A stretch of 64,000 nucleotides of DNA from the NCBI GenBank assembly GCA_963837815.1, contig CAWIOS010000015.1, forward strand, positions 129,439-193,438, read 5' to 3'. This DNA comes from Ignavibacteriota bacterium. GTDB taxonomy: Bacteria > Bacteroidota > Ignavibacteria > UBA10030 > UBA6906. The translations under genes were made by a program, and so were the position numbers. Positions within the stretch are counted from its first letter, which is position 1; each line of letters starts with the position of its first letter. Positions 1 through 64,000 of the stretch are shown piece by piece. The notes below the pieces were generated by a model. It was not told where the DNA came from. It saw nothing but the letters and a program-made list of their open reading frames with translations, and made no database searches.

Positions 1-1023
1 ACGGAACGCCTGATTGACCTGGTCGATTTCCGCCGTGCCGATGTTGCCGCCGATCGTGTTGTCTCTAAGTTCGGAATATTTCCTGGCCAGTTCGGCGAAA
101 CTCTCCCCCCCCAGGGCGCGCGTGCGCAGCGAATCCAGAAGGCGGATTGTGGCGTCGTCCCCTTCTTTCGACCGTTCAATCCTCAGGAGGATATGGCGGG
201 CATGGACCGCGTCTCCGCGGCGTTCGACGAGCAGGATGATGTGAAGCCCGTGTTCCGTTTCCACGATATCGGAGATCTGGCCGTCGGACATCGCGAAGAC
301 CGCAGATTCAAACTCTTTGACGAACTGGCCGCGCCGCACGAACCCGAGGTCTCCCCCCTGGGCTGCCGAACCGGGGTCCTGCGAATACCGTTTTGCTATT
401 GCAGCAAAGTCGGCCCCGCTTCTCACGCTGTCCAGGATCGCCTGCAGCTTGGCGCGCGTTGCCGCCTTTGCCCGCTCGTCCGGCTTCGGCGCAATGCCGA
501 TTTCCGAGAGTTCACATTCCTCGGGCACGCGGGGAAGACTGTCCCTGTACGTGCGGAAGAAATCCTCCACCTCGAACCGCCCGACGGTCATGTTTCCAAG
601 GTGCTGCTGCTGGAGTTTCTGGGCGAGGAGATTCTTGCGAAGGTCGTCCCGGAACTCCCGCTTGATGCGGGCGAGCGGCATACCGTACATTTCTTCCAGG
701 CGGGCCTCGGACCCGTATTGCTGGACGCGCTGCTGGATGACGGCGTCCATCTGCTGCTGGACTTCATCGTCAGTGACGGTGACGCTGTCTTCAACAGCCT
801 TCGCGATGATAAGTTTTTCGTTTATCATGGTTTGCAGCACCTGCGCGCGCAGCCCGGGCGTTGCGGCGTCAACCTTGTTGTTCAGCGCGTAGAACTGCAC
901 CTGGGCGTTCAGCTCGGACTCGAGGATCAGGTCGTTGTCAACGGTTGCCACAATGCGGTCGAGTGTCTGCGCCTGAACGCAGATTGGGGACGCAAGGACG
1001 AACAGGAAAAGTATTCTTTTCAT
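1..1023 (-). CDS. surA: SurA-type periplasmic chaperone / parvulin PPIase (3' end runs off the left window edge)
   Basis: Absent from the ORF track because no stop codon lies in the window. My own minus-strand translation from ATG 1023..1021 gives MKRILFLFVLASPICVQAQTLDRIVATVDNDLILESELN... This is a signal peptide and SurA N-terminal region, followed by a parvulin block (RYSQDPGSAAQGGDLGFVRRGQF...GLHIILL). The + strand ORF 193..1248 is its antisense shadow. Confidence 0.75.
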   Translation of the reverse strand, partial: MKRILFLFVLASPICVQAQTLDRIVATVDNDLILESELNAQVQFYALNNKVDAATPGLRAQVLQTMINEKLIIAKAVEDSVTVTDDEVQQQMDAVIQQRVQQYGSEARLEEMYGMPLARIKREFRDDLRKNLLAQKLQQQHLGNMTVGRFEVEDFFRTYRDSLPRVPEECELSEIGIAPKPDERAKAATRAKLQAILDSVRSGADFAAIAKRYSQDPGSAAQGGDLGFVRRGQFVKEFESAVFAMSDGQISDIVETEHGLHIILLVERRGDAVHARHILLRIERSKEGDDATIRLLDSLRTRALGGESFAELARKYSELRDNTIGGNIGTAEIDQVNQAFR

Positions 1024-1071
1024 AAGTTCTCTGCTCCGATTACGCCGGGATGTTGCCCGCCGGGAACGGGT

Positions 1072-1926
1072 TCATTCGCCCGTTGTCCCCGCGGTATCCG
1101 CGACGGCGAGGTTGACCTCGACCTTGTGACGGGTCCGCAGATCCGAAACGAGCTGTTCGTACCGGGTACGGCGCCGCTCGATGAGGAGACGCTCCCGCAC
1201 CTCGTCTTTCACGTACTCAAATTCCGGCGTCTCTCCGACATGCTTTAGACCGTGCACCGTGAGGACATAGTACCCCGCGGCGGCTTTCACGACGTAGGAA
1301 ACCTCCTCCTTCGGAAGCGTCCGGGCGAGTTTCCAGAGTTCCTCTGGGAAGAGCGTTGCCTGCGTGAAAAACTGGTCCCGTGCGACCGCCCTCAGTTCGC
1401 GGCTGTGCACGGAATCGCGCCGGCACGCCGCAAGTGCATCCTCCCACGACGAACCGCGGAGGATGGCGGCGCGAAACTGATTTGCCTCGTCCCGCTCGGA
1501 GAAGAGAGCATAGCTCACGCGCGCAACCTCTTCGCGAAGAGTGAACAAGGAAACGCTTTTCTTGAAGGCTCCCGCGACTTCCTCGTCGGACACCTCGTCC
1601 GCTCCACCGCCGTAAACTTCCTTCTCGAGCAATGCCTCTATTGCGAGGCGCTTCCGGGTCGCCTCAAGCTGCTCCCGGAGCTGGTCGGTGTCCGCCAGCC
1701 CCCGTCGCTGCGCCTCCTGGTACAGAAGTTCGTTGACAACCCATTCATTGATGAACGCCAGCGATTTCCCTCTGGCGCGCGCAAGTGAATCCGCGGGCCC
1801 GGCGAGGTCGCTCTCCCTCAGCTCGACGGAGCCGACCCTTGCGACATACGGCCGCGACGGCCCCTCGCGGGAACATCCCGCGCAGAACACAATAAGGAGA
1901 AGGCACAGATGCGCTGCGCGGGACAT
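1072..1926 (-). CDS. SurA N-domain / PpiC-type PPIase family lipoprotein
   Basis: ORF 1072..1992. The start is trimmed to the Met of MSRAAHLCLLLIVFCAGC (signal peptide with Cys), 17 nt after the upstream stop. The remainder resembles a SurA/PpiD chaperone (EWVVNELLYQEAQRRG, parvulin-like C-terminus YYVLTVHG). Confidence 0.65.
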   Translation of the reverse strand: MSRAAHLCLLLIVFCAGCSREGPSRPYVARVGSVELRESDLAGPADSLARARGKSLAFINEWVVNELLYQEAQRRGLADTDQLREQLEATRKRLAIEALLEKEVYGGGADEVSDEEVAGAFKKSVSLFTLREEVARVSYALFSERDEANQFRAAILRGSSWEDALAACRRDSVHSRELRAVARDQFFTQATLFPEELWKLARTLPKEEVSYVVKAAAGYYVLTVHGLKHVGETPEFEYVKDEVRERLLIERRRTRYEQLVSDLRTRHKVEVNLAVADTAGTTGE

Positions 1927-1942
1927 CCGGAACCGTGGGTCA

Positions 1943-4300
1943 TCAGCGGACAGTGACAAACGCATTCTTGAGAATCGGTTTGAACTCCACAACCGGATAC
2001 TTCTGTCTCAGGTGGGCAAGCCATTCGCCTTCGAGCCGTTTCGATTCGTAGTCCTGGTAAGCGCTGGAAAGCTCCGGTCCTGCCTCCTCATACGTTTTTC
2101 GGTGTGCACCGTCCCTCGCATTGAGTCTGACGATGGTATAATAACCTTTGTAGAGGAAGGGGCGGCTGATGCCCCCGACGGCAAGAGAGTCCGCACGCTG
2201 TGTGCGCTCATCGGTGGCCGGGGGGAGGATCACTGTTTCCGGCATGCCCGCCACGACGGCGGTCCGGCCGGTGAGTTCCGTGCGAATGACGTCGGTTTCA
2301 TTTCGCAGCTCGCTCGCGACACCGGGGGGGAGTGGGGATGTCACTGCTGTCACGCGCGCAGGGTCCACGGAAAGCTTCCTGACAACATACAGCCTGAGCG
2401 CCTCGAGCCGCGCCGCCGCCAGTTTCAGGTTTCGCGCCTTCGCGCTTGCGGTGTCAGGGCGCGCGGTGAGCGTAATGCGCAAGGCGGAATCATGGTGCAT
2501 TTCGCCTGCAGCGTTGGCGAGCACCGCCAGTCCTTTCGCGTCGGGCGTCACCGAGCCGCGCGCAAACTGTATCCGCCCTGTGGTGGGCGCCGCCATCCGG
2601 AGGGAATCATGTTCCGCAATCGATTCCATCGTCTCACCCGAGCGCAGCAATCCGGAAATCACCCTAGCGAGCGAGTCGGATCCCCCGCTGATTGCCGTGA
2701 CGCTGATCCGGTCGGGCCATGTGAAATTCTCCCTGTGGGCGTTGAAATAGGGCTTGAGAGCGGTATCGCCCATGACAATCTTGTTCCAAACGTGCTCCTG
2801 CTCGACCTGGTACAACAGGATGCCTTCGCGGTATTCTGCAAGCAGCGCGGCGAATTCCGGCACGCTCTTCGCGAGAAGATCCGCCTTCGCCGACAAGACA
2901 AGATGCTCGCCGATCTCGTTCACGGCAGTGATAAGAGGCAGGGCCCTCAGCGACGTGCCGCCCTGATCGGGCCGCGCGTTGATAAGATGAACGGTACTGT
3001 CAAGAGAGATGTGTTGTCCCTGGAGGGAAAAGAGCGGCTGCGCACCGAGATCGGGCGTTACCCCAGACCACCACGCGCTGTCATGCGTCGTTCTTGATGA
3101 GTCTAGGGATGCAAGGAACCGGCGGAGTGTGGCATCGAACATCTCGAAGCGCACTTCCTTCTTCACCTTGGTGAGGAACTTCGCATAGTCGTCCTGATAC
3201 CGGAGCTGCTGGTAGATCGGCTGCAGCTCCTGCTTTGCCGCCTCGAAGGTCTTGCGGGGACGGACGTCGAAGCACTTGATGAGATGGTATCCGTAGGGCG
3301 TCCGGACGATATCGGACACTTGGCCCGGCTTGAGGATCATTGCCACTTCGTCGAACGGCTGAACCCAGCGGCGGCGTGAGAAGTATCCGAGATCCCCCCC
3401 CTTACCCGACGAACCGGGATCCTCCGAGTGACGCTTCGCAAGTGAGGCAAAATCGGTTCCTGCGGCAAGACTGTCCTTGAGTGCCTTGATTTTGGCATAC
3501 GCCTGGGCCGTGTCCTGCGGCGACGGATTCTGGTTCTGGAATCTGATCATGATATGGCTCGCGTGCACTTCACCGGGTGAGGGCTTGCGGTCCACGATCT
3601 TGATTACGTGCAATCCGTACTGTGTGCGCACGGGTGCCGGGGAGATTTCGCCGATCTTCATGCCGAATGCGGCGTCCTCGAAGGGCGTGACGAGCTGTCC
3701 TGCCGTGAAATAATAGAGGTCGCCCTTGTTGATCTTCACCGAGGGGTCCTGGGAATTCTCGACGGCAAGAGCCCCGAAATCGGCCCCCGATTTTGCAGCG
3801 GCGATGATCTCGTATGCTTTCTTATATGCCGTTGCGGAATCTGCCGGAGACGCCGTCGGGCTCAGCGTCAAGAGTATATGGCTTGCGCGGATTTCCTCGT
3901 TCTGCCTTGCGTAGAGCTGCCTGACCCCGGGGGCGATGATCTCCCGCTCCGTAAGGTAGGAAGACGCAAGGCTCCCCTTGTACGCCCCGATCTCGTACAG
4001 GACCCCGGGGAGAGAGTCGAGTCCCTCGCCGTATGCGCCGGCAAGCTTGAGCCGGTACTTGACGACAAGGTCGAGAAACTTCTCGCGGTCGTCCAGGCTT
4101 GTCGCGGCGCCCGCTTCCCGGCTTCCAAGGGTTTTGAGATACTGCTGTTCGTATTCCGAGAGCTTCAGGGGTTGGCTGCCGACGGTGGCAACGATTGCAT
4201 CGTGTTCTGCCGGGGCACAACCGGCATACATGATTGATCCGACAATCACCGCGGCGAAACAAAAACGACTCTGAGTTCTGGCCTGTTGAGACATGCGCAT
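1943..4300 (-). CDS. PpiD-like multi-domain peptidyl-prolyl isomerase lipoprotein
   Basis: ORF 1943..4387, start trimmed to MRMSQQARTQSRFCFAAVIVGSIMYAGC (lipoprotein-type signal). It has two parvulin blocks (ASHILL...GDLYYF...GLHVIK and ASHIMI...GGDLGYFSRRRWVQPFDE...GYHLIK). Confidence 0.75.
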   Translation of the reverse strand: MRMSQQARTQSRFCFAAVIVGSIMYAGCAPAEHDAIVATVGSQPLKLSEYEQQYLKTLGSREAGAATSLDDREKFLDLVVKYRLKLAGAYGEGLDSLPGVLYEIGAYKGSLASSYLTEREIIAPGVRQLYARQNEEIRASHILLTLSPTASPADSATAYKKAYEIIAAAKSGADFGALAVENSQDPSVKINKGDLYYFTAGQLVTPFEDAAFGMKIGEISPAPVRTQYGLHVIKIVDRKPSPGEVHASHIMIRFQNQNPSPQDTAQAYAKIKALKDSLAAGTDFASLAKRHSEDPGSSGKGGDLGYFSRRRWVQPFDEVAMILKPGQVSDIVRTPYGYHLIKCFDVRPRKTFEAAKQELQPIYQQLRYQDDYAKFLTKVKKEVRFEMFDATLRRFLASLDSSRTTHDSAWWSGVTPDLGAQPLFSLQGQHISLDSTVHLINARPDQGGTSLRALPLITAVNEIGEHLVLSAKADLLAKSVPEFAALLAEYREGILLYQVEQEHVWNKIVMGDTALKPYFNAHRENFTWPDRISVTAISGGSDSLARVISGLLRSGETMESIAEHDSLRMAAPTTGRIQFARGSVTPDAKGLAVLANAAGEMHHDSALRITLTARPDTASAKARNLKLAAARLEALRLYVVRKLSVDPARVTAVTSPLPPGVASELRNETDVIRTELTGRTAVVAGMPETVILPPATDERTQRADSLAVGGISRPFLYKGYYTIVRLNARDGAHRKTYEEAGPELSSAYQDYESKRLEGEWLAHLRQKYPVVEFKPILKNAFVTVR

Positions 4301-4401
4301 CCTCGAGATCTGGAACAATGAACGACGTTGATGTATCAAGGGAAATTCGTAGATCTCTATACTAAAGAAAAGAGGGGTGAGAATCAAGAAATCGTGGGTA
4401 C

Positions 4402-5652
4402 TCAGCCTCCAGCGGAAAGCGCCTGGTCAAAATCGGCCTCGATATCCTGAATTCCTTCAATTCCCAATGAAATTCTTATCATCCCGGGGCTAACGCCATG
4501 ACGCGCGAGCTCGGCGGTGCTCATATTCACGTGGGATGAATACACGGGAATGCTCACGAGCGTTTCAACTCCCCCCAGTGACATCGCGTTGACGGCGATG
4601 CGGAGCGCGTCGCAGACGGCGGCCGCACCGCGCGCACCGCCCGGCACCTCGATTGTAACAATGCCGCCGAATCCATCCCCTCCCGGGCCTGTCATCTGCC
4701 TCCTGGCGATCTGGTGTCCCGGATGAGAAACGAGACCGGGATACAGGACGCGTTTCACCCGGGGGTGTGCCTCGAGAAAACCTGCGAGTGCCATTGCATT
4801 GCGGTTCTGGCACCGGACCCTGAGATCAAACGTCTTCAGGCTTCGAAGAAGAAGATACGCGGCAAAGGGGTCCGCGCACCCTCCGTAATACTTGAGTTGA
4901 GTATGGGCACCGGAAATGAACGATGCGCTCCCGACGACGACGCCCGCCATGACGTCCGTGTGACCCCCCAGGTACTTTGTGGCGCTCTCCAGGAGGACAT
5001 CGGCGCCCAGGGCCAGGGGGTTCTGATTGCGGACGGTGGCGAAGGTGTTGTCGGCAAACGTCAGAATCCTGTGGTGCACCTTCTTTGCGGCCTGACGTGC
5101 CCGGAACACCATCTCGGCGATGTCCACGATCCCCAGCGTCGGATTTGTGGGCGTTTCGCAGTAGATGATCTTTGTCCTTTTTGTCGCCATCGAGACAATG
5201 GATCCGAGCGCGTCCGGCCGGACGTAGCGGACTGTGATGCCGTGGCGGGGGAGGATATCCCTGAAAAACCGGTATGTTCCCCCATACAGCGCCGGCGTGC
5301 TGAGAATCTCGTCCCCCTGCCTCACGACCGAGAGTATCGCCGAGGTGATCGCCGCCATCCCTGACGAGAACAGGAGAGCTTTTTCCGCTCCCGCCATCAG
5401 CGCAAGGCGCTCCTCCGCCTCCGTCACCGTGGGATTGTGGTAGCGGGTGTACACGTACACGTCGGGGTCCCCCTGTGCATAGCGGATCGCATCGCCCGAG
5501 TCGGCGAACCTGTATGTCGAGGTCTGAACAATGGGGGGCGCAACGGGTCCCCGGAACGCGTACAGCTTTTTCCCATGTATCGCGCGCGTAGCAAGCGACT
5601 GTTGTTCGGGGAGCGGAACGGGGGATTTCACTGCACGGCGTCCGGTTTTCAT
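4402..5652 (-). CDS. PLP-dependent Cys/Met-metabolism enzyme (cystathionine gamma-synthase / beta-lyase / methionine gamma-lyase family)
   Basis: 416 aa with the family hallmarks TRAIHG, YTRYHNPT and SATKYLGGH (PLP-lysine motif). Its start overlaps the panE stop by 4 nt. Confidence 0.85.
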   Translation of the reverse strand: MKTGRRAVKSPVPLPEQQSLATRAIHGKKLYAFRGPVAPPIVQTSTYRFADSGDAIRYAQGDPDVYVYTRYHNPTVTEAEERLALMAGAEKALLFSSGMAAITSAILSVVRQGDEILSTPALYGGTYRFFRDILPRHGITVRYVRPDALGSIVSMATKRTKIIYCETPTNPTLGIVDIAEMVFRARQAAKKVHHRILTFADNTFATVRNQNPLALGADVLLESATKYLGGHTDVMAGVVVGSASFISGAHTQLKYYGGCADPFAAYLLLRSLKTFDLRVRCQNRNAMALAGFLEAHPRVKRVLYPGLVSHPGHQIARRQMTGPGGDGFGGIVTIEVPGGARGAAAVCDALRIAVNAMSLGGVETLVSIPVYSSHVNMSTAELARHGVSPGMIRISLGIEGIQDIEADFDQALSAGG

Positions 5653-6590
5653 CGTGTGCTTTCGCTGTTGTGGAGGTGATGGGGAAGAAGTGCGGCATAC
5701 ACCGCCCGGTTTACGGGCGTCGGAACACCCAGAGCCGTGCCCAGCCGGACCACGGTGCCCGCGAGCGCTTCTATCTCGAGCGGCTTGCCGTGGACGAGAT
5801 CATGATACAGGGACGAACGCGTCCTGGTATCGAAACCGGGGAGCGACTCGAGAATGCCGTCGAGAAAGTGATCCTCGATCCGCACCCCCCGGGCCCGCGC
5901 GATGCTCTCGGTTTCCTTCATCGCGTCCACGAGGAGGTCGCGGGTTTCCCCTACGGCGAGGATCTCTCCCAGCGTGAGCCGGGTCAGTGCCGTGATGCCC
6001 CCCGCACCCGTGATGAATATGAATTTCTTCCAGAGTGCTGCGACGATGTCATCGGGGACGTCGGCAGTAAACCCCGCGTGCACGCAGACATCGCGGATTC
6101 GGTCCGCGCACCGACGCTCCTCCGGCGGGGCACCTTCAAACGGTCCGAACACGATCCTGGAGGGGCCCGGAGCAACGGTGATTTCGCCGGGGCGCGTGAT
6201 CGTGGAATAAATGTACGCGGCCCCGCCGAAGATCATGCACTCCGGAAGGACGCGCTTGAGCGTTCCTTCATTGTCGATTCCGTTTTGAAGGCTGATGATG
6301 ACCGTGGAGGGGCCGAGAAGGGGTGAGAGCGCAGGGATGGCCCGCTCGGTGTCGTGCGACTTGACACAGAGGAAGACGGTGTCCACGGGTCCGATCTCGC
6401 CGGGAGATCCGACGCACCGTTCCGGGGGAACCCGCAACGACCGTCCGGGGGACGTCACACGCAACCCGTCTCTGCGCATCGCCTCAAGATGCGACCCGCG
6501 TGCCGTGAACATGACATCTTCGCCTCCCGCCGCCAGCATTGCGCCGAAGAACCCGCCGACCCCCCCTGCACCGATCACGGCAAATCGCAT
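5649..6590 (-). CDS. panE: 2-dehydropantoate 2-reductase (ketopantoate reductase)
   Basis: 313 aa. The N-terminal Rossmann motif is MRFAVIGAGGVGGFFGAMLA, and the ApbA/PanE-like C-terminal half contains SSLYHDL..GKPLEIEAL. Confidence 0.8.
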   Translation of the reverse strand: MRFAVIGAGGVGGFFGAMLAAGGEDVMFTARGSHLEAMRRDGLRVTSPGRSLRVPPERCVGSPGEIGPVDTVFLCVKSHDTERAIPALSPLLGPSTVIISLQNGIDNEGTLKRVLPECMIFGGAAYIYSTITRPGEITVAPGPSRIVFGPFEGAPPEERRCADRIRDVCVHAGFTADVPDDIVAALWKKFIFITGAGGITALTRLTLGEILAVGETRDLLVDAMKETESIARARGVRIEDHFLDGILESLPGFDTRTRSSLYHDLVHGKPLEIEALAGTVVRLGTALGVPTPVNRAVYAALLPHHLHNSESTR

Positions 6591-6624
6591 TTCATTGCCC
6601 CCGGGGTTATGAATGGAATCACGT

Positions 6625-8277
6625 TTATCCTCCCACTGCCGCGGGGAGCGCGGGGCGGGCGAAGAGCACTTTCTCCCGCTCGATCATGACAGTTCCTGCG
6701 GGTGCTCCCCGCGGCTTACGGACAAAACGCTTCTCGGTCATCGCCACGGCAACCGTTCCCGAGTTTTTCATTTTGCTGTAGTACGCGGCGATGGCCGCGG
6801 CCTGTTCACACGCCTTCTTCCCCGGCTCACCTTTTCCCGAATGCACCTTCAGCACCACATGAGACCCACTTCCACCGCGCGCGTGGAACCACAGATCGTC
6901 GGGTTTTGCGTACCGGAGTGTGAGAAGGTCGTTGTTCGCGCCGTTCTTCCCGGCCCAGACTTCAAAGCCTCCGTCCACGGTGAAAATGCGGAACGGCAGT
7001 CGTTCTTTTTCTCGGCTTCTGGCTCCGAGTCCGACGCTTTCAAGCTCTTCCGCATGTTCGGTCACGAACTTCTCCCCCCGTTCTTCCGGTGACAGTTTCT
7101 CCGCTCCTGCAAGGAGTTGTTCAAGTCGCTCGATCCGGGCGGAAATCTCTATCATTCGGCGTGCCGATTCTTCAGCGGCGGATTTTGCGCGTTTGGCTTT
7201 TTCGAAATAGCGCTGGGCATTCTGAACGGGTGAGAGGGCTGGCTCGAGAGGTATGGAGACGGGTTCCCCCTCGATCGTTCCGTCATACGCTCTCGATCCC
7301 CTGTGGAGGTCCGGAAGCGCCGCCATGAGGGCATTGCCGAACCGTTCGTATGTCCCGGACCTCCCAGCTTCCTGCGCATCCATATGAATTGCCTGGAGCG
7401 CCCGCTTTTCTTTCTCGATACGCTGCCGGAGCGGCGTGAGGAGAGACTCCTTCTCTCCGTCGAGAAGCGTTCTGGACGCCCTGCGGGCAAGGAAGAACCT
7501 GATTCCCCTGTTGACGTCGGGGAAGAGTTCTTCCCTCATGCCGCCGGCGAGCATGAGGGGGACGAGCGAGAAATACGCCGGGACACCTTCCTCCGAAATG
7601 TACACTCTCGCAAGCGGCCTTTCAAGGTCTGTCAGCACCGAACAAATCCCGCGTTCGAGAGCCGCAAAGGTCCCGGAATCCAACCCGTCGGTCATAAGTG
7701 ACGCGTCTACCCCGGCCCGAGTGACAGATTCCAGCGCAAGTGTACCGCCCATCGCCGGAAAGGACCTCCTGATGGCGGACACGACACTCCGCGCTTCCGG
7801 AGATGCACAGGCGGCCCGGAACGCCTGAATGTCCCCTGCGGGGGTCGCAGGCGCGAAATGAAATGAAGTGCCCGCGAGTTTTTTCGGGTTCTTGAACGAA
7901 TCAAGGATCGTCCCCCCGTCCCCCAGGAGAAGCACATTTGACCTTGGTCCGTAAAGAACGGCCGCGAGCGTCGACCCGCTGTCGAGACCGATTTCCACGA
8001 CGCGGTCTGTCGGGCGCAGTCTCACGCTGTTCACGTGCGTGTCCACGATATCGCCGAGGAGATCAACCGAATTCCGGCGGGCCCTGGTTCTCCCCTCGTG
8101 CATGTAAAGTGCGCTGACATCCGGCCTGCAGAGGAATACGAGCTCCCCCGGATCGTCATGAAATGCAATTGCGAGCTCGTCCGCGTGCTGCGAGTATACC
8201 GCACGGATTCGTTTTCCCGGGATACCGGAATTGAACGTGGAAACGAGGAGGAGAAAAGTGTAGTAATTGCTGATCAC
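6625..8277 (-). CDS. NFACT-family protein (FbpA/RqcH-like ribosome quality-control factor)
   Basis: 550 aa. It has an NFACT-N-like N-terminus, a coiled-coil middle, and a C-terminal NFACT-R/DUF814 signature (DDLWFHARGGSGSHVVLK...AAAIAAYYSK). Confidence 0.75.
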   Translation of the reverse strand: MISNYYTFLLLVSTFNSGIPGKRIRAVYSQHADELAIAFHDDPGELVFLCRPDVSALYMHEGRTRARRNSVDLLGDIVDTHVNSVRLRPTDRVVEIGLDSGSTLAAVLYGPRSNVLLLGDGGTILDSFKNPKKLAGTSFHFAPATPAGDIQAFRAACASPEARSVVSAIRRSFPAMGGTLALESVTRAGVDASLMTDGLDSGTFAALERGICSVLTDLERPLARVYISEEGVPAYFSLVPLMLAGGMREELFPDVNRGIRFFLARRASRTLLDGEKESLLTPLRQRIEKEKRALQAIHMDAQEAGRSGTYERFGNALMAALPDLHRGSRAYDGTIEGEPVSIPLEPALSPVQNAQRYFEKAKRAKSAAEESARRMIEISARIERLEQLLAGAEKLSPEERGEKFVTEHAEELESVGLGARSREKERLPFRIFTVDGGFEVWAGKNGANNDLLTLRYAKPDDLWFHARGGSGSHVVLKVHSGKGEPGKKACEQAAAIAAYYSKMKNSGTVAVAMTEKRFVRKPRGAPAGTVMIEREKVLFARPALPAAVGG

Positions 8278-8441
8278 GGCTTTATCAACAATATATTGGA
8301 AAATGGCGATTTTCCCAATAGATTGGCGGATCTATGTGGATAACTTGTGAATGGCGGCGGCAAATGTGTCTGCAAGTTTCCATTGCGACTGCTGTGGGTT
8401 TTTAGTATTATACTCTGCTTAGGCACAAGCCTCGAGGATGA

Positions 8442-9320
8442 ATGATCGCCAGCATGACCGGGTTTGGCAGGGGGGAAGCGACAGGAGATGGAATCACGAT
8501 CACCGTCGAGCTCCGGACAGTGAACAACAGATTCCTGGAGGTGGCGACGCGCCTGCCGCGGTCGCTCAGCCTCCGCGAAAACGACGTCAAAGAGTTGATA
8601 CGGCGGAAGATATCACGCGGCAAAGTCAACGTGATCGTCAACGTCGAGCGGGAAGGAATCGGATCCGCCGGACTGGAGATCAACGCGGCCGCCGCAAGAG
8701 CCTATTATTCACTTCTAGTCCAGCTGAGAAAGACTCTCCGGCTCAAGGAGGCGGTGAAGCTGCAGCACATGCTGCAGTTTTCCGAGATCTTCGAACAGAA
8801 AGAGTCAGACGGCACCGACGAGAAGGAGTGGGCGGTCCTCCAGGAATCGCTCGAGATGGCGCTCGGGGCGCTTGCGGATATGCGGCGGGCCGAAGGAGGG
8901 GAACTCGAACGGGATTTCCGGGCACGGATTGCGTTTCTTGACGACCGGCTGGGCCAGATCGAACGGCTCTCGGCGGAACAGGTTCCTGCCGAGCGTCTCC
9001 GGCTTCGTGAACGCGTGGCACAGCTTGTCGAGAAGACCCCCGTCGATGAAGCCCGGCTTGAAATGGAACTGGCCCTGCTGGCGGACAGGCTCGACGTAAC
9101 GGAAGAGTGCGTCCGTTTCAGGAGCCACAACAAGTTCTTCCTGGAAGCCCTTGCGCTTCCCGAACCCGCAGGAAGAAAACTCAATTTCCTCATCCAGGAG
9201 ATGAACCGGGAGGCGAATACAATTGGTTCGAAATCCAATGCCACGGAGATCGCGCATATTGTTGTGAACATGAAAGAGGAACTGGAGAAGATTAGAGAAC
9301 AGCTGCAAAACATCGAATAA
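8442..9320 (+). CDS. yicC: YicC-family stress-induced protein
   Basis: 292 aa. It starts MIASMTGFGRGE...ELRTVNNRFLE and ends NFLIQEMNREANTIGSKS, both typical YicC N- and C-terminal domains. A putative TTGCGA-17-TATTAT promoter lies at 8383..8411. Confidence 0.9.
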   Translation: MIASMTGFGRGEATGDGITITVELRTVNNRFLEVATRLPRSLSLRENDVKELIRRKISRGKVNVIVNVEREGIGSAGLEINAAAARAYYSLLVQLRKTLRLKEAVKLQHMLQFSEIFEQKESDGTDEKEWAVLQESLEMALGALADMRRAEGGELERDFRARIAFLDDRLGQIERLSAEQVPAERLRLRERVAQLVEKTPVDEARLEMELALLADRLDVTEECVRFRSHNKFFLEALALPEPAGRKLNFLIQEMNREANTIGSKSNATEIAHIVVNMKEELEKIREQLQNIE

Positions 9321-9325
9321 CGTCC

Positions 9326-9892
9326 ATGGCACGGGGGAAACTTGTTGTGATCTCGGCCCCCAGCGGCGCCGGCAAGACGACGATTGCGCGGGCGATCCTC
9401 AATGCCCACCCCACGCTCCGGTTTTCCGTCTCAGCGACCACGCGTTCGGTTCGTGCCGGAGAAATAAACGGAAGAGACTACTTCTTTCTCACGAGGGAAG
9501 AGTTCGTGCGAAGAATCGGAGCCGGGGAATTCGTTGAATGGGAAGAGATTTACGGCAACCTGTACGGCACGTTGCACCGGGAGGTGGACCGGGCGCTGGA
9601 TGAGGGACGGCACATCCTCTTTGACATCGACGTTAAAGGGGGCATATCCGTACGGAAGGCATATCCGGAATCTCTTCTGATCTTCATACGTCCCCCCAGC
9701 ATTCAGATTCTGAACGAGAGGCTCCGCAACAGGAAGACCGAAAACGACACCGCGGTATCCCAGCGCATGGCGCGGGCGCCGCTGGAACTTGAACTTGGGG
9801 CGCAGTTCGATCACCAGGTTGTCAACGACGACCTCGCGCGCGCGGTGGCAGAGGTCAACACGATTGTTAACAGATACTTACAGACCAACTAG
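9326..9892 (+). CDS. gmk: guanylate kinase
   Basis: 188 aa with P-loop VISAPSGAGKTT and the motifs SATTR..R.GE..G.DYFF. Confidence 0.95.
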   Translation: MARGKLVVISAPSGAGKTTIARAILNAHPTLRFSVSATTRSVRAGEINGRDYFFLTREEFVRRIGAGEFVEWEEIYGNLYGTLHREVDRALDEGRHILFDIDVKGGISVRKAYPESLLIFIRPPSIQILNERLRNRKTENDTAVSQRMARAPLELELGAQFDHQVVNDDLARAVAEVNTIVNRYLQTN

Positions 9893-9909
9893 AAGAGGGA
9901 GCACGGTGT

Positions 9910-10260
9910 ATGGGAATCAAACCGATCGACCTTGAATTCTTCAATCAGGAAGGAAAAAACGTTCACGAGTCCATTGTCGCCGCGTCAAAGCGCGCGCGGC
10001 AGATCAACGAAGACATCAAGATCGAATTCAACCAGCGCGTCGAGATGTTTGCCACGAAAACCGAATCAGAGACCGAGGAGAACGACATCAACCCCGATCA
10101 GTTGAAGGTAAGCCTCGAATTCGAGAAGCGCCCGAAGCCGACGGACACCGCGCTTGATGAGCTCATGTCGACAAAACTCGGCTGGCATTACGAAGTGAAG
10201 GAAGTGCCGCCGCCGCCCAAAGAGGAGGCGGTGGAAGAACCTGCGGAGGACGAAGAGTAA
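9910..10260 (+). CDS. rpoZ: DNA-directed RNA polymerase subunit omega (probable)
   Basis: 116 aa containing VAASKRARQIN and an acidic C-terminal tail. It sits in the canonical position directly after gmk. Confidence 0.65.
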   Translation: MGIKPIDLEFFNQEGKNVHESIVAASKRARQINEDIKIEFNQRVEMFATKTESETEENDINPDQLKVSLEFEKRPKPTDTALDELMSTKLGWHYEVKEVPPPPKEEAVEEPAEDEE

Positions 10261-10274
10261 CCGACGATCAGGCC

Positions 10275-11492
10275 ATGCTGACCGGCAAGCGCATACTCCT
10301 GGGCGTTACCGGGGGGATTGCTGCATACAAGACCGCATTTCTGGTGCGGGAGTTCGTCCGTGCCGGTGCGGAAGTGCAGGTTGTCATGACGCACGCCGCG
10401 ACGCAGTTTATCACGCCGTTGACAATGACGACCCTGTCAAAGCGGGACGTCATCATCGATATGTTCCCCCCCTCGCCCGATCAGCCGGCCCACCAGCCCA
10501 CCCGGCACATTGACCTGGCCCTCTGGGGCGACGTGATGCTGATCGCCCCGGCCACCGCAAACACGATTGCGAAGATTGCCCACGGCGTCGCCGATAACTT
10601 CCTGACGACGCTCATCCTCGCCCTCCGCTGCCCGCTCATCATCGCACCCGCGATGGACGTTGACATGTACCTCAACGACGCGACTCGGAAGAACATCGCC
10701 CTCCTCAGGGAGACGGGATGTACCGTGCTTGAACCCGACTCGGGCGAGCTTGCGAGCGGGCTCTCGGGTCCAGGTCGGATGCCGGAAGCCGTGCGGCTGT
10801 ACGATGAGGTCGTGAAGTCGCTTAACAACTCCCGCCGTGATCTGGCGGGGAAGACTGTTCTCGTGACCGCGGGACCGACGTATGAGCCGATCGATCCGGT
10901 CCGGTTCATCGGCAACCGCTCGAGCGGCAGAATGGGGTTTGCCGTTGCGGCGGCGGCGGCACAGCGCGGAGCGAACGTGACGCTGATCAGCGGGCCGGTA
11001 AGCCTGAACACCCCCCGGAATGTCAGACGCCTTGACGTGTCGACCGCACGTGAAATGGGTGCGGCGGTGATGGCGGAATTCCCCTCCGCGGATCTGCTCG
11101 TCATGACGGCGGCGGTTGCGGACTTCGCCCCGGCGCTGTCGTTCCAGCAGAAGATCAAACGGGAGCAGAACCCCGGGGGAAAACTTGTTCTCGAGCTTTC
11201 TGAGAGCCCGGACATCCTGGAAGCCGCCGCAGCAAAGAAGACCCGCCAGATGATCATCGGCTTCGCACTTGAAACGGAGAACGGCGTCGAAAACGCCAGG
11301 AAAAAGCTCGCCTCGAAGAACCTTGACATCATCGTTCTCAACAATCCACTTGTGGAGGGTGCGGGGTTCGGCACGGACACCAACGTTGTCACCGTGATAA
11401 CGGCGTCGGGAGAGGTTGAAGAACTTCCGCTGATGCAGAAAATCGACGTTGCCAACAAGCTCCTCTCACGTGCCGCTGCGGGGCTCCGATGA
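10275..11492 (+). CDS. coaBC: bifunctional phosphopantothenoylcysteine decarboxylase / phosphopantothenate-cysteine ligase
   Basis: 405 aa. The flavoprotein N-domain is ILLGVTGGIAAYK, and the CoaB C-domain contains VLVTAGPTYEPIDPVRFIGNRSSGRMG. Confidence 0.95.
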   Translation: MLTGKRILLGVTGGIAAYKTAFLVREFVRAGAEVQVVMTHAATQFITPLTMTTLSKRDVIIDMFPPSPDQPAHQPTRHIDLALWGDVMLIAPATANTIAKIAHGVADNFLTTLILALRCPLIIAPAMDVDMYLNDATRKNIALLRETGCTVLEPDSGELASGLSGPGRMPEAVRLYDEVVKSLNNSRRDLAGKTVLVTAGPTYEPIDPVRFIGNRSSGRMGFAVAAAAAQRGANVTLISGPVSLNTPRNVRRLDVSTAREMGAAVMAEFPSADLLVMTAAVADFAPALSFQQKIKREQNPGGKLVLELSESPDILEAAAAKKTRQMIIGFALETENGVENARKKLASKNLDIIVLNNPLVEGAGFGTDTNVVTVITASGEVEELPLMQKIDVANKLLSRAAAGLR

Positions 11493-12283
11493 ATCCGGCG
11501 CGGCCCGCGGTGGTGGATCTCCTCGGAGACATCCGGGGATTTCTTGAACGGGAGAAAGAGCTGTTCGGCGACGTGCTTCTCATCGATCCGGTTCCGCCCC
11601 GAAGGACGACAATGACACGATCGAAGCCCGAACCGAAGAAGCCTCCGGATGAACCGGTGCTCTTTGAAATGCGTCCCCCCGTTCCACCGGCGATTACGCA
11701 GGAACCGTGGGGAAACACGGAAACCCTCCGGGATCTTCATGATGCCATCTGCTCATGTGTGAAATGCCCCCTGGGTCACTCGCGGACGAACTTTGTCTTC
11801 GGAACGGGGAATCCCGCTGCGACCCTCATGGTCATCGGCGAGGCGCCCGGGGCGGATGAGGATGCACAGGGGGAGCCGTTCGTCGGGAGAGCCGGCCAGC
11901 TCCTGAACAAGATTCTCGAAGCGATCAACTTCAAGCGGGAAGACGTCTATATCTGCAACATCTTGAAATGCCGTCCGCCCGGAAACAGGAAGCCCCTTGC
12001 CGAAGAAGTCGATCTCTGTATCCCGTACCTCCGGAAGCAGATTGCCCTCGTCAGGCCGAAAGTGATTCTGGCTCTCGGCCTCACGGCGGCGGAAAACCTC
12101 CTCGCGACAACCGAAAGTCTCGGGCGGTTGCGCGGGAGAATACTCCGGTATGAAGGAATCCCCCTGATGGTGACGTACCACCCGGCGGCGCTGCTGCGGA
12201 ACCCGAACTGGAAACGTCCAACGTGGGAGGACGTCCAGGCGGTACGGAAGCTGCATGACGAACTCGTTGCACAGGAACGATAG
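11489..12283 (+). CDS. family-4 uracil-DNA glycosylase with an N-terminal extension of about 80 aa
   Basis: 264 aa with [36 protein letters not shown] and [12 protein letters not shown]. The start overlaps the coaBC stop (ATGA). Confidence 0.9.
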
Positions 12284-12295
12284 GAAACAGAGCGT

Positions 12296-13729
12296 ATGGC
12301 AGACGGGATGACTCGACGGACGGATATGCCCGCGGAGAGACCGATTTCCGAGGGGCGCGTACCCCCGCAGGCAGTGGAGATCGAAGAACAGGTGCTCGGG
12401 GCGATGCTCCTCGAGAAGGAGGCGGTCTCCAAAGTGATCGAAGTCCTGGACGAGGAAGCCTTTCACGCCGAGCGCAACCGGCGGATATTCAGGTCGATCG
12501 TGGTTCTGTTTGAACGGAGCGAACCGGCCGACGTGATTACCGTCGCGGAAGAACTCCGGCGCCAGGGGCAGCTCGAGAATGCGGGGGGAGAGGCGTACCT
12601 CGTCGAGCTGACAATGAAAGTCACCTCTGCTGCGAACGTGGAGTACCACGCCCGTATCGTCCTCGAGAAAGCGCTCATGCGGCGTCTGATCGCGGAGACG
12701 AGCGGGATCGCGGGACGCGCATACAGCCAGTCCGAGGACGCCTTCGACCTGCTGGACCAGGCGGAACAGGCGATATTCAAGATATCAGAATGGCGGTTGA
12801 AGAGGAATTTTGTGTCGATGGACCGGGCGGTCCATGACACGCTGGAGATGCTGGAGAGCATCCACGGGAAGCACGAAGGAGTGACCGGAGTGCCGACCGG
12901 GTTCCGGGACCTTGACAACCTGACCGGCGGCTGGCAGAAGTCCGATCTGATTATCATTGCCGGCAGGCCGAGCGCGGGGAAAACAGCATTTGCACTTTCA
13001 CTCGCGGCGAATGCAACGACGCACCGGAGCAAGCCCACAACAATCGGCATATTCTCCCTGGAGATGTCGACAAGACAGCTTGTCATGCGGCTCCTCTGCG
13101 CTGAGGCGCGCGTGGATGCCCATGCGGTGCGAACGGGGCGCCTTCCGGAAGATGACTGGAAAAGGCTGAGCATGGGAGCTGGTCGCCTGGCCAAGGCCAA
13201 CATATTTATTGATGACACCGCCGGACTCGGGATCCTTGAGCTGCGCGCAAAAGCACGTCGTCTGAAAGCAGAGCATAACGTGGGGCTCATCATCATTGAC
13301 TACCTCCAGCTCATGCAGGGGCCGAAGAACGCGGAAAACAGGGAGAAGGAAATCTCCGGAATTTCCCGGTCGCTGAAAGGGCTCGCAAAGGAACTCGATA
13401 TTCCGGTGATCGCTCTCTCCCAGCTCAGCCGGGCAGTGGAAGGGCGGACAGACAAGCGTCCGATTCTCTCCGATCTCCGTGAGTCGGGAGCGATCGAACA
13501 GGACGCGGATGTCGTTGCGTTCGTCCATCGTCCCGAAATGTATACGGATCCGAAATCCGATAAAATGGAAGAACTCCAGGGGAAAGCCGAAATCATCATC
13601 GGCAAACAGCGGAACGGTCCTGTGGATGACGTGTCACTCGCCTTTGTTCGCCGCTACGCACGGTTTGAGAATCTGGCGCTCCCGAGCTTCGAAGAGGTCC
13701 AAGTCAGTCCCGAAGAACAGCCATTCTGA
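12296..13729 (+). CDS. dnaB: replicative DNA helicase
   Basis: 477 aa with PPQAVEIEEQVLGAML, Walker A GRPSAGKTAF, IIIDYLQLM and RELDIPVIALSQLSR. There is no intein-sized insertion. Confidence 0.95.
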   Translation: MADGMTRRTDMPAERPISEGRVPPQAVEIEEQVLGAMLLEKEAVSKVIEVLDEEAFHAERNRRIFRSIVVLFERSEPADVITVAEELRRQGQLENAGGEAYLVELTMKVTSAANVEYHARIVLEKALMRRLIAETSGIAGRAYSQSEDAFDLLDQAEQAIFKISEWRLKRNFVSMDRAVHDTLEMLESIHGKHEGVTGVPTGFRDLDNLTGGWQKSDLIIIAGRPSAGKTAFALSLAANATTHRSKPTTIGIFSLEMSTRQLVMRLLCAEARVDAHAVRTGRLPEDDWKRLSMGAGRLAKANIFIDDTAGLGILELRAKARRLKAEHNVGLIIIDYLQLMQGPKNAENREKEISGISRSLKGLAKELDIPVIALSQLSRAVEGRTDKRPILSDLRESGAIEQDADVVAFVHRPEMYTDPKSDKMEELQGKAEIIIGKQRNGPVDDVSLAFVRRYARFENLALPSFEEVQVSPEEQPF

Positions 13730-13736
13730 TCCCACC

Positions 13737-14636
13737 GTGATCCCTCGCCATGCTTCACGAAGACGTTTCCTCCTGCGGACGGCGTCGCTCGCCGCAGCCG
13801 CGATCCCGTTCGTTATGTTCCGCGGACGGAAAGGTTTCCAGGTGCAGGTGAAGCCCGTTGACGCGGACGGCTCACTCATACTCGAGCGGCTCGGGTCGGC
13901 AGGAGATCTCTCCGGGCTTCCCGTGGGAGAGCTCGTCGCGGAAATGGGAAAGAGTTTTCTGGGGAGGCCCTACAGAGCGAACACGCTGGAAGAAGAGGGG
14001 GATGAACATCTCGTCGTCGATCTGCGTGAATTCGATTGCGTCACGTTGTGTGAGACCAGCCTGGCCCTGGCGCGGGCAATCAAGCTTCACGTCGGCTCAA
14101 TAGAGGGATACCGCGCCCAGCTTCAGCTGATCCGGTACAGATCCGGCGTCATCCGGGGGTATCCGAGCCGCCTGCACTATTTCAGCGAGTGGATCGCAGA
14201 CAACGAGCAGAAGAATGTTCTGAAAAACGTGACTGTGGACCTCGGAGGGCGCAGGGACACGCGTCCGCTGGATTTCATGTCTTCACACAGGGAGGCATAC
14301 CCCCGTCTCGCCTTCCGTGACGCTTTCGAGGCCATCGCCGCCGTAGAGAAGAGACTGGCGGCGGTTCCGCGTTACTTCGTGCCGAAGGAAAACGTGGCAG
14401 GAATTCAGGGGAAGATACGGAGCGGCGACATCATTGCGATAACGACGGCCGTGCCCGGTCTCGATGTGTCCCACACCGCCCTGGCGGTGCGGGAGGGGGG
14501 GACCACCCGGCTGCTTCACGCGCCCAACGTGGGGCATCAGGTGCAGATCACCGCGGGGTCGATCGCCGAATATCTCAACGGCCACTCGCAGCAGACCGGC
14601 ATTATTATCGCGCGCCCTCTCGATCCGGAACCGTGA
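13737..14636 (+). CDS. DUF1460-type (amidase-like) exported protein with a twin-arginine signal
   Basis: The ORF track frame 13479..14636 overlaps dnaB, so I trimmed the start to the in-frame GTG at 13737. This gives (M)IPRHASRRRFLLRTASLAAAAIPF, a Tat-type SRRxFL motif. The body (LGRPYRANTLE...VVDLREFDCVT) resembles DUF1460. Confidence 0.6.
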   Translation: MIPRHASRRRFLLRTASLAAAAIPFVMFRGRKGFQVQVKPVDADGSLILERLGSAGDLSGLPVGELVAEMGKSFLGRPYRANTLEEEGDEHLVVDLREFDCVTLCETSLALARAIKLHVGSIEGYRAQLQLIRYRSGVIRGYPSRLHYFSEWIADNEQKNVLKNVTVDLGGRRDTRPLDFMSSHREAYPRLAFRDAFEAIAAVEKRLAAVPRYFVPKENVAGIQGKIRSGDIIAITTAVPGLDVSHTALAVREGGTTRLLHAPNVGHQVQITAGSIAEYLNGHSQQTGIIIARPLDPEP

Positions 14637-15489
14637 CGCCATCTCCCTGCCGCGCTCCCTCCGGAGCCCGGTGCTGCTCCAGTCCCGCAAGACACCGCGG
14701 GTTCCGGGTTCTCTTGATCATTTCGAACCGATCCCAGCAAGCGTCCGAGACCATCGTGCGGGGATGCCAGACGTGATACTGGATCGCAAGATTCCTGAGC
14801 GATTTTCCGGATACACCGTTGAGTGAAAGCCGGAACTGAACATCGGAATCCTCACCGCATCCCGGTCCGTCATACAGCTCGTCAAACCCGTTGATTGCCA
14901 CAAGCTCCTCCCGCGCAACAGAGAAATTACTCCCGAGCATTCCGCTCACGTTGCGCAACAGCACCCGCCGGAGAAACCGGCCCGGCATACGTATCCCGTC
15001 CTCAACCCGGAGCGACCGGCCGGTCAATCCGTCATGGATTTCAGGGAGTCCGAGATGTTCAAACTCCCCTGATTCCACCCGCTGGAGCGTCAGTCCCGTT
15101 GACCAGCGCTCGCTTGTCTCAACGCGCCTTCCGAGAAGGACGCGGCGGTCCTCGCGCTCCTCCCAGTGGTCGTGAAGAAAGTGGCGGGAAGGGATGCAAT
15201 CCCCGTCGATGAAGACAAGTTGGCTGCCGCGGGAGGCGAGTATCGCGCTGTTGAGTATGACGTTTTTCCGCCATCCCCTGTCTTCGTGCCAGAGATGGAC
15301 AATGGGTGTGGGGGAACTGCGGAGTGCAGCGGCAACGACGTCCCTCACCGCCGTGCCGGACCCGTCGTCTGCAACGATGATTTCAAAATCGGGGAACGAC
15401 TGGCGTGCACACGCGGCAAGAACAAGCCGGAGGACATCCGGCTTGTTGTAGACAGAGATAACGAGTGTGATTTTCGGAATCAGTCCCAC
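14605..15489 (-). CDS. family-2 glycosyltransferase
   Basis: 294 aa with ITLVISVYNKPDVLRLVLAACARQSFPDFEIIVADDGS and FIDGDCIP. Its 3' end overlaps the convergent DUF1460 gene by 32 nt. Confidence 0.85.
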   Translation of the reverse strand: MGLIPKITLVISVYNKPDVLRLVLAACARQSFPDFEIIVADDGSGTAVRDVVAAALRSSPTPIVHLWHEDRGWRKNVILNSAILASRGSQLVFIDGDCIPSRHFLHDHWEEREDRRVLLGRRVETSERWSTGLTLQRVESGEFEHLGLPEIHDGLTGRSLRVEDGIRMPGRFLRRVLLRNVSGMLGSNFSVAREELVAINGFDELYDGPGCGEDSDVQFRLSLNGVSGKSLRNLAIQYHVWHPRTMVSDACWDRFEMIKRTRNPRCLAGLEQHRAPEGARQGDGVTVPDREGAR

Positions 15490-15526
15490 GCCCCAATATA
15501 CGGAAAACGGGGTGGGAATCTACGAC

Positions 15527-17134
15527 TTAATTCGGCTGCTTGAACTTGAACGGGATCGTCAGCCATGCAGCAACCGGCCCCTGTCCCATCCGGGCGGGCG
15601 CGAATTGCGATTTCATCACCGCGTCGATCACGGGCTGTTCGAATATCGGATTTGTGCTCTTCAGGATCTGGGAATCGAGGGGCTTACCGTTTATGTCGAT
15701 AAGCACGCGCACGACGACCTGGCCCTCGATACCCATCTTCCATACGAATGATGGGAATTCGGGCTTTTCGAGCTTCACAATCTGGGGGTCCTTTTCGACC
15801 GGGACAAATGCCGGCGTCGATGAACGGGGCGGGTCCGCCGGTTGCGCCACGGGCTGATGAGGCGGAATAACTTCGGCCGCCGGGGTCGGAAGCGTGACGG
15901 GTTCGGTCACGGCGGCATCCGCCTGGGGCGCCGGCGTAGATACTGCCGCTTTCACCGGGGCCGGACCCGCATTCTCTTTCTGTTCGACAGGAGCCTGTGC
16001 GCTCTTCTGTGTGGGAACGGCCGCGACGCGTACCGGTTCCTCTTTCGGTGCGGCGGGCTGTTCCTGAGTCCCCACCTGCGCCGCTCCGATCGTGGCTTGG
16101 ACGGATGAAGAAGCTGGATTCTCAGACTGCTCCTGGACCCGGACCTGGCCTGCGATTGCCATCGCATCGTTTCGGGATGAGGTCTTCGAGGAGAAAATAG
16201 CGACCGCCGCCCCGGCGAGAAGGGGCGTAAGTATCACGGTGGCAAGAAGAAAGAAGACCTTCGATTTATTCTTCCCGGGCCTTTCATACGCCTCATCGTC
16301 GTATGGGGGAGCCGAAAGGGACACCGCAAGACTGTCCCCGTATGCAACGGTCTGCCGGGAACTCGGAGGCATCGGCCGATAGCGTGGAAGAGGAGCGGGA
16401 GCTTTCGGTGCCAGGAATGTGTCGTCCCATGCGGTCGAGCGGTCAGCATGTACAGGGGGGGGTTCATCCTGCTGCGGTTCCGGCTCCCTGGCCGGTTCGG
16501 CCTGAAGAAGCCGGAGGTTCTCTCCAATGGCGTCCGCAGGCGGCGCGGGTTCCGCGGCGAGTGCGCGCGCATGCTGAATCAGGTGTTCGACGCGGGATGC
16601 GTACTCCTTTGCGATCGTGTTCTCGGGATCTACAACGAAGACCCGGCGAACTTCAGCGAGAGCCTGCTCATATTCGCCTTTCATCACGAACTTGCTCGCT
16701 CTCTGGAAATACAGGAGCTTCAACGCTTCAAGTTCCTTCTGTACGTCCCCCGGGTCTGCACTCTGTTCCGGATCGTTCTCCGTCGTATGAGTGACCGCCG
16801 GGGCATCCGCCGTTTCTCCGGCCGGCTTCGCGGAGGAGAAACCGACGGTTCCCGTTCGCCGCTGCCGGTGAGCATCGCGAATTGCACAGTCGATAATTCC
16901 CGGCATCGGCTCCATCAGGTCATGACGCTGGTCCTCTCCAAGCGCATCTGCCTGCGAAAGCGAAAGCAACGCGTCGAGTTGGCGTCTGAGAGCGGAGATG
17001 TAAATATTCTCGGGATCGGCAGTCCGGGCCAGCTCGAGGGCATCGACCGCCTCGGCGTATTCGCGGGAATCTGTCCTCTCAAAGACCTCCCGCAGGCGGT
17101 CCTCGAACGAGATTTCATTTAGTGGTGCGTCCAT
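15527..17134 (-). CDS. TonB C-terminal-domain protein with a long cytoplasmic N-terminal region
   Basis: ORF 15527..17212, start trimmed to ATG 17134, which follows GGAGGGGG. One TM segment (VFFLLATVILTPLLAGAAVAIF) lies at about residue 300, followed by a Pro/Ala/Gln-rich linker. The TonB_C end is GIEGQVVVRVLIDINGKP...VAAWLTIPFKF. Confidence 0.75.
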   Translation of the reverse strand: MDAPLNEISFEDRLREVFERTDSREYAEAVDALELARTADPENIYISALRRQLDALLSLSQADALGEDQRHDLMEPMPGIIDCAIRDAHRQRRTGTVGFSSAKPAGETADAPAVTHTTENDPEQSADPGDVQKELEALKLLYFQRASKFVMKGEYEQALAEVRRVFVVDPENTIAKEYASRVEHLIQHARALAAEPAPPADAIGENLRLLQAEPAREPEPQQDEPPPVHADRSTAWDDTFLAPKAPAPLPRYRPMPPSSRQTVAYGDSLAVSLSAPPYDDEAYERPGKNKSKVFFLLATVILTPLLAGAAVAIFSSKTSSRNDAMAIAGQVRVQEQSENPASSSVQATIGAAQVGTQEQPAAPKEEPVRVAAVPTQKSAQAPVEQKENAGPAPVKAAVSTPAPQADAAVTEPVTLPTPAAEVIPPHQPVAQPADPPRSSTPAFVPVEKDPQIVKLEKPEFPSFVWKMGIEGQVVVRVLIDINGKPLDSQILKSTNPIFEQPVIDAVMKSQFAPARMGQGPVAAWLTIPFKFKQPN

Positions 17135-17290
17135 ATCATCCCCCTCCGCAGGCTGCCGTGATTCTTGACGAACAAAAGGGCTGCCACATTGAGATTTTTC
17201 TATGATTGGCATCCCTGGAGACGCATGCCAAAGTTATGAAAAATCACGAAAACATGTCAATAACTACGACGGACTTTCAAAAATAAATCC

Positions 17291-17315
17291 CGTCCGGAGA
17301 ATAGGACTCCGGATG
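17291..17315 (-). terminator. putative intrinsic terminator downstream of the cdd-permease-AmrS operon
   Basis: On the minus strand a 9-bp stem (one G-U pair) with a 7-nt loop, CATCCGGAG-TCCTATT-CTCCGGACG, is followed by GGATTTATTTTTG. Confidence 0.35.
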
Positions 17316-17461
17316 AGTGGAGAAATCCCTGCGCTCCTGATTTGCACAAATGATGCGCCAGATGGGTAACTAAGCGATCCGGGCCAATTTGAGGGGGGTG
17401 GCGGAGAAATGAGGTAAAATCGGCGTGAAGAGTGTAAGAATTACACGTAACAACGGCCGCT

Positions 17462-18526
17462 CTACGCCCAGATTCCCGGGATTGTCCTGAGGCAGCGTGG
17501 ACACGAGCCGTCCCTTACCGAGTTCCGGAGTATGGAAAACCCGGAGCGTTCGATGAGGAGCTCATCGCACGAAGGGCAGTAGGTATTCTCATACCGGCCG
17601 ACTCTCCCCGGCAGGTTCCCCGCATAGACAAAGTGCAATCCGGCCTTTCTTCCGATTTCAGCGGTGTGCACGAGCATTCTGGCGGGTGTGGAGTCGCGGT
17701 CAGACATTCTGTAATCCTGATGGAATGCCGTGACGTGCCACGGCATATCGCGCGACACCGAGGCGATAAACCCGGCAATGTCGGCAAGCTCTTCATCCGA
17801 GTCATTAAATCCCGGAACCACGAGCGTGACAATTTCAACCCATATTCCCATCGTGTGGAGCGCATCGATCGTCCTGAGCACTATGTCCAGTCTCCCGCCG
17901 AGCTGCTGGTAATTCTTCTGACGGAAACTCTTCAGGTCGACTTTGTACATGTCAATGTACGGCCGGAGGAATTCGAGCACCTCCGGTGTTCCGTTGCCGT
18001 TGGACACGAACGAGCAGCGGATGCCGTGCGGCCGTGCCTGGGAAAATATCTCGGCGGCCCACTCACACGTGATCAGGGGTTCGTTGTACGTGCTCGTGAC
18101 GATCGGTATGCGGCGCCGGAGGGCGAGAGCAACGATCTCATTCGCACCAGTAAGTTCGACGGGGGCGACGGCGTTGGGATCACGCAGTGCCTGCGACGTT
18201 ATCCAGTTCTGGCAATAGCCGCACCTGTAGTCGCATCCCAGCATTCCGAAGCTCAGCGCGGGGGAACCGGGGATGGCGTGAAAAAACGGCTTCTTCTCAA
18301 CCGGGTCGATAGCAAGACCCCCGACGTACCCGAAGGGGACTTTCAGCATGCCCCCTTCGTTGAACCTCACCTTGCATATTCCATTATTCCCCGGCGGAAT
18401 CCGGCACCGGTGGCCGCATGCAAAACAACTCACCCAGCCGCCGGATCCCTTTTCATACAGTGTTCCTTCCCGAACATGTCCGGCGAGCAACACTGCCAGG
18501 GGGGACGCGCCACCCTTCTCCATCAT
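17462..18526 (-). CDS. AmmeMemoRadiSam-system radical SAM enzyme (AmrS-like)
   Basis: ORF 17462..18790, start trimmed to MMEKGG because the upstream permease ends at 18658. It has an N-terminal Cys cluster (CFACGHRCRIPPGNNGICKVR) and the radical-SAM motif GCDYRCGYCQNW. Confidence 0.8.
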   Translation of the reverse strand: MMEKGGASPLAVLLAGHVREGTLYEKGSGGWVSCFACGHRCRIPPGNNGICKVRFNEGGMLKVPFGYVGGLAIDPVEKKPFFHAIPGSPALSFGMLGCDYRCGYCQNWITSQALRDPNAVAPVELTGANEIVALALRRRIPIVTSTYNEPLITCEWAAEIFSQARPHGIRCSFVSNGNGTPEVLEFLRPYIDMYKVDLKSFRQKNYQQLGGRLDIVLRTIDALHTMGIWVEIVTLVVPGFNDSDEELADIAGFIASVSRDMPWHVTAFHQDYRMSDRDSTPARMLVHTAEIGRKAGLHFVYAGNLPGRVGRYENTYCPSCDELLIERSGFSILRNSVRDGSCPRCLRTIPGIWA

Positions 18527-18657
18527 GCCTCCTGTTGAGCCCCGCGCGCGCAACGCCGGAAAACGCGCAGGTTTTCTGACTGACGGGTATACTGTAAGAA
18601 CGGACACCGGCGAAGGAAAAGCAAGTGGTCTCCGGGGTCCCTTCCGCTTCTCCCCGC

Positions 18658-19989
18658 TCAGCAGGGTTTTCTCCTCCGCGCCGCCTGCCATGCGATGGGA
18701 GCGCTCACGAGAGACGCAGCGGCGAAGAGGAAGGCGGGAATGTGAACGCCCTGTCCCGACGCCACCGCGGCAATTCCGGCAACGAAACAAAAAAGGGGGA
18801 GCATTGTCATTGCCGCAAGGCCCGCGCGGGAGAGAGGTATCCGGAACGGCCGCTTCATCGCCGGTTCGCTCCGCCGCAGTTCGATGAGTGCGAAAAATTC
18901 AAGAAAAAGGGCGCAGCCGTACAAGACGACGTCGATGATCAGGAGATCCTCGAAGTGCCAGAGGACGAGCCCGCTGACGGCGATCGCGCATGCGATGATC
19001 GAGACCGGGGGAGTCCCCCGCCTTGCATCGATATTGCGGAGCATCGAAGGGAGATATCCGTCGTCCGACATGGCCTTGGGAAGGCGCGACACGGAAAGAA
19101 GGTTGGAGACAAAGAGGCCGAGAGCGCTTGCCACTCCTCCCGCCGCAAGAAGCCCCGCAAGCGTACCGCCGCCGATCTGATAGCCGAGAGAAGGAAATCC
19201 CTCCCTCTCAAGTTTTGCCGGGTCTAGATCTGTCTGCAGTGCCGCAAGGATCGACAGCGTATAGGTGACGAGGATCAGGGTGAACGCCCACGCGATGGAG
19301 ACAAGATACGAGCGGACGGGCCGGTCTACCTCGTCGGCGAACGTCGATGCGTTGTCCCATCCAAGGTAATTCCACATGACGGTAAGAAGCCCCAGGCCGG
19401 CGGCCGGGATTGTCGGTGAAGAACCCGCCGCAATGGTTGCGGGGTGGAGGGAAATACCGCCGCGGAACGCGGCCGCGAAGAGGATGATAAATGGAACCAT
19501 GACTGCCGAGCCGAACGTGACCGAGATCCTGCCGACCGGGAGGATGCCGAGAAGGTTAAGGCCGGCGCAGCTCCATATGACGGCGAGGCAGAGCGGATAC
19601 CGGAGGCCTGCGATTGCCGGGAAGAAATACGCGGCGTACTCGACAAACAGAACCGGGTAGATCGCGAGATCGACAAACATGTATAACCATGTCCACCAGC
19701 CCTCGAAGAAACCCCACATGGGTCCCAGCCCGCTTTTCACCCACTGGTAGTATCCTCCGTTCCGGGGCATCATGCTGTTGAGTTCCAGAACCATGAGGAT
19801 AACGGGAACAGCCCAGAGGACTGGGGCGAAAAGAACAAGGATGATTGCATTCCGCCCGCCCACCTGGTTCAGGACAGGTTCCAGCCCGTAGGGGCCCCCG
19901 GAGACGCTGAAGAAAATGACGGCGGTCAGCGCCGCGGGGCGGAGAAACCGGCGGCGGTTCTTCCCAGCAGCGCGCTCGATCGGGACCAC
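18658..19989 (-). CDS. APC-superfamily amino-acid permease
   Basis: 443 aa and polytopic (about 12 hydrophobic segments), with the N-terminal motif FFSVSGGPYGLE. Confidence 0.8.
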   Translation of the reverse strand: MVPIERAAGKNRRRFLRPAALTAVIFFSVSGGPYGLEPVLNQVGGRNAIILVLFAPVLWAVPVILMVLELNSMMPRNGGYYQWVKSGLGPMWGFFEGWWTWLYMFVDLAIYPVLFVEYAAYFFPAIAGLRYPLCLAVIWSCAGLNLLGILPVGRISVTFGSAVMVPFIILFAAAFRGGISLHPATIAAGSSPTIPAAGLGLLTVMWNYLGWDNASTFADEVDRPVRSYLVSIAWAFTLILVTYTLSILAALQTDLDPAKLEREGFPSLGYQIGGGTLAGLLAAGGVASALGLFVSNLLSVSRLPKAMSDDGYLPSMLRNIDARRGTPPVSIIACAIAVSGLVLWHFEDLLIIDVVLYGCALFLEFFALIELRRSEPAMKRPFRIPLSRAGLAAMTMLPLFCFVAGIAAVASGQGVHIPAFLFAAASLVSAPIAWQAARRRKPC

Positions 19990-20005
19990 CGCGTCGATCC
20001 CCCTC

Positions 20006-20434
20006 CTACGGCCGTTTGACGGATCGGGGCCGGGCGAGTTTTTTCAGGTCTGCCGGCATGGGGAAGAGTCGGGCAAGTGAGGTGAGCTTTGTTCTTCCGT
20101 CGACGGTCGTCAGTATGATCTCCATCGCGGGGTTGAACTCCGAGAGGACCTGCCTGCAGGCGCCGCAGGGGGGAAGAAACTCCGGATCGTCGGAAGCGAT
20201 TGCGATCGCGCGGAGACGTGTCTTCCCTTTTGCTGCGGCCTGAAAGACAGCATTCCGTTCCGCGCAGATCGTCAGCGAATAGGAGCTGTTCTCGACGTTG
20301 CATCCTTCGATGATTGTCCCGTCGTCCGCAAGAACAGCGGCACCGACACGGAACCGTGAATACGGTGCGTACGCGCGGGTCTTTGCCTGCACCGCGCGGG
20401 CGACGAGCGTCTTGCGTTGTGATGCAGTGGCCAT
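20006..20434 (-). CDS. cdd: cytidine deaminase
   Basis: 142 aa with AYAPYSRFRVGAA, CAERNA and PCGACRQ (zinc ligands). Confidence 0.9.
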   Translation of the reverse strand: MATASQRKTLVARAVQAKTRAYAPYSRFRVGAAVLADDGTIIEGCNVENSSYSLTICAERNAVFQAAAKGKTRLRAIAIASDDPEFLPPCGACRQVLSEFNPAMEIILTTVDGRTKLTSLARLFPMPADLKKLARPRSVKRP

Positions 20435-20455
20435 GGAACAAATCCTCCCGGGAAG

Positions 20456-20484
20456 AATCTACCGAGACGGGTAATGACTTGCAA
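20456..20484 (-). promoter_or_regulatory. putative sigma70-type promoter of the cdd operon
   Basis: The minus strand reads TTGCAA-17 nt-TAGATT, followed by GGGAGGA 8 nt before the cdd ATG. Confidence 0.45.
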
Positions 20485-20499
20485 GCAGAAGCCGCGTTG

Positions 20500-21222
20500 C
20501 TACAGGAGCCCCTTCAGCTTTTCATACCCGGAACGGCTCACCGGGAGTTTCGTCCCGTCTGTCAGAATCACGATCCGGCTGTCCTTCGCGTACGTTTCAA
20601 GACGGACAAGGCGTTCAATGTTGACGATGTGCGACCGGTGGACCCGGACGAACCTGCGGCGGTCCAGCGAGGCCTCCAGGTCGGAGAGTCGCTCGAGCTT
20701 GAGGAATTTTCTCCCTGCGGAATGAATCGTCACGTAGTCGTCCTGTGCCTCGATGTGATCCACCGACGCGGCGGGAATGACATGAACCCTGCTTCCGTCC
20801 CGGACCAGGATTCGCTCCAGCGGCTTCGCCGGTGAACGAGCGGTGCGAATCAGCGAGTCGATATCCTCATACGCGTCCTTTCCGGTCACACGCATGAGCG
20901 CTTCGCCGAATCGCTCCCGGCTGAACGGCTTGAGGAGATAGTCGACAGCGTTTACCTCGAAGGCCTTGATCGCATACGAGTCGTACGCCGTGACAAAGAT
21001 AACCTTGGGCCTGACATCGAGGAGCGAAAGGACTTCAAACCCGTCAAGCTTCGGCATCTGGACGTCGAGAAACACAAGATCGGGGTGAAGTTCAGATATC
21101 GCCTGGACGGCGTCAAACCCGTTGGAGGATTCACCGACGACGTCGAACCCGGGATAGGAGGCCAGGTACTCCCGCACGATGCCGCGTGCCAGGTCTTCAT
21201 CGTCCACGATCATAACACGCAT
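20500..21222 (-). CDS. LytR/AlgR-family response regulator (receiver + LytTR DNA-binding domain)
   Basis: 240 aa. The receiver domain is MRVMIVDDE...DLVFLDVQMPKLDGFE, and the LytTR end contains FVRVHRSHIVN. Confidence 0.9.
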   Translation of the reverse strand: MRVMIVDDEDLARGIVREYLASYPGFDVVGESSNGFDAVQAISELHPDLVFLDVQMPKLDGFEVLSLLDVRPKVIFVTAYDSYAIKAFEVNAVDYLLKPFSRERFGEALMRVTGKDAYEDIDSLIRTARSPAKPLERILVRDGSRVHVIPAASVDHIEAQDDYVTIHSAGRKFLKLERLSDLEASLDRRRFVRVHRSHIVNIERLVRLETYAKDSRIVILTDGTKLPVSRSGYEKLKGLL

Positions 21223-21280
21223 CGGGGGCTCTCCTCCTTGTTGGTTTCCGGTCTGTCCCGGAAGTCAGCGTGCGCCCGGG

Positions 21281-22336
21281 TCACGGGTGATGCGGAATGG
21301 TGATCACTGCGAGAAACTCCCCGCCTGATTCACGAATGTCGAGCCGGGCTCCCCATCCATACAGCCGCTCCAGCCTCTGACGAACAATCTGCAGGCCGAT
21401 CCCCCCGGTGCGCGGTATCACCCGTGCCGGATCCGCCGGGTTCGTGACGGTGAGCCGCAGTGCGCCACCGCTGTTCTCGGTGCGAAGATGAACCAGGCCG
21501 CCGGCGGGGATCTGTGCGATGCCGTGGTTGACGGCGTTTTCAACGAGAGGTTGCAGCAGCAGGGGGGGGACGCGCACCTGCAGCGTTCCTTCCCCCAGGT
21601 CGAACCTGACCGTGAGGCGACTGCCGAACCGCACCCTCTCGATGTCCAGAAAATGCCGGACAATCGCAATTTCCTGCTCGAGGGCTATCATGTCAAGGGC
21701 TCCGTAGTTCATGCTCATCCGGAGAAAATCGGCGAGCATCAGCGTCATTGTGCGTGCGGCGGATGGGTCGGCGCTCGTGAGGGCGCTGATGGAGTTCAGG
21801 CTGTTGAAGAGGAAGTGGGGGTCGATCTGGGCCCGCAGCGCTTTCAATTCGGCGTCCCGCGCGAGAACCTGGAGCTCGAGAGCGTTTCTCTCTGTGCGCC
21901 GCGCCGCTTCCTGTGATCCGATGAGATAGTGGACGGCCGCGGCAATGAGGAAGAGTCCGACGCCAAACGACACGAGAAGGGGAACAGCTTCCGCGTATCT
22001 CTCTGCCGGGGCGAGCCCGGGCTCCATCCGCTGGAGTCCCGAGGCCCAGCCGAAGCACGCAGCAAGCCAGAGAGCGCTCGAAAGGACGGCGGCGATGAGA
22101 ATGGCAAGGAGCGTCCTGGCGGCATCCGTACCGGGGAGCGGAAACGCGCGGCAAACATACCACGCGGAAAGAGACATGAAGGCATAGACGATCGTCACGG
22201 GGAGGGAAAAGAGGAGCGCCCCGCTCCAGGGCGCCTTCACCGTCGTGACGAGAAGTATTGCAAGCGTCAGACCCGGAACGAGCCAGGCGAGAAGATACAC
22301 CGCGAGTGTACGGCGGTCCTTAAGTATGGGATGCAT
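21281..22336 (-). CDS. membrane sensor histidine kinase of the LytS/YehU type
   Basis: 351 aa with four or five N-terminal TM segments. It then has the His_kinase motif QIDPHFLFNSLNSI and an HATPase block (LLLQPLVENAVNHG...GGIGL). Confidence 0.85.
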   Translation of the reverse strand: MHPILKDRRTLAVYLLAWLVPGLTLAILLVTTVKAPWSGALLFSLPVTIVYAFMSLSAWYVCRAFPLPGTDAARTLLAILIAAVLSSALWLAACFGWASGLQRMEPGLAPAERYAEAVPLLVSFGVGLFLIAAAVHYLIGSQEAARRTERNALELQVLARDAELKALRAQIDPHFLFNSLNSISALTSADPSAARTMTLMLADFLRMSMNYGALDMIALEQEIAIVRHFLDIERVRFGSRLTVRFDLGEGTLQVRVPPLLLQPLVENAVNHGIAQIPAGGLVHLRTENSGGALRLTVTNPADPARVIPRTGGIGLQIVRQRLERLYGWGARLDIRESGGEFLAVITIPHHP

Positions 22337-22396
22337 GACCGTGCCGCGATACGCCGGGTGTGGATCGTCCCTGGTGGACTCCGCGCCTGCCCCTCA

Positions 22397-23101
22397 CTAG
22401 TTCGTCACCTCCACCCCCCCCATGATTACGGTCCCCCGCACAACGAGGCGTTTGACGGCCGGGTCGGAAGGCTTTGCGGATTTATCGTCATACCCGCCCA
22501 GGAAAGGAATGCCCTGGACAACAACGTTCCAGGTGACCGGGACCTTGATCTTGATGCCTCCCCACATGGCGAAGGTGGTTATCACGGCTTCTTCTCCGGC
22601 GATGGCAGCCTGCCTGAGGTCGATCTCGCATCCCCCCATAATGGAACTCACCTCGCCACCGCAGAAATCCTGGGAGTTGTTCGATTGTTGCACGCCGCCG
22701 AGAACGGCGAAGGCGTTGACGTATGAACGCGAATTCGAAGAAGCCCCGGCATCTCCGCGGATCTTCCCCCGCACGGGTCCCCCCATCAGCATGCTGAGGC
22801 CGAGCACCACAAGTATCAGCGGCCAGAGTTCCTGGAAGCCAATGTACGTGAATCCGAGCTCGCGTATGAGGAGCACCCCGCCGATGAGAACGAGGATGAG
22901 TCCGACGAAGCGCCCCCCGCGGTGGCCGGAGTTTGCAATGCGGACTGCACCGACAGCAACAAGGATCAGGGGCCAGAACCGGAGATAGAGCCGTGCGTCC
23001 AGAACATCGAGGTTGTCAAGAAGGAGGAATACCCCGATGAGGACGGCCGCCCCTCCGATGATGGCCTGACCGCTGAGTGAAAACCTCCATTTACGCTCCA
23101 T
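22397..23101 (-). CDS. LiaF-like membrane protein (DUF5668-type TM region + LiaF C-terminal-like domain)
   Basis: 234 aa. The N-terminal half contains TM hairpins, and the C-terminal half is beta-rich (GGCEIDLRQA...FAMWGGIKIKVP...GGVEV), as in cell-wall-active-antibiotic response proteins. Confidence 0.6.
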   Translation of the reverse strand: MERKWRFSLSGQAIIGGAAVLIGVFLLLDNLDVLDARLYLRFWPLILVAVGAVRIANSGHRGGRFVGLILVLIGGVLLIRELGFTYIGFQELWPLILVVLGLSMLMGGPVRGKIRGDAGASSNSRSYVNAFAVLGGVQQSNNSQDFCGGEVSSIMGGCEIDLRQAAIAGEEAVITTFAMWGGIKIKVPVTWNVVVQGIPFLGGYDDKSAKPSDPAVKRLVVRGTVIMGGVEVTN

Positions 23102-23462
23102 GTGCGTGCTCCTTTTCCTGATGGATTGTCGGGACTCCGGGGAGGCTCTTCCAGATTAGTGAGACCCCGAGCGCGATAAACATCGCAGGCCAGGTATCGC
23201 CGAACGTCAATCCGCCGAGGTGAAAGATCGAAATCGTGAACCAGAGGCCGAGAAGGAGAAGCCAGACCCCGGATCCCTCCTCGTGGCGGGATGCCGCATT
23301 ACTTATTCTTGCGATTCCCAGCCCGACGAGAATGAGGGGCCAGAACCGCCAGAGCGGGCCGACGTCAATTATGCCGACGTTTTCCAGAAGCAGGGCCGCG
23401 CCGGCAAGGAGAAGAAACGATCCAATGACGATGTGTGCGCTTGACGATTTGCGGGCATTCAT
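23091..23462 (-). CDS. small LiaI/LiaF-like four-TM membrane protein (DUF5668-like)
   Basis: 123 aa, almost entirely hydrophobic. A strong SD (AAGGAGGA) precedes the ATG, and the gene overlaps the next gene by 11 nt. Confidence 0.55.
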   Translation of the reverse strand: MNARKSSSAHIVIGSFLLLAGAALLLENVGIIDVGPLWRFWPLILVGLGIARISNAASRHEEGSGVWLLLLGLWFTISIFHLGGLTFGDTWPAMFIALGVSLIWKSLPGVPTIHQEKEHAHGA

Positions 23463-23652
23463 GAGCGATCCTCCTTAGTGTGTGTCTCCCGGACAAACAT
23501 ACGTGGATTCGGGTTCCGGTGTGACACCCGGTTCGGTGAACGGCGGAAAACACTCGGTGGAACAGGTCGCGGGAGGGGAAGATCCCGAGAATCCCCCGGA
23601 AGAGGCGCAACCTGCGGGCCTTTCCGCCGTACACAGTGGGTGGAGGCCCACT

Positions 23653-23859
23653 ATGACGAAAATTCTCTTCTGGTTGATACTTCTGTTCTTTTGCTGGCCC
23701 CTGGCCCTTGCGGCGCTCATCCTGTATCCGATCGTCTGGGTTCTCTCGATTCCCTTCAGACTTCTCGGCATAACGGTGGACGCGGTGTTCGAACTCTTCA
23801 GCGTTCTCATCACGCTCCCGGCGAGAATTCTCGGCGGTGCACGGGTCCCGCGCGTTTGA
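23653..23859 (+). CDS. small two-TM membrane protein (hypothetical)
   Basis: Trimmed from ORF 23482..23859 to MTKILFWLILLFFCWPLALAALILYPIVWVLSIPFRLLGITVDAVFELF... It has two clear hydrophobic helices, and the upstream part of the ORF has no protein-like character. Confidence 0.4.
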   Translation: MTKILFWLILLFFCWPLALAALILYPIVWVLSIPFRLLGITVDAVFELFSVLITLPARILGGARVPRV

Positions 23860-23880
23860 GGGGGACGCGTTTGAGGGGGA
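23851..23880. repeat. perfect 15-bp tandem duplication (CGCGTTTGAGGGGGA x2)
   Basis: Read directly from the sequence. Copy 1 contains the TGA stop of the small ORF. It is followed by a GGGGG-ACCG-CCCCC mini-hairpin between two convergent genes. Confidence 0.9.
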
Positions 23881-23887
23881 CCGCCCC

Positions 23888-26320
23888 CTACTTCTTCTCC
23901 CCGGCGAACTTCCGTATCTTCTCGATGCTCGTCTTTGCCTGCGGTGACGATCTGTCGGCGCTGTCGGCGGCAATTCTTTCCAGCAGCGGTATCGCCGCCC
24001 GGTCGGCGAAATCGCCCAGAAGCCGGATGGCATACCCCCGCACGAACGACTGCTTCTCACGTGCGATCGATTCGAGAAGCTGCATGACATCATTCCTCCC
24101 TCTGCCGTAACGGCTGAGGATTCCGAGTGATGCAAACCGCAATTCCTGAGGCTGACCGTTTCTCCCTCGCTCCAGGGCAAGCGTTAGACCCCGGAGAGAA
24201 TCGACGGAGCCGAGAGCGCGGAGTGCGGAGGCAGCGATGATGTTCCGGTGCGACGAGACGTCAACAAACGGGAGGAGCAACGGAGCTGCATTCGCGGAAT
24301 CGGACTTTGCGATCGATCCGAGCGCCGCGGCGACAACCCGGTAGCTCGAATCCTTCAGGGCGTCGCGTACCGCGGCGATCACGCGCCCTTCCGTATACTT
24401 CCTGAGCTGTGTCACTGCGGCAAGGCGCACCGCCGGATGCTTGTCCCCGGCCGCGGCGACGAGGACGGTCACAATCTCATCCTTTGCGGCGGCGCCGGCG
24501 GAGTCGATTTTGTCAAGGGCGAGCACGGCCTCCCGGCGAACCCCCCAGAAAGGATCCTCACGGGCGATCCGGGCAACGATCGGAATGTTTTCCGCGTTGT
24601 TCTTCATCTCGGACAGTTCCTGAACGGCGCGCAGTCTGTCCACAATCCCAGAGGCGTGCTCCGCCTGGTACATCCATTCCTCCTTGGATTTTGTCCACTT
24701 CAACTCTTTCAGAATCCAGTTTCCCCTGTCGAAAATTACAAGGCAGGGTTTTGACACCGCCGGAATTGCGAGCGTTGTATCGCCTTTGAGGATATTAAAC
24801 CTTTGGGTTGCTGCCCCTTCAGGCGTCGTCACCTCGACGTCAACCGGGGTGCGGAAAATGCCGGTCAGGCTGTCCGTCTTCTGCGTCTGGCGAACGTGAA
24901 GGAGTACCGCATGCGCGGAATCGCTCCAGTCATACCAGAGATCGAAAACCGGGTACCCTGCCCTGTAGACCCACTCGTCAAAAAACCAGTACAGGTTCTG
25001 TCCCGTCGCCTCTTCGATGGCGACTTTCAGATCGTTCGTCTCGACGGGCGTGTGCTGGTATTTCATGATATAGTGATGGAGGGCCTTCCAGAAGAGCCTG
25101 TCGCCCAGCACGAAACGGAGCATGTGGAGGACAGAAGATCCCCGCGCGTAGATGTTTGCGCCAAATGACCCGACGCTCACGATGGGCTTGCGTCCCGCGT
25201 GCCTGTCGGAGTTTATCCCCCCCTGTTGCGCGTTGAACATCATGTAATCGAACTCGTCCCGTCCCAGCACGTGCTCGTGCCACAGCGGATCAAAGTAGCT
25301 TGCAAAGCTCTCGTTCAGCCAGAGATGCCGCCAGTCCCTGCACGTCACCACGTCCCCCCACCACTGGTGGGCGAGTTCATGCGCGATCAGACTTGTCGGT
25401 GACTCGTCCACGCGTGCCCGCGCGTCGTAGACGGCGGCATAGTCCGCCAGCGATGTGGCGCTGACGTTTTCCATCCCTCCCTCAACGAAGTCCCTGATCA
25501 ACACCTGTGCATATTTTGCCCACGGGTATTTGTAGCCGATTTTTTCGCCGAACCACCTCACCATATCGGGAGTACTTGCAAAGCAGACCCTGGCGTCGGC
25601 CGTCTGGTCGGGGTAGACGTAGTACTCAAGGGGAATGTCGTCCGCGGAGTCCTTCAGGACGGCATACGCGCCGGCGGCGAGACTGATGAGATACGAGGCA
25701 TGGGGAATGTCCTGCCGCCAGTGAAACGTCTTCTTTCCCCTGTCCTCTTTCACATCCACGAGCCGTCCGTTGGAAAGGGCAACGTATGGACTCCGGACGG
25801 TCGCGATCATCTCGCTTGTTGCCATGTCGTTCGGGAAGTCGTAGCACGGGAACCAGAAGTGATTGTCCATGTCCTCTCCCTGCGACCAGATCTGCCAGGG
25901 TTTATCCGGGTAGCTGGAATCGGGCTGGACAAAATACAGCCCGCGGGATGGCGTACAGGTGTACGTCACGGCGATCGTCAGCGTGTCACCCGGACCATAG
26001 GGCCTGTCGAGCGTGATCGCGAGCTTCTTGGGGAGGACGGCAAAGTGAAGCGGCGTCCTCCCGAGCGACACTCCGAGGACGTTGAGCTTTTCGGCGTCAA
26101 ACTCGATTGTGGTGAGATCGGGGAGAAACGGAGTGAGCGTCGTTGTCGTGATGCCGCTCACGGACTTCGCGGCCTCGTCGAACGAGACCTCAATTCTATA
26201 ATGGATCACATGATAGTCTCGGCTGGGCCCCTCCCCGTCATCGCGAACCGGGAAGACCGACTGGGAGATGCCGGAAAACGGCAGACACACAAGCAGAGCA
26301 TAGAGAACGGGTGATTTCAT
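23888..26320 (-). CDS. pepN: M1-family aminopeptidase (aminopeptidase N-like) with C-terminal HEAT/ARM-like repeats
   Basis: 810 aa with a signal peptide, the GGMEN exopeptidase motif, zinc motif HELAHQWWGD and LWLNESFASY. The C-terminal 250 aa or so are helical repeats. Confidence 0.9.
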   Translation of the reverse strand: MKSPVLYALLVCLPFSGISQSVFPVRDDGEGPSRDYHVIHYRIEVSFDEAAKSVSGITTTTLTPFLPDLTTIEFDAEKLNVLGVSLGRTPLHFAVLPKKLAITLDRPYGPGDTLTIAVTYTCTPSRGLYFVQPDSSYPDKPWQIWSQGEDMDNHFWFPCYDFPNDMATSEMIATVRSPYVALSNGRLVDVKEDRGKKTFHWRQDIPHASYLISLAAGAYAVLKDSADDIPLEYYVYPDQTADARVCFASTPDMVRWFGEKIGYKYPWAKYAQVLIRDFVEGGMENVSATSLADYAAVYDARARVDESPTSLIAHELAHQWWGDVVTCRDWRHLWLNESFASYFDPLWHEHVLGRDEFDYMMFNAQQGGINSDRHAGRKPIVSVGSFGANIYARGSSVLHMLRFVLGDRLFWKALHHYIMKYQHTPVETNDLKVAIEEATGQNLYWFFDEWVYRAGYPVFDLWYDWSDSAHAVLLHVRQTQKTDSLTGIFRTPVDVEVTTPEGAATQRFNILKGDTTLAIPAVSKPCLVIFDRGNWILKELKWTKSKEEWMYQAEHASGIVDRLRAVQELSEMKNNAENIPIVARIAREDPFWGVRREAVLALDKIDSAGAAAKDEIVTVLVAAAGDKHPAVRLAAVTQLRKYTEGRVIAAVRDALKDSSYRVVAAALGSIAKSDSANAAPLLLPFVDVSSHRNIIAASALRALGSVDSLRGLTLALERGRNGQPQELRFASLGILSRYGRGRNDVMQLLESIAREKQSFVRGYAIRLLGDFADRAAIPLLERIAADSADRSSPQAKTSIEKIRKFAGEKK

Positions 26321-26384
26321 GGCGTGTCCATGGAAAAGTGAACATATGCCTGCGTTTCGCCCCCGGGGGAGGGGAGCGGGGATC

Positions 26385-27248
26385 CTATTCCCCCGCGTTC
26401 AAGAGGGAACGGAGGAGGTTCATGTTCTCAATGTCTTCATGCATGTCCTCGCTCTTCTCCGTCTCGAGAATCTTCGGCACCGCGGCAAGACGGGGATCGT
26501 TCATGAGCATCCGGAATCCCACGAGACCGATCTTCCCTTTGCCGATATGATCATGACGGTCCACCCGTGAGCCGAGCTCCTTCCGGGAATCGTTGACATG
26601 AACGGCGGCGAGGCGGCCGAGGCCGACAACATCGTCAAGCCTCCTCATTGTCTCCTCCCATCCGCGTTCCGAGCCGATGTCGTACCCGGCGGCATAGAGG
26701 TGGCACGTGTCGGCGCAGACGGCCATCCGCCCACGTTCCTCCACTCGGTCGATGATCCCCCTGAGGTGCTCGAACCTGTATCCCACGGAGGTTCCCTGTC
26801 CGGCTGTCGTCTCCAGAATCGTGAGCGTGCGGAATCCCGGTGTGTCCGCGTGGACGGCGTTAAGAGAATCTGCGATCCGCCTGATCCCCTCCTCGTCGCC
26901 GGTCCCCATGTGCGCGCCGGGATGGATGATAAGCCCGAGTATGCCGAGTGATTCACAACGGTTCAGTTCGTCGCACAGCGCGGAACGCGATTTTCTGAGG
27001 ACATCCCGATCGGGTGCGCAGAGATTGATAAGATACGCCGCGTGTGCGAGGACGGGGGCCACGGACATGCCGGCAGCGGTTTGCCTGTACCGATCAATAT
27101 CCGACGCGGCATACTGGGGGCCTTCCCACCGGTTGTTGTTCTTTGTAAACACCTGCATTGTCGAACATCCTGCGAGGGCCGCGCGCTCGAATGCGCGGTA
27201 CATTCCTCCGCTGATCGACATATGAGAGCCGAGAAGGGGTTTTTGCAT
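26385..27248 (-). CDS. nfo: deoxyribonuclease IV (endonuclease IV)
   Basis: ORF 26385..27419, start trimmed to MQKPLLGSHMSISGG. It carries typical Nfo blocks (LIIHPGAH, LETTAGQG, DTCHLYAAGYD, HVNDS). Confidence 0.9.
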   Translation of the reverse strand: MQKPLLGSHMSISGGMYRAFERAALAGCSTMQVFTKNNNRWEGPQYAASDIDRYRQTAAGMSVAPVLAHAAYLINLCAPDRDVLRKSRSALCDELNRCESLGILGLIIHPGAHMGTGDEEGIRRIADSLNAVHADTPGFRTLTILETTAGQGTSVGYRFEHLRGIIDRVEERGRMAVCADTCHLYAAGYDIGSERGWEETMRRLDDVVGLGRLAAVHVNDSRKELGSRVDRHDHIGKGKIGLVGFRMLMNDPRLAAVPKILETEKSEDMHEDIENMNLLRSLLNAGE

Positions 27249-27321
27249 CGGGCAATGCGCGTATTCCGCGTTCCGTGAAGGGAAGGAAGGGAAGACAGGG
27301 CCGGCGGCGGAAGCGTGAAAG

Positions 27322-27344
27322 CCCGGGTCCGGAACGGACCCGGG
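27322..27344 (-). terminator. GC-rich hairpin after pta (putative terminator)
   Basis: A perfect 10-bp stem with a 3-nt loop (CCCGGGTCCG-GAA-CGGACCCGGG) lies 15 nt downstream of the pta stop. On the minus strand it is followed by CTTTCACGCTT, a weak U-tract. Confidence 0.45.
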
Positions 27345-27358
27345 AGACCAACAGAAAT

Positions 27359-28345
27359 TTACGCCGCGCCGACAACCGCGTTGATCGCAGCAACGTTTAC
27401 GATGTCGCTCACACTGCACCCTCTTGAGAGATCAAATGCCGGCTTGCGGAGTCCCTGGACGACCGGCCCTATTGCCTCGGCCCCTCCGAGACGCTGTGCA
27501 AGCTTGTACCCGATATTACCCGCGTTCAGATCAGGGAAGATCAGCACGTTCGCCTTCCCCGCGATGGAGCTTCCGGGCGCTTTTGACGCGCCGACCTTCG
27601 GGACGATCGCTGCATCAAGCTGGAGCTCCCCGTCCATCTGTATATCGGGTCGTTTCTTCCGGAATATCTCCGCGGCCTGCTGGACCTTTTCGACCAGGGG
27701 GTGGCTGGCGCTCCCCTTCGTGGAGAACGAGAGGAGGGCAACGCGCGGCTGTTCGCCCGTGAGTCGCCTGTGATTTTCCGCGGTCGATATCCCGATGTCC
27801 GCAAGCTGTTCTGCAGTCGGATCGGGGACGACCGCGCAGTCTGCAAAAGAGAACACCTGATGGGGAAATACCATGAGGAAGAAACTTGAAACGATCGTAA
27901 TACCCGGGGCAAGTCCGATCACCTGTATCCCTGCCCTTAACACATCGCCTGTTGTAGAGAGCGAACCGGCGACGCTTCCATCTGCCATCCCCTCCCTGAC
28001 CATCATAGCGCCGAAAAAGAGGGGGTTACTCATCGTCTTCTGGGCCTCGGTAAACTGAATTCCCTTCGACTTCCGCAGATTGAAGTAGATATGGGAAAAG
28101 TCGCTCAGCTTGTCTGAAAGCTCGGGGTCGATGATTCTTATCCCTCCCAGGGCAGTTCCGCTCTTTTTTGCCTGTTCCTGAATGGCGCTGGTCTTGCCGA
28201 TCAGGAGGGGTTGGACGATTCCCTGGTCGGCAAGGAGCCTGGCCGCCTGTATGGCTCTTTCATCTGTTGCATCAGGGAGAACAACAGTTCTTTTGAGGCT
28301 TTTTGCCTTTGTGACTATGCTGCTCATGAGTTCTGATGGTAACAT
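27359..28345 (-). CDS. pta: phosphate acetyltransferase
   Basis: ORF 27359..28489, start trimmed to [32 protein letters not shown] (a later Met at 28327 is also possible). The C-terminus has [15 protein letters not shown]. Confidence 0.9.
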
Positions 28346-28381
28346 GCTATTCAGTCCGGTTTCAGATGAGATGGAGGGATT

Positions 28382-28409
28382 TGGTTCACATCGACAAGAT
28401 AGTGAACCA
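28382..28409. promoter_or_regulatory. 8-bp perfect inverted repeat TGGTTCAC-N12-GTGAACCA in the pta/miaB divergent intergenic region
   Basis: Read directly from the sequence. It lies about 40 nt upstream of the pta start in the AT-richer 28346..28569 spacer. Confidence 0.3.
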
Positions 28410-28569
28410 CAGCTACAAATCAAACAAGGCTCGTCGAAAGTAGACAAGCGGACCTTGCCATTTTGACAGATAATTGGAAAAATTAACAAGAATTAACCAA
28501 AATCTGCTATTTTGCGATTGATTTTCTGTCAGATAGTGATACATTAGATACCCTAGTTCCCTCATAATT

Positions 28570-29919
28570 ATGTCAACCTCCAGAAAGACCCGTCAGGTCT
28601 ACATAGAGACATATGGATGCCAGATGAACGTGGCCGACACGGAAGTCGTCGGGGGCATTCTCAGGTCATCCGGGTATACGCTTACAGAGGATCTCGCCGG
28701 GGCCGATGTTGTGCTTGTCAACACCTGCGCCATAAGAGAGAACGCCGAACAGAGAATCTACGGCCGCCTCGGGCTATTCGGCACGTACAAACGCCGGAAC
28801 CCCGGCATGCTCATCGGCGTCCTTGGATGCATGGCGGAGCGGCTCCGGCTGAATCTCCTCGAAGAGGACGTGGTGGACCTTGTGGTTGGACCGGACGAAT
28901 ACAGGAAGCTCCCCGGTTTGATGGAAAGGGCCTTTGAGGGAGAAAAGGGGATTGCGGTACGTCTCTCCCGCGTGGAGAACTATGACGACATCACGCCGCT
29001 CCGCATCGACGGAGTGTGCGCCTGGCTCTCCGTCATGCGTGGCTGCGACAAGTTCTGCACGTTCTGTGTCGTCCCCTTCACGCGGGGGAGGGAGAGAAGC
29101 CGGTCCGTGGAGAGCATTGTGGGCGAGGTCGGTGAACTTTCACGCCAGGGGTTCAGGGAGGTCACTCTCCTCGGCCAGAACGTTAATTCTTTCAGGGACG
29201 GGGAGCGCGACTTTGCCGATCTAATGCGTGAAGTTGCCGCGGTCGACCGCACGATGAGAGTACGCTTCACAACGTCACACCCGCAGGACATGTCCGGCCG
29301 GCTGATCGATGCCATAGGCGGAGAGGAGAACATCTGCAACTGCATTCACCTCCCCGTGCAATCGGGATCGGACAGGATCCTCGGTCTCATGAACCGGACG
29401 TATACCGTTGATCATTACAGGCGCCTGATCGGGAGGATCCGGGAGACGATCCCCGCCGCGGCGATCAGCACCGACATTATCTCCGGTTTTCCCACGGAGA
29501 CCGAGGCCGATCACCGCATGACGGTTGACCTTCTTGCGGAGCTCCGTTTTGACGGTGCCTTTACGTTCAAGTACTCGCCGCGCGAGCATACGAAAGCCTG
29601 GGAGATGGAGGACAGCATACCGGAGGAGGAAAAGGGGAAGCGAGTCTGGGAAATCACCGAACTGCAGCATGCCATCGCCCTTGAACAGAACACGAAACTG
29701 ATCGGGACGTCGGTGCGCGTTCTCGTGGAAGGGCCGAGCAGAAAGTCCCCGTATGAATATACGGGACGGACGGAGACGAACAGGACCGTGGTATTCCCCC
29801 ACGCCGATGAACAACCCGGCGAATACGCTGAAATAAGGATTGACCGCGCAAATTCGGCAACGCTTCTCGGCCGGCGGACGGACGCCGCGCCGGAAACTCT
29901 CCGGGAGAGTGCAGCATGA
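28570..29919 (+). CDS. miaB: tRNA-2-methylthio-N6-dimethylallyladenosine synthase
   Basis: 449 aa with VYIETYGCQMN, the radical-SAM motif MRGCDKFCTFCVVP and a TRAM C-terminus. A possible TTGATT-16-TACATT promoter lies at 28518..28545. Confidence 0.95.
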   Translation: MSTSRKTRQVYIETYGCQMNVADTEVVGGILRSSGYTLTEDLAGADVVLVNTCAIRENAEQRIYGRLGLFGTYKRRNPGMLIGVLGCMAERLRLNLLEEDVVDLVVGPDEYRKLPGLMERAFEGEKGIAVRLSRVENYDDITPLRIDGVCAWLSVMRGCDKFCTFCVVPFTRGRERSRSVESIVGEVGELSRQGFREVTLLGQNVNSFRDGERDFADLMREVAAVDRTMRVRFTTSHPQDMSGRLIDAIGGEENICNCIHLPVQSGSDRILGLMNRTYTVDHYRRLIGRIRETIPAAAISTDIISGFPTETEADHRMTVDLLAELRFDGAFTFKYSPREHTKAWEMEDSIPEEEKGKRVWEITELQHAIALEQNTKLIGTSVRVLVEGPSRKSPYEYTGRTETNRTVVFPHADEQPGEYAEIRIDRANSATLLGRRTDAAPETLRESAA

Positions 29920-30620
29920 GACACGCGTCTGTTTTCCTCTTTCTCGCTATTGCGGCGCCCCTTCTGCGGGCCCAGAATGCCGACGCGGACGTGACAAAAT
30001 ACCTTGCAATGATCCAGGACGGCCAGATCGAGCAGGTAAAGGCTGATGTTCCCTCGCTGCTCACCCGGTATCCGAACAATCCCGGGGTCCTGTACCTGCA
30101 GGCCCAGACGACGAGCGACGGGGCCGAGGCGGTCCGCATTTATCAGAGCATCGTCGACAATTTTCCGTCAAGCAGCTGGGCGCCCGAGGCGCTCTTCCGG
30201 GTCTACCAGTTCTACTACGCGCTCGGCCTGTACCGGACAGCCGAACTCAAAATGGCGCAGCTGAAGAAGAACTATCCGGCGTCTAAACGGGCGACGGGGA
30301 CGGGAGAAGTTGACACCGGTTCGCTTCCTGAAGACATGTCGCATCCTCCCGCCGGCAGGACTCCCGCACTGACGCGCGACTCCTCGTCCGGGCATTTCAC
30401 CCTGCAGGTCGGTGCGTACACAGCGCAGGCAAACGCGGAAAAACAGAAGTCGTTTTTCGAAGGACTCGGTTACGCGGTGGAGATGATAAGCCGCGTGAAG
30501 GAGAACAGGTCACTGTACCTTGTGCTCGTCGGCAACTACGCGAGCGCGGAGGAAGCGAAAGCCAGGGGAGCGGAAATCAAGGCGAAATTCCATATCGACT
30601 CGATCGTTACGTCGAACTGA
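29916..30620 (+). CDS. exported TPR-like + SPOR-domain protein
   Basis: 234 aa with a signal peptide ([20 protein letters not shown]). The C-terminal SPOR-like block is [26 protein letters not shown]...[16 protein letters not shown]. The start overlaps the miaB stop (ATGA). Confidence 0.7.
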
Positions 30621-31774
30621 TGCAGGGCGCGACTGTCAAATCGGAACGGCAGGAAGTTTCCCCCCCGGTCGGCATCATCGGGGAATCCGCGCAGATGCGG
30701 AAGATCGCGGAGGTCGTCGAACAGGTTGCCCCCACCGACATCACGGTTCTCATCACGGGTGAAAGCGGCGTCGGCAAGGAGATCATCGCAAAATCGATCC
30801 ACCTTGCGAGCAAAAGAAGCAGCCGACCGATGATCACGGTGAACAGTGGGGCGATCCCGGAAGGGATTATCGAAAGCGAGCTCTTCGGTCATGAGCGCGG
30901 CTCATTCACCGGTGCGTCCGATCAGCGGAAAGGCTATTTCGAACTTGCGGACGGCGGGACACTCTTCCTCGATGAAATCGGGGAGCTTCCACTTTCCTCC
31001 CAGGTCAAATTCCTCCGCGTCCTGGAGAACGGGGAATTCCAGCGGGTGGGTTCCTCTGTTCCGCGTCATGTGAACGTCCGCGTGATCGCGGCGACGAACA
31101 GGGATCTCGAATCCGCTATGCAGCAGGGCCAGTTCCGTCCAGACCTCTTCTACCGGTTGCGCTCGTTCACGATCATCGTCCCGCCGCTTCGTGAGCGGCC
31201 GGAGGACGTCCCGGTTCTCTTCCGTCTTTTCGCGGAGGAGGTTGCACGGAAAAACGGCATTGCGTACAAAGGGATTTCCGACACGGCGATGGATCTGCTC
31301 CGGGAATACGGCTGGCCCGGCAACGTGCGGGAGCTGCGGAACGCTGCCGAAAGCATGATCGTACTCGAGAAGGGAAAGTACCTTGAGCCCGCGGATGTCA
31401 GGAAATACCTGAAAACGAACACGATCCCGCCTGCAGAGGGACGGAACCTTCCCGTCCACCTCTCGAAGAGCGTGGAACAGGCCGAACGCGAGCTGATTCT
31501 CCGGGCGCTCCTTGAGCTCAAAGGAAACATCATGGAATTGAAGTCGATGATTGACGAACAACGTCAGTCGCAGGACGCGACCAAGCGCGGCGGACTCGGG
31601 TCCGCCGTCGTCGGTTCGCAGGACGAGGCCGGCATTTCGCTCGAAGAGATGGAGCACCGGCTTATTGCCGACGCTCTCGCGCGGTCGAAAGGAAACAGGC
31701 GGATGGCGGCGCGCGCGCTGAACATCAGCGAGAGAACGTTGTACAGGAAAATAAAGGAATACGGACTGGAATGA
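30620..31774 (+). CDS. sigma-54-dependent transcriptional activator with only an AAA+ domain and a Fis-type HTH (no sensory domain)
   Basis: 384 aa. Walker A is GESGVGKE, the GAFTGA-type loop is ERGSFTGA, then ATNRDLE and [10 protein letters not shown]. The C-terminal HTH is [21 protein letters not shown]. The AAA+ domain begins within about 20 residues of the start. Confidence 0.9.
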
Positions 31775-32289
31775 AGAATCCCGCCCGGCAATATGCCGCC
31801 GCGCTCGTTGCGGCATCGGCCCTGTCTTTTGCCGCCTCAGGATGCGTCTATTCCTTCACCGGGGCGTCGGTTCCCGCTCACCTGAAAACGGTGGCAATCC
31901 CGCTCGTGGACGACCAGTCCGGGTTCGGGGAGCCGGGGCTCCGCGAAGAGTTCACCGCGGAGATTGTGCAGCAGTTCACCTCCGACAACAGCCTCGAAGT
32001 GAGCGACCGGAATACGTCGGACTCCATACTCGAGGGTGCCATCCTTTCGATATCGGACGCCCCGGCGGTCGTGTCGCAGGGAGAGCAGGTGACGCGGCGC
32101 AGGATCACGCTTTCCGCGCGGTTCGCGTTTCAGGACAAGAAGCTTCGGAAAAAAGTCTGGGAGAAGACCTTCTCCAACTGGGGGGAATACGATTCCGGGG
32201 CGGGTCTCTCGCAGCGCCAGGTGGGATTGCAGGACGCAATGAAAAAGATCTCCGAAGACGTGTTGCTGGAAACGGTGTCCGGCTGGTAG
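31771..32289 (+). CDS. lptE: LptE-like LPS-assembly lipoprotein
   Basis: 172 aa with the lipobox SFAASGC followed by [18 protein letters not shown], typical of FCB-group LptE. The start overlaps the upstream stop (ATGA). Confidence 0.6.
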
Positions 32290-32349
32290 GGTCGCCGGAA
32301 GTCGGTAAGTACAATCCATCACAATGAGAGGCAAGGGCACGACGTCATC

Positions 32350-33819
32350 ATGGAAGAGATCATCCTTATAACCTATATGCTTTCGCTCACCGTGCTGTTT
32401 GTCTTCGGATCGCACGGCTTCATCATGATTTACTATTACCTCAAGTTCCGGTCAAAGAAGCTTCCCCCTTCAGACGACATCGTGAGTTATCCCGTCGTCT
32501 CGGTGCAACTCCCGGTGTTCAACGAAATGTACGTCGTCGGCCGGCTCATCGACGCGGCCTGTGCGATGGTCTATCCGAAAGACAAGCTTGAAATCCAGGT
32601 TCTCGATGATTCCACCGATCAGACCGTCGAAGTCGTCGCCGGGTACGTCGAGCGGTACCGGAAGCAGGGCTTCGACATCAAGCAGGTAAGGCGGAAAAAC
32701 CGGGTTGGCTTCAAAGCGGGCGCCCTCAAGGAAGGACTGACGACGGCACGTGGGGAATTCGTCGCGATCTTCGACGCGGATTTCGTCCCGCGGCAGGACT
32801 TTCTCCTGAAGACGATTCCCCACTTCGTCTCGGACGCCGGGATTGGCATGGTGCAGACCCGCTGGGAACACCTCAACTCGGAATACTCCCTTCTCACCCG
32901 CACGCAGGCGATGGCTCTGGACGGACATTTCGTCATTGAACAATCGGTCAGGAACAAGGTCGGGTTTTTCATAAACTTCAACGGGACGGCGGGGGTGTGG
33001 AGGAAATCGTGCATCGAAGACGCCGGAAACTGGCAGTCCGACACGCTCACAGAAGACCTGGACCTCAGCTACAGGGCGCAGCTGAGAGGCTGGCGCTTCA
33101 AGTATCTCAACAATGTGACGTCGCCGGCGGAGCTTCCCTCGGAAATCAATGCCCTCAAATCGCAGCAGTTCCGCTGGACGAAGGGGGCCATCGAAACCGC
33201 CCGGAAGATTCTTCCGTATGTCTGGAGATCGAAGCTCCCGCTGAAGATCAAGATCCACGCGACATTCCACCTGACAAACAACCTTGTCTTCCCGTTCATC
33301 GTCCTCGCGGGGATTCTGAACGTGCCGCTCGTATTTCTGAAGCACTCGGGACAGTATGACTCGTATTTTACGATGATGTCGGTCGGCGTCTTCGCATTCA
33401 TCGGGTCGTTTCTCTTCTACCTCTTCTCGCAGAAAGACGTTTACGGCGACTGGCGGAGGCGGCTGTTCCTGTTTCCCGTTTTCATGGCGGGGAGCATGGG
33501 GTTCGCAGTCAACAACAGCCGCGCGGTGATCGAGGGACTCTTCAGGAAGAAGAGCGAATTCGTCCGCACGCCGAAATACAGCATCCGTGAAAAGTCGGAT
33601 TCATGGTCGGACAAGAAGTACGCGCCGGTCAAAATAAGCCCGACGGTGATCGTCGAAGTCATCCTGGCCGTATACTGCCTCTTCGGGGTAGTGTCCTCGA
33701 TCTATTTCCTTGAAATTGCGGCGGTTCCGTTCCAGCTCCTGTTCTTTCTCGGATTCGCATTCGTCTCGGTGATGTCTCTGAAACATGCCTGGCTCGGGCG
33801 CCAGGTAAAACCCCGGTAG
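32350..33819 (+). CDS. membrane-embedded processive family-2 glycosyltransferase (cellulose-synthase-like / CslA-like)
   Basis: 489 aa with an N-terminal TM segment, the motifs VLDDSTD, IFDADF, TEDLDLS and QQFRWTKG (QxxRW), and four or five C-terminal TM helices. Confidence 0.85.
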   Translation: MEEIILITYMLSLTVLFVFGSHGFIMIYYYLKFRSKKLPPSDDIVSYPVVSVQLPVFNEMYVVGRLIDAACAMVYPKDKLEIQVLDDSTDQTVEVVAGYVERYRKQGFDIKQVRRKNRVGFKAGALKEGLTTARGEFVAIFDADFVPRQDFLLKTIPHFVSDAGIGMVQTRWEHLNSEYSLLTRTQAMALDGHFVIEQSVRNKVGFFINFNGTAGVWRKSCIEDAGNWQSDTLTEDLDLSYRAQLRGWRFKYLNNVTSPAELPSEINALKSQQFRWTKGAIETARKILPYVWRSKLPLKIKIHATFHLTNNLVFPFIVLAGILNVPLVFLKHSGQYDSYFTMMSVGVFAFIGSFLFYLFSQKDVYGDWRRRLFLFPVFMAGSMGFAVNNSRAVIEGLFRKKSEFVRTPKYSIREKSDSWSDKKYAPVKISPTVIVEVILAVYCLFGVVSSIYFLEIAAVPFQLLFFLGFAFVSVMSLKHAWLGRQVKPR

Positions 33820-33834
33820 GACTCAACAGAAACC

Positions 33835-34527
33835 ATGGCAACTGCGGACACATCCCCGCGCGGATCGGCGGCGGCCCCGGCAAGCCCCTGGTTCGCCCGG
33901 ATCGCGGCAGACCTCCTGGACTCGGGGGATATCAAAGAAGCGCTCCGGATCTGCGTGGAAGGGACGCGCGTGTTTCCGCGGTACACGACTGGCCGCCTCG
34001 TGCTCGGGAGATGCTACGAGGCGCTGGGAAGCCACGTCGAAGCGATGCTGGAATACAGGCGTGTGCTCGAGGTCTTTCCTGACAATCCTCTTGTCCGGGA
34101 TCTCCTGAAACGCGCGGATCAGCGGGAACAGCAGGGGTTTGACACATTCGCCTCGCAATGGCAGGCGAAGCTGCAGGGGAGAAAGGACCGGCTGACGTTT
34201 GAGGAGTACGTGGGCGCTCCCGGCCATCCCGCCAGCCAGTCCATGGAGGAGATCATACAGAAGCTTGAAAGTGCCCCCCGGCATATCGTGGTTGCTGAGG
34301 CCGCCGCATCTGCGCCGGAGGGGCTCCGTACAGCGCCTGCGTCACCGTCGAGGTTTGTGACGGCGACGCTGGCCGAAATCTATGCGAGTCAGGGGGAATA
34401 CGACGAGGCGATCGAAGCGTACAGGACCCTTGCCGCGCAGCGCCCGGGGAGCGCAGAGCGGTATCAGAAACGGCTTGAGGAGCTTGAAGAGTTAAAGAGA
34501 TCGCAGCAGGGGCCCGCAAACACCTGA
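33835..34527 (+). CDS. TPR-repeat protein
   Basis: 230 aa with TPR-like helices at both ends (LGRCYEALGSHVEAMLEYRRVLEVFPDNP; LAEIYASQGEYDEAIEAYRTL). Confidence 0.55.
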   Translation: MATADTSPRGSAAAPASPWFARIAADLLDSGDIKEALRICVEGTRVFPRYTTGRLVLGRCYEALGSHVEAMLEYRRVLEVFPDNPLVRDLLKRADQREQQGFDTFASQWQAKLQGRKDRLTFEEYVGAPGHPASQSMEEIIQKLESAPRHIVVAEAAASAPEGLRTAPASPSRFVTATLAEIYASQGEYDEAIEAYRTLAAQRPGSAERYQKRLEELEELKRSQQGPANT

Positions 34528-34555
34528 CCGGGGTGACACTTCCCGCCGGGGGGAA

Positions 34556-34834
34556 TCAGTGGGCCGGCGCTGGAGGAGCCTGCTCAAGGCGGCTGACGAG
34601 CGCCGTCAGCCTTGACTTGAGATTGGCTGCCTTGTTCCGATGGATGATGCCCTTGGAAGCAAGCTGATCAAGGAGCTTTACCGTCTTCTTCAAATCGGCC
34701 GCGGCCTTGGTCTTGTCACGCGAGGTCCGGATCCGCTTTATTTCCGTGCGCATCCGTGATTTCCATTCTGCGTTGCGCTCCGATTTCCGTCTTGACGTCC
34801 GAGCGCGTTTTTCTGCCGACTTGTGTTGTGCCAT
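34556..34834 (-). CDS. rpsT: 30S ribosomal protein S20
   Basis: ORF 34556..34987, start trimmed to MAQHKSAEKRARTSRRKSERN. The 92-aa product is typical S20. Confidence 0.95.
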   Translation of the reverse strand: MAQHKSAEKRARTSRRKSERNAEWKSRMRTEIKRIRTSRDKTKAAADLKKTVKLLDQLASKGIIHRNKAANLKSRLTALVSRLEQAPPAPAH

Positions 34835-34882
34835 GAAGCCTTCCTGCAGTGCTACGAAAGTTCGGTCGAGGTCTGAAACCTC

Positions 34883-34911
34883 AAGATATCGAAAAGGGCA
34901 TAGAAAGTCAA
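34883..34911 (-). promoter_or_regulatory. putative sigma70 promoter of rpsT
   Basis: The minus strand reads TTGACT-17 nt-TATCTT, about 45 nt upstream of the rpsT ATG. Confidence 0.5.
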
Positions 34912-34917
34912 TAAACC

Positions 34918-34946
34918 TTGCCTTTATTTCAGCCCGGCCGTATATT
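34918..34946 (+). promoter_or_regulatory. putative sigma70 promoter of etfBA (back-to-back with the rpsT promoter)
   Basis: The plus strand reads TTGCCT-17 nt-TATATT. The etfB ATG at 35023 is preceded by GGAGGAACG. Confidence 0.45.
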
Positions 34947-35022
34947 CCAATTTCCGTCTTATATGGAGTTTTCCTCCCCCCGTACATGCAGGGAACGGAC
35001 GGATCACGCTCCCGGAGGAACG

Positions 35023-35772
35023 ATGAAAGTAGTCGTCTGCGTTAATCATGTCCCGGATACGGAAACGAAAATACGCGTTGCGCCCGACGGGATTACAATT
35101 GACAGGACCGGCGTAAATTTCATGTTGAGCCCGTACGATGAAATCGCCGTCGAGGAAGGGCTTCGGATCAGGGACCGGTTCAAAGGGGACGTCACGGTCA
35201 TCAGTCTCGGCCCCGAGGCCAACAGGGAAACGCTGCGCAAAGCGCTCGCCATGGGGGCGGACCGGGCCGTCCTTCTGCGGGACGACGCGGCACGGGATTC
35301 GTTCGCAATCGCAAGCGCGCTGGCGGTCGAAATCAGGAGCCTCGCGCCCGACGTTGTCCTTTTCGGCAGGCAGTCCATTGATTACGATGACGCGCAGGTG
35401 GGGACGCTCGTCGCGGGGCTTCTCGCACTTCCGTCGGTGTCCGTCGTTATGAAACTGGAAATACGCGAAGGGGGAGAGGTCCTCTGCGAGAGGGAGATCG
35501 AAGGGGGGCACGAGGTTGTCCGCACAAAGCTCCCCGCGGTGTTCATGGCCCAGAAGGGACTGAATGACCCGCGGTACCCTTCTCTCAAGGGAATCATGGC
35601 GGCAAAAAACAAACCCATCGAGGAAAAGCCGGCTGCACCCGCGGAGCTCCGCGTGCACACCATCGCCCTGCGCAAACCGCCGGCAAAGAATCCCGGCCGG
35701 ATTGTCGGGACCGACGCCTCCGCGGTTCCGGAACTCGTGCGACTCCTTCACGAAGAAGCCAAAGTCCTGTGA
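35023..35772 (+). CDS. etfB: electron transfer flavoprotein subunit beta
   Basis: ORF 34918..35772, start trimmed to MKVVVCVNHVPDTETKIRV after a strong SD. It contains the EtfB signature PYDEIAVEEGLR. Confidence 0.9.
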   Translation: MKVVVCVNHVPDTETKIRVAPDGITIDRTGVNFMLSPYDEIAVEEGLRIRDRFKGDVTVISLGPEANRETLRKALAMGADRAVLLRDDAARDSFAIASALAVEIRSLAPDVVLFGRQSIDYDDAQVGTLVAGLLALPSVSVVMKLEIREGGEVLCEREIEGGHEVVRTKLPAVFMAQKGLNDPRYPSLKGIMAAKNKPIEEKPAAPAELRVHTIALRKPPAKNPGRIVGTDASAVPELVRLLHEEAKVL

Positions 35773-35797
35773 TCCCCACAAACATCAGCCGGCTGCC

Positions 35798-36766
35798 ATG
35801 AACGTACTTGCCTTTGCAGAGGAACGCGGCGGAAGAATCAAGAAGTCATCGCTCGAAACCGTGCGGGCAGGAAGCCGGCTTGCGGATTCGCTCGGCGGGG
35901 AATTTGCCGCTGTCGTCATCGGCTCCGGCGTTGCCGGAGCGGCCGCCGGACTCGGCCGGTACGGCGCATCGCGGGTCATCGCTGTCGACGATCCACGACT
36001 GGCGCAGCACGCGAATGCTGCGGTCGCGAAAATCATCGCGGAAGTGGCGCTTGCAGAACACGCCGGCGTCGTCTTCCTTCCCGCAAGCCAGATGGGGAAG
36101 GACATCGCACCCCGCGTGGCAATAAGGCTGGATGCGGGACTTGCCCCCGATTGCATCGCACTGCGCACCGAGGGGACAGAGATCATTGCGACCCGGCCCG
36201 TGTTCGCGGGGAAGGCCCTTCTCGAAGTGCGTGTGGCCACGCCCGTCAAAGTATTTACGCTCAGGCCGAACACGTTTGACGCCGCGGAAGCACCGGGAGA
36301 GGCCCGGGTGGAGTTGAAAACGGTTCCCCTGGAACCGGCTGACCTTGTCACGACGGTGCAGGAGATGAAAGTCGCCGCGGGGCGTCCTGACGTGACCGAA
36401 GCAGACATCATCGTCTCAGGGGGACGCGGAATGAAAGGGCCGGACCACTTCGATCTCATCGAACGGCTTGCAGACGCGCTTGGTGCCGGAGTCGGGGCGT
36501 CGCGCGCCGTCGTCGATGCGGGATGGAGGCCCCATGACGAGCAGGTCGGTCAGACGGGTAAGACCGTGTCGCCTTCGCTGTATATCGCATGCGGAATTTC
36601 CGGCGCGGTCCAGCATCTCGCGGGAATGTCGTCGTCGCGGTACATCGTGGCCATCAACAGGGACAAGGATGCGCCCATCTTTCAGATTGCCGACTACGGC
36701 ATCGTCGGTGATGTGTTCGACATACTCCCGGCGCTCACCGAAGAACTGAAGAAGGCGCGTGCATGA
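35798..36766 (+). CDS. etfA: electron transfer flavoprotein subunit alpha
   Basis: ORF 35564..36766, start trimmed to [12 protein letters not shown]. The FAD-binding C-terminus is [11 protein letters not shown]...[11 protein letters not shown]...[29 protein letters not shown]. Confidence 0.9.
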
Positions 36767-36835
36767 GAGAGAGTTGCATATTAGCCCTGTTTTGCCGTAC
36801 GTTATTTATGGCGGCAGTCGAAGAGCGAAGCGGAG

Positions 36836-37435
36836 TTGAGCGTGGATAAGGTGCTGGTGGATATACTGGGATTGTCGACGAACCCGGCGAGCGGGGGTGC
36901 GTACGCGCTGATTCTCCGCGAAGTCAACGGGAACCGCCGGCTGCCCATAATCATCGGTGCGTCAGAAGCCCAGTCGATCGCCCTGGAGATGGAGGGAATC
37001 AAACCGCCGCGTCCCCTGACGCATGACCTGATGAAGAACATCATCACCGCCTTCGGCGCCGAGCTTGCCGACATCATCATCGATGACCTGCGCGACGGGA
37101 CATTTTACGCGAAGCTCAACATCGACAACCAGATGATCGACTCCCGTCCCAGTGACGCGATCGCGCTGGCGGTTCGCTACGGCGTGCAGATCTACGTTGC
37201 GTCCTCCGTCATGGACGAGGCCGCCTTCGTTCCCGAAGATGAGGACGAGGACCAGCACCAGACCCCTCCCGCCGCCCAGGTGAACCCCAAGCAACAGCAG
37301 CATCACCAGGCGTCCGGGAAAATCACCCGGCTCGAGCAGCTCAACCAGCAGCTCAAAGAAGCGATCGAGAAAGAGAACTACGAAAAAGCTGCGACCCTGC
37401 GTGATGAGATCCGCAAGCTCGAACTCCGCGACTGA
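36836..37435 (+). CDS. bifunctional nuclease family protein (DUF151) with a C-terminal UVR motif
   Basis: 199 aa with LILREVNGNRRLPIIIGASEAQSIALEMEGIKPPRPLTHDLM and a C-terminal YEKAATLRDEIRKLE. The start is ambiguous: TTG 36836, or GTG 36842, which sits 6 nt after GGAG. Confidence 0.8.
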   Translation: MSVDKVLVDILGLSTNPASGGAYALILREVNGNRRLPIIIGASEAQSIALEMEGIKPPRPLTHDLMKNIITAFGAELADIIIDDLRDGTFYAKLNIDNQMIDSRPSDAIALAVRYGVQIYVASSVMDEAAFVPEDEDEDQHQTPPAAQVNPKQQQHHQASGKITRLEQLNQQLKEAIEKENYEKAATLRDEIRKLELRD

Positions 37436-37459
37436 ATTTCCGCTTCCCCTCCCGAAGAT

Positions 37460-38170
37460 CTACCGTACGAGCGCCAGCATCTCCTTGACGGCTCGCTCAA
37501 GACCCACGAACATCGCTCGCGCAATCACCGCGTGCCCTATGCTCACCTCATCGATGTCTGCGATCGTCCGGAACTGAATCATGTTGAGATAGTTCAAACC
37601 GTGCCCGGCGTTGACGCCCAGCCCGAGATCCCGGGCCATTCGCGCAGAGTTCTTCACGGCCTGGAGGAGGCTGTGCTGTTTCTTCTCCGTAGGCGCGTTG
37701 GCAAACGCTCCGGTGTGAATCTCGATTGTGTCCGCGCCCGCCTGCTTCGCGGCCTCGATCTGATCCGGAAGGGGATCGATAAAGAGGCTTACCCGGATCC
37801 CGCTGTCCTTCAGACGCGAAACAACGTCCCGCACGCGGCCCGGGTTCCCCCGCACGTCAAGACCCCCCTCCGTTGTCAGTTCCTGCCGCCGTTCGGGAAC
37901 GAGCGTCGCAAGTTCGGGCCGTGTCGCAAGCGCGATGGCAACGATTTCGTCGGTCGCGGCCATCTCCAGGTCGAGCTTTGTCTTCACAGTCTCCTTCAGG
38001 ATGCGCAGATCCCTGTCGTTGATGTGCCTCCGGTCCTCCCGCAGGTGGCACACGATCCCCTCAGCCCCCGCGAGTTCGCACAGGTGTGCCGCGGTGACAG
38101 GGTCGGGCTCGTTTCCGCCGCGGGCCTGGCGCAGCGTGGCGACATGATCGATGTTGATTGAAAGTTTCAT
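37460..38170 (-). CDS. pdxJ: pyridoxine 5'-phosphate synthase
   Basis: ORF 37460..38239, start trimmed to MKLSINIDHVATLRQARGG. It contains CHLREDRRHI, and the start overlaps the ybbR stop. Confidence 0.95.
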   Translation of the reverse strand: MKLSINIDHVATLRQARGGNEPDPVTAAHLCELAGAEGIVCHLREDRRHINDRDLRILKETVKTKLDLEMAATDEIVAIALATRPELATLVPERRQELTTEGGLDVRGNPGRVRDVVSRLKDSGIRVSLFIDPLPDQIEAAKQAGADTIEIHTGAFANAPTEKKQHSLLQAVKNSARMARDLGLGVNAGHGLNYLNMIQFRTIADIDEVSIGHAVIARAMFVGLERAVKEMLALVR

Positions 38171-39090
38171 AGGCGTTTTCTGACGATGTACTGAAGATGA
38201 TCGGGTCGTTTTGTCACGAGCTGGACTCCGGCGGGGCACGAGACGTCGGTATCAATGGCCCCGGTGGAATCTGCGGCGATCTCGGCGTACGATGTTTCGA
38301 CGCGAAAGTCCGCCGCGTTGAGCGCGGAGAGCTGCCGGATGCCTGCTCGCACGACAATTTCGATGCGCGGCGGGATCAGGATCACTTCCCTGTTTGCAGG
38401 AACAGCGACAACCTGCACCGGAAGTCCCGGGATGATCTTTTCGGCGAAGGGTTCGACGGAGATGGCGATACGCACGGAGGGAACCGAGAACGCAACCTCA
38501 TAGGGATCGGCGGACGCCAGGGGGACCTCGGCGTCAAGCGATGCCCTGATATTCTCAAACACCCGGCGCTCCGTCTTCCAGCTGTCGAGGCCACGCAGAA
38601 CCGTTGCCGCACCAGTCAGCGTCACACTGTCCGGGGCGACGGAAGTTGGTCCGACCTGTCCGTACCCCTCCCGGAAGCTCGCGAGACAGTCGAGGACAAC
38701 GGGAACCCTCTTGCGCACGGCTGAACCCAGCTCGATCCGGAGCGAATCGGGCTTCACGTCGAGGAGTCTCACCCCGGGGGCCAGGGAGATATGATCGGCG
38801 AAATCATTGAATGTGAGTGGTCGGTGGCCTGCGGGGAGCGACGAAGTGGAAAGTGCGATCACCGGCGTGCGCCCGAGAAGCACCCCCGCAAGCCGCCAGC
38901 CTTCCCCGCGGAAACGGAGCTGCATCATATGCGGGAGAGGCGTCTCCACCGCCATGCCGGCGGGGATCTCCTGCAGGACAAGCGGCACGGCGACGGTGGT
39001 CTCGTAGTCCTCGCGCATGGTGACGGAAACCCATGCCAGCACTCCGAAGAGCGTGGAGAATATCGCGATATAGAGGGAGCGTTGCTGCAT
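38167..39090 (-). CDS. YbbR-domain protein (CdaR-like)
   Basis: 307 aa with an N-terminal TM segment (LYIAIFSTLFGVLAWV) followed by repeated beta-rich YbbR-like modules. Confidence 0.7.
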   Translation of the reverse strand: MQQRSLYIAIFSTLFGVLAWVSVTMREDYETTVAVPLVLQEIPAGMAVETPLPHMMQLRFRGEGWRLAGVLLGRTPVIALSTSSLPAGHRPLTFNDFADHISLAPGVRLLDVKPDSLRIELGSAVRKRVPVVLDCLASFREGYGQVGPTSVAPDSVTLTGAATVLRGLDSWKTERRVFENIRASLDAEVPLASADPYEVAFSVPSVRIAISVEPFAEKIIPGLPVQVVAVPANREVILIPPRIEIVVRAGIRQLSALNAADFRVETSYAEIAADSTGAIDTDVSCPAGVQLVTKRPDHLQYIVRKRL

Positions 39091-39151
39091 TGGCCGGAAA
39101 AAAAAAGACCCCGTCGGAGAACACCAGCGGAGTCGGTCATCAGAGGCGGGT

Positions 39152-39682
39152 TCAGTTGCCGGCCCGCTTCTTCATGAGTTCGTGGATGAGGACGTCCTTG
39201 TTTGCCATCGAGATCTCCCGACCCTGGATGGAGAGACCGTCGGTGTTTCTCGCGAGACTCCTGAGCTGGTGAACCGTCATCGCGTCGAGCTGTGAGCGGA
39301 ATTCCGCGTCGTCGTCACTCGCGACAAAATCAAATTTCTCCTCTTCCGCTTCCGGAGCCTCCGGACGAGTCTCGCCGGGAATTACCCCGTGTTCCACGGA
39401 GGGGGCCGGGCGTTGAGTGAGAATGTCTTCGATATCGTCCGACGGGCGGGGGATGACGTCCGTGGACACGAGCTCCCCGACCCTCCGTGCGGCCGCGGCC
39501 CCAGCATCCACGGCGGCCTTCACCGCCGCCACCTCGCCGATCACCTGGACGGTCACTAGTCCGTTCCGGATATACTCCATCCCCAGCAGAGTGACGCTGG
39601 CGGTCTTCACCATGACGTCAGCGGCCTCGATCGAACCGACGAGGCCGCGTGTTTCAACCAGTCCCAGGGCGTAGTCAAGCAT
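39152..39682 (-). CDS. BMC-H microcompartment shell protein fused to an acidic linker and a Rho_N/HeH-like C-terminal domain
   Basis: 176 aa. Residues 1-90 or so are a Pfam00936-type BMC domain ([26 protein letters not shown]...[36 protein letters not shown]). An acidic spacer follows ([22 protein letters not shown]). The protein ends [41 protein letters not shown], which matches the Rho N-terminal / helix-extension-helix pattern. Confidence 0.85.
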
Positions 39683-39685
39683 GGG

Positions 39686-39982
39686 TCATTTTGCGGTAGC
39701 GCGACGGGGGAGGATCGTCTCCACGTCGGCATGAGGACGGGGAATGACGTGAACGGACACGAGTTCGCCGACCCGCTGCGCGGCGGCCGCACCTGCGTCT
39801 GTGGCCGCTTTCACCGCGCCGACGTCACCTCGCACCATCACCGTTACGTACCCGCCACCGATGACTTCCTTGCCGATCAACTGCACCCGCGCCGCCTTCA
39901 CCATGGCATCGGCGGCCTCAATCGATCCCACGAGGCCTTTCGTCTCCACCATACCGAGTGCGTCTAATGAGATGTCCGCCAT
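39686..39982 (-). CDS. BMC-H microcompartment shell protein (PduA/EutM-like hexamer)
   Basis: 98 aa that aligns end to end with PduA as I recall it: [24 protein letters not shown]...[48 protein letters not shown] lies 8 nt before the ATG. Confidence 0.9.
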
Positions 39983-40035
39983 GGGCGTTGTTCTCCTTCG
40001 TTAAGTGGCCTGAGGCCCCCCGTCAGGGCACGGGG

Positions 40036-40064
40036 AATATACCCAAGGAGCCGCACATTGTCAA
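40036..40064 (-). promoter_or_regulatory. near-consensus sigma70 promoter of the BMC shell gene pair
   Basis: The minus strand reads TTGACA-17 nt-TATATT, about 55 nt upstream of the first BMC ATG. The leader contains a CCCCGT-GCCCTG-ACGGGG hairpin and a GAAGGAG SD. Confidence 0.6.
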
Positions 40065-40076
40065 CCGCGGGCCGCT

Positions 40077-40108
40077 GTTACGCGGCGGCGTTGTTACGCG
40101 GCGGCGTT
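40077..40108. repeat. perfect 16-bp tandem duplication (GTTACGCGGCGGCGTT x2) spanning a stop codon
   Basis: Read directly from the sequence. The second copy carries the TAA stop and last codons (N-A-A-A) of the YfhO-like gene. The first copy lies 13 nt upstream of the BMC -35 box. Confidence 0.9.
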
Positions 40109-42639
40109 ATCTCCGACCGTGCCAGACGTTCCGGAAGAGGATGCACGGCGATTCACCGCCTGCCGTCGCCAGAACCCCGCCGCCGCGCAGACAACAACCA
40201 GAACCCATGCGGCGTGCGTCAGCATCCAGCCGGCGCGGTACATCGGCGGATCGAACGTAAAGATGATCTCGTGCGTTCCGGCGGGGACGAGAACCGATCG
40301 GAGGATATAGTCCGTCCTGAAAATCTCCGTCTCTTTCCCGTCGACGAATGCCTTCCAGCCGGAGGGGTAGTACACCTCGCTCAAAACAAGGAGCGCCGGC
40401 GCGGGAACATCCGTGGCGATCCGGATCTCCCGGGATTGGTACGACGTAATGCGGGGGAGGTGCACGCTGTCCGTGGGCGAGATCTGCCCGGGGAGCCGCT
40501 TGTACAGGACCGCGGTGCGGCCCGGATCGAACCCGCGGGAATTCAAGATGCGGAAGGCTTCGTCGTCCCCCGTCACCATTACCGCCTCACTCGCGTAAAA
40601 TGCCCGGGGCAACGCCGCGGGATTCCTGTAGGTGAGAACCCGTTCCGCCTGGTCCACGTTCACGAGCTGGAACTGCGGCTCCGGCAGCCTACCATGCACG
40701 ACGAGATACTGCACGTTGAGCATGTCCACGACGTTCATGTTGACGGGAAACGCCGGATCGGTGCCCCGGTACATGCAGGAATCCAGAAGCGTCTGGTAAA
40801 TTTTGAGTTTTGCGGGGCTGTATCCCGTAATCGATTGAAGCCCGTGGTAGGCGAACGCGTTGTCCATGTAAAGCGGATCGCGCGGGTCGATTCCCGCGAA
40901 TAGCCTGAACAGCCCCGGCTGGCTCTTGAGAAACGTTATCGTGGGGTCGGGCTTGAACGCCTGCGCGAGTTCCTGGGAAGGTTTCGGATCGATGTACCGC
41001 GACGCTACGAGGGACAGGTCGATTGTCACGAGGACGATGAGCGCAGCGGAAAACGTCAGCTCGCGAAGGCGTCCTTTCAGCCACACACAGCAGACGGCGC
41101 AGAGAGCGGCGGCGAGGAGCGAAAACTTCACGTAGTCCTTCCAGAAGATATCAAACCGCGCCTGGCGGAGCTGTGCGATCACGCGGCCCGCACGCGCGCC
41201 GTACTGCTGCTGGATCTGCTCCGCCTGATCCTGCTTCGTAAACATCGAGGCGGGAAGACTGTCGAGAAGGCTGCTCTGGAACAGAAGCGCGACAACAAGG
41301 AGCCCCGCGATGACGCCCCCCGTTGCAAGAAGGACGCGGTAGAGTTTCTGCGTATCGACGCCCGACTCCCGTTCTCGTGCGGCCAGAAGGATGGAAAAAC
41401 CCGTTGCGCCCAGAACGCCGGTGGCAAACGGGAGAAGGTGCAAGATCTGCTCCGGCGCGCGGAATTTGTTGAAGAAGGGGAGCCACGTGAACAGCAGCTG
41501 GTACAGGAGCGAAAAATTGCTGCCAAATGAAACGAGAACGATCATAAGCGTAACGATGCCGAAGAACATGACAAAGCGCGTCCTGCGGTAGACAAAGGCC
41601 AGCGTCCCGAACAGGATCGGAAATAGTCCCACGTACACGCTGGAATTTGTCCAGGGGATCATCGGCCCCCAGTAGTAGTCCGCTTTCATCCCGAAGAAGC
41701 CGGGGATGAGGAGCGTGACGAGTTCACCCGGGTGCCATGACCAGTTTGTCGCGTAGTCGTAAGCAAGGCCCCCCGGTGCCCCCGCCGTCCCCCCCCCGCG
41801 CATGGAGAACTGCGCGTAGTCGTACACTGAAAGGTAGATGTAAGAGGATATACAGAACCCCAGGAGGAGCGCGCCGGCAAAAAGCGTGACTTTGAAGGCG
41901 GCCTTCGGAATATTTCCTTTGAAATCCGGCAGGATGTGATAGACAAGATAGAACCCGAGAAACATGAATGCGTAGTACACGATCTGCATGTGGTTCGTCA
42001 GCATCAGCGTTCCGATGGCCGCCGCAAGGAGTCCAAGGCTCAGCGCGTCGCGCCGTTCCAGAAGCGTGTGCGTGAGAAGAACGACAAGAGGAAAATAACT
42101 GAGCGCCATGAGCTTCGACCCGTGTCCCTCCCCGGCAAGTCCCACCATGTAGGGGCTGAGCATGAACGTCAGCGCCGCAATCAGGGCTGCCGGGACGGGG
42201 AAAAGTTCCAGACGCGCATCAGAAAAAACATGAACACGCCCCCCATGAAACAGTAGACGACAAGCCATGTCCACATGCCGTTCAGGTAGAGAAGGTTCAG
42301 AACGGTCTGGAGAGCGGTCTGCACGTAGCTTACGTTGTGCGGGAGGTAGGCGACGTTGCCGAACGTGGGCATGCCGCTGAAGAAATACGGCATCCAGACG
42401 GCGTCCACCCCCTCCGCTTTCTCGATTTCGTTCCCGGCGTGCGTGTAACTCAGGGCTGCGGCAGTATCGCCCTGGGAGGCAAACGCCGCATTGTCAAAGA
42501 TGATCCCGCGGAAGACAATAAGCGTCACTGCGTACAGGAGAGCGACGCTCAGCAGGTCAAGCGTCAGCGGGGAAAACGACGAAAACGGAGACGCCGGTTT
42601 CTCGGCGGCCCTGCGGTGGTCTTTCCTGGCGTGTGCCAT
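40094..42639 (-). pseudogene. YfhO-family polytopic membrane glycosyltransferase, interrupted by one frameshift
   Basis: ORFs 42181..42675 (N-terminus, probable start MAHARKDHRR at 42639) and 40094..42274 are two frames of one protein. The N-terminal frame ends ...GGVFMFFLMRVWNFSPSRQP*, while the next frame reads ...ARLELFPVPAALIAALTFMLSPYMV. This continues the alignment with the intact paralog at 56457..58769 (MYLLASSLDLRRAPALFAGAAYMLSGFMI). The shift lies at about 42205..42215. Confidence 0.7.
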
Positions 42640-43791
42640 AGTTGCGATCCTTCCAGTTGAAGAAGTGCTGAACACTCACGGGCGCGGAAGTCCCAGTCGT
42701 TCGCTGCCGCAAAGGCGGTCAGTGTTTGGATGAATTTGGTATCCCCCCTGCGGCGCACTGCGGTGCGGAGATGTCCGATGAATTCACGGTCCGTCCCGGC
42801 GATCAGGACAATGCCGGCGAACTCTTTCGTATCGTCGGAAAAATCGGTGGCCACCGTCGGCACCCCGGCCGCGCTGTACTCATAGAGCTTGACGGGATTC
42901 ACCCCCTCCGTCAGCAGTCGTCCGCCGGAACGGAATCATTGCCGCGTCGAGGTTCCGCACGTACGCCGGCACTTCGGCATAGAGCCGGGGTCCCAGGTAC
43001 AGGAAGTTGGGATGCCGTGCCAGGCGGGCCATCTCTTCCGCCACGGAGGGATGGAGCGGTCCGATCATGACGAAATTGAACTCCGCCATCGCGCCCATCG
43101 TCCTGTCGAGAAGGCCGAAGTCGATCCACGGATAGACCGAGCCCACGTACCCCACGATCGGCGTTCCGGCCGGGGGAAGATCCAGCGGCCTGGCGGCTTC
43201 CGCTGCGAACCGTTCAAACTCCACGCCGTTGCGGACAATGTGAACGTCCCGCTCGCGGGCGTCAGTATCCGCGTGCGAAGCGTCGGCGACGTCACGCTGA
43301 CCGCGTCGGCCCGTTCGAGCGCCGGAGAGCCACTCGCGTGAACGTGCGGGGGAAATGCCGTGAAACCCGAACGCGTCGTCAATGTAGTCGAAAAGCACAC
43401 GCTTCGCCCCGACGGCTTCGGCGACGTGCATGAGCTGGAAGTTCTCGACGAAGCAGACCGTCTCTCGTCCGCCGGGCGGATCGTGCGGAGCGCGCTCCGG
43501 CGGACGAGTGCGCGCTGCAGGCGTGCCACGACAGCCCGCAGCGCCCGTGCGCGGCTGAGAAACATCGCAGCACGCCGGATGACGGGGTTCCGCGCGTTCA
43601 GAGGAAACGCCGGGACCGTCATCCGGCGGAGACCCGGGGCCACGGCGATCGGCGAGAGCATGACATGCCTGCCCAGCGTCACCGGCTCGACCCACAGGAC
43701 GTCCATCGTCCGCGACATCCTCGTCGCGAGGTGCTGCGGGCCGCTGGTAGAGGCTGTCCCAGGCAATATCGGAGAAAAAAATCAGAGTCAC
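42564..43791 (-). pseudogene. family-1 (GT-B) glycosyltransferase with the QRPQHL motif, broken by at least four or five frameshifts
   Basis: Protein-like sequence hops between ORFs 42880..43791, 43065..43766 and 42564..42902. The pieces are MTLIFFSDIAWDSLYQR | PQHLATRMSRTMDVLWVEP...RTIRP | ...VCFVENFQLMHVAEAVGAKRVLFDYIDDAFGFHG | PPHV...ALERADAVSVTSPTLRTRI | RDVHIVRNGVEFERF...VGYVGSVYPWIDFGLL...AMIPFR | NPVKLYEYSAAGVPTVATDF. The shifts lie near 43738, 43470, 43350, 43255 and 42915. The last frame overlaps the next gene's start by about 75 nt. Confidence 0.65.
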
Positions 43792-44977
43792 AGCGATCTT
43801 CTGACCTCATTGACAATCATATACAGTCGCGGGCTGACGGCGGCGGGTTCGAACATATGCCGCATCAGGAGGATAGTTCTGCGCTGTTGTGCGTAGCGCG
43901 AGAGTGGGAATTCGCGCATCACGGAACGGATGCAGTCACGGACGTCCTCATAGCTATCGCACAGGTAGCCGATATCGCCCATCTTTGAAAAACACTCTTC
44001 AAGATACGGATTGCGGAGATAGATTCCGGGCTTCACGCTCGAAATCGCGTCGAGGAAGCTTGTGCTTGCTCCGACGCGGTAGACATCGGGATCGGTGAGC
44101 GAGACCGCGTAGGTCACCCCCTGTGCACGCCGGGCGTATTCGGTCTGTGTGAGCGGAGCCGCCGGAAACTCCTCCTGCATCCCGGCATAACGCATCCGGT
44201 CGGCCTCCGTGCTGAGGTGCCCGACCATCATGAACCGGGACTCGGGGAATTCTCCCCGGATCGTTCCGGCAAGCGCAACGAATCTGTCAAACCCTTTTCC
44301 CCTTCCTCCGCTCACTCCGAAATAGCCGAACCGGACCGGTGAAGGAGGCAGCCGATTGACCGGCAGTCAGTTGGTGCACGTTCCAGGAAAACGGCATCTC
44401 GAACGCCACCGTGCTGCGCGCCGCCCGCGGCTGAAGTTCCTCTTAGGGACCGGAGTATGGACTCCCCCAGCGCGACATATCTGAGCCGCCGAGGCTGAGG
44501 AAGGCGAAACACAAGCCGCATCCCCCGGAGTGATGAGAAACGTTTTCGTGCCGCGCCGGGGACGACAGTCGCCAGGACGCCGTGCATCACTGCCAGCACG
44601 GGGACGGGAAGCCGGCTCCCTGCAAGCCGGATCTTCAGGAGAAAAAAACCGATCTCAGTTGCGGAAGCAAACAGAACGAGCGACGCGTGCTCCTCCGAGG
44701 CAACGCGGAGCGTTGTGCGAACTGTCTTCCACTCGGCGCCGAACCGGCCGGGGCCGGTAGACCATCGGGGGGGTATGGAGAGATCCCGCCACTCCACGCG
44801 GCGGAAATCCTCTGGAGCTTCTTTTCCGAGGAGTTCCCGGACGCGCGATGCATGTCCGGGTTCGCTGAGGAATATCACTGGTGAGTCCCGAAAGGCGAGC
44901 AGCACGGTGTGCACAAGCGAAGCATTCACGCGGGAATGCTCGAAATCCCGACACTGAGGTTCACTGATGACTATCAC
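43788..44977 (-). pseudogene. GT-B-like glycosyltransferase, interrupted by one frameshift
   Basis: ORF 44312..44977 (MIVISEPQCRDFEHSRVNASLVHTVLL...) stops at 44312. A different frame is open from 44366 and reads LPVNRLPPSPVRFGYFGVSGGRGKGFDRFVALAG..., continuing into ORF 43788..44315. The xRFGYxG...KGxD block is the usual start of the second Rossmann domain. The shift lies between 44315 and 44366. Confidence 0.5.
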
Positions 44978-44995
44978 GGCATGTCCAGGTTCATA

Positions 44996-46096
44996 TCAGG
45001 TCATGTCCGCATGGCATTCCCGGAGGGCCCGCACGAACGCAGCGGCGGCTTTTCCCCATGAAAAAGAGGCGGCGCGGATCCTTCCCTCTCTGCGGAGACG
45101 TTCCTGCAAATCGGTATCGTGTTCGAACCGCTGAAGCGCTTCAGCAAGGCCTCGCTCGCTCCAGGGATCGATGTACAATGCGGCATCGCCGCATACCTCC
45201 GGAATTGAAGTCATTCGTGAAGTAATAACCGGGCATCCGATCGTCATCGCCTCGAGGGGAGGCATGCCGAACCCTTCATACCGTGACGGATAGACAAGGG
45301 CAAGGGCACCCGTGTACAGCCGGGCGAGCGCGCGGTCATCCACGTATCCGGCATACTCGACGCATCCCCGGCGCAGGCCTTCATCAAGCAGCGACAGGAG
45401 TGCGGGAGGTGCGTGGCGCCTGCTTCCGGTCACGACGAGCGTCGAACTGATATTCCCGCCTGCGAACAGGCTGGAGAAGACACGCAGGAGGCTGTCGACG
45501 GACTTGCGGGGATCCAGGCCGCCAACGTAAAGAAAATACCTCTTCTCTGCAGCACCGCCGGCTTCCGCAAAATCGGCGATCGATGTCGCGCACGGGATTA
45601 CGACCGGTTCCCGCCGCACTCGGAGGTGTCGCATAATCTCCTGCTTCGAAAACTCCGAGTCCGTGACAACGAGAGTACTCCGGTCGATGTCTGACTGCCT
45701 CAGCCGCCTGTAACGCTCCTTAGCCTCGCCGCTCGCGAAATATCCTGGGATCGTCAGTGGCAGCACGTCGTGCATAGTCGTGACGACGCGTACACCGGGA
45801 CTCAGCTTCGGCACCCCGCCATTCCACGGGAAGTGGATAACGTCATTTCCCGGGTGGCGCGCGGCGATCGGAACCGCCAGCCGGCGCCAGAGCCCCGGGC
45901 CCATATACCGGCCGATCCATTTATCCTGCACTCCGGAGGGGAGCCGTGAGGCCAGCCGTCGTCTGTGAATCCCGTGGAGGCGAATCTCGGGAAAGCGCTC
46001 GGCAACGGCGCCGTACAGCCCCGACACCACCTTGGCGACTCCGGTAGCCGGAAGCTCCAGCACGCTCATGTCAATTGTGATCCTCACAATCCTCAC
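44996..46096 (-). CDS. family-4 (GT-B) glycosyltransferase
   Basis: 366 aa with YFLYVGGLDPRKSVDSLL and the E-x7-E region YPSRYEGFGMPPLEAMTIGCPVITS. Confidence 0.85.
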   Translation of the reverse strand: MRIVRITIDMSVLELPATGVAKVVSGLYGAVAERFPEIRLHGIHRRRLASRLPSGVQDKWIGRYMGPGLWRRLAVPIAARHPGNDVIHFPWNGGVPKLSPGVRVVTTMHDVLPLTIPGYFASGEAKERYRRLRQSDIDRSTLVVTDSEFSKQEIMRHLRVRREPVVIPCATSIADFAEAGGAAEKRYFLYVGGLDPRKSVDSLLRVFSSLFAGGNISSTLVVTGSRRHAPPALLSLLDEGLRRGCVEYAGYVDDRALARLYTGALALVYPSRYEGFGMPPLEAMTIGCPVITSRMTSIPEVCGDAALYIDPWSERGLAEALQRFEHDTDLQERLRREGRIRAASFSWGKAAAAFVRALRECHADMT

Positions 46097-46147
46097 TTCT
46101 GATAATCCGTCCGGCGTTCGGGGGCGGTCCGGCGGAGGCTCCGGGTG

Positions 46148-46987
46148 CTACGGGTGCTCGCCTGCACTGCGTTCGACGACCGGCTTGTGGACGAGGACGG
46201 CCGCGAGTCCCGATGCCCCCGCATTACGGTTGTCGTAGTACCCCGTAGCCGCGAGGAGGGAAGCCTCAACCTGAGTCCACCCGCTTGTCCGGTCATAGCG
46301 GAAATAGTGTTCGTACACATCCGCATGCGTTCTGAACGGCTCAAGAAGACGGTGCCAAGCCGGCAGATCATAGTTCTTCATCCAGCCGTGATTCTCGGAT
46401 TTCCCAAACGGTACACTGACGAGAAGCGTTCCGTCCGGTGCAAGGATCCTGTACATCTCCCGCAGGGCACTCACGTCAAGATCCCCGTCAAGAGTAAAGC
46501 TCTCCGTGTAACCCGTGTTGTCCATGCCGACGTGCTCGAGCGTCGAAATGCACCAGATCCTGTCGAACGAATCCGCCGCGAGTCCTGTGTTCGTGATATC
46601 CGCGATGATCGAATTCTCGTAGTACTGGCTCACATCATACGTCGGCGCCGCAATATCAACGCCGGTAAAATGCTTCGGGGAAGTGAGGCTGTTCAGGAGA
46701 AGGCGGTGGCATTCCATTATATTGGAGTGGCCGACATCAAGCACGCGGGCGCCGGGAACATACGTTGACCTGGCGAGAACAAGTTCCACGACGCGCTCCG
46801 GGAGTCCCACCCCGAACGCAGGAGGAAGGTGAATTTCCCTCGGGAAGGCCGGTTGTTCCAGCCGGAAGCCCTTGGCCGCCTCCCGGAATATCACGCGCTG
46901 AAGCCGATGTGCCGGATTGCCGAGAAGGAATGTTGACAGCGCACGGACGAAGGGAATGCGGGTCATAGGCTCAGGGTTGAAAAGCAT
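46148..46987 (-). CDS. class I SAM-dependent methyltransferase
   Basis: 279 aa with VLDVGHSN...FDRIWCISTLEHVG...LAPDGTLLVSVPFG. An alternative start (MTRIPF) lies at 46966, just after the flippase stop. Confidence 0.75.
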   Translation of the reverse strand: MLFNPEPMTRIPFVRALSTFLLGNPAHRLQRVIFREAAKGFRLEQPAFPREIHLPPAFGVGLPERVVELVLARSTYVPGARVLDVGHSNIMECHRLLLNSLTSPKHFTGVDIAAPTYDVSQYYENSIIADITNTGLAADSFDRIWCISTLEHVGMDNTGYTESFTLDGDLDVSALREMYRILAPDGTLLVSVPFGKSENHGWMKNYDLPAWHRLLEPFRTHADVYEHYFRYDRTSGWTQVEASLLAATGYYDNRNAGASGLAAVLVHKPVVERSAGEHP

Positions 46988-48341
46988 GAATACGCTTCAT
47001 GATCACTGACCCCGCGATCGACACGCCGATTATCTCATTGGCAATGAGCGCCAGTGCAGAGGCCATCGGCCCGATGCGGGGAAGAAACACAAAATTGATC
47101 ACAAGCACGGCGATCAGTTGGACGAGATTGATCCACCAGTACACTCTTACCATACCGAAGCTGTAGCCGATAACACCTATGGGGCAGATGAGGATCGCAA
47201 GCGCATAGCGGAAAGAGAGGACCTGCCCGAGCGTTGTGCTCTCCGCGTATGCCTGCCCGAAGAGGACCGGGGCCAGCAACGGGGCCACAACCGAGTACAC
47301 GACCGCCAGGACCGCGACGATGAAACTGAGCCGGAACGTCTGTCCCAGCATCGCGAGCGTCTCCCGGGATGATTTCGTCGCCGACGCCCTCGGCCAGAGG
47401 GCTGCGTTAATGGCGTTCAGGACGATCGTCAGCGGCATGGCAAACCTGCTTGCCGCGTTGTAGATGCCGAGGTCGTGTTTGGTGAGCATTAGCCCCATAA
47501 GCCAGACGTCCGCCCGTGTCACCATCATAACAAACACCATTGACATAAGGTTGAATCCCGCAAACATCCCGGGAGCAGCCTCAACCCCGGGTTCCGTGGG
47601 GGCAATCTCCTGCACCGGCCCGCGAAGCAGGTTGCGTATTCTCCCGGCGCTCGGAAGAAACCCTTCCGTCCCTGTGACAAGCGCTGCCCGGGGGACCATG
47701 AGAAGAAACGCAACAGTGCCGAGGCCCACGCCCGCCAGAGTGGCGACAAGAACGGCCTGAACGGACCAGATCGCGAACCATGCGACAATGCAGATTCCCG
47801 CAAACGAAATCACCGTCTGCCCGACGGTCACGATTGTGTTCCGCTCGAACTGTTTCATCGATTGGAAGTATATATTCGGGACGGAGGCGAGCGCGTTAAA
47901 GACTCCCCCCAGAAGGCCGAGGCGGAGAAGCGGTGCAAGCCCTTCGATCCTGAATGCGCGTGCAAGAAAGGGTGCGGCGATAAACAGGGAAAGCGTAACG
48001 AGAAGGGAAAGTATCAACCGGAGCCTGAATGCCCAGCGGAGGATCGTAAGCTGTCCGCCGAAATCCCTCAGGGAGACAGCCCGCGACGCGTACCGTACGG
48101 CGGTCTGACCGATCCCCAGATCAGAGAGAACCGTGGCGATCCCGGCCACGCTCATCACAAGCGCGTAGGCGCCGAAATCATCGGGCCCGAGCCCCCGTGC
48201 AGCCAGGATCGAGGTCATGAGTCCCGCCAAAACCGCGATGACCTGCGGAATCATGAGCAAGACGACGTCCCGGATCCCCCTCTTTGAGCCTAGAAAGAGA
48301 GACCTGATCCCCTCAATTGCGTCGGGAACGAATAGATTCAC
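46971..48341 (-). CDS. MOP-superfamily oligosaccharide flippase (Wzx-like)
   Basis: 456 aa with about 12-14 TM segments and polysaccharide-biosynthesis-protein architecture. The GTG start overlaps the upstream stop (GTGA). Confidence 0.8.
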   Translation of the reverse strand: MNLFVPDAIEGIRSLFLGSKRGIRDVVLLMIPQVIAVLAGLMTSILAARGLGPDDFGAYALVMSVAGIATVLSDLGIGQTAVRYASRAVSLRDFGGQLTILRWAFRLRLILSLLVTLSLFIAAPFLARAFRIEGLAPLLRLGLLGGVFNALASVPNIYFQSMKQFERNTIVTVGQTVISFAGICIVAWFAIWSVQAVLVATLAGVGLGTVAFLLMVPRAALVTGTEGFLPSAGRIRNLLRGPVQEIAPTEPGVEAAPGMFAGFNLMSMVFVMMVTRADVWLMGLMLTKHDLGIYNAASRFAMPLTIVLNAINAALWPRASATKSSRETLAMLGQTFRLSFIVAVLAVVYSVVAPLLAPVLFGQAYAESTTLGQVLSFRYALAILICPIGVIGYSFGMVRVYWWINLVQLIAVLVINFVFLPRIGPMASALALIANEIIGVSIAGSVIMKRIHAFQP

Positions 48342-49603
48342 GGGGTCGGCAGGATCTCTATGGACGGCAGCGGAAAGATGAATTTCGTTCCGTGTTTCAT
48401 TGTCTCTTTTTCCCTCTCGAGGAATTCTTCACGGAAGTGCCAGGGGAGGACAAGGATAGTAATCGGGTTTCAGCCTCCGCGACTCCTCCTCGCTTATGAT
48501 GGGAATATCGGTACCGAGTGTCATGGCCCCGTATTTGTCCGGGTTCCTGTCGGCGGCCGCATCGATAATCTTCCTGTCGATCCCGCACCACTGGAGGATG
48601 GTGTTTCCCTTCGTTGACGCGCCGTACACGTGGATCTTCTTTCCCTCCTTTTTCAGCCTTTTGAGAAGTCCGATGAGTTCCTCGCGATGGACGTTTGATG
48701 TGATCCTGGAAATTCCGGTACGGCTTGTCCGTGTCGAGCTCCATGTCGAATTCCTCCTGGCGGAGCGTACGGAGATTCTGTGCGTACGCCTCGCGCCTGA
48801 ACGCGTAGTTGTCCGCGTGGGTGGCGAAACAGCGGATGCTCCCGCCGTTGATCCCGTTAAGCGAGACATCGACGATCTTCATTTCGGCGCGCTTCAGTAC
48901 GTTCTCGATAACCGCGAGACTGTAGTACTCAAGATGCTCGTGACAGATCGTGTCATAGGAATTCATCCGGAGCATCATCGGCATGTATGACATTTCGAAA
49001 ACCCAGAGCCCGGTCTTTGCAAGGAGTTGCTTGATGCCGCGCGTGAACTGCACCGGGTCTTCGAGGTCATAGAACATTGCGACGGACGTGATAATGTCAA
49101 ACGGCTCGCCCCCCGTCCGCGAGGCGAGTTCGCGCGATGGAAAGATATCCCGGACAAGCTCGATCCCTTCGCCGGCTTCGAGTGCGATGTCCGAGGGATC
49201 GATGCCGAATTTCACGAAACCGGGCGGGTAGCACTTCAGGAGCGTGCCGTCATTGCACCCGATGTCGAGCGACGCGCGCGGATGGCCTGTCCGTCAGTGA
49301 CATCGCCTGTGCGGCGATGCCCTGGAGGTGCGAGCGCATCGTGTTGTTGGTCCCCGATCGGTACCAGTAATCGGAATACAGAACCTCTGGTGGCACCGTA
49401 CTCTCCATCTGGAGAAGCCCGCACGCCTTCTCGTCTAGGAGGGGATTGCAGCGGACGAGGACAGTCGGAATTTTCCGCATCGGAGGAGGATCCTCCCCCT
49501 GCTTCACGAACGAACCCTGAAGATGTTGTTCGCCGAGATCGATCACCTTCGTCAGCGCGCTGGAACCGCAAACGCGGCAGGTTTTCCTGTGAATGAGATG
49601 CAT
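48338..49603 (-). pseudogene. NDP-hexose C-methyltransferase (TylCIII-like: Zn-ribbon + SAM MTase + C-terminal domain), broken by three 1-nt insertions
   Basis: The N-terminus (ORF 49250..49603) is MHLIHRKTCRVCGSSAL...YSDYWYRSGTNNTMRSHL. The junctions I reconstructed are RPSARV|LDIGCNDGTLLKCYPPGFVKFGIDPS (about 49270), NFQDHIKR|HREELIGLLKRLKKEGKKIHVYGASTKGN (about 48690), and RRLKPDYY|LVLPWHFREEFLEREKETMKHGTKFIFPLPSIEILPTP* (about 48445). Each is restored by removing one base. Confidence 0.75.
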
Positions 49604-49647
49604 TGATGTTCTCCTGAGTCAACAGCGTTGTCTTCTGGGCCCGACCG

Positions 49648-50691
49648 TCAGTAGCCGCGTTTCGAGACCTTTTCGAAATCGGACTTCGCCATCATGCGGA
49701 CAAGGTCGGGGAACGCGGTCTTTGGCGCCCAGCCCAGCTTCGTCCGCGCGCGCGTTGCGTCTCCGATCAGGAGGTCCACCTCCGTCGGGCGGTAGTACCG
49801 CGGATCCACCTGGACGCGGATCTCGCCGGTCTTCCCATCGATCCCCCGTTCCGCGGGTCCCTCTCCCCCCCACTCCAGCGGCATATCGAGAAGCCTGAAC
49901 GTCAGGTCGGCAAACTCCCTCACGGTATGGGTGGTTCCCGTCGCCAGGACGAAATCCCCGGGGGTCTCCTGCTGGAGCATCCGCCACATCCCCTCGCAGT
50001 ACTCGGGGGCGTAGCCCCAGTCCCTCTTCGCGTTGAGGTTGCCGAGCGCCACCGACTTCTGCATGCCGAGCTTGATGCGCGCGGCTGCGAGCGTGATCTT
50101 GCGCGTCACAAACCCCTCGCCGCGCCGCGGGGATTCATGGTTGAAGAGAATGCCGTTGCACGCGTACAGGTTATATGCTTCTCTGTAGTTGATCACGATC
50201 CAGTAGCCGTAAAGCTTTGCCACGCCGTACGGGCTCCGTGGATAGAACGGCGTCGTCTCGCTCTGGGGCGTTTCCCGAACCTTGCCGAACAGCTCGCTCG
50301 TCGAGGCCTGGTAGAAGCGCGTCTTGACGCCCGTTTCCCGTATCGCATCGAGAAAGCGGAGCGTTCCCACCGCGTCGACCTGCGCCGTGTACTCCGGCAC
50401 GTCGAACGAAACCTTCACGTGGCTCTGTGCCGCGAGGTTGTAGATCTCATCCGGCGTGATCTTCTCCAGGATCCGGTTCAGGTTCGATGTGTCCGTCACG
50501 TCGCCGTAATGGAGAAACAGCCGCTTGTCCATCAGCGAGTCGTTCTGAATGTACAGGTGATCGATCCTTCCCCTGTTGAAGGAACTGCTGCGGCGGATGA
50601 TGCCGTGGACTTCATACCCCTTGTCGAGAAGGAGTTCCGCCAGGTAGGAACCGTCCTGCCCCGTGATGCCCGAGATCAGCGCTTTTTTCAC
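49648..50691 (-). CDS. gmd: GDP-mannose 4,6-dehydratase
   Basis: 347 aa with [48 protein letters not shown] and SPYGVAKLY. Confidence 0.95.
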
Positions 50692-50724
50692 TTGTGGCTT
50701 CCCGTCCTTCCGTTGTGTGAGTTC

Positions 50725-52029
50725 TTAGAATCTGTTGCGGATGAATGTCCGGATGTCCCTTGTTCTGCCCATGACCGCGGCGGCCGAGAGCGGAACGAAG
50801 CGGACGAGGAGTCTGGCAGTAAGGACCGACGTCAGGATGCTCGCCGCAAGATACCCCGCGCCGGCGCCGGCCGTCCCCCAGAGGGGGATGCAGAAAAGAA
50901 ACGCGGCCAGGGAAACGGCCAGAATCTGGATGCCGAGGATGAACGAAAGCCTCGCCTCGCCGAGGCCCATCAGCACGTTCGAACCGATCGAGGCGACGGG
51001 GACGACGAACGTGAGGAACGCGAAAAGCCTGAGAAGAGGTTCCGCCCCGGCATAGCGCCCACCGTACAGGAGGTGCACGAGAATCTCCGGAAACGCGAGG
51101 AAGACGACCGTCACAGGGATGAGCCCCAGCGTCAGGAACAGTATTGACTTCTCCGTCATCGCCTTCAGCGAGGGGTAGCTTCCCTGCGACGAAAGCCTCG
51201 ACGCTGCGGGGAGGATGAACATTTGGACGACCTGCGCCGCCATTTCGTAGATCCGGACGAACACCTTCGCCGAGTTATACACGGCGACCTGCACGGGTCC
51301 CGTGAAGGCGGACAGGATGAACGAATCCGCTTTTGTCGAGAAGAGGGAGCTGACGACGTTTCCAAGTGAGTACTTTCCGTAGTCCCACACCTGGCGCACG
51401 GCGGCCGTCGGTGGGCGAAGCCTGACGTGCATCATCGAGCGCGCAAACCAGAGGCCCGCAAGCGACGACGCCGAGAGGGAGACGATGTTGATGAATACGA
51501 GGTCCATGGCGGAATCGAATCGGTGAAGCCGGGACATCACCCACACCAGAAGCGGAGCGCCGACAAAGTGCACCGCGTCCGTCCAGAACACCTGCTGGAC
51601 GCGGAACTGCGACTGCAGGAGCGCGAGCGTGAAGTTGCGGAAGAACGACGCCGCGAGCATCGCGGGCACGTAGAGCAGGAGCACCGGGAGTGACGGGGAA
51701 TTGAACACCGCTCCCGCGGGCGCGCTGCATGCCGCCACGGCAAGGGAAGCAGCCGCGATGAACAGGCCGTTCAGGAGAAGAGACGCCGACACGATCCCTT
51801 CGAGTTGTGCGTTCTCCTCCGACGAGAACTTCAGGAGCGGCTGAAGCGCGAACGCCGTCGCGAGTCCGGAGATCACAAGAAACACCTCCTGCACGAGCAC
51901 GAAGTTGCCAAACTCCTCTTCCGGGAGAACGCGGATCACGAGCCATACGTACCCGATGCCGTAGACGACCGGCAGCGCCTTGTCGGCGAGTCCCCATGCC
52001 CCCTTTACCAGGTATTTCCCGAACTCCAT
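50725..52029 (-). CDS. second MOP-superfamily polysaccharide flippase/exporter
   Basis: 434 aa, polytopic, with a Wzx/PST-like pattern. Confidence 0.75.
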   Translation of the reverse strand: MEFGKYLVKGAWGLADKALPVVYGIGYVWLVIRVLPEEEFGNFVLVQEVFLVISGLATAFALQPLLKFSSEENAQLEGIVSASLLLNGLFIAAASLAVAACSAPAGAVFNSPSLPVLLLYVPAMLAASFFRNFTLALLQSQFRVQQVFWTDAVHFVGAPLLVWVMSRLHRFDSAMDLVFINIVSLSASSLAGLWFARSMMHVRLRPPTAAVRQVWDYGKYSLGNVVSSLFSTKADSFILSAFTGPVQVAVYNSAKVFVRIYEMAAQVVQMFILPAASRLSSQGSYPSLKAMTEKSILFLTLGLIPVTVVFLAFPEILVHLLYGGRYAGAEPLLRLFAFLTFVVPVASIGSNVLMGLGEARLSFILGIQILAVSLAAFLFCIPLWGTAGAGAGYLAASILTSVLTARLLVRFVPLSAAAVMGRTRDIRTFIRNRF

Positions 52030-52035
52030 GGCGGA

Positions 52036-52869
52036 TCAGTGCCGGGAGAGAAGGTAGCGGGCGGCGGTGTACCCGTGGCCGACGAAATTCATCCACGGGA
52101 AAACTAGCCAGTGATACCAGGAGGCATGCCGGCTGAAGAAGCGAAAGTTGCTCACGAATTTGTTCCTCAACTTGAACGATGAAAGATGGCCTCCGGCGCT
52201 GACGGACACCTTGTGCCAGACCCTGGCCCGCGGCTCATACAGGATGTGCAGCCCCACCCTCCGCGCGCGCATGCACCAGTCTGCGTCTTCCGCGTACATG
52301 AAATACGATTCGTCGAGGAGCCCCACTCGTTCCAGCGTCGTGCGGCTCGTGAGGAAACAGCACCCCGTTGCGTAGCCTGTCTCGCACGGTTCGTCGAATC
52401 TGCCGTCGTCCTGCTCACGAATCCCGCGGTGGCGCATGGTCCCCGTCCAGAACGAGATCTCGCCACCGGCGTACCACAGCCGGCCGGGATCCGCCGAGTA
52501 GAGAATCTTCGGCGCGACGGCGCCGGCGCCGGGAGTCGATTGAAGCCTCGAGGTCATCTGCCTGAGGAAATCCGGATCGACGGTGGTGTCGTTGTTGAGA
52601 AGCGCAATCTGTTCCGCGCCGTTCGCGAGCGCGTGGCGTATGCCGGCGTTGTTCCCGCCGGCGAACCTGAGATTCGATCCCGTCTCGAGAAGCATGACGC
52701 CGGGATAATCGCGGCGGATGGCGTCCTGCGAGCCGTCCGTCGATCCGTTGTCCACGACGAGAACGCGCAGCAGGGGGTAGACGACGCGGCCGAGAGATGC
52801 CAGGCATTCAAGTGTGTCATCCCTCCCGTTCCAGTTCACAACGATGACGTACGTGAGGGGCGCGGGCAT
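52036..52869 (-). CDS. family-2 glycosyltransferase
   Basis: ORF 52036..53181, start trimmed to MPAPLTYVIVVNWNGRDDTLECL (ATGA overlap with the upstream stop). It contains VVDNGSTDGS, LLNNDT and MYAEDADWCMR. Confidence 0.85.
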   Translation of the reverse strand: MPAPLTYVIVVNWNGRDDTLECLASLGRVVYPLLRVLVVDNGSTDGSQDAIRRDYPGVMLLETGSNLRFAGGNNAGIRHALANGAEQIALLNNDTTVDPDFLRQMTSRLQSTPGAGAVAPKILYSADPGRLWYAGGEISFWTGTMRHRGIREQDDGRFDEPCETGYATGCCFLTSRTTLERVGLLDESYFMYAEDADWCMRARRVGLHILYEPRARVWHKVSVSAGGHLSSFKLRNKFVSNFRFFSRHASWYHWLVFPWMNFVGHGYTAARYLLSRH

Positions 52870-53636
52870 CAGGCTTCCGCGAGGAGATAGATGACCCCGG
52901 TGCACGCGAACTCTCGGAGAAGAGGAACGTGCTCCACGATGCCGGCCCTGAGCGGTTGCAATCCGAACCGGATGTGGTTCGGGCTGATCAGGTAGGCCTG
53001 CCTGTGCTCGACGCGTAGCCCTCCGCCGGCTGCGATTCGCTCGAATTTTCTCATCCCCATCCTCAGCCTGCGGAGCTTGGCGACTTCCTCCACCATGTGG
53101 GGAGCCTCCCCCCTCAGGTGCGGGATGATGAGTGACCCCGCAAAGGGCACAAGGTGAAAAAACGGAAGCCGCGCGAACCATGTCCGGAAATGCTGCTGGT
53201 GGCCGCCATAAGCGGAATAGTAGGGGGGAAACGTGATGAAGATCTTTCCCCCCGGGTTCAGGTACCCCTTGAGCCGCGAGATCATCGCAGGCTTGTGGTC
53301 AAGATGCTCGAACACGTCATGGAGCGTAACGAGATCAAACCGCGTGCCGCTGAAGGGCACGGCCCCGTCGTACATGTTCCCGTGCGTGAACGTAATCGCG
53401 CGCTCTCCACACAGCGCGAGCGCCGTCTGGATACGTCCTGCGTCAATATCGAATCCCGTGCACACGCCCCCGCGGTCGTGCAGGGCGCAGAGTCCGCCCC
53501 CCTCGCCGCATCCCACGTCGAGAATGGAGGCGCCGTCAAGGCGCGTTCCCCATGCGCCGAAAAGCGGGATGATGGAGCGGGCGCAGACGTCGTATTCGTA
53601 CTGCCAGTACGTTCGTGCGTGGTCATCTCCGTTCAT
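52869..53636 (-). CDS. class I SAM-dependent methyltransferase
   Basis: 255 aa with ILDVGCGEGGG...FDLVTLHDVFEHL...LNPGGKIFITFPP. Confidence 0.8.
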   Translation of the reverse strand: MNGDDHARTYWQYEYDVCARSIIPLFGAWGTRLDGASILDVGCGEGGGLCALHDRGGVCTGFDIDAGRIQTALALCGERAITFTHGNMYDGAVPFSGTRFDLVTLHDVFEHLDHKPAMISRLKGYLNPGGKIFITFPPYYSAYGGHQQHFRTWFARLPFFHLVPFAGSLIIPHLRGEAPHMVEEVAKLRRLRMGMRKFERIAAGGGLRVEHRQAYLISPNHIRFGLQPLRAGIVEHVPLLREFACTGVIYLLAEA

Positions 53637-53683
53637 GTATCACCTCCCGCGTCAATCCAGTCATAGTGTACGGAATGGGTGAA

Positions 53684-54805
53684 TCATTGTCCGAGCGTTT
53701 CGATTGCGGCGGCGAGGTTTTGCCACGAATAGTTCTTCTTTTCCTCGCCGACCGTCCGCCGGAGCCGGTCCGTGTCGACGGACGTAAAGTACTCGACGAT
53801 CCTTCCGGCAAGCGCGCCGGGATCATCCGGCGGAACAAGGAGTCCCGTCACGCCTTCCCGCACAACTTCCGACAGGCCGCCGACGCGCGTTGCGATGACC
53901 GGAAGATCAAAATGATACGCGATCTGGGCGATCCCGCTCTGCGTGGCGGACGTGTACGGGAGAACGAGTGCGTCCGCCGCCGAAAAATAATGCCTCACCT
54001 CGTCGTTTGGTACGTAGTCGGAGCGGAGCGTGACGATCTCCTCGAGCCCCAGCCGGCCGATCTGATCCCTGTACGACTTTTCGGCGTCATAGAACTCGCC
54101 GACCACAAGGAGCGTGATGTCGCGCCGTTCCCTGAGGAGGGCCATTGCGTCGAGGAGGACATGCAGCCCCTTGTACTTCCGGACGTACCCGAAGAAGAGG
54201 AGCACATGCGGGGCCGTGATTCCCAGGCGTGTGCGCGCCTCGGACCGGGGAAGGGGAGAACCGAACCCGTTGTACACCGGGTGCGGGACGTACGCATGGG
54301 GAACGCCGGGAAAAAGCGTCAGGAGGTCCCGCTCCACCGCTCGTGACTGTACAATAAAGCCGTCCCCCGCACCGAATGCGTACCGTGTAAAGAGCCGGTC
54401 TCCGGGACGCCGTTCATGCGGTATCACGTTGTCACAGATGAACACAACCTTCGCGTCGGTCCCCCTCTTAACGACGCGCGCAATTGTTCCGAAACAGGGG
54501 CCGAAGAAAGGGAGCCAGTATTTGAATATCAACAGATCGGGGCGGCGCGAGCGTATCGAGCGGCCGGTCGACACCCAGTTAAAGGGATTGACGGAATCCA
54601 CGAGAACCCTGCTCGGGACGAGGAACTCGTCCGGCGATCCCTCCTCCTTCTGCGTTTTGCCGGGAAAAAGGAATCCCGGATACTGCCGGCGGAACGTCAC
54701 AATGTCAACGTCGTGCCTGACACTCAGTTCCCTGTAGAGAAGGGCGTTGTACTGTGCGATCCCTCCCCGCAGCGGAGAGGCGGCGCCGACAATCGTGATT
54801 TTCAT
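53684..54805 (-). CDS. family-4 (GT-B) glycosyltransferase
   Basis: ORF 53684..54988, start trimmed to MKITIVGAASPLRGGIAQY (ATGA overlap). It contains LLFFGYVRKYKGLHVLL and LPYTSATQSGIAQIAYHFDLPVIAT. Confidence 0.85.
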   Translation of the reverse strand: MKITIVGAASPLRGGIAQYNALLYRELSVRHDVDIVTFRRQYPGFLFPGKTQKEEGSPDEFLVPSRVLVDSVNPFNWVSTGRSIRSRRPDLLIFKYWLPFFGPCFGTIARVVKRGTDAKVVFICDNVIPHERRPGDRLFTRYAFGAGDGFIVQSRAVERDLLTLFPGVPHAYVPHPVYNGFGSPLPRSEARTRLGITAPHVLLFFGYVRKYKGLHVLLDAMALLRERRDITLLVVGEFYDAEKSYRDQIGRLGLEEIVTLRSDYVPNDEVRHYFSAADALVLPYTSATQSGIAQIAYHFDLPVIATRVGGLSEVVREGVTGLLVPPDDPGALAGRIVEYFTSVDTDRLRRTVGEEKKNYSWQNLAAAIETLGQ

Positions 54806-55536
54806 GCCGTACCGCTTTTCCTGGCGAGGCACAGGAGGGACAGCCCCACCGGGAGCGTCGCGTGCGGAAGGAGACCGCGTTCCGCCCGGAACACGCCGCG
54901 GAGAAGTGCGTTCAGGAAACGCGGGGGGATGTCGAGATCGTTTGCTTCCCCGGAACCGGTCGCACGCGCGGCAAGCCGTTTTGCCCACGCCACCGGGAAG
55001 AGCAGAGTGTTGAAAAACGTCAAATGTTCCACCGCAAACCCCGCATGTTCAACGACCCGGCGGAGTCCGCTCCGTGTGTATCTCCTCCTGTGGTGGAGGA
55101 TCTCGTCGTGCTTGCTCCAGAGCGAGGGAAACGCCGGGACGGCGATGAGGATGTGTCCCCCGGGACCGAGAAGGCGGCGTGCGGTGCGGAGGAGCCCGTC
55201 ATCGTCCTCCACGTGCTCGACCATATCGAGCATCGTGATGAGATCGAACGGATCCGACGGGGGATACATCTCCAACGTGCCGAGGTGGAGCCGGGTGAGC
55301 CCCCGTTCCCTGCAGAAAGCGATCGCCTGCGGCGCCATGTCCGAGCCATACGCCTGGTAGCGACGTGAGAACGACTCCAGGATCGCACCCGTGCCGCACC
55401 CGACGTCAAGTATGCGTGCCGTCGGGGGGAGAGAGAGCCGCCGGTCAATGTAGTGCAGGAGGATTTCCTTCCGCGCCGTGAACCACCAGTGCTCGTTTTC
55501 CACCTCGTACAGCTGCCGGTATACCTGGTCTTCCAT
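54802..55536 (-). CDS. class I SAM-dependent methyltransferase
   Basis: 244 aa with ENEHWWFTARKEIL, ILDVGCGTGA and FDLITMLDMVEHVEDD. Confidence 0.85.
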   Translation of the reverse strand: MEDQVYRQLYEVENEHWWFTARKEILLHYIDRRLSLPPTARILDVGCGTGAILESFSRRYQAYGSDMAPQAIAFCRERGLTRLHLGTLEMYPPSDPFDLITMLDMVEHVEDDDGLLRTARRLLGPGGHILIAVPAFPSLWSKHDEILHHRRRYTRSGLRRVVEHAGFAVEHLTFFNTLLFPVAWAKRLAARATGSGEANDLDIPPRFLNALLRGVFRAERGLLPHATLPVGLSLLCLARKSGTA

Positions 55537-55539
55537 CAG

Positions 55540-56457
55540 TCAGAACCCGATTCTGTCGCGAATAACGTAGAGGGGCCGTTTCTTCACCTCTTCATAGATC
55601 CGGCTTATGTACTCGCCGATCACCCCGAGCGTCACAAGTATTATCCCGCCGACGAAAAGAATCGAGAGAATGGTAGACGCCCAGCCAAGTATCGCCTGGT
55701 CGGTGAAGAGTTTGGCGTAGATCACGTAAAATCCCCCGGCGAACGATGCGGCAGCCGCGAGAAGCCCCATGTAGACCGCGAGGCGAAGGGGGACATTGGA
55801 AAACGAGAAGATCCCGTCGAGCGCAAGCTGCACGAGCCGGCCGAGGCTCATCTGCGGTTTGCCGGCGAACCGGGGATCGCGGTCATACGCAATCGCGGTT
55901 TGCTGGAACCCGGCCCACGCCCTCAGTCCGCTGATGTACCTGTTCCGCTCAGGCATCGTGCGGAGAACCTCGACGACCCGCCTGTCCATCAGCGAGAAAT
56001 TCCCCGCGTCCATAGGTATCTGAATCGTCGAGAGAGCATGAAGGATCCTGTAGAACGAGCGGAACGCGAGACGCTTGAAGGGGTTCTCCCTCCGGCTCCG
56101 TTTCACCGTGTACACGACGTGGAATCCTTCCTTCCAGAGCCTTACCATCGCCGGGAGGAGCTCGGGGGGATCTTGGAGATCCCCGTCCATGAGCACGACC
56201 GCATCACCCCGGGCCTCATCGAGCCCCGCGGAGATGGCGATCTGGTGGCCGAAGTTGCGGGAAAGCCGGATCACCTTGATCCTCGGATCCTCCGCGTTCA
56301 TCGCGGTCATGAGACCGTACGAACCGTCGCGGCTTCCGTCGTCGATAAATATGACCTCATACGGCTCGTCGAGCGCGGCAGCCGCCGCGGCCAGCCGCGA
56401 GCGAAGCTCCGGGAGAATGCGTTCCTCGTTGAATATCGGTATGATGATTGAGTACAT
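55540..56457 (-). CDS. GtrB/ArnC-like polyprenyl-phosphate glycosyltransferase (GT2)
   Basis: ORF 55540..56856, start trimmed to MYSIIIPIFNEERILPEL (ATGA overlap with the YfhO stop). It contains FIDDGSRDGS, VLMDGDLQDPPE and two C-terminal TM helices. Confidence 0.85.
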   Translation of the reverse strand: MYSIIIPIFNEERILPELRSRLAAAAAALDEPYEVIFIDDGSRDGSYGLMTAMNAEDPRIKVIRLSRNFGHQIAISAGLDEARGDAVVLMDGDLQDPPELLPAMVRLWKEGFHVVYTVKRSRRENPFKRLAFRSFYRILHALSTIQIPMDAGNFSLMDRRVVEVLRTMPERNRYISGLRAWAGFQQTAIAYDRDPRFAGKPQMSLGRLVQLALDGIFSFSNVPLRLAVYMGLLAAAASFAGGFYVIYAKLFTDQAILGWASTILSILFVGGIILVTLGVIGEYISRIYEEVKKRPLYVIRDRIGF

Positions 56458-58769
56458 CAGCGATGGTCCTCCGGCAGTCGTTTTTTGCGCAGGGCGGGCA
56501 CCGCGAGCCCGGCAAGACACGCGAGCAGGGCTGCGGCCGTAATCCATGCACCGCTCACGAGCGGAGCCGGGGCGAACCGGAACTCGACGTGATGCTTTCC
56601 TGCGGGGAAGACGATCCCCCGGAGATTGTAGTCCGTCCGCAGTATCCCCGTCTCGGCGCCGTCGACGAAGGCCTTCCACCCAGGGTAGAAGATCTCGCTC
56701 AGCACCAGTATCCCTTCCGCCGGGGAATCGGCCTCGAGTTCCACGCGATTGTCGTCGTATGCGGTGACGCGGGCGCTGCCGGGTGGCGGGCCAGGTTGCG
56801 GAGGTGCATGCAGCGGGGAATCCTGCTCCAGTATCGCCGTCCGCCTGTGGTCCCATGCCGTGTCCCCGATCGCCGCGGCGAGCTCCTGCTCCGTGCGCGC
56901 GGTGCGGATGTCATAGAGAAGATACGCTCGCGGCATGTACGTCGGGTTGGAGACGAGCGACAATGTGCCCGCCCGTCTGTCAAACAACGTCCTGTACCTG
57001 ACGTTCAGAAGGTCGAATTTCCGGGTATCGTCAAACGGGGGGATTGCTCGCTGGAGGACGAGCGGCGTGTACCCTTCCAGCGTGAATATCCTGTCCACCA
57101 TCCCCTGGTTCCTGTCCATGATCATGCCGTACTCGTTCCGCGTATTGACACGGAACATGTCGTTTTTCATAACGCCCCTGAGAAATCGCACGATCGGGTC
57201 GGCACGGTGGAAATAGTCGTCCGGATTTACCTGCGACGCGTTCTGCCCGGCGCCGAAGACAAACATGTCGATGAAAAAGACCCCCGGGAGCACAAGGGAG
57301 GCGCGGGACCTCCATGTCCTGCCGGCGCCGAACAGCAGGAGCGCGCCGGCGGACGCCAGCACGAAGAGCAGGCTCCAGTGCGCGTCCATCCTCAGTGCAT
57401 CCGCAATGGCGGGATTGTTTGGAACGCCGAGCGCCCCGTCGAGTATCCCCGTTGCCACGGCTCCCCAGACTGCAATTCCTGCGCCCGTGCAGGCAAGAAG
57501 GAGCACGCGTATGCGGCGCGCCTCCGGGGAGTTCTTCTCCGCCTGGAGCATTACCTGCAGCGCGAATGCGGCGAGGAGCGATCCCGCCAGTGAAAAAAAG
57601 ACGCCCGCGCGTGCGGGATTGCGGAATTTGTCGAATCCCGGTATGGAGTCCAGGATCAGCCTGTGAAGGATGAAGTTATTCCCCAGTGCAAACAGGAGCG
57701 TAACGACAGCCACTCCCCAGAAAAAAGCGACGTGGGGATTCTTCCGGATGAGGAGAGCCGAGATCACGATAAGCATCGTTGGAAGGATGCCGACGTAGAT
57801 GCAGGTCTCCCAGAAATACCAGTACGTCCCGGGCCCCCAGTACGTGCTTCCCGCGGCCCCGGCGGCGCCGAAGAGCTTTGGAACAAATAAGGTCAGAAGC
57901 TGGGCCCATGCAAGTGAGCCCTCCGTCGACTTCTCGTACGTAATCTGCGCGCGCTGCGAGAGTCCGGCCAGTTCTGCCGTGGGAAGGAGCTGAATTGCCG
58001 CGATGGCAAGACCCAGTCCCACGATCATTGCCGCCTTCGCGCAAAGAACGAACGCCGGCCGGGAGAGAAGAGCCCTTCCCCTGTAGCCGTTCACGAGGAG
58101 GAACAGGAAATAGGCGAAAAGGAACGCGTGAAAGTAGAGCGACAGCTGGGGGTACCCGGCGAATGTCGAGTGGCCGAGGACAAGCGCGCAGAGGAACACG
58201 GGATGCCACCGTTCCCCGGTGAGGGCCGCCCGGAAGAGCATGATGACAAGCGGAAACCATGCCACCATCGTGATGATCTGCTGGTGGATGGCGTGCGTGA
58301 TCATGAACCCGGAGAGCATGTACGCGGCGCCTGCGAACAGCGCCGGTGCGCGCCGGAGATCGAGCGAGGATGCAAGCAGGTACATCGCCCAACCCGCCAG
58401 AACGTAATGGGCGATGACCATGAGCTCGAGCCAGTAAAAACTCAGCGCGCCGTTCCTGACGAACAGTGCGAGAGCCACGCAGGGGAGATAGAGAACGGTC
58501 GTCTGGATGTCGGCCAGGAACGGCATGCCGCAAAACGTGTAGGGGTTCCAGAGCGGGAGGTGCCCCATGGCCATCGACGTGGCGGCGAAGACGCGGACAG
58601 GGTAGCTGAAATACATCATGTCCTCCCACAGCCATGCTTCGCCGAAGAGGATTTTCCAGAAAAACAGCACGACCATGCCGGCGTAGAGGACTACGGCCTT
58701 CCAGTCGCGGAGAGCCGCGCTCGCGCCCTCTCTCCGGGTGGTTTTCTCTGTCGAGGGGTGTCGGGTCAT
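56457..58769 (-). CDS. YfhO-family polytopic membrane glycosyltransferase (intact paralog)
   Basis: ORF 56457..58982, start trimmed to MTRHPSTEKTT because the upstream GT9 gene ends at 58780. It has about 14 TM segments and a large C-terminal extracytoplasmic domain ending in a TM anchor. It is collinear with the frameshifted copy at 40094..42639. Confidence 0.8.
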   Translation of the reverse strand: MTRHPSTEKTTRREGASAALRDWKAVVLYAGMVVLFFWKILFGEAWLWEDMMYFSYPVRVFAATSMAMGHLPLWNPYTFCGMPFLADIQTTVLYLPCVALALFVRNGALSFYWLELMVIAHYVLAGWAMYLLASSLDLRRAPALFAGAAYMLSGFMITHAIHQQIITMVAWFPLVIMLFRAALTGERWHPVFLCALVLGHSTFAGYPQLSLYFHAFLFAYFLFLLVNGYRGRALLSRPAFVLCAKAAMIVGLGLAIAAIQLLPTAELAGLSQRAQITYEKSTEGSLAWAQLLTLFVPKLFGAAGAAGSTYWGPGTYWYFWETCIYVGILPTMLIVISALLIRKNPHVAFFWGVAVVTLLFALGNNFILHRLILDSIPGFDKFRNPARAGVFFSLAGSLLAAFALQVMLQAEKNSPEARRIRVLLLACTGAGIAVWGAVATGILDGALGVPNNPAIADALRMDAHWSLLFVLASAGALLLFGAGRTWRSRASLVLPGVFFIDMFVFGAGQNASQVNPDDYFHRADPIVRFLRGVMKNDMFRVNTRNEYGMIMDRNQGMVDRIFTLEGYTPLVLQRAIPPFDDTRKFDLLNVRYRTLFDRRAGTLSLVSNPTYMPRAYLLYDIRTARTEQELAAAIGDTAWDHRRTAILEQDSPLHAPPQPGPPPGSARVTAYDDNRVELEADSPAEGILVLSEIFYPGWKAFVDGAETGILRTDYNLRGIVFPAGKHHVEFRFAPAPLVSGAWITAAALLACLAGLAVPALRKKRLPEDHR

Positions 58770-58779
58770 GGATGTGGCG

Positions 58780-59880
58780 TTACGGCCGGAGGAGGCGGGC
58801 GCAGGACTCGAACACGCTGTCCACCCGCAGATACTGCATGCAGTTGTTGGGGCACACGGGGGAATAATAGCACGGGCAGTCGAACTCGGGCTCGAGGATT
58901 TCGCCCAGCCCGTACAGCTCGAACTCGTGCGGGTTGAACGTATTGTTGAACAGAACGATCTTCTTCCCGAGGCCGATCGCAATGTGCATCGCCATTGTCA
59001 CCGCGGTGACGACGCAATCACACCTGTCAACGAGATTGATGAACTGGCGCAGGGGGAAATGCCCGGGGTACAGTGCCCCGCTTGCCTTTGCGATGCGCCT
59101 GTTTTTCGCGTCCTCCTGCTCCCCGCCGAGAAGGAGGGGAACATATCCGGCCTTCTTCAGCCTCCGTGCGAGAGCAATCCAGTTCCTCTCAACCCAGAGC
59201 CGCGACGTCCATCGGCCCCCGCAGCCGGTGTTCAGTCCGACGATCCTCTTCGAACGCGGCAGTTTCCACGCGTAGCCCCCGGCGGCCTGGTTGTCGAGTA
59301 TGTACCGCTCCCCGGAAAACGACATGCCGCAGATCTCGAAGATCTCCTGCTGGTAGCTCTTTGTGTTCGCGCGGCTCAGGTCGTCGAAAAGACCCGTCAG
59401 GAACTTGTGTTCGGCATCCCCGTCGACCGGCGCAGGGACGCCGTCCTTCAGGGTAAACCCCTTCTTCACCTTTGCGCTCGTCACCGCGGCGAGCGCGCAT
59501 GCCTCGGGATCTTTGTCAAGGTTGACGAGGATGTCGAATGACGTCGCCTGGAGGACAGTCATGCTCTGTGGGGTGAAGGGGAGGACAACATCCGCCGCCG
59601 GGGGGACGACCTCGGGGGTAAGCGTCAGCCACCAGATCCGGGCAGCAGGGTAACGCGCGCGGAGCGCGTGAAGAAGTGGGGTCGTGCGGATAACGTCCCC
59701 GATTGCTCCCAGTTTGATGAGGAGAATGCGGCCCGTGCGTTTCTCGTACAGGCGGCAGTCAGACCCGTCCGGTTCGACGCAGTGCACCCCCTCTTTCTTG
59801 TGCGGCGAGCAGGGGACAGTCCCCTTGAACCAGCGGCAGTCACTCTTGAGCGACCGCACGGTTGTGAGCACCCCGTCCAT
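58780..59880 (-). CDS. family-9 glycosyltransferase (heptosyltransferase-like) with Cys-rich termini
   Basis: 366 aa. The GT9 core is ILLIKLGAIGDVIRTTPLL...GLNTGCGGRW...LLLGGEQE...LVDRCDCVVTAVTMAMHIAIGLGK. The N-terminus has CRWFKGTVPCSPHKKEGVHCVEPDGSDC, and the C-terminus has CPCYYSPVCPNNC. Confidence 0.75.
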   Translation of the reverse strand: MDGVLTTVRSLKSDCRWFKGTVPCSPHKKEGVHCVEPDGSDCRLYEKRTGRILLIKLGAIGDVIRTTPLLHALRARYPAARIWWLTLTPEVVPPAADVVLPFTPQSMTVLQATSFDILVNLDKDPEACALAAVTSAKVKKGFTLKDGVPAPVDGDAEHKFLTGLFDDLSRANTKSYQQEIFEICGMSFSGERYILDNQAAGGYAWKLPRSKRIVGLNTGCGGRWTSRLWVERNWIALARRLKKAGYVPLLLGGEQEDAKNRRIAKASGALYPGHFPLRQFINLVDRCDCVVTAVTMAMHIAIGLGKKIVLFNNTFNPHEFELYGLGEILEPEFDCPCYYSPVCPNNCMQYLRVDSVFESCARLLRP

Positions 59881-59886
59881 GACGGC

Positions 59887-60954
59887 CTACTTTATGAAAT
59901 CGCGTATCTGGTACTGGGTTTCAGAAGCACGCGTCTTGCTTATCATCTCCCCCAGGAGCCCGATGGAGATGAACTGCATGCCGACGATAATACAGAGTAT
60001 CCCTCCCAGGAACAGGGGGCGGTTGCCGAGCGACGTGCGGCCGAGGTACCATTCGACGGCGAGCCAGCCGTCGATCACAAGCCCCGCACAGACCGCAACG
60101 AAGCCCCAGAAACCGAACAGATGGAGCGGGCTCTGGAGGTACCGTGTCGTGAAAAGGGCCGTCACGAGATCGAGGAAACCGCGCCAGAACCTTCCGATGC
60201 CGAACTTGCTCTTTCCGAACTTCCGGGCTCTGTGCTGGACGACGGCTTCACCCACCCGGAATCCTTCCCAGTGTGCGAGGACAGGCACGTAGCGGTGGAG
60301 CTCGCCGTACACCTTCACCGTTTTGACGACCTCGCGGCGATACGCCTTCAGGCCGCAATTGAAGTCGTGAATCGGAATCCCGGTGAGCTTTCCGGTGACG
60401 AAATTGAAGAACCGGGAGGGGATTGTCTTCGAGAGAGGGTCATGCCGCTTCTTTTTCCAGCCCGAGACGAGGTCGAGGCCGTCGTCGAGCCGTTTCTTCA
60501 GCGCAGGGATCTCCGCGGGGTCGTCCTGCAGGTCCGCGTCGAGCGTGACGACGATGTTCCCCTGGGACTTCTCAAACCCTACCGACAGTGCGGCCGATTT
60601 CCCGTAGTTCCTGCGGAAGCGTACGATCTTCACGTGCCTGTCGATCCGTTTGAGTTCGCGAAGAACCTGGAACGAGCGGTCCGTGCTCCCGTCGTCGATG
60701 AAGAGGATCTCGTAACGGAGATTCATCCGCCCGAGCGTCCCCCGGAGCTGGTTGTGGAGCTCCTTGAGCGACTCTTCTTCGTTATACAGAGGAATAACGA
60801 CGCTCAGATCGGGCCACTGGGGCTGCGGATTCCGCTGTTGCTGTGGACGCTGCTGGTTGGGGCGTCGCTGCTGGTTCTGCTGCTGCGCTGGAGCGGGGGG
60901 TGCCTCGGGTCTCTCCCGTGGCTCGGACGCAGAATCTGGTATCTGATCGCTCAT
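59887..60954 (-). CDS. second GtrB/ArnC-like polyprenyl-phosphate glycosyltransferase (GT2) with a Q/P/N-rich N-terminal tail
   Basis: ORF 59887..61029, start trimmed to MSDQIPDSASEP. It contains LSVVIPLYNEEESL, FIDDGSTDRS, VTLDADLQDDPAE and two C-terminal TM helices. This is the first gene of the glycan operon. A possible TTGATT-17-TAGTTT promoter lies at 61001..61029 on the minus strand. Confidence 0.85.
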   Translation of the reverse strand: MSDQIPDSASEPRERPEAPPAPAQQQNQQRRPNQQRPQQQRNPQPQWPDLSVVIPLYNEEESLKELHNQLRGTLGRMNLRYEILFIDDGSTDRSFQVLRELKRIDRHVKIVRFRRNYGKSAALSVGFEKSQGNIVVTLDADLQDDPAEIPALKKRLDDGLDLVSGWKKKRHDPLSKTIPSRFFNFVTGKLTGIPIHDFNCGLKAYRREVVKTVKVYGELHRYVPVLAHWEGFRVGEAVVQHRARKFGKSKFGIGRFWRGFLDLVTALFTTRYLQSPLHLFGFWGFVAVCAGLVIDGWLAVEWYLGRTSLGNRPLFLGGILCIIVGMQFISIGLLGEMISKTRASETQYQIRDFIK

Positions 60955-61041
60955 CGTGTGTGGTCCCGGGGATCGCCTGAATTTACGGACATAACAACGT
61001 AAACTAACCAATTTCGTCCTGAAAATCAACGAACCCCGGCG

Positions 61042-61070
61042 TTGACATTCGGACCACTCTTCTCTATATT
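61042..61070 (+). promoter_or_regulatory. near-consensus sigma70 promoter of rsmA
   Basis: The plus strand reads TTGACA-17 nt-TATATT in the divergent spacer between the glycan operon and rsmA. Confidence 0.55.
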
Positions 61071-61129
61071 TTCATTCTATTCGAAACCGAACAGGATCGT
61101 ATGATACCCGGCGCCCGTTTCCACCCCAT

Positions 61130-62047
61130 GTGTGTGCAAAACGCTCCGCCGGGATGCTGCCGCCCGGTAGCGGACGTCCCCCGATCGTCCGGATCCGGAC
61201 GCCGCGCCGCGTGACAACCTCTCCTACCGTGCGTCTCCGTCCCCGGAAATCACTCGGGCAGAATTTTCTGCGGGATGACAACACCGCACGGAAAATCGCC
61301 GCGGCGATCGATCCGCAGCCGGGAGACTCCATCCTGGAAATCGGTCCCGGCGAAGGGGCGCTCACCCGCCACCTTGCTGGACGGTGCCGCAGTCTGGCGG
61401 TGGTTGACGTGGACGAGCGCGCCGTGGGTGCGATGAACGCGATGTTTCCCGACGGCGTCGTCGAAGTCATTCTCGGGGACTTTTTGACGATCGATCTTCC
61501 CGCCTTCGCCGGGTGCCATCCGGGCCGGTTCCGCGTCGTGGGGAACATCCCGTACAACATCACGACCCCGATACTCTTTCACGTCCTCGACAGCCGCCGC
61601 CCCGTGCATGACCTGACGATAACGGTCCAGCGGGAGGTCGGGCGCAGGATGCTTGCCCGGCCGGGGACCGGCGAATACGGCATCCTCTCGGTCTTCTGCG
61701 GCTACTACGCGGAGGTCCACGCCCTGTTCGAGGTCTCGCCCAATGTCTTCTACCCGAAACCGGACGTGACGTCGATCGTCATGAATCTGAAGATGCTTGC
61801 CCTCCCCGTGCTCGCCGCGGACGACGACGCGTTCTTCCGGGAGATGGTCCGCTCGATATTCGGCAAGCGGCGCAAGACCCTCCGGAATTCGCTCAGGTAT
61901 TTCGCGACCCCTCGCGGCATCACGGTACCGGGACTCCCGCTGCTCCGGAAGCGTCCGGAGGAGCTCTCGCTTGCGGAGCTCGTCAATCTGAGTAACACCC
62001 TCTTCAGGTGTGCGCCCGCGGTGCACGCGGGACCCGACCGCGCATGA
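61130..62047 (+). CDS. rsmA: 16S rRNA (adenine1518/1519-N6)-dimethyltransferase
   Basis: Contains RKSLGQNFLRDDN, ILEIGPGEGALT and VVGNIPYNITTPILF. The start is uncertain: in-frame candidates are at 61130, 61154 and GTG 61211. Confidence 0.9.
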   Translation: MCAKRSAGMLPPGSGRPPIVRIRTPRRVTTSPTVRLRPRKSLGQNFLRDDNTARKIAAAIDPQPGDSILEIGPGEGALTRHLAGRCRSLAVVDVDERAVGAMNAMFPDGVVEVILGDFLTIDLPAFAGCHPGRFRVVGNIPYNITTPILFHVLDSRRPVHDLTITVQREVGRRMLARPGTGEYGILSVFCGYYAEVHALFEVSPNVFYPKPDVTSIVMNLKMLALPVLAADDDAFFREMVRSIFGKRRKTLRNSLRYFATPRGITVPGLPLLRKRPEELSLAELVNLSNTLFRCAPAVHAGPDRA

Positions 62048-63000
62048 ATCTCCGCAGGGTCACGGCGTACCTCCACAGCGCCGACGTCCTCATTATCGCA
62101 TTTTTCGCATTCCTTTCTGCAGTCAATGTCGTCTTTTCCTCACGGATCCCCCACTGGGGGCTGATGATTGCCATCAACGCGGCTGCAGCGGCCGCCATCT
62201 GCCTCCTGGGATGGGCCCGGCACAGGACCGGCTCCCCGGTTCTCGCGTTCATCCACGACTGGCATGTCGCCCCGACCGTCTTCTTTACGTTCAAAGAACT
62301 TTATTTCATGATCAAGCCTATCCACAACGGGAGGGACTATGACGACGTGCTCATCGCGGCCGACAGGTGGCTGTTCGGCGTCGATCCAACACACTGGCTC
62401 ATGCAGTTCGCCAGCCCCTGGCTGACGGAAATCCTGCAGATCGCCTACACGCTCTTCTACGTGCTCTTCCTTCTCATCGGGTTCGAGCTGTACCGCAGAG
62501 AGAACAAGGAGGCGTTCCACTACTTCATGTTCACCTGCGTGTACGGATTCTACCTTTCCTACATCGGGTACTTCTTTCTTCCCGCGGTCGGGCCCCGCTT
62601 CACCCTTCACGATTTTTCCGCGCTGAACACCGATCTCCCCGGAGTGTTCCTCACCCCGTACCTGCGGTGGTTTGTCAACTTCGGCGGCTCCGTCCCCATG
62701 GGGGTCTCCAACGCGGCGGCGATCGCGGGGACGCAGAGAGATGTGTTTCCGAGCGGTCACACGATGATGACGCTCGTCCTCATCTTCATGAGCATGCGCT
62801 TCAGGATCCGTCTCCGGTGGTTCATCGCGGTCACGGGGAGCCTTCTGATCCTGGCGACCGTCTACGAGCGGTACCATTACGTTGTCGACCTGCTCGGCGG
62901 GACCGCGTTCATGGTCCTGTGCGTCCTCACCGCCCCGCGCCTCTTCCGCCTGGCGAAAGAACGTCTCGCGACGATGGAATCGCGATTTCCCGCTGCGTAA
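62044..63000 (+). CDS. PAP2-superfamily membrane phosphatase
   Basis: ORF 62008..63000, start trimmed to MNLRRVTAYL (ATGA overlap with the rsmA stop). It is polytopic, with the motifs FPSGHT and RYHYVVDLLGG. Confidence 0.75.
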   Translation: MNLRRVTAYLHSADVLIIAFFAFLSAVNVVFSSRIPHWGLMIAINAAAAAAICLLGWARHRTGSPVLAFIHDWHVAPTVFFTFKELYFMIKPIHNGRDYDDVLIAADRWLFGVDPTHWLMQFASPWLTEILQIAYTLFYVLFLLIGFELYRRENKEAFHYFMFTCVYGFYLSYIGYFFLPAVGPRFTLHDFSALNTDLPGVFLTPYLRWFVNFGGSVPMGVSNAAAIAGTQRDVFPSGHTMMTLVLIFMSMRFRIRLRWFIAVTGSLLILATVYERYHYVVDLLGGTAFMVLCVLTAPRLFRLAKERLATMESRFPAA

Positions 63001-63004
63001 GGGC

Positions 63005-63033
63005 TTGACATTACGCCCCTCACGTTCTATAAT
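63005..63033 (+). promoter_or_regulatory. consensus sigma70 promoter of the arsR-family operon
   Basis: The plus strand reads TTGACA-17 nt-TATAAT, with both hexamers perfect. Confidence 0.65.
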
Positions 63034-63041
63034 TCGACATA

Positions 63042-63055
63042 TGAACAGTTGTTCA
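63042..63055. promoter_or_regulatory. ArsR/SmtB-type operator (TGAACA-GT-TGTTCA)
   Basis: A perfect 6-2-6 inverted repeat sits immediately downstream of the -10 box. The half-site TGAACA/TGTTCA matches the core of known SmtB/CzrA-type 12-2-12 operators. Confidence 0.6.
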
Positions 63056-63074
63056 ATTGAGACAGGATAAGACT

Positions 63075-63437
63075 ATGCGGGACCATTTGCTTCCCGACGG
63101 ACCGGGGACGGTGTTTCTCCGGCAGCGTGCGGCGGAAGAGGCCCGGAAAGCCATCCACGGCAGCGCGATCCTTCAGGGCCTTTCCCAGATATTCAAGATG
63201 CTGGGAGACGAGACGCGGCTGAAGATTTGCCTCGTCCTCGCACGGCGAGAATTGTGCGTCAGCGACGTTGCCGGGCTTGTCGGGCTCTCGGAGTCCGGCG
63301 TCTCGCACCAGCTGAGGATCATGAAGGCGATGCGGCTTGTCAAGTACCGGAAAGAGGGAAAAATGACCTTTTACATGCTCGATGATGATCACATTGAAGA
63401 CCTCATACGGCTCGGCGTCCGCCATGTCTCCGAATAG
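63075..63437 (+). CDS. ArsR/SmtB-family metalloregulatory repressor
   Basis: ORF 63057..63437 (TTG start), trimmed to ATG 63075, which follows AGGA. It contains LGDETRLKICLVLARRELCVSDVAGLVGLSESGVSHQLRIMKAMRLV (winged HTH) and a C-terminal DDDHIEDLI. Confidence 0.9.
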   Translation: MRDHLLPDGPGTVFLRQRAAEEARKAIHGSAILQGLSQIFKMLGDETRLKICLVLARRELCVSDVAGLVGLSESGVSHQLRIMKAMRLVKYRKEGKMTFYMLDDDHIEDLIRLGVRHVSE

Positions 63438-63792
63438 CGGCCGGAATTATACCGTCTCGGGCGTGTGCTGTCCCACAGAGGAAGCCGTGCTCAGGACGTC
63501 GCTCGACCCCGGGCTGGTCGCCGGCCGGTACGACTACAATCCGGTGAGCCACAAGCTCCGCGTGGAACTGGAAACTCCGGGACCGAGCATCATCGCAAGC
63601 CTCCGGGCGGCGGGATTCGTGGGGCAACAGAGCGGCGAAGAGGAATCCCGTGAGCCCTTCCTCCGCCGCCGCGCCGAGGGGATCGCCGCCGGAGGCGCGA
63701 CGCTCTGGACGGCGATCCTGGCTGACGACGGAGCCGCGCTCGTTGTGATATTCAACGCACTCAGGATACTCTCCTGCGCAGGTACCCGATGA
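63424..63792 (+). pseudogene. in-frame remnant of a P1B heavy-metal ATPase (N-terminal metal-binding domain joined to the extreme C-terminus)
   Basis: 122 codons from ATG 63424, overlapping the arsR stop. The N-terminus is YTVSGVCCPTEEAVLRTSL...KLRVE...IIASLRAAGF (ferredoxin-like HMA with a CxxEE-type site), followed by FLRRRAEGIAAGG (pre-TM1). It then runs directly into WTAILADDGAALVVIFNALRIL, the conserved last helix of CadA/ZntA-type pumps (LAVLADTGATVLVTANALRLL in E. coli ZntA, as I recall it). All catalytic motifs (CPC, DKTGT, GDGxND) are absent. Confidence 0.6.
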
Positions 63793-64000
63793 GCCTCCCT
63801 TCTTCCCACATACAGGTGCTGCGCGAGGTTCTCGGCGACAGGGAAGAGACCGAACGGTTCAATGCGGCCCATGGATTCCTTCGCTCCCGCCTCGTGGCGA
63901 CGCGGGACACGGCGATCGGCTGCGATTTCCTCTTTGCCGCGGACGCCGCCGGCGTCGGGGCGGCACTGGGGGACCTTGTCAGGGTAGAACACGAACATGG
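63789..64000 (+). CDS. hypothetical protein, 5' fragment running off the right window edge
   Basis: My own translation from ATG 63789 (ATGA overlap with the preceding stop) gives MSLPSSHIQVLREVLGDREETERFNAAHGFLRSRLVATRDTAIGCDFLFAADAAGVGAALG... The frame is open to the window end, and I recognise no family. Confidence 0.3.
   Translation, partial: MSLPSSHIQVLREVLGDREETERFNAAHGFLRSRLVATRDTAIGCDFLFAADAAGVGAALGDLVRVEHEH

Follow-up and report, generated by a model that had tools for sequence, protein, structure and literature searches.

When two genes for hexameric shell proteins (BMC-H) stand by themselves in a genome segment, the question is whether their products act alone or belong to a bacterial microcompartment whose remaining parts are encoded elsewhere. 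Such a pair, both genes on the minus strand, is present in a 64-kb window (the whole stretch of DNA that was analysed) from an Ignavibacteriota bacterium. Here we conclude that the unit probably encodes the hexamers of a bacterial microcompartment of the FRAG1 type, a type in which the shell genes are normally scattered over the genome, so that finding the pair alone in the window is what one would expect.

Two hexamer genes between a conserved promoter and an intrinsic terminator

The features of the locus, named H1 and H2 for the two shell genes, are as follows.

40036..40064, minus strand: sigma-70-type promoter (TTGACA at 40059-40064, 17 nt, TATATT at 40036-40041)
39983..40035, minus strand: 5' leader, containing the Shine-Dalgarno sequence GAAGGAG at 39993-39999
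39686-39982, minus strand: H1, standard ('basal') BMC-H of 98 aa (PF00936, E=3.6e-29)
39152-39682, minus strand: H2, extended BMC-H of 176 aa (PF00936, E=3.8e-26 over residues 5-80)
39419..39682, minus strand: H2 residues 1-88, BMC-H domain (edge motifs KTAS and PRPS, pore motif IRNGL)
39335..39418, minus strand: H2 residues 89-116, variable acidic/proline-rich linker (pLDDT <50 at residues 91-116)
39155..39334, minus strand: H2 residues 117-176, small helical C-terminal domain (conserved motif, AlphaFold)
39098..39134, minus strand: intrinsic terminator by predicted fold, hairpin GACUCCGCUGG...CCGACGGGGUC followed by U9
38167..39090, minus strand: YbbR-like membrane protein (weak PF07949 match), a conserved neighbour 3' of the pair

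A preliminary description of this DNA had reported two adjacent shell genes of the PF00936 type, with 98 and 176 amino acids and a 3-nt gap, that form a transcription unit of their own between glycan genes on one side and ybbR/pdxJ on the other. This layout holds. The coordinates agree, including the 3-nt spacing, and both products match the PF00936 HMM, with 101 bits for H1 and 91.3 bits for H2 at a Pfam gathering score of 24.5. The two genes are bracketed by a conserved promoter and an intrinsic terminator. Pfam scans place YfhO and a glycan-synthesis cluster on the upstream flank, and the YbbR-like gene and PdxJ on the downstream flank. The other neighbours of the pair vary from lineage to lineage.

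It had further been stated that genes for pentamers, trimers, an aldehyde dehydrogenase and PduL are all missing from the 64 kb, and on this point three kinds of search give the same answer. An HMM built from 39 PF03319 pentamers, five of which were checked against PF03319 and confirmed, detected no BMC-P in the window, tblastn with H1 and H2 revealed no third BMC domain, and Pfam scans of the other called genes gave no Aldedh, PTAC/PduL or EutN. A trimer gene is absent from the 64 kb, and Pfam scans and searches of the 64 kb yielded no PduS/PduT pair. According to the Pfam scans, the remaining genes of the window have only housekeeping and glycan-synthesis functions, and neither tRNA genes nor Rfam families were detected in the 64 kb. 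One classical phosphotransacetylase (PF01515, not PduL) is encoded at 27359-28489, 11 kb from the pair. We considered this enzyme as encapsulated cargo and rejected it, as it is of the PF01515 type and carries no N-terminal extension when read from its likely start; the apparent extension is an artefact that arises when the longest open reading frame is taken instead of that start.

The promoter agrees with the consensus at 11 of 12 positions. The consensus scan found one such site, against 0.3 expected from shuffled sequence. In 11 relatives the promoter is invariant, and the block GTTGACAATGTG-N6-CTTGGGTATATT shows little or no variation, while the DNA upstream of this block is not conserved. 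When the JGI metagenomes were scanned for the exact pattern GTTGACA-N11-CTTGGGTATATT, 19 matches were obtained, 14 of which lie directly upstream of an H1 orthologue; the other five are unrelated, and none of the 19 lies upstream of a pentamer gene. The scan gave no sign that other FRAG1 loci use this promoter, a point against the FRAG1 reading reached below. In the leader, the AAGGAGA core of the H1 ribosome-binding site is invariant in the relatives. Behind H2, the plus-strand A9 run at 39098-39106 is the U9 tail of the minus-strand hairpin at 39107-39134, the stem of which stays paired in relatives by means of compensatory substitutions; 11 of 12 relatives retain the T-run. The TTGACA-17-TATATT promoter, the strong GAAGGAG Shine-Dalgarno sequence and the A9/T9 tract after the second gene, all three pointed out in the preliminary description, are thus genuine conserved signals. 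The structured leader that it also proposed did not survive comparison: the consensus fold of 14 homologous leaders reaches only -2.5 kcal/mol and no Rfam family matches, so that a conserved structure or riboswitch in the leader was rejected.

Translation of the second gene appears to be arranged differently from that of the first. The H2 start codon lies 3 nt past the H1 stop codon, and directly 5' of H2 (...ACCGCAAAATGACCCATG) there is no Shine-Dalgarno sequence, which together suggest that H2 translation is coupled to that of H1 with a lower yield. Taken as a whole, the pair is a sharply bounded unit with a conserved promoter and terminator, and it is probably highly expressed.

A standard hexamer and a hexamer with an additional helical domain

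H1 has KAAR and PRPH as its edge motifs and GGGY as its pore motif. It passes the NCBIfam EutM model with a score of 138 (cut-off 133), and it is about 85% identical to CutN, which together with Clostridioides difficile EutM and the Haliangium BMC-H is among its closest solved structures; H1 aligns end to end with these three proteins and with PduA. Across the Ignavibacteriota loci H1 is 88-97% identical, with dN/dS values of 0.02-0.045. By these measures we regard H1 as a hexamer of the canonical, facet-forming kind on which purifying selection is very strong. The KAA[KR]V edge, the GGGY pore and PRPH are also common to the BMC-H of the Haliangium ochraceum HO shell (PDB 5V74, 5DJB). The HO type differs in its gene arrangement, as BMC-T, BMC-H, BMC-P and AldDh lie side by side (loci L087-L089), whereas the H1-H2 pair stands alone.

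The second protein, H2, starts with a BMC domain and extends 90 residues beyond it. The AlphaFold model, built with 65 homologues, has pLDDT values above 90 in the BMC domain and is confident to about residue 88-89. In Foldseek comparisons with CutN, PduA and EutM this model gave target TM-scores of 0.84-0.91, and both H1 and H2 have one non-permuted BMC fold per chain. The edge motif of H2 reads KTAS in the window protein and KTAN in most relatives. The edge lysine (KAAN motif) and the arginine (PRPH motif) are invariant in the H2 family, and H1 also has both; the two proteins retain the residues used for hexamer-hexamer tiling. The H2 BMC domain has dN/dS values of 0.07-0.15. H2 passes none of the NCBIfam equivalog models; it scores 74 with the EutK model (NF012010), which requires 218.

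Beyond the BMC domain follows the linker, which cannot be aligned between relatives and has a dN/dS of about 0.74 in the closest pairs, and then a confidently folded helical domain. This domain, for which AlphaFold gave a pLDDT of 91.6 when modelled alone, is a bundle of four helices (about residues 125-174) with the conserved motif MTVHQLRtLAR..GL.I.GReISkANK..LI.ELMKKR and dN/dS values of 0.08-0.24. Its best Foldseek matches were the SAP domains of 3'hExo, DEK and PIAS1 and the N-terminal domain of Rho, the latter with a query TM-score of 0.62 and an rmsd of 1.8 A across 47 aligned columns; all of these matches have E >1, which is expected for a 60-residue query. The C-terminal domains of relatives match Rho_N (PF07498) below threshold, with E=0.002-0.3, and hhalign aligned the domain in register with the N terminus of Escherichia coli Rho at E=0.12. 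In the window protein itself the domain has no match in Pfam, PF07498 included, and a profile of the domain found nothing among PDB sequences. Together these results are suggestive of a SAP/HeH/Rho-N fold, with a resemblance that is not statistically significant. We also considered whether the domain could be EutK_C and rejected this, as PF16365 gave no match at E<=10 for the window H2 and none at E<=1 for seven relatives. No other protein with this C-terminal domain was found in the window or in 86 fetched loci (L001-L086).

The substitution patterns indicate that H1 and both domains of H2, BMC and C-terminal, are under purifying selection and that the linker is not. The low values in H1 and in both H2 domains, next to about 0.74 in the linker, argue that these are functional genes. 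This bears on the idea that the pair is what is left of a lost microcompartment locus, decaying and no longer functional. That no further BMC gene accompanies the pair in the window would fit such a history, but dN/dS values of 0.02-0.045 for H1 and 0.07-0.24 for the two H2 domains do not, nor do reading frames that are intact and a promoter, ribosome-binding site and terminator that have been kept across many relatives. We consider decay to be extremely improbable.

Distribution of the pair and its place among catalogued shell loci

The preliminary description called the pair an orphan. This term cannot be maintained, as the same H1-H2ext pair recurs throughout Ignavibacteriota, Kryptonia and related Bacteroidota MAGs, in a layout that matches FRAG1. 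Neither of the two window proteins had an exact match in public assemblies. Full-length H2 homologues, however, are numerous, 60-88% identical and of the same length, and wherever a source is named it is an Ignavibacteria, Ignavibacteriae or Bacteroidota MAG. At the genome level, Ignavibacteriae/Ignavibacteriota MAGs match best, with 76-85% identity, the best species-representative genome being an Ignavibacteriae fen MAG (85%). The pair is also present in assemblies of Ignavibacterium album, Melioribacter roseus and Candidatus Kryptonium thompsonii. In the M. roseus MAG (locus L085), an H1 that is 89% identical is followed by an extended BMC-H, with a match of 4e-11 to the C-terminal profile.

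Outside this group, several Firmicutes loci encode a BMC-H that ends in the same domain (35-57% identical), with a pentamer gene about 3 kb upstream. In Candidatus Formimonas warabiya the locus begins with EutA, an EutL-like trimer, a corrinoid adenosyltransferase, an EutJ-like protein, a small BMC protein and EutN, and continues with PduS-like and PduT-like proteins, EutQ, H1, H2ext, AldDh and PTAC. Judged by its gene content, this locus can be classified as EUT2-like. The presence of the extended hexamer inside complete EUT2-like loci of Firmicutes argues that it is a genuine shell component, in classical loci as well.

In about 60 FCB-group loci, the BMC-P HMM found no pentamer gene within 10 kb of the pair; the loci in which it did find pentamers belong to Firmicutes and Thermodesulfobacteriota. 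When 1.84 billion representatives were searched, 1212 BMC-P clusters came up, and among ten of these that were looked up, those with a label were archaeal. With a 'grey-type' pentamer profile, only Clostridia appeared among the matches listed. A Haliangium BMC-P query, verified against PDB 5V74, returned matches of at least 73% identity for its best 120, the named ones being from Haliangium or Kofleriaceae, and two of its matches, on long contigs, are ordinary HO main loci. Among the matches listed for the grey-type profile and the Haliangium query, none came from a contig equal in length to one known to bear the hexamer pair.

It is against this background that the second suggestion of the preliminary description has to be judged, namely that the hexamers act alone, outside the classical paradigm. 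On such a reading H1 and H2 would form sheets, tubes or a scaffold, perhaps tethered and working with the YbbR-like protein, and no closed compartment. BMC-H proteins expressed alone do form sheets and tubes. The missing pentamer, trimer and cargo genes, in the 64 kb and within 10 kb in about 60 related loci, point in the same direction, as do the strong autonomous promoter of the pair and the YbbR-like gene that lies 3' of it in 50 of 61 loci. However, what is missing from 64 kb says little when the whole genome spans several megabases. H1 is of the typical basal shell type, with about 85% identity to CutN, the extended hexamer is found in complete loci that contain pentamers, and the published catalogue discussed below gives a triplet of BMC-P genes as common to the FRAG types, FRAG1 included. 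We found no positive support for hexamers acting alone, given that the pair occurs in the FRAG1-bearing M. roseus and the extended hexamer in pentamer-containing loci, and we regard assemblies lacking pentamers as very unlikely. The fuller version, in which the operon would make a pentamer-free hexamer lattice that is tethered to nucleic acid or the envelope by the SAP/HeH-like domain and works with the YbbR-like protein, seems to us very unlikely indeed.

The FRAG1-type microcompartment accounts for the pair much better. The catalogue of Sutter, Melnicki, Schulz, Woyke and Kerfeld (2021, Nat Commun 12:3809; PMC8217296) includes 'fragmented' types, and its Supplementary Data 2 describes FRAG1, with 57 loci, as a shell-protein-only type that is most prominent in Ignavibacteria. 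FRAG1 has two BMC-H, one of them with a large ordered C-terminal extension, and a BMC-P triplet (green, grey and orange clades) that is a common feature of FRAG types; a PduS/T pair occurs in 24 of the 57 loci and is hence optional (PMC8217296). There is no classical main locus, the shell genes being found at up to six sites that are remote from enzymes, and cargo and substrate are not known (PMC8217296). The 'green' pentamers of FRAG1 fall in the 'viridian3' subclade with the pentamers of HO main loci in the catalogue tree (PMC8217296), a placement beside the HO type through which the literature attests such pentamer genes in Ignavibacteria.

Comparison of the pair with the FRAG1 text of Supplementary Data 2 gave a match. 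Ignavibacteria and allied FCB-group phyla carry both FRAG1 and the pair, and the pair likewise consists of a standard hexamer and a hexamer with an ordered C-terminal extension. Its genes are dispersed and remote from enzymes, with no cargo identifiable nearby. It is also orthologous to the pair of the M. roseus locus described above, and M. roseus is catalogued with a FRAG1 component, MROS_2475 (PMC8217296). Among the features compared, which cover the hexamers, the taxon and the dispersal within 64 kb, there was no difference from FRAG1. What speaks against the assignment is that the defining BMC-P triplet did not turn up in the 64 kb of this genome or in the 10-kb flanks of related loci. 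As FRAG1 is catalogued in M. roseus and the orthologous H1-H2ext pair is present in that species, the pair is an already known arrangement and not a new kind of system.

The catalogue also raises another explanation, in which the hexamers are an ordinary satellite that serves a classical, enzyme-containing main locus elsewhere in the genome, for example one of the MIC4 type as in M. roseus. Both MIC4 (main) and FRAG1 (satellite) loci are listed for M. roseus and other Ignavibacteria (PMC8217296), and the occurrence of the extended hexamer in complete EUT2-like loci of Firmicutes is in line with such a role. Against it, the hexamers of MIC4 are typed as a separate clade, H_camo2, apart from the FRAG1 components (PMC8217296), and the pair with its own promoter and terminator is deeply conserved in Ignavibacteriota regardless of a second BMC type. 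We consider service to a classical main locus unlikely. The preliminary description had offered, as its first possibility, a satellite that supplies a main BMC locus elsewhere: the idea that the parts are elsewhere comes close to the best-supported reading, while a classical main locus is not a feature of FRAG1.

A gene arrangement of this kind is familiar from carboxysomes. CcmK3 and CcmK4 of beta-carboxysomes form a satellite, a pair of hexamer genes that lies at a distance from the rest of the shell genes and has its own regulation. The H1-H2 pair resembles it in being encoded apart from the remaining shell genes. It differs in that the carboxysome has a defined main locus and known cargo and that CcmK3 and CcmK4 have no added domain.

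Possible roles of H1 and H2 in a FRAG1 microcompartment

If the pair is the hexamer operon of a FRAG1 microcompartment, H1 would make up the bulk of the shell facets, and H2 would be a minor specialised tile, made in smaller amounts by translational coupling. In solved shells, such as the Haliangium shell structures, the BMC-H C terminus lies on the concave, cytosol-facing side. With this orientation, the linker of H2 would display the SAP/HeH-like domain outside the shell. There it may anchor the compartment on nucleic acid or on a partner protein and in this way help to position or partition it, much as has been proposed for EutK. Both the outward display and the tethering role are what we infer by analogy.

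EutK, which belongs to the enterobacterial EUT1 locus, is a BMC-H with a C-terminal helix-turn-helix-like domain (PF16365). H2 is similar in combining a single BMC-H domain with a small separate helical domain of a suspected nucleic-acid-binding type, and in the Firmicutes EUT2-like loci its homologue lies between an EutM-like gene and AldDh. H2 differs from EutK in that PF16365 is missing, the linker is long and disordered, and the domain is SAP/HeH/Rho-N-like.

The vertex pentamers, as the BMC-P triplet, often PduS/PduT, and the cargo would, following the literature on FRAG1, be encoded at other sites of the genome. Should complete genomes of this lineage prove to lack pentamer genes, the pair would be of far greater interest.

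FRAG1 is a catalogued and yet functionally unexplained type of organelle, so any lead has some value. Our additions are modest. They comprise the bounded transcription unit, the SAP/HeH/Rho-N-like extension, the occurrence of the same domain in Firmicutes EUT2-like loci and the YbbR-like neighbour. The FRAG1 entry of the catalogue mentions neither a YbbR-like neighbour nor the conservation of promoter and terminator, nor does it describe the extension as SAP/Rho-N-like. In 50 of 61 FCB-group loci, compared to none of nine other loci, the YbbR-like gene follows directly 3' of H2 in the same orientation, and its persistence could reflect either inherited gene order or a functional link with the shell.

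The YbbR-like neighbour of the hexamer pair

The neighbours of the hexamer pair, which consists of a standard BMC-H hexamer gene and an extended hexamer gene (H2), include the following:

38167-39090, minus strand: YbbR-like membrane protein gene, directly 3' of H2
34918-36766, plus strand: genes for the beta and alpha subunits of electron-transfer flavoprotein, 2.5 kb from the pair

Comparison of the neighbours in loci L001 to L085 showed that 50 of the 61 loci from Ignavibacteriota, Bacteroidota and Kryptonia have a YbbR-like gene immediately after the extended hexamer gene and in the same orientation, and that none of the nine loci from outside these lineages has one directly downstream. 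All other neighbours of the pair vary from lineage to lineage. The description of FRAG1, a fragmented microcompartment type (Sutter et al. 2021, PMC8217296, Supplementary Data 2), makes no mention of a YbbR-like neighbour. The arrangement of the electron-transfer flavoprotein genes near the pair is also present in two close relatives (L001 and L002), and we have no evidence that links these genes to the compartment.

The C-terminal domain of H2 in pentamer-containing loci

A BMC-H protein with the C-terminal helical domain of the H2 type is also encoded in the EUT2-like locus of Candidatus Formimonas warabiya (L072, 2643-12793), where its gene sits between a EutM-like gene and AldDh. The protein gives no match to EutK_C (PF16365). 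A BMC-H protein with this domain is likewise encoded in L035, L051, L054, L056, L062, L065 and L079, in which a pentamer gene is located about 3 kb upstream.

The pentamer (PF03319) proteins P0274, P0284, P0285 and P0292 and their cluster members bear NCBI names that refer to MAGs of Hodarchaeales/Heimdallarchaeota or of Undinarchaeales; in the proteins named for Hodarchaeales or Heimdallarchaeota, the C-terminal tail is long and rich in lysine and proline. These microcompartment pentamers are archaeal by label, and may be either genuine or contamination-derived.

Other genes and stretches of the window

Four stretches of 0.9 to 1.5 kb (13730-14604, 17213-18657, 54989-56456 and 58983-59886) yielded no confident gene when genes were called by codon usage, and they contain no tRNA or Rfam family. 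Further features are as follows:

27359-28489, minus strand: classical phosphotransacetylase (PF01515), adjoining miaB, with a TTGACA-type promoter upstream
40094-42274, minus strand: YfhO-like membrane protein, paralogue 1
42564-56451: glycan-synthesis cluster
56457-58982, minus strand: YfhO-like membrane protein, paralogue 2

The phosphotransacetylase appeared to carry an N-terminal extension of 50 residues, but this vanishes when translation starts at Met49, and there is therefore no sign of an encapsulation peptide. The glycan-synthesis cluster, flanked at its opposite edges by the two YfhO-like paralogues, includes two ORFs without a Pfam match (42880-44977 and 50725-52029) and encodes glycosyltransferases, methyltransferases, flippase-like proteins and a GDP-mannose dehydratase.

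Follow-up and report, generated by a model that had tools for sequence, protein, structure and literature searches.

The gene at the center of this analysis encodes what is, judged by its sequence, a specialized (non-basal) BMC-H shell subunit that carries a small three-helix domain, here called the tail, at the end of a disordered linker. The tail is a real domain under selection. It is a family of its own, with a remote kinship to the helix-extension-helix (HeH) superfamily, and is not a member of Rho_N. By analogy with a known shell, it probably hangs outside the organelle as a tether. The tailed gene is one of two adjacent shell genes in the window, that is, in the whole 64-kb stretch of DNA that was analyzed; the features discussed below are collected in Table 1.

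Table 1. Features of the shell-gene pair and its immediate surroundings. Coordinates are positions in the window.
Feature	Coordinates	Strand	Description	Evidence
Tailed BMC-H gene	39152..39682	(-)	ATG start, 176 aa, stop codon included	ORF list, Pfam, orthologs
BMC domain (PF00936)	39443..39670	(-)	residues 5-80, with K26 and P-R-P motif (R79)	Pfam, alignments, AF2 pLDDT >90
Pore loop	39557..39574	(-)	Y37-I38-R39-N40-G41-L42, opposite PduA K-I-G-S-G-L	gap-free alignment
Disordered acidic linker	39314..39415	(-)	roughly residues 90-123	AF2 pLDDT <50 at 92-115
C-terminal three-helix tail	39155..39313	(-)	residues 124-176	alignments, AF2, Pfam, 785 clusters
Upstream paralog	39686..39982	(-)	98-aa basal-type BMC-H (VKAAR, IGGGY pore, PRPH)	Pfam E 3.6e-29
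Sigma-70-like promoter	40036..40064	(-)	TTGACA-17-TATATT, 11/12; 5' of the BMC-H pair	consensus match only
Terminator-like hairpin	39098..39134	(-)	GACUCCG.UGG ... CCG.CGGGGUC plus U9; directly after the tailed-gene stop	RNA fold
Downstream neighbor	38167..39090	(-)	307 aa, N-terminal hydrophobic segment, weak YbbR match	Pfam E 0.0015, below cut-off

The tailed shell protein and its linker

In the tailed protein Pfam recognizes a single domain, PF00936 (E 3.8e-26; 91.3 bits against a cut-off of 24.5). This places the match above the gathering threshold and bears out the hexamer-type BMC-H domain of the original prediction. Both peptides cited there, the acidic spacer and the tail, are found letter for letter in the translation; the strand had to be corrected to minus. 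The three-part layout of BMC-H, acidic linker, and C-terminal module is likewise recovered by Pfam and AF2, but the membership of the module in Rho_N is not, with scores below the cut-off.

The phmmer alignment to the solved PduA, EutM, and HO-5815 structures is gap-free, and PduA numbering is kept throughout. The edge lysine K26 and the P78-R79-P80 motif, which contain the equivalents of PduA K26 and R79, are both present. Among 33 aligned orthologs K26, P78, and R79 never vary, and at least 90% of the sequences keep P80. According to passages of the 2021 BMC catalogue, basal BMC-H proteins are marked by the motifs KAAN and PRPH (Sutter et al., 2021; PMC8217296). The tailed protein has KTAS and PRPS and so falls outside the basal type, whereas its paralog has KAAR and PRPH. 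By these motifs the tailed protein is a specialized tile and the paralog the bulk tile.

A database search returned at least 120 clusters of full-length orthologs with 60-100% identity and 98-100% coverage, the named sources being Ignavibacteriae or Bacteroidota MAGs. In the 33-sequence alignment conservation of the tail is close to that of the BMC domain, and the linker is variable. The AF2 model of the full-length monomer follows the same division, with pLDDT >90 at residues 1-89, <50 at 92-115, and about 80-86 at 120-176. Its pTM of 0.48 is in line with two independent modules.

The linker of this protein has a net charge of -8 (ortholog median, -10) and has the clade motif F-D-F-V-A-S-D-D-D at its end. 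The stretch from about residue 90 to residue 120 resists alignment among the 33 orthologs, being acidic here and Lys/Pro-rich in others. Across the family, linkers range from 12 to 339 aa and from -101 to +14 in net charge, and some contain further short helical motifs (F[DE]FVAS.DD.EY, TI[SE]RLR[KR]EALG). The acidic spacer of the original prediction thus holds for this protein, but acidity is not a constant feature of the family.

Structure of the tail and its relationship to Rho_N, SAP, and HeH

The tail, of about 53 aa, is predicted to begin with one helix and to continue as a helix / extended loop / helix core. In the AF2 model of the tail alone (pLDDT 83.7) the helices span residues 2-13, 16-25, and 38-53 and enclose a 12-residue extended loop at 26-37; the full-length model places the tail helices at 125-134, 137-146, and 162-173. 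Invariant tail residues in the 33-sequence alignment include L132, V137, L140, R141, A144, R145, L150, I152, G154, R155, I157, K162, L165, E168, and L169, and the invariants can be written as the motifs LR..AR and GR.IS.AN(K/R) and a following L. When other phyla are included, in an alignment of 40 tails, 10 columns are still invariant, and the linkers are unalignable. The net charge of the HeH core is +2, with a family median of +2 to +3 and a range of -2 to +7, and that of the whole C-terminal extension is -6.

The original prediction had assigned the tail to the Rho_N / SAP-LEM-HeH pattern and expected a profile match to PF07498 or a similar HeH fold. The tail of the window protein itself has no Pfam match even at E <= 10. 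When 31 orthologous tails were scanned singly against Pfam at the same limit, Rho_N was matched by 21 (best E 2.1e-6), SAP by 6, HeH/LEM by 3, and EutK_C (PF16365) by none of the 31. Every Rho_N score available together with its cut-off lies below the gathering threshold of 24.9 bits: the highest is 24.5, and full-length orthologs score 18-20 bits. The expected assignment to PF07498 is therefore not upheld.

The top Foldseek match of the tail model in the PDB is the SAP domain of 3'hExo (TMq 0.67, rmsd 2.2 A), followed by the Rho N-terminus (TMq 0.52-0.55), with E > 3. No match in the PDB or BFVD has E < 0.7, the domain being too small for Foldseek to reach significance. The BFVD (viral) list contains entries named "SAP domain containing" and "Rho termination factor N-terminal domain-containing". 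An hhalign comparison of the tail profile with the N-terminus of E. coli Rho gave a non-significant E of 0.11, with two helices in register and a 5-residue insertion in the tail loop. Sequence searches of the PDB, both with the tail and with the 31-sequence profile, returned nothing relevant.

As modeled, the tail would share with Rho_N (PF07498), SAP (PF02037), and the HeH/LEM-like family (PF12949) both their helix / extended loop / helix topology and a pattern of the form L..h.V..LR.hA ... K..LI. It differs from them in a loop that is about five residues longer, in its own invariant motif GR.IS.AN(K/R), and in its C-terminal position, on BMC-H only in all confident cases. The predicted pattern is thus partly supported by the HeH-like model and the sub-threshold matches of orthologs, but the Foldseek and hhalign results are not significant. 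Such a combination argues for a distinct family with a clan-level resemblance to HeH.

Distribution of the tail family

A profile built from 40 tails was compared with 1.84 billion representative proteins (clusters at 50% identity). It matched 785 clusters at E <= 1e-3, 484 of them at E <= 1e-10. In all 150 matches listed the tail lies at the extreme C-terminus, in proteins of 40-467 aa. From the profile search and the earlier tail search together, 106 of 181 sequences contain exactly one BMC domain, and most of the others are short fragments that start inside the linker or the end of the BMC domain. In the confident cases the tail is always fused to one BMC domain.

Some database entries (41 short proteins) raised the alternative of a free-standing small tail protein, which we rejected for the cases inspected. 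The stand-alone copies among them are artifacts or rare mutations: one (L004) is explained by a single in-frame TAA replacing GAA, another (L003) by a scaffold gap, and a third (L002) by a frameshift in a homopolymeric A-run. Other short entries start inside the BMC domain or the linker.

The hosts of the tail include Ignavibacteriota, KSB1, Bacillota, and a relative of Chlamydiae. The tail is found in a KSB1 genome (L038) and in Butyricicoccus (L063), and a partial BMC-H protein with a tail (P0157) has the source label Waddliaceae. In EUT-like loci it is encoded between EutQ and aldehyde dehydrogenase. In the cultured strain Desulfitispora alkaliphila DSM 22410 the tailed gene is the last of a complete amidohydrolase-type BMC locus that comprises a sigma-54 activator, amidohydrolase, EutJ-like, EutN, PduS-like, BMC-T, EutQ, and three BMC-H genes. 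The occurrence of the tail beside such unrelated cargo sets (a satellite pair, EUT-like loci, and an amidohydrolase locus) indicates that it is independent of cargo chemistry.

Genomic context and transcription unit

The stop codon of the 98-aa paralog lies 3 nt ahead of the start of the tailed gene, and the paralog is 89-97% identical across syntenic relatives. The consensus scan found one promoter-like site, against 0.4 expected. A hairpin with a T-run is present at the matching place in 22 of 30 related loci, where base changes keep the pairing. A simple terminator scan had missed this hairpin because of its internal bulges, and it was revealed by RNA folding. Preceded by a promoter-like site of their own and closed by the conserved terminator, the tailed gene and its basal paralog look like a self-contained bicistronic unit.

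The surrounding gene order in about 35 Ignavibacteriota/"Bacteroidota" MAGs is YfhO-like, BMC-H(98), BMC-H-tail, YbbR-like(307), and PdxJ, and the genes for BFN (bifunctional nuclease) and ETF come next on the opposite strand. Distant low-GC relatives have changed flanks, with RelA/SpoT and RuvX upstream and Tmk and an S41 peptidase downstream, and nevertheless keep the trio of BMC-H, BMC-H-tail, and YbbR-like genes. The YbbR-like gene has no counterpart in the Bacillota and KSB1 tail loci. Its co-transcription with the shell pair, which we considered, is weakened by the conserved hairpin and U-run between the genes, and the link of this neighbor to the shell genes is uncertain.

Within the window the neighbors of the shell pair are PdxJ, ETF, the BFN nuclease, and the YfhO-like protein, and tblastn found none of EutN/CcmL (BMC-P), AldDh, PduL, or further BMC genes in its 64 kb. 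A satellite BMC locus has been described as one with a single shell-gene class, contiguous shell genes, and no BMC enzymes nearby (Axen et al., 2014; PMC4207490). Over the extent of the window we observe such an arrangement: two adjacent PF00936 genes and no BMC enzymes. Dispersed shell genes are also known in this phylum from Melioribacter roseus, in which seven BMC-P genes occupy five loci (PMC4207490).

The pore loop

The substitution of Y-I-R-N-G-L for K37-I38-G39-S40-G41-L42 of PduA, noted in the original prediction, is reproduced in the gap-free phmmer alignment (5d6v_A), and the I-G-G-G-Y pore of the neighboring paralog can be read in its 98-aa translation. A ring of six arginines around the central pore had also been proposed; such a ring would follow from the alignment, which places R39 at the pore position. 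About 90% of the 120 orthologs have R or K at position 39. A pattern search, which parsed 112 of them, gave the pore dipeptides RN (62), KN (26), RD (14), and GG (7). Judged from these residues, the Arg/Lys-Asn loop would make the central pore cationic and favor small anions, a property separate from the tail. Family-wide, the pore loops of tail-bearing BMC cores vary (RNG, GGG, xPALITIK, and others), which makes the Arg-Asn pore a trait of the window clade and not of the fusion.

Proposed role of the tail and alternative explanations

In the Haliangium ochraceum shell, the termini of BMC-H reportedly lie on the concave face and point to the cytosol. With C-termini on an outward concave face and linkers as short as 12 aa, the tail would be displayed outside the shell. 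On the outer surface, each tailed hexamer, or each mixed hexamer with the paralog, might then hold out as many as six flexible tethers. This proposal assumes that hexamers form and that the tail faces outward. EutK and PduK are reported not to form homo-hexamers readily, and CmcE forms mixed hexamers with canonical paralogs (PMC12058022); the latter makes a mixed hexamer with the adjacent 98-aa paralog plausible here.

A generic ligand is to be expected, as the tail occurs alongside cargo sets that are unrelated to one another. The conserved polar face formed by R141, R145, R155, S158, N161, and K162 may contact nucleic acid, i.e., the nucleoid; organelles anchored in this way would be spread through the cell and passed on to both daughter cells. 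The conservation of three Arg, a Ser, an Asn, and a Lys/Arg, together with the fold resemblance, favors nucleic acid as the ligand. From these polar residues, the resemblance of the fold, and the analogy with EutK and McdAB, we tentatively propose that the tail might be a nucleoid tether for BMC positioning and inheritance.

Several observations count against a nucleic-acid tether. The core is mildly basic (+2) and the linker acidic (-8), and the net charge of -6 for the extension is unfavorable for non-specific DNA binding. Protein-protein contacts, too, are made by HeH, SAP, and Rho_N folds, and the target of a domain confined to shell proteins could just as well be a conserved shell or BMC-associated protein. 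The similarity to Rho_N is wholly sub-threshold, with none detected for the window sequence. Given the modest charge beside an acidic linker and the confinement to shell proteins, protein docking stays a strong rival, although we consider it somewhat unlikely in itself. The tail would in this case be an adaptor on the outer shell surface that recruits a conserved cytosolic partner, such as a positioning ATPase, a cytoskeletal or membrane protein (e.g., the YbbR-like neighbor), or a BMC-feeding enzyme, or that cross-links shell tiles or whole BMCs. Restriction of the family to BMC-H is as expected for a BMC-specific ligand, and the high conservation of shell proteins across phyla could explain the invariant loop GR.IS.AN(K/R). 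The charge of the tail and the acidity of the linker also fit docking, as does the YbbR-like gene, which always follows the pair in genomes of the Ignavibacteriota type, even where the outer flanks differ. However, no partner gene is common to all contexts, the YbbR-like gene being missing from the Bacillota and KSB1 loci and separated from the shell genes by the conserved terminator, and the fold resembles families best known for nucleic-acid contacts.

Two other readings are less likely than either a nucleoid tether or protein docking. An RNA ligand, e.g., the mRNAs for shell or cargo proteins, would couple translation to shell assembly or coat the organelle. This improbable scenario is suggested by the nearest structural neighbors of the tail, which are the N-terminus of Rho, an RNA helicase, and the SAP domain of 3'hExo, known to contact a histone mRNA stem-loop. 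But these Foldseek matches are not significant, Rho binds RNA through the OB fold located after its N-terminal helices and not through the helices themselves, and the terminator hairpin is the only conserved RNA element beside the gene. Very improbable, in our view, is a lumenal role, as a scaffold of the CsoS2/CcmM type or as an encapsulation signal, that would link cargo to the inner shell face. A disordered linker followed by short helices is described as a hallmark of encapsulation peptides in passages of the BMC catalogue (PMC8217296), and the linkers contain extra short helical motifs. An encapsulation peptide, however, is one amphipathic helix of some 18 aa, poorly conserved in sequence and located on cargo, whereas the tail is a folded domain in which three helices span about 50 aa and 10 positions are invariant; it belongs to a shell protein, and so is not an encapsulation peptide by this description. 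Moreover, the tail occurs with unrelated cargo sets, C-termini face outward in solved shells, and linkers of 12 aa could not reach the lumen.

Returning to the nucleoid tether, a bolder version of it can be formulated, which we regard as unlikely. The tail would be a built-in anchor, with six arms binding chromosomal DNA directly and the organelle inherited by ParA-independent "hitch-hiking"; the Ignavibacteriota pair could then form a permanent nucleoid-associated shell or sheet, not an inducible catabolic organelle. Behind the idea of a permanent shell stand the pair's own promoter-like site and terminator, its housekeeping surroundings, and the highly conserved paralog.

Implications

The positioning and inheritance of non-carboxysomal BMCs are largely open questions, and the tails of EutK and PduK have been implicated in them only recently. 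The 785 clusters described here, from several phyla and BMC types, represent shell proteins with a small folded tail on a disordered arm, and this tail family makes metabolosome positioning directly testable. As a candidate surface tether, whether to DNA, to RNA, or to a protein partner, the tail is open to experiment and would act independently of the encapsulated chemistry. It would also lend itself naturally to the display or anchoring of engineered shells, and it hints at a function for the enigmatic FRAG and satellite shell genes of Ignavibacteriota.

Comparison with known systems

The FRAG-type and satellite shell loci of Ignavibacteriae, as described by Axen et al. (PMC4207490) and in passages of the BMC catalogue (PMC8217296), resemble the present locus in having only contiguous PF00936 genes, away from enzymes; FRAG types are defined by a BMC-P triplet, and the likeness here refers to the 64-kb window alone. 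The same passages of the catalogue mention C-terminal extensions of BMC-H of up to 200 aa and contain no description of this tail domain. In the full-text literature on fusions of BMC with Rho_N or SAP and on DNA-binding or nucleoid-tethering shell proteins, we found no description of it either. The family is large and, as far as the literature searched is concerned, without characterization, but the concept of an extended BMC-H already has a precedent in EutK. The original statement that no characterized example is known holds for this particular fusion, of which we found no account, and has to be qualified by this partial precedent.

EutK, the closest known system, combines BMC-H with a C-terminal domain of nucleic-acid-binding type, PF16365 (PMC12058022). 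It is a minor shell component with a positively charged C-terminal domain and has been linked to how Eut BMCs are distributed in the cell (PMC12487888); for this domain, an anchoring and distributing role like the one considered here is now proposed. EutK shares with the tailed protein the order of BMC-H, flexible linker, and small helical C-terminal domain. However, the tail comes from an unrelated fold family, HeH-like and not helix-turn-helix, is weakly basic, follows an acidic linker, and occurs in other phyla and other BMC types. PduK, which influences the subcellular location of Pdu BMCs (PMC12487888), and CmcE similarly consist of a shell-protein core and a largely disordered C-terminal extension, but the extension of PduK terminates in a Cys-rich Fe-S motif, whereas the one described here has no cysteine motif and leads into a folded HeH-like domain.

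A functional analog of the proposed role is provided by McdAB, which joins the carboxysome shell surface to the nucleoid and thereby ensures spacing and inheritance (10.1101/334813; PMC8262871). No ParA-like gene is evident among the immediate neighbors of the tailed gene. McdAB is a two-protein system of a ParA-type ATPase and an adaptor that binds shell proteins in trans, whereas in the proteins considered here the putative nucleoid-binding element would be built into the shell subunit itself.

Conserved neighbors of the shell pair

In Ignavibacteriota-type genomes, the BMC-H and tailed BMC-H gene pair is always followed by a gene for a YbbR-like protein, even in distant low-GC relatives in which the outer flanks are different. 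The encoded protein is about 305 aa long in the window and its relatives, and a conserved terminator hairpin separates its gene from the shell genes. The constant adjacency may reflect either a functional link or an inherited gene order.

Upstream of the shell pair, the gene for a YfhO-like membrane protein is broken in the window into ORFs of 164 and 726 aa, which overlap and are read in different frames. The same gene is intact as a single ORF of 847–874 aa in four related loci (L005, L013, L016, and L021), and therefore the window copy contains a frameshift; either the sequence is in error here or the gene has become a pseudogene.

Features of the window and related loci. Positions are window coordinates unless a locus or accession is named.
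Feature	Position	Strand	Remarks
Linker short conserved motif	39290-39345		residues about 113-131 of the tailed BMC-H
YbbR-like protein gene	38167-39090	minus	N-terminal hydrophobic segment; weak YbbR match, E 0.0015
YbbR-like protein gene in relatives	L002 8226-9140; L085 10921-11832		
YfhO-like membrane protein gene, two-ORF	40094-42675	minus	upstream of the shell pair; junction near 42185-42200
Tail cut, L004	4591-4593		in-frame TAA in place of GAA
Tail cut, L001	7560-8147		in-frame stop
Tail cut, L002	7441-8144		A-run frameshift
Complete BMC locus, L039	447-7808 of NZ_JBNPXS010000066.1		Desulfitispora alkaliphila DSM 22410, cultured Bacillota species

Variation of the linker and tail

Within otherwise variable linkers, short motifs are conserved: F[DE]FVAS.DD.E[YF] in the clade of the window and TI[SE]RLR[KR]EALG in the low-GC relatives (P0156, P0159, P0202, P0205, and the 178-aa protein of L002 are the relatives concerned). 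Both could form additional binding helices.

In P0273 (258 aa) and P0170 (139 aa), two matches of the tail profile search, no BMC domain is detectable. The N-terminal part of one of them is metallo-beta-lactamase-like, and this protein may be chimeric; the N-terminus of the other is unrelated and rich in Lys and Glu. In three metagenomic loci (L004, L001, and L002) a stop codon or frameshift separates the tail from the rest of its BMC-H gene. Such cuts are the source of many database "hypothetical" proteins of 41–60 aa. These three are probably assembly errors or rare mutations and, less probably, natural split variants.

A tailed BMC-H in a cultured species

A complete BMC locus in Desulfitispora alkaliphila DSM 22410 ends with the gene for the tailed BMC-H and is a possible experimental system. 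The locus encodes a sigma-54 activator, an amidohydrolase_2 protein, EutJ-like, EutN, PduS-like, BMC-T, and EutQ proteins, and three BMC-H proteins. It is similar to the amidohydrolase-type BMC of unknown function.
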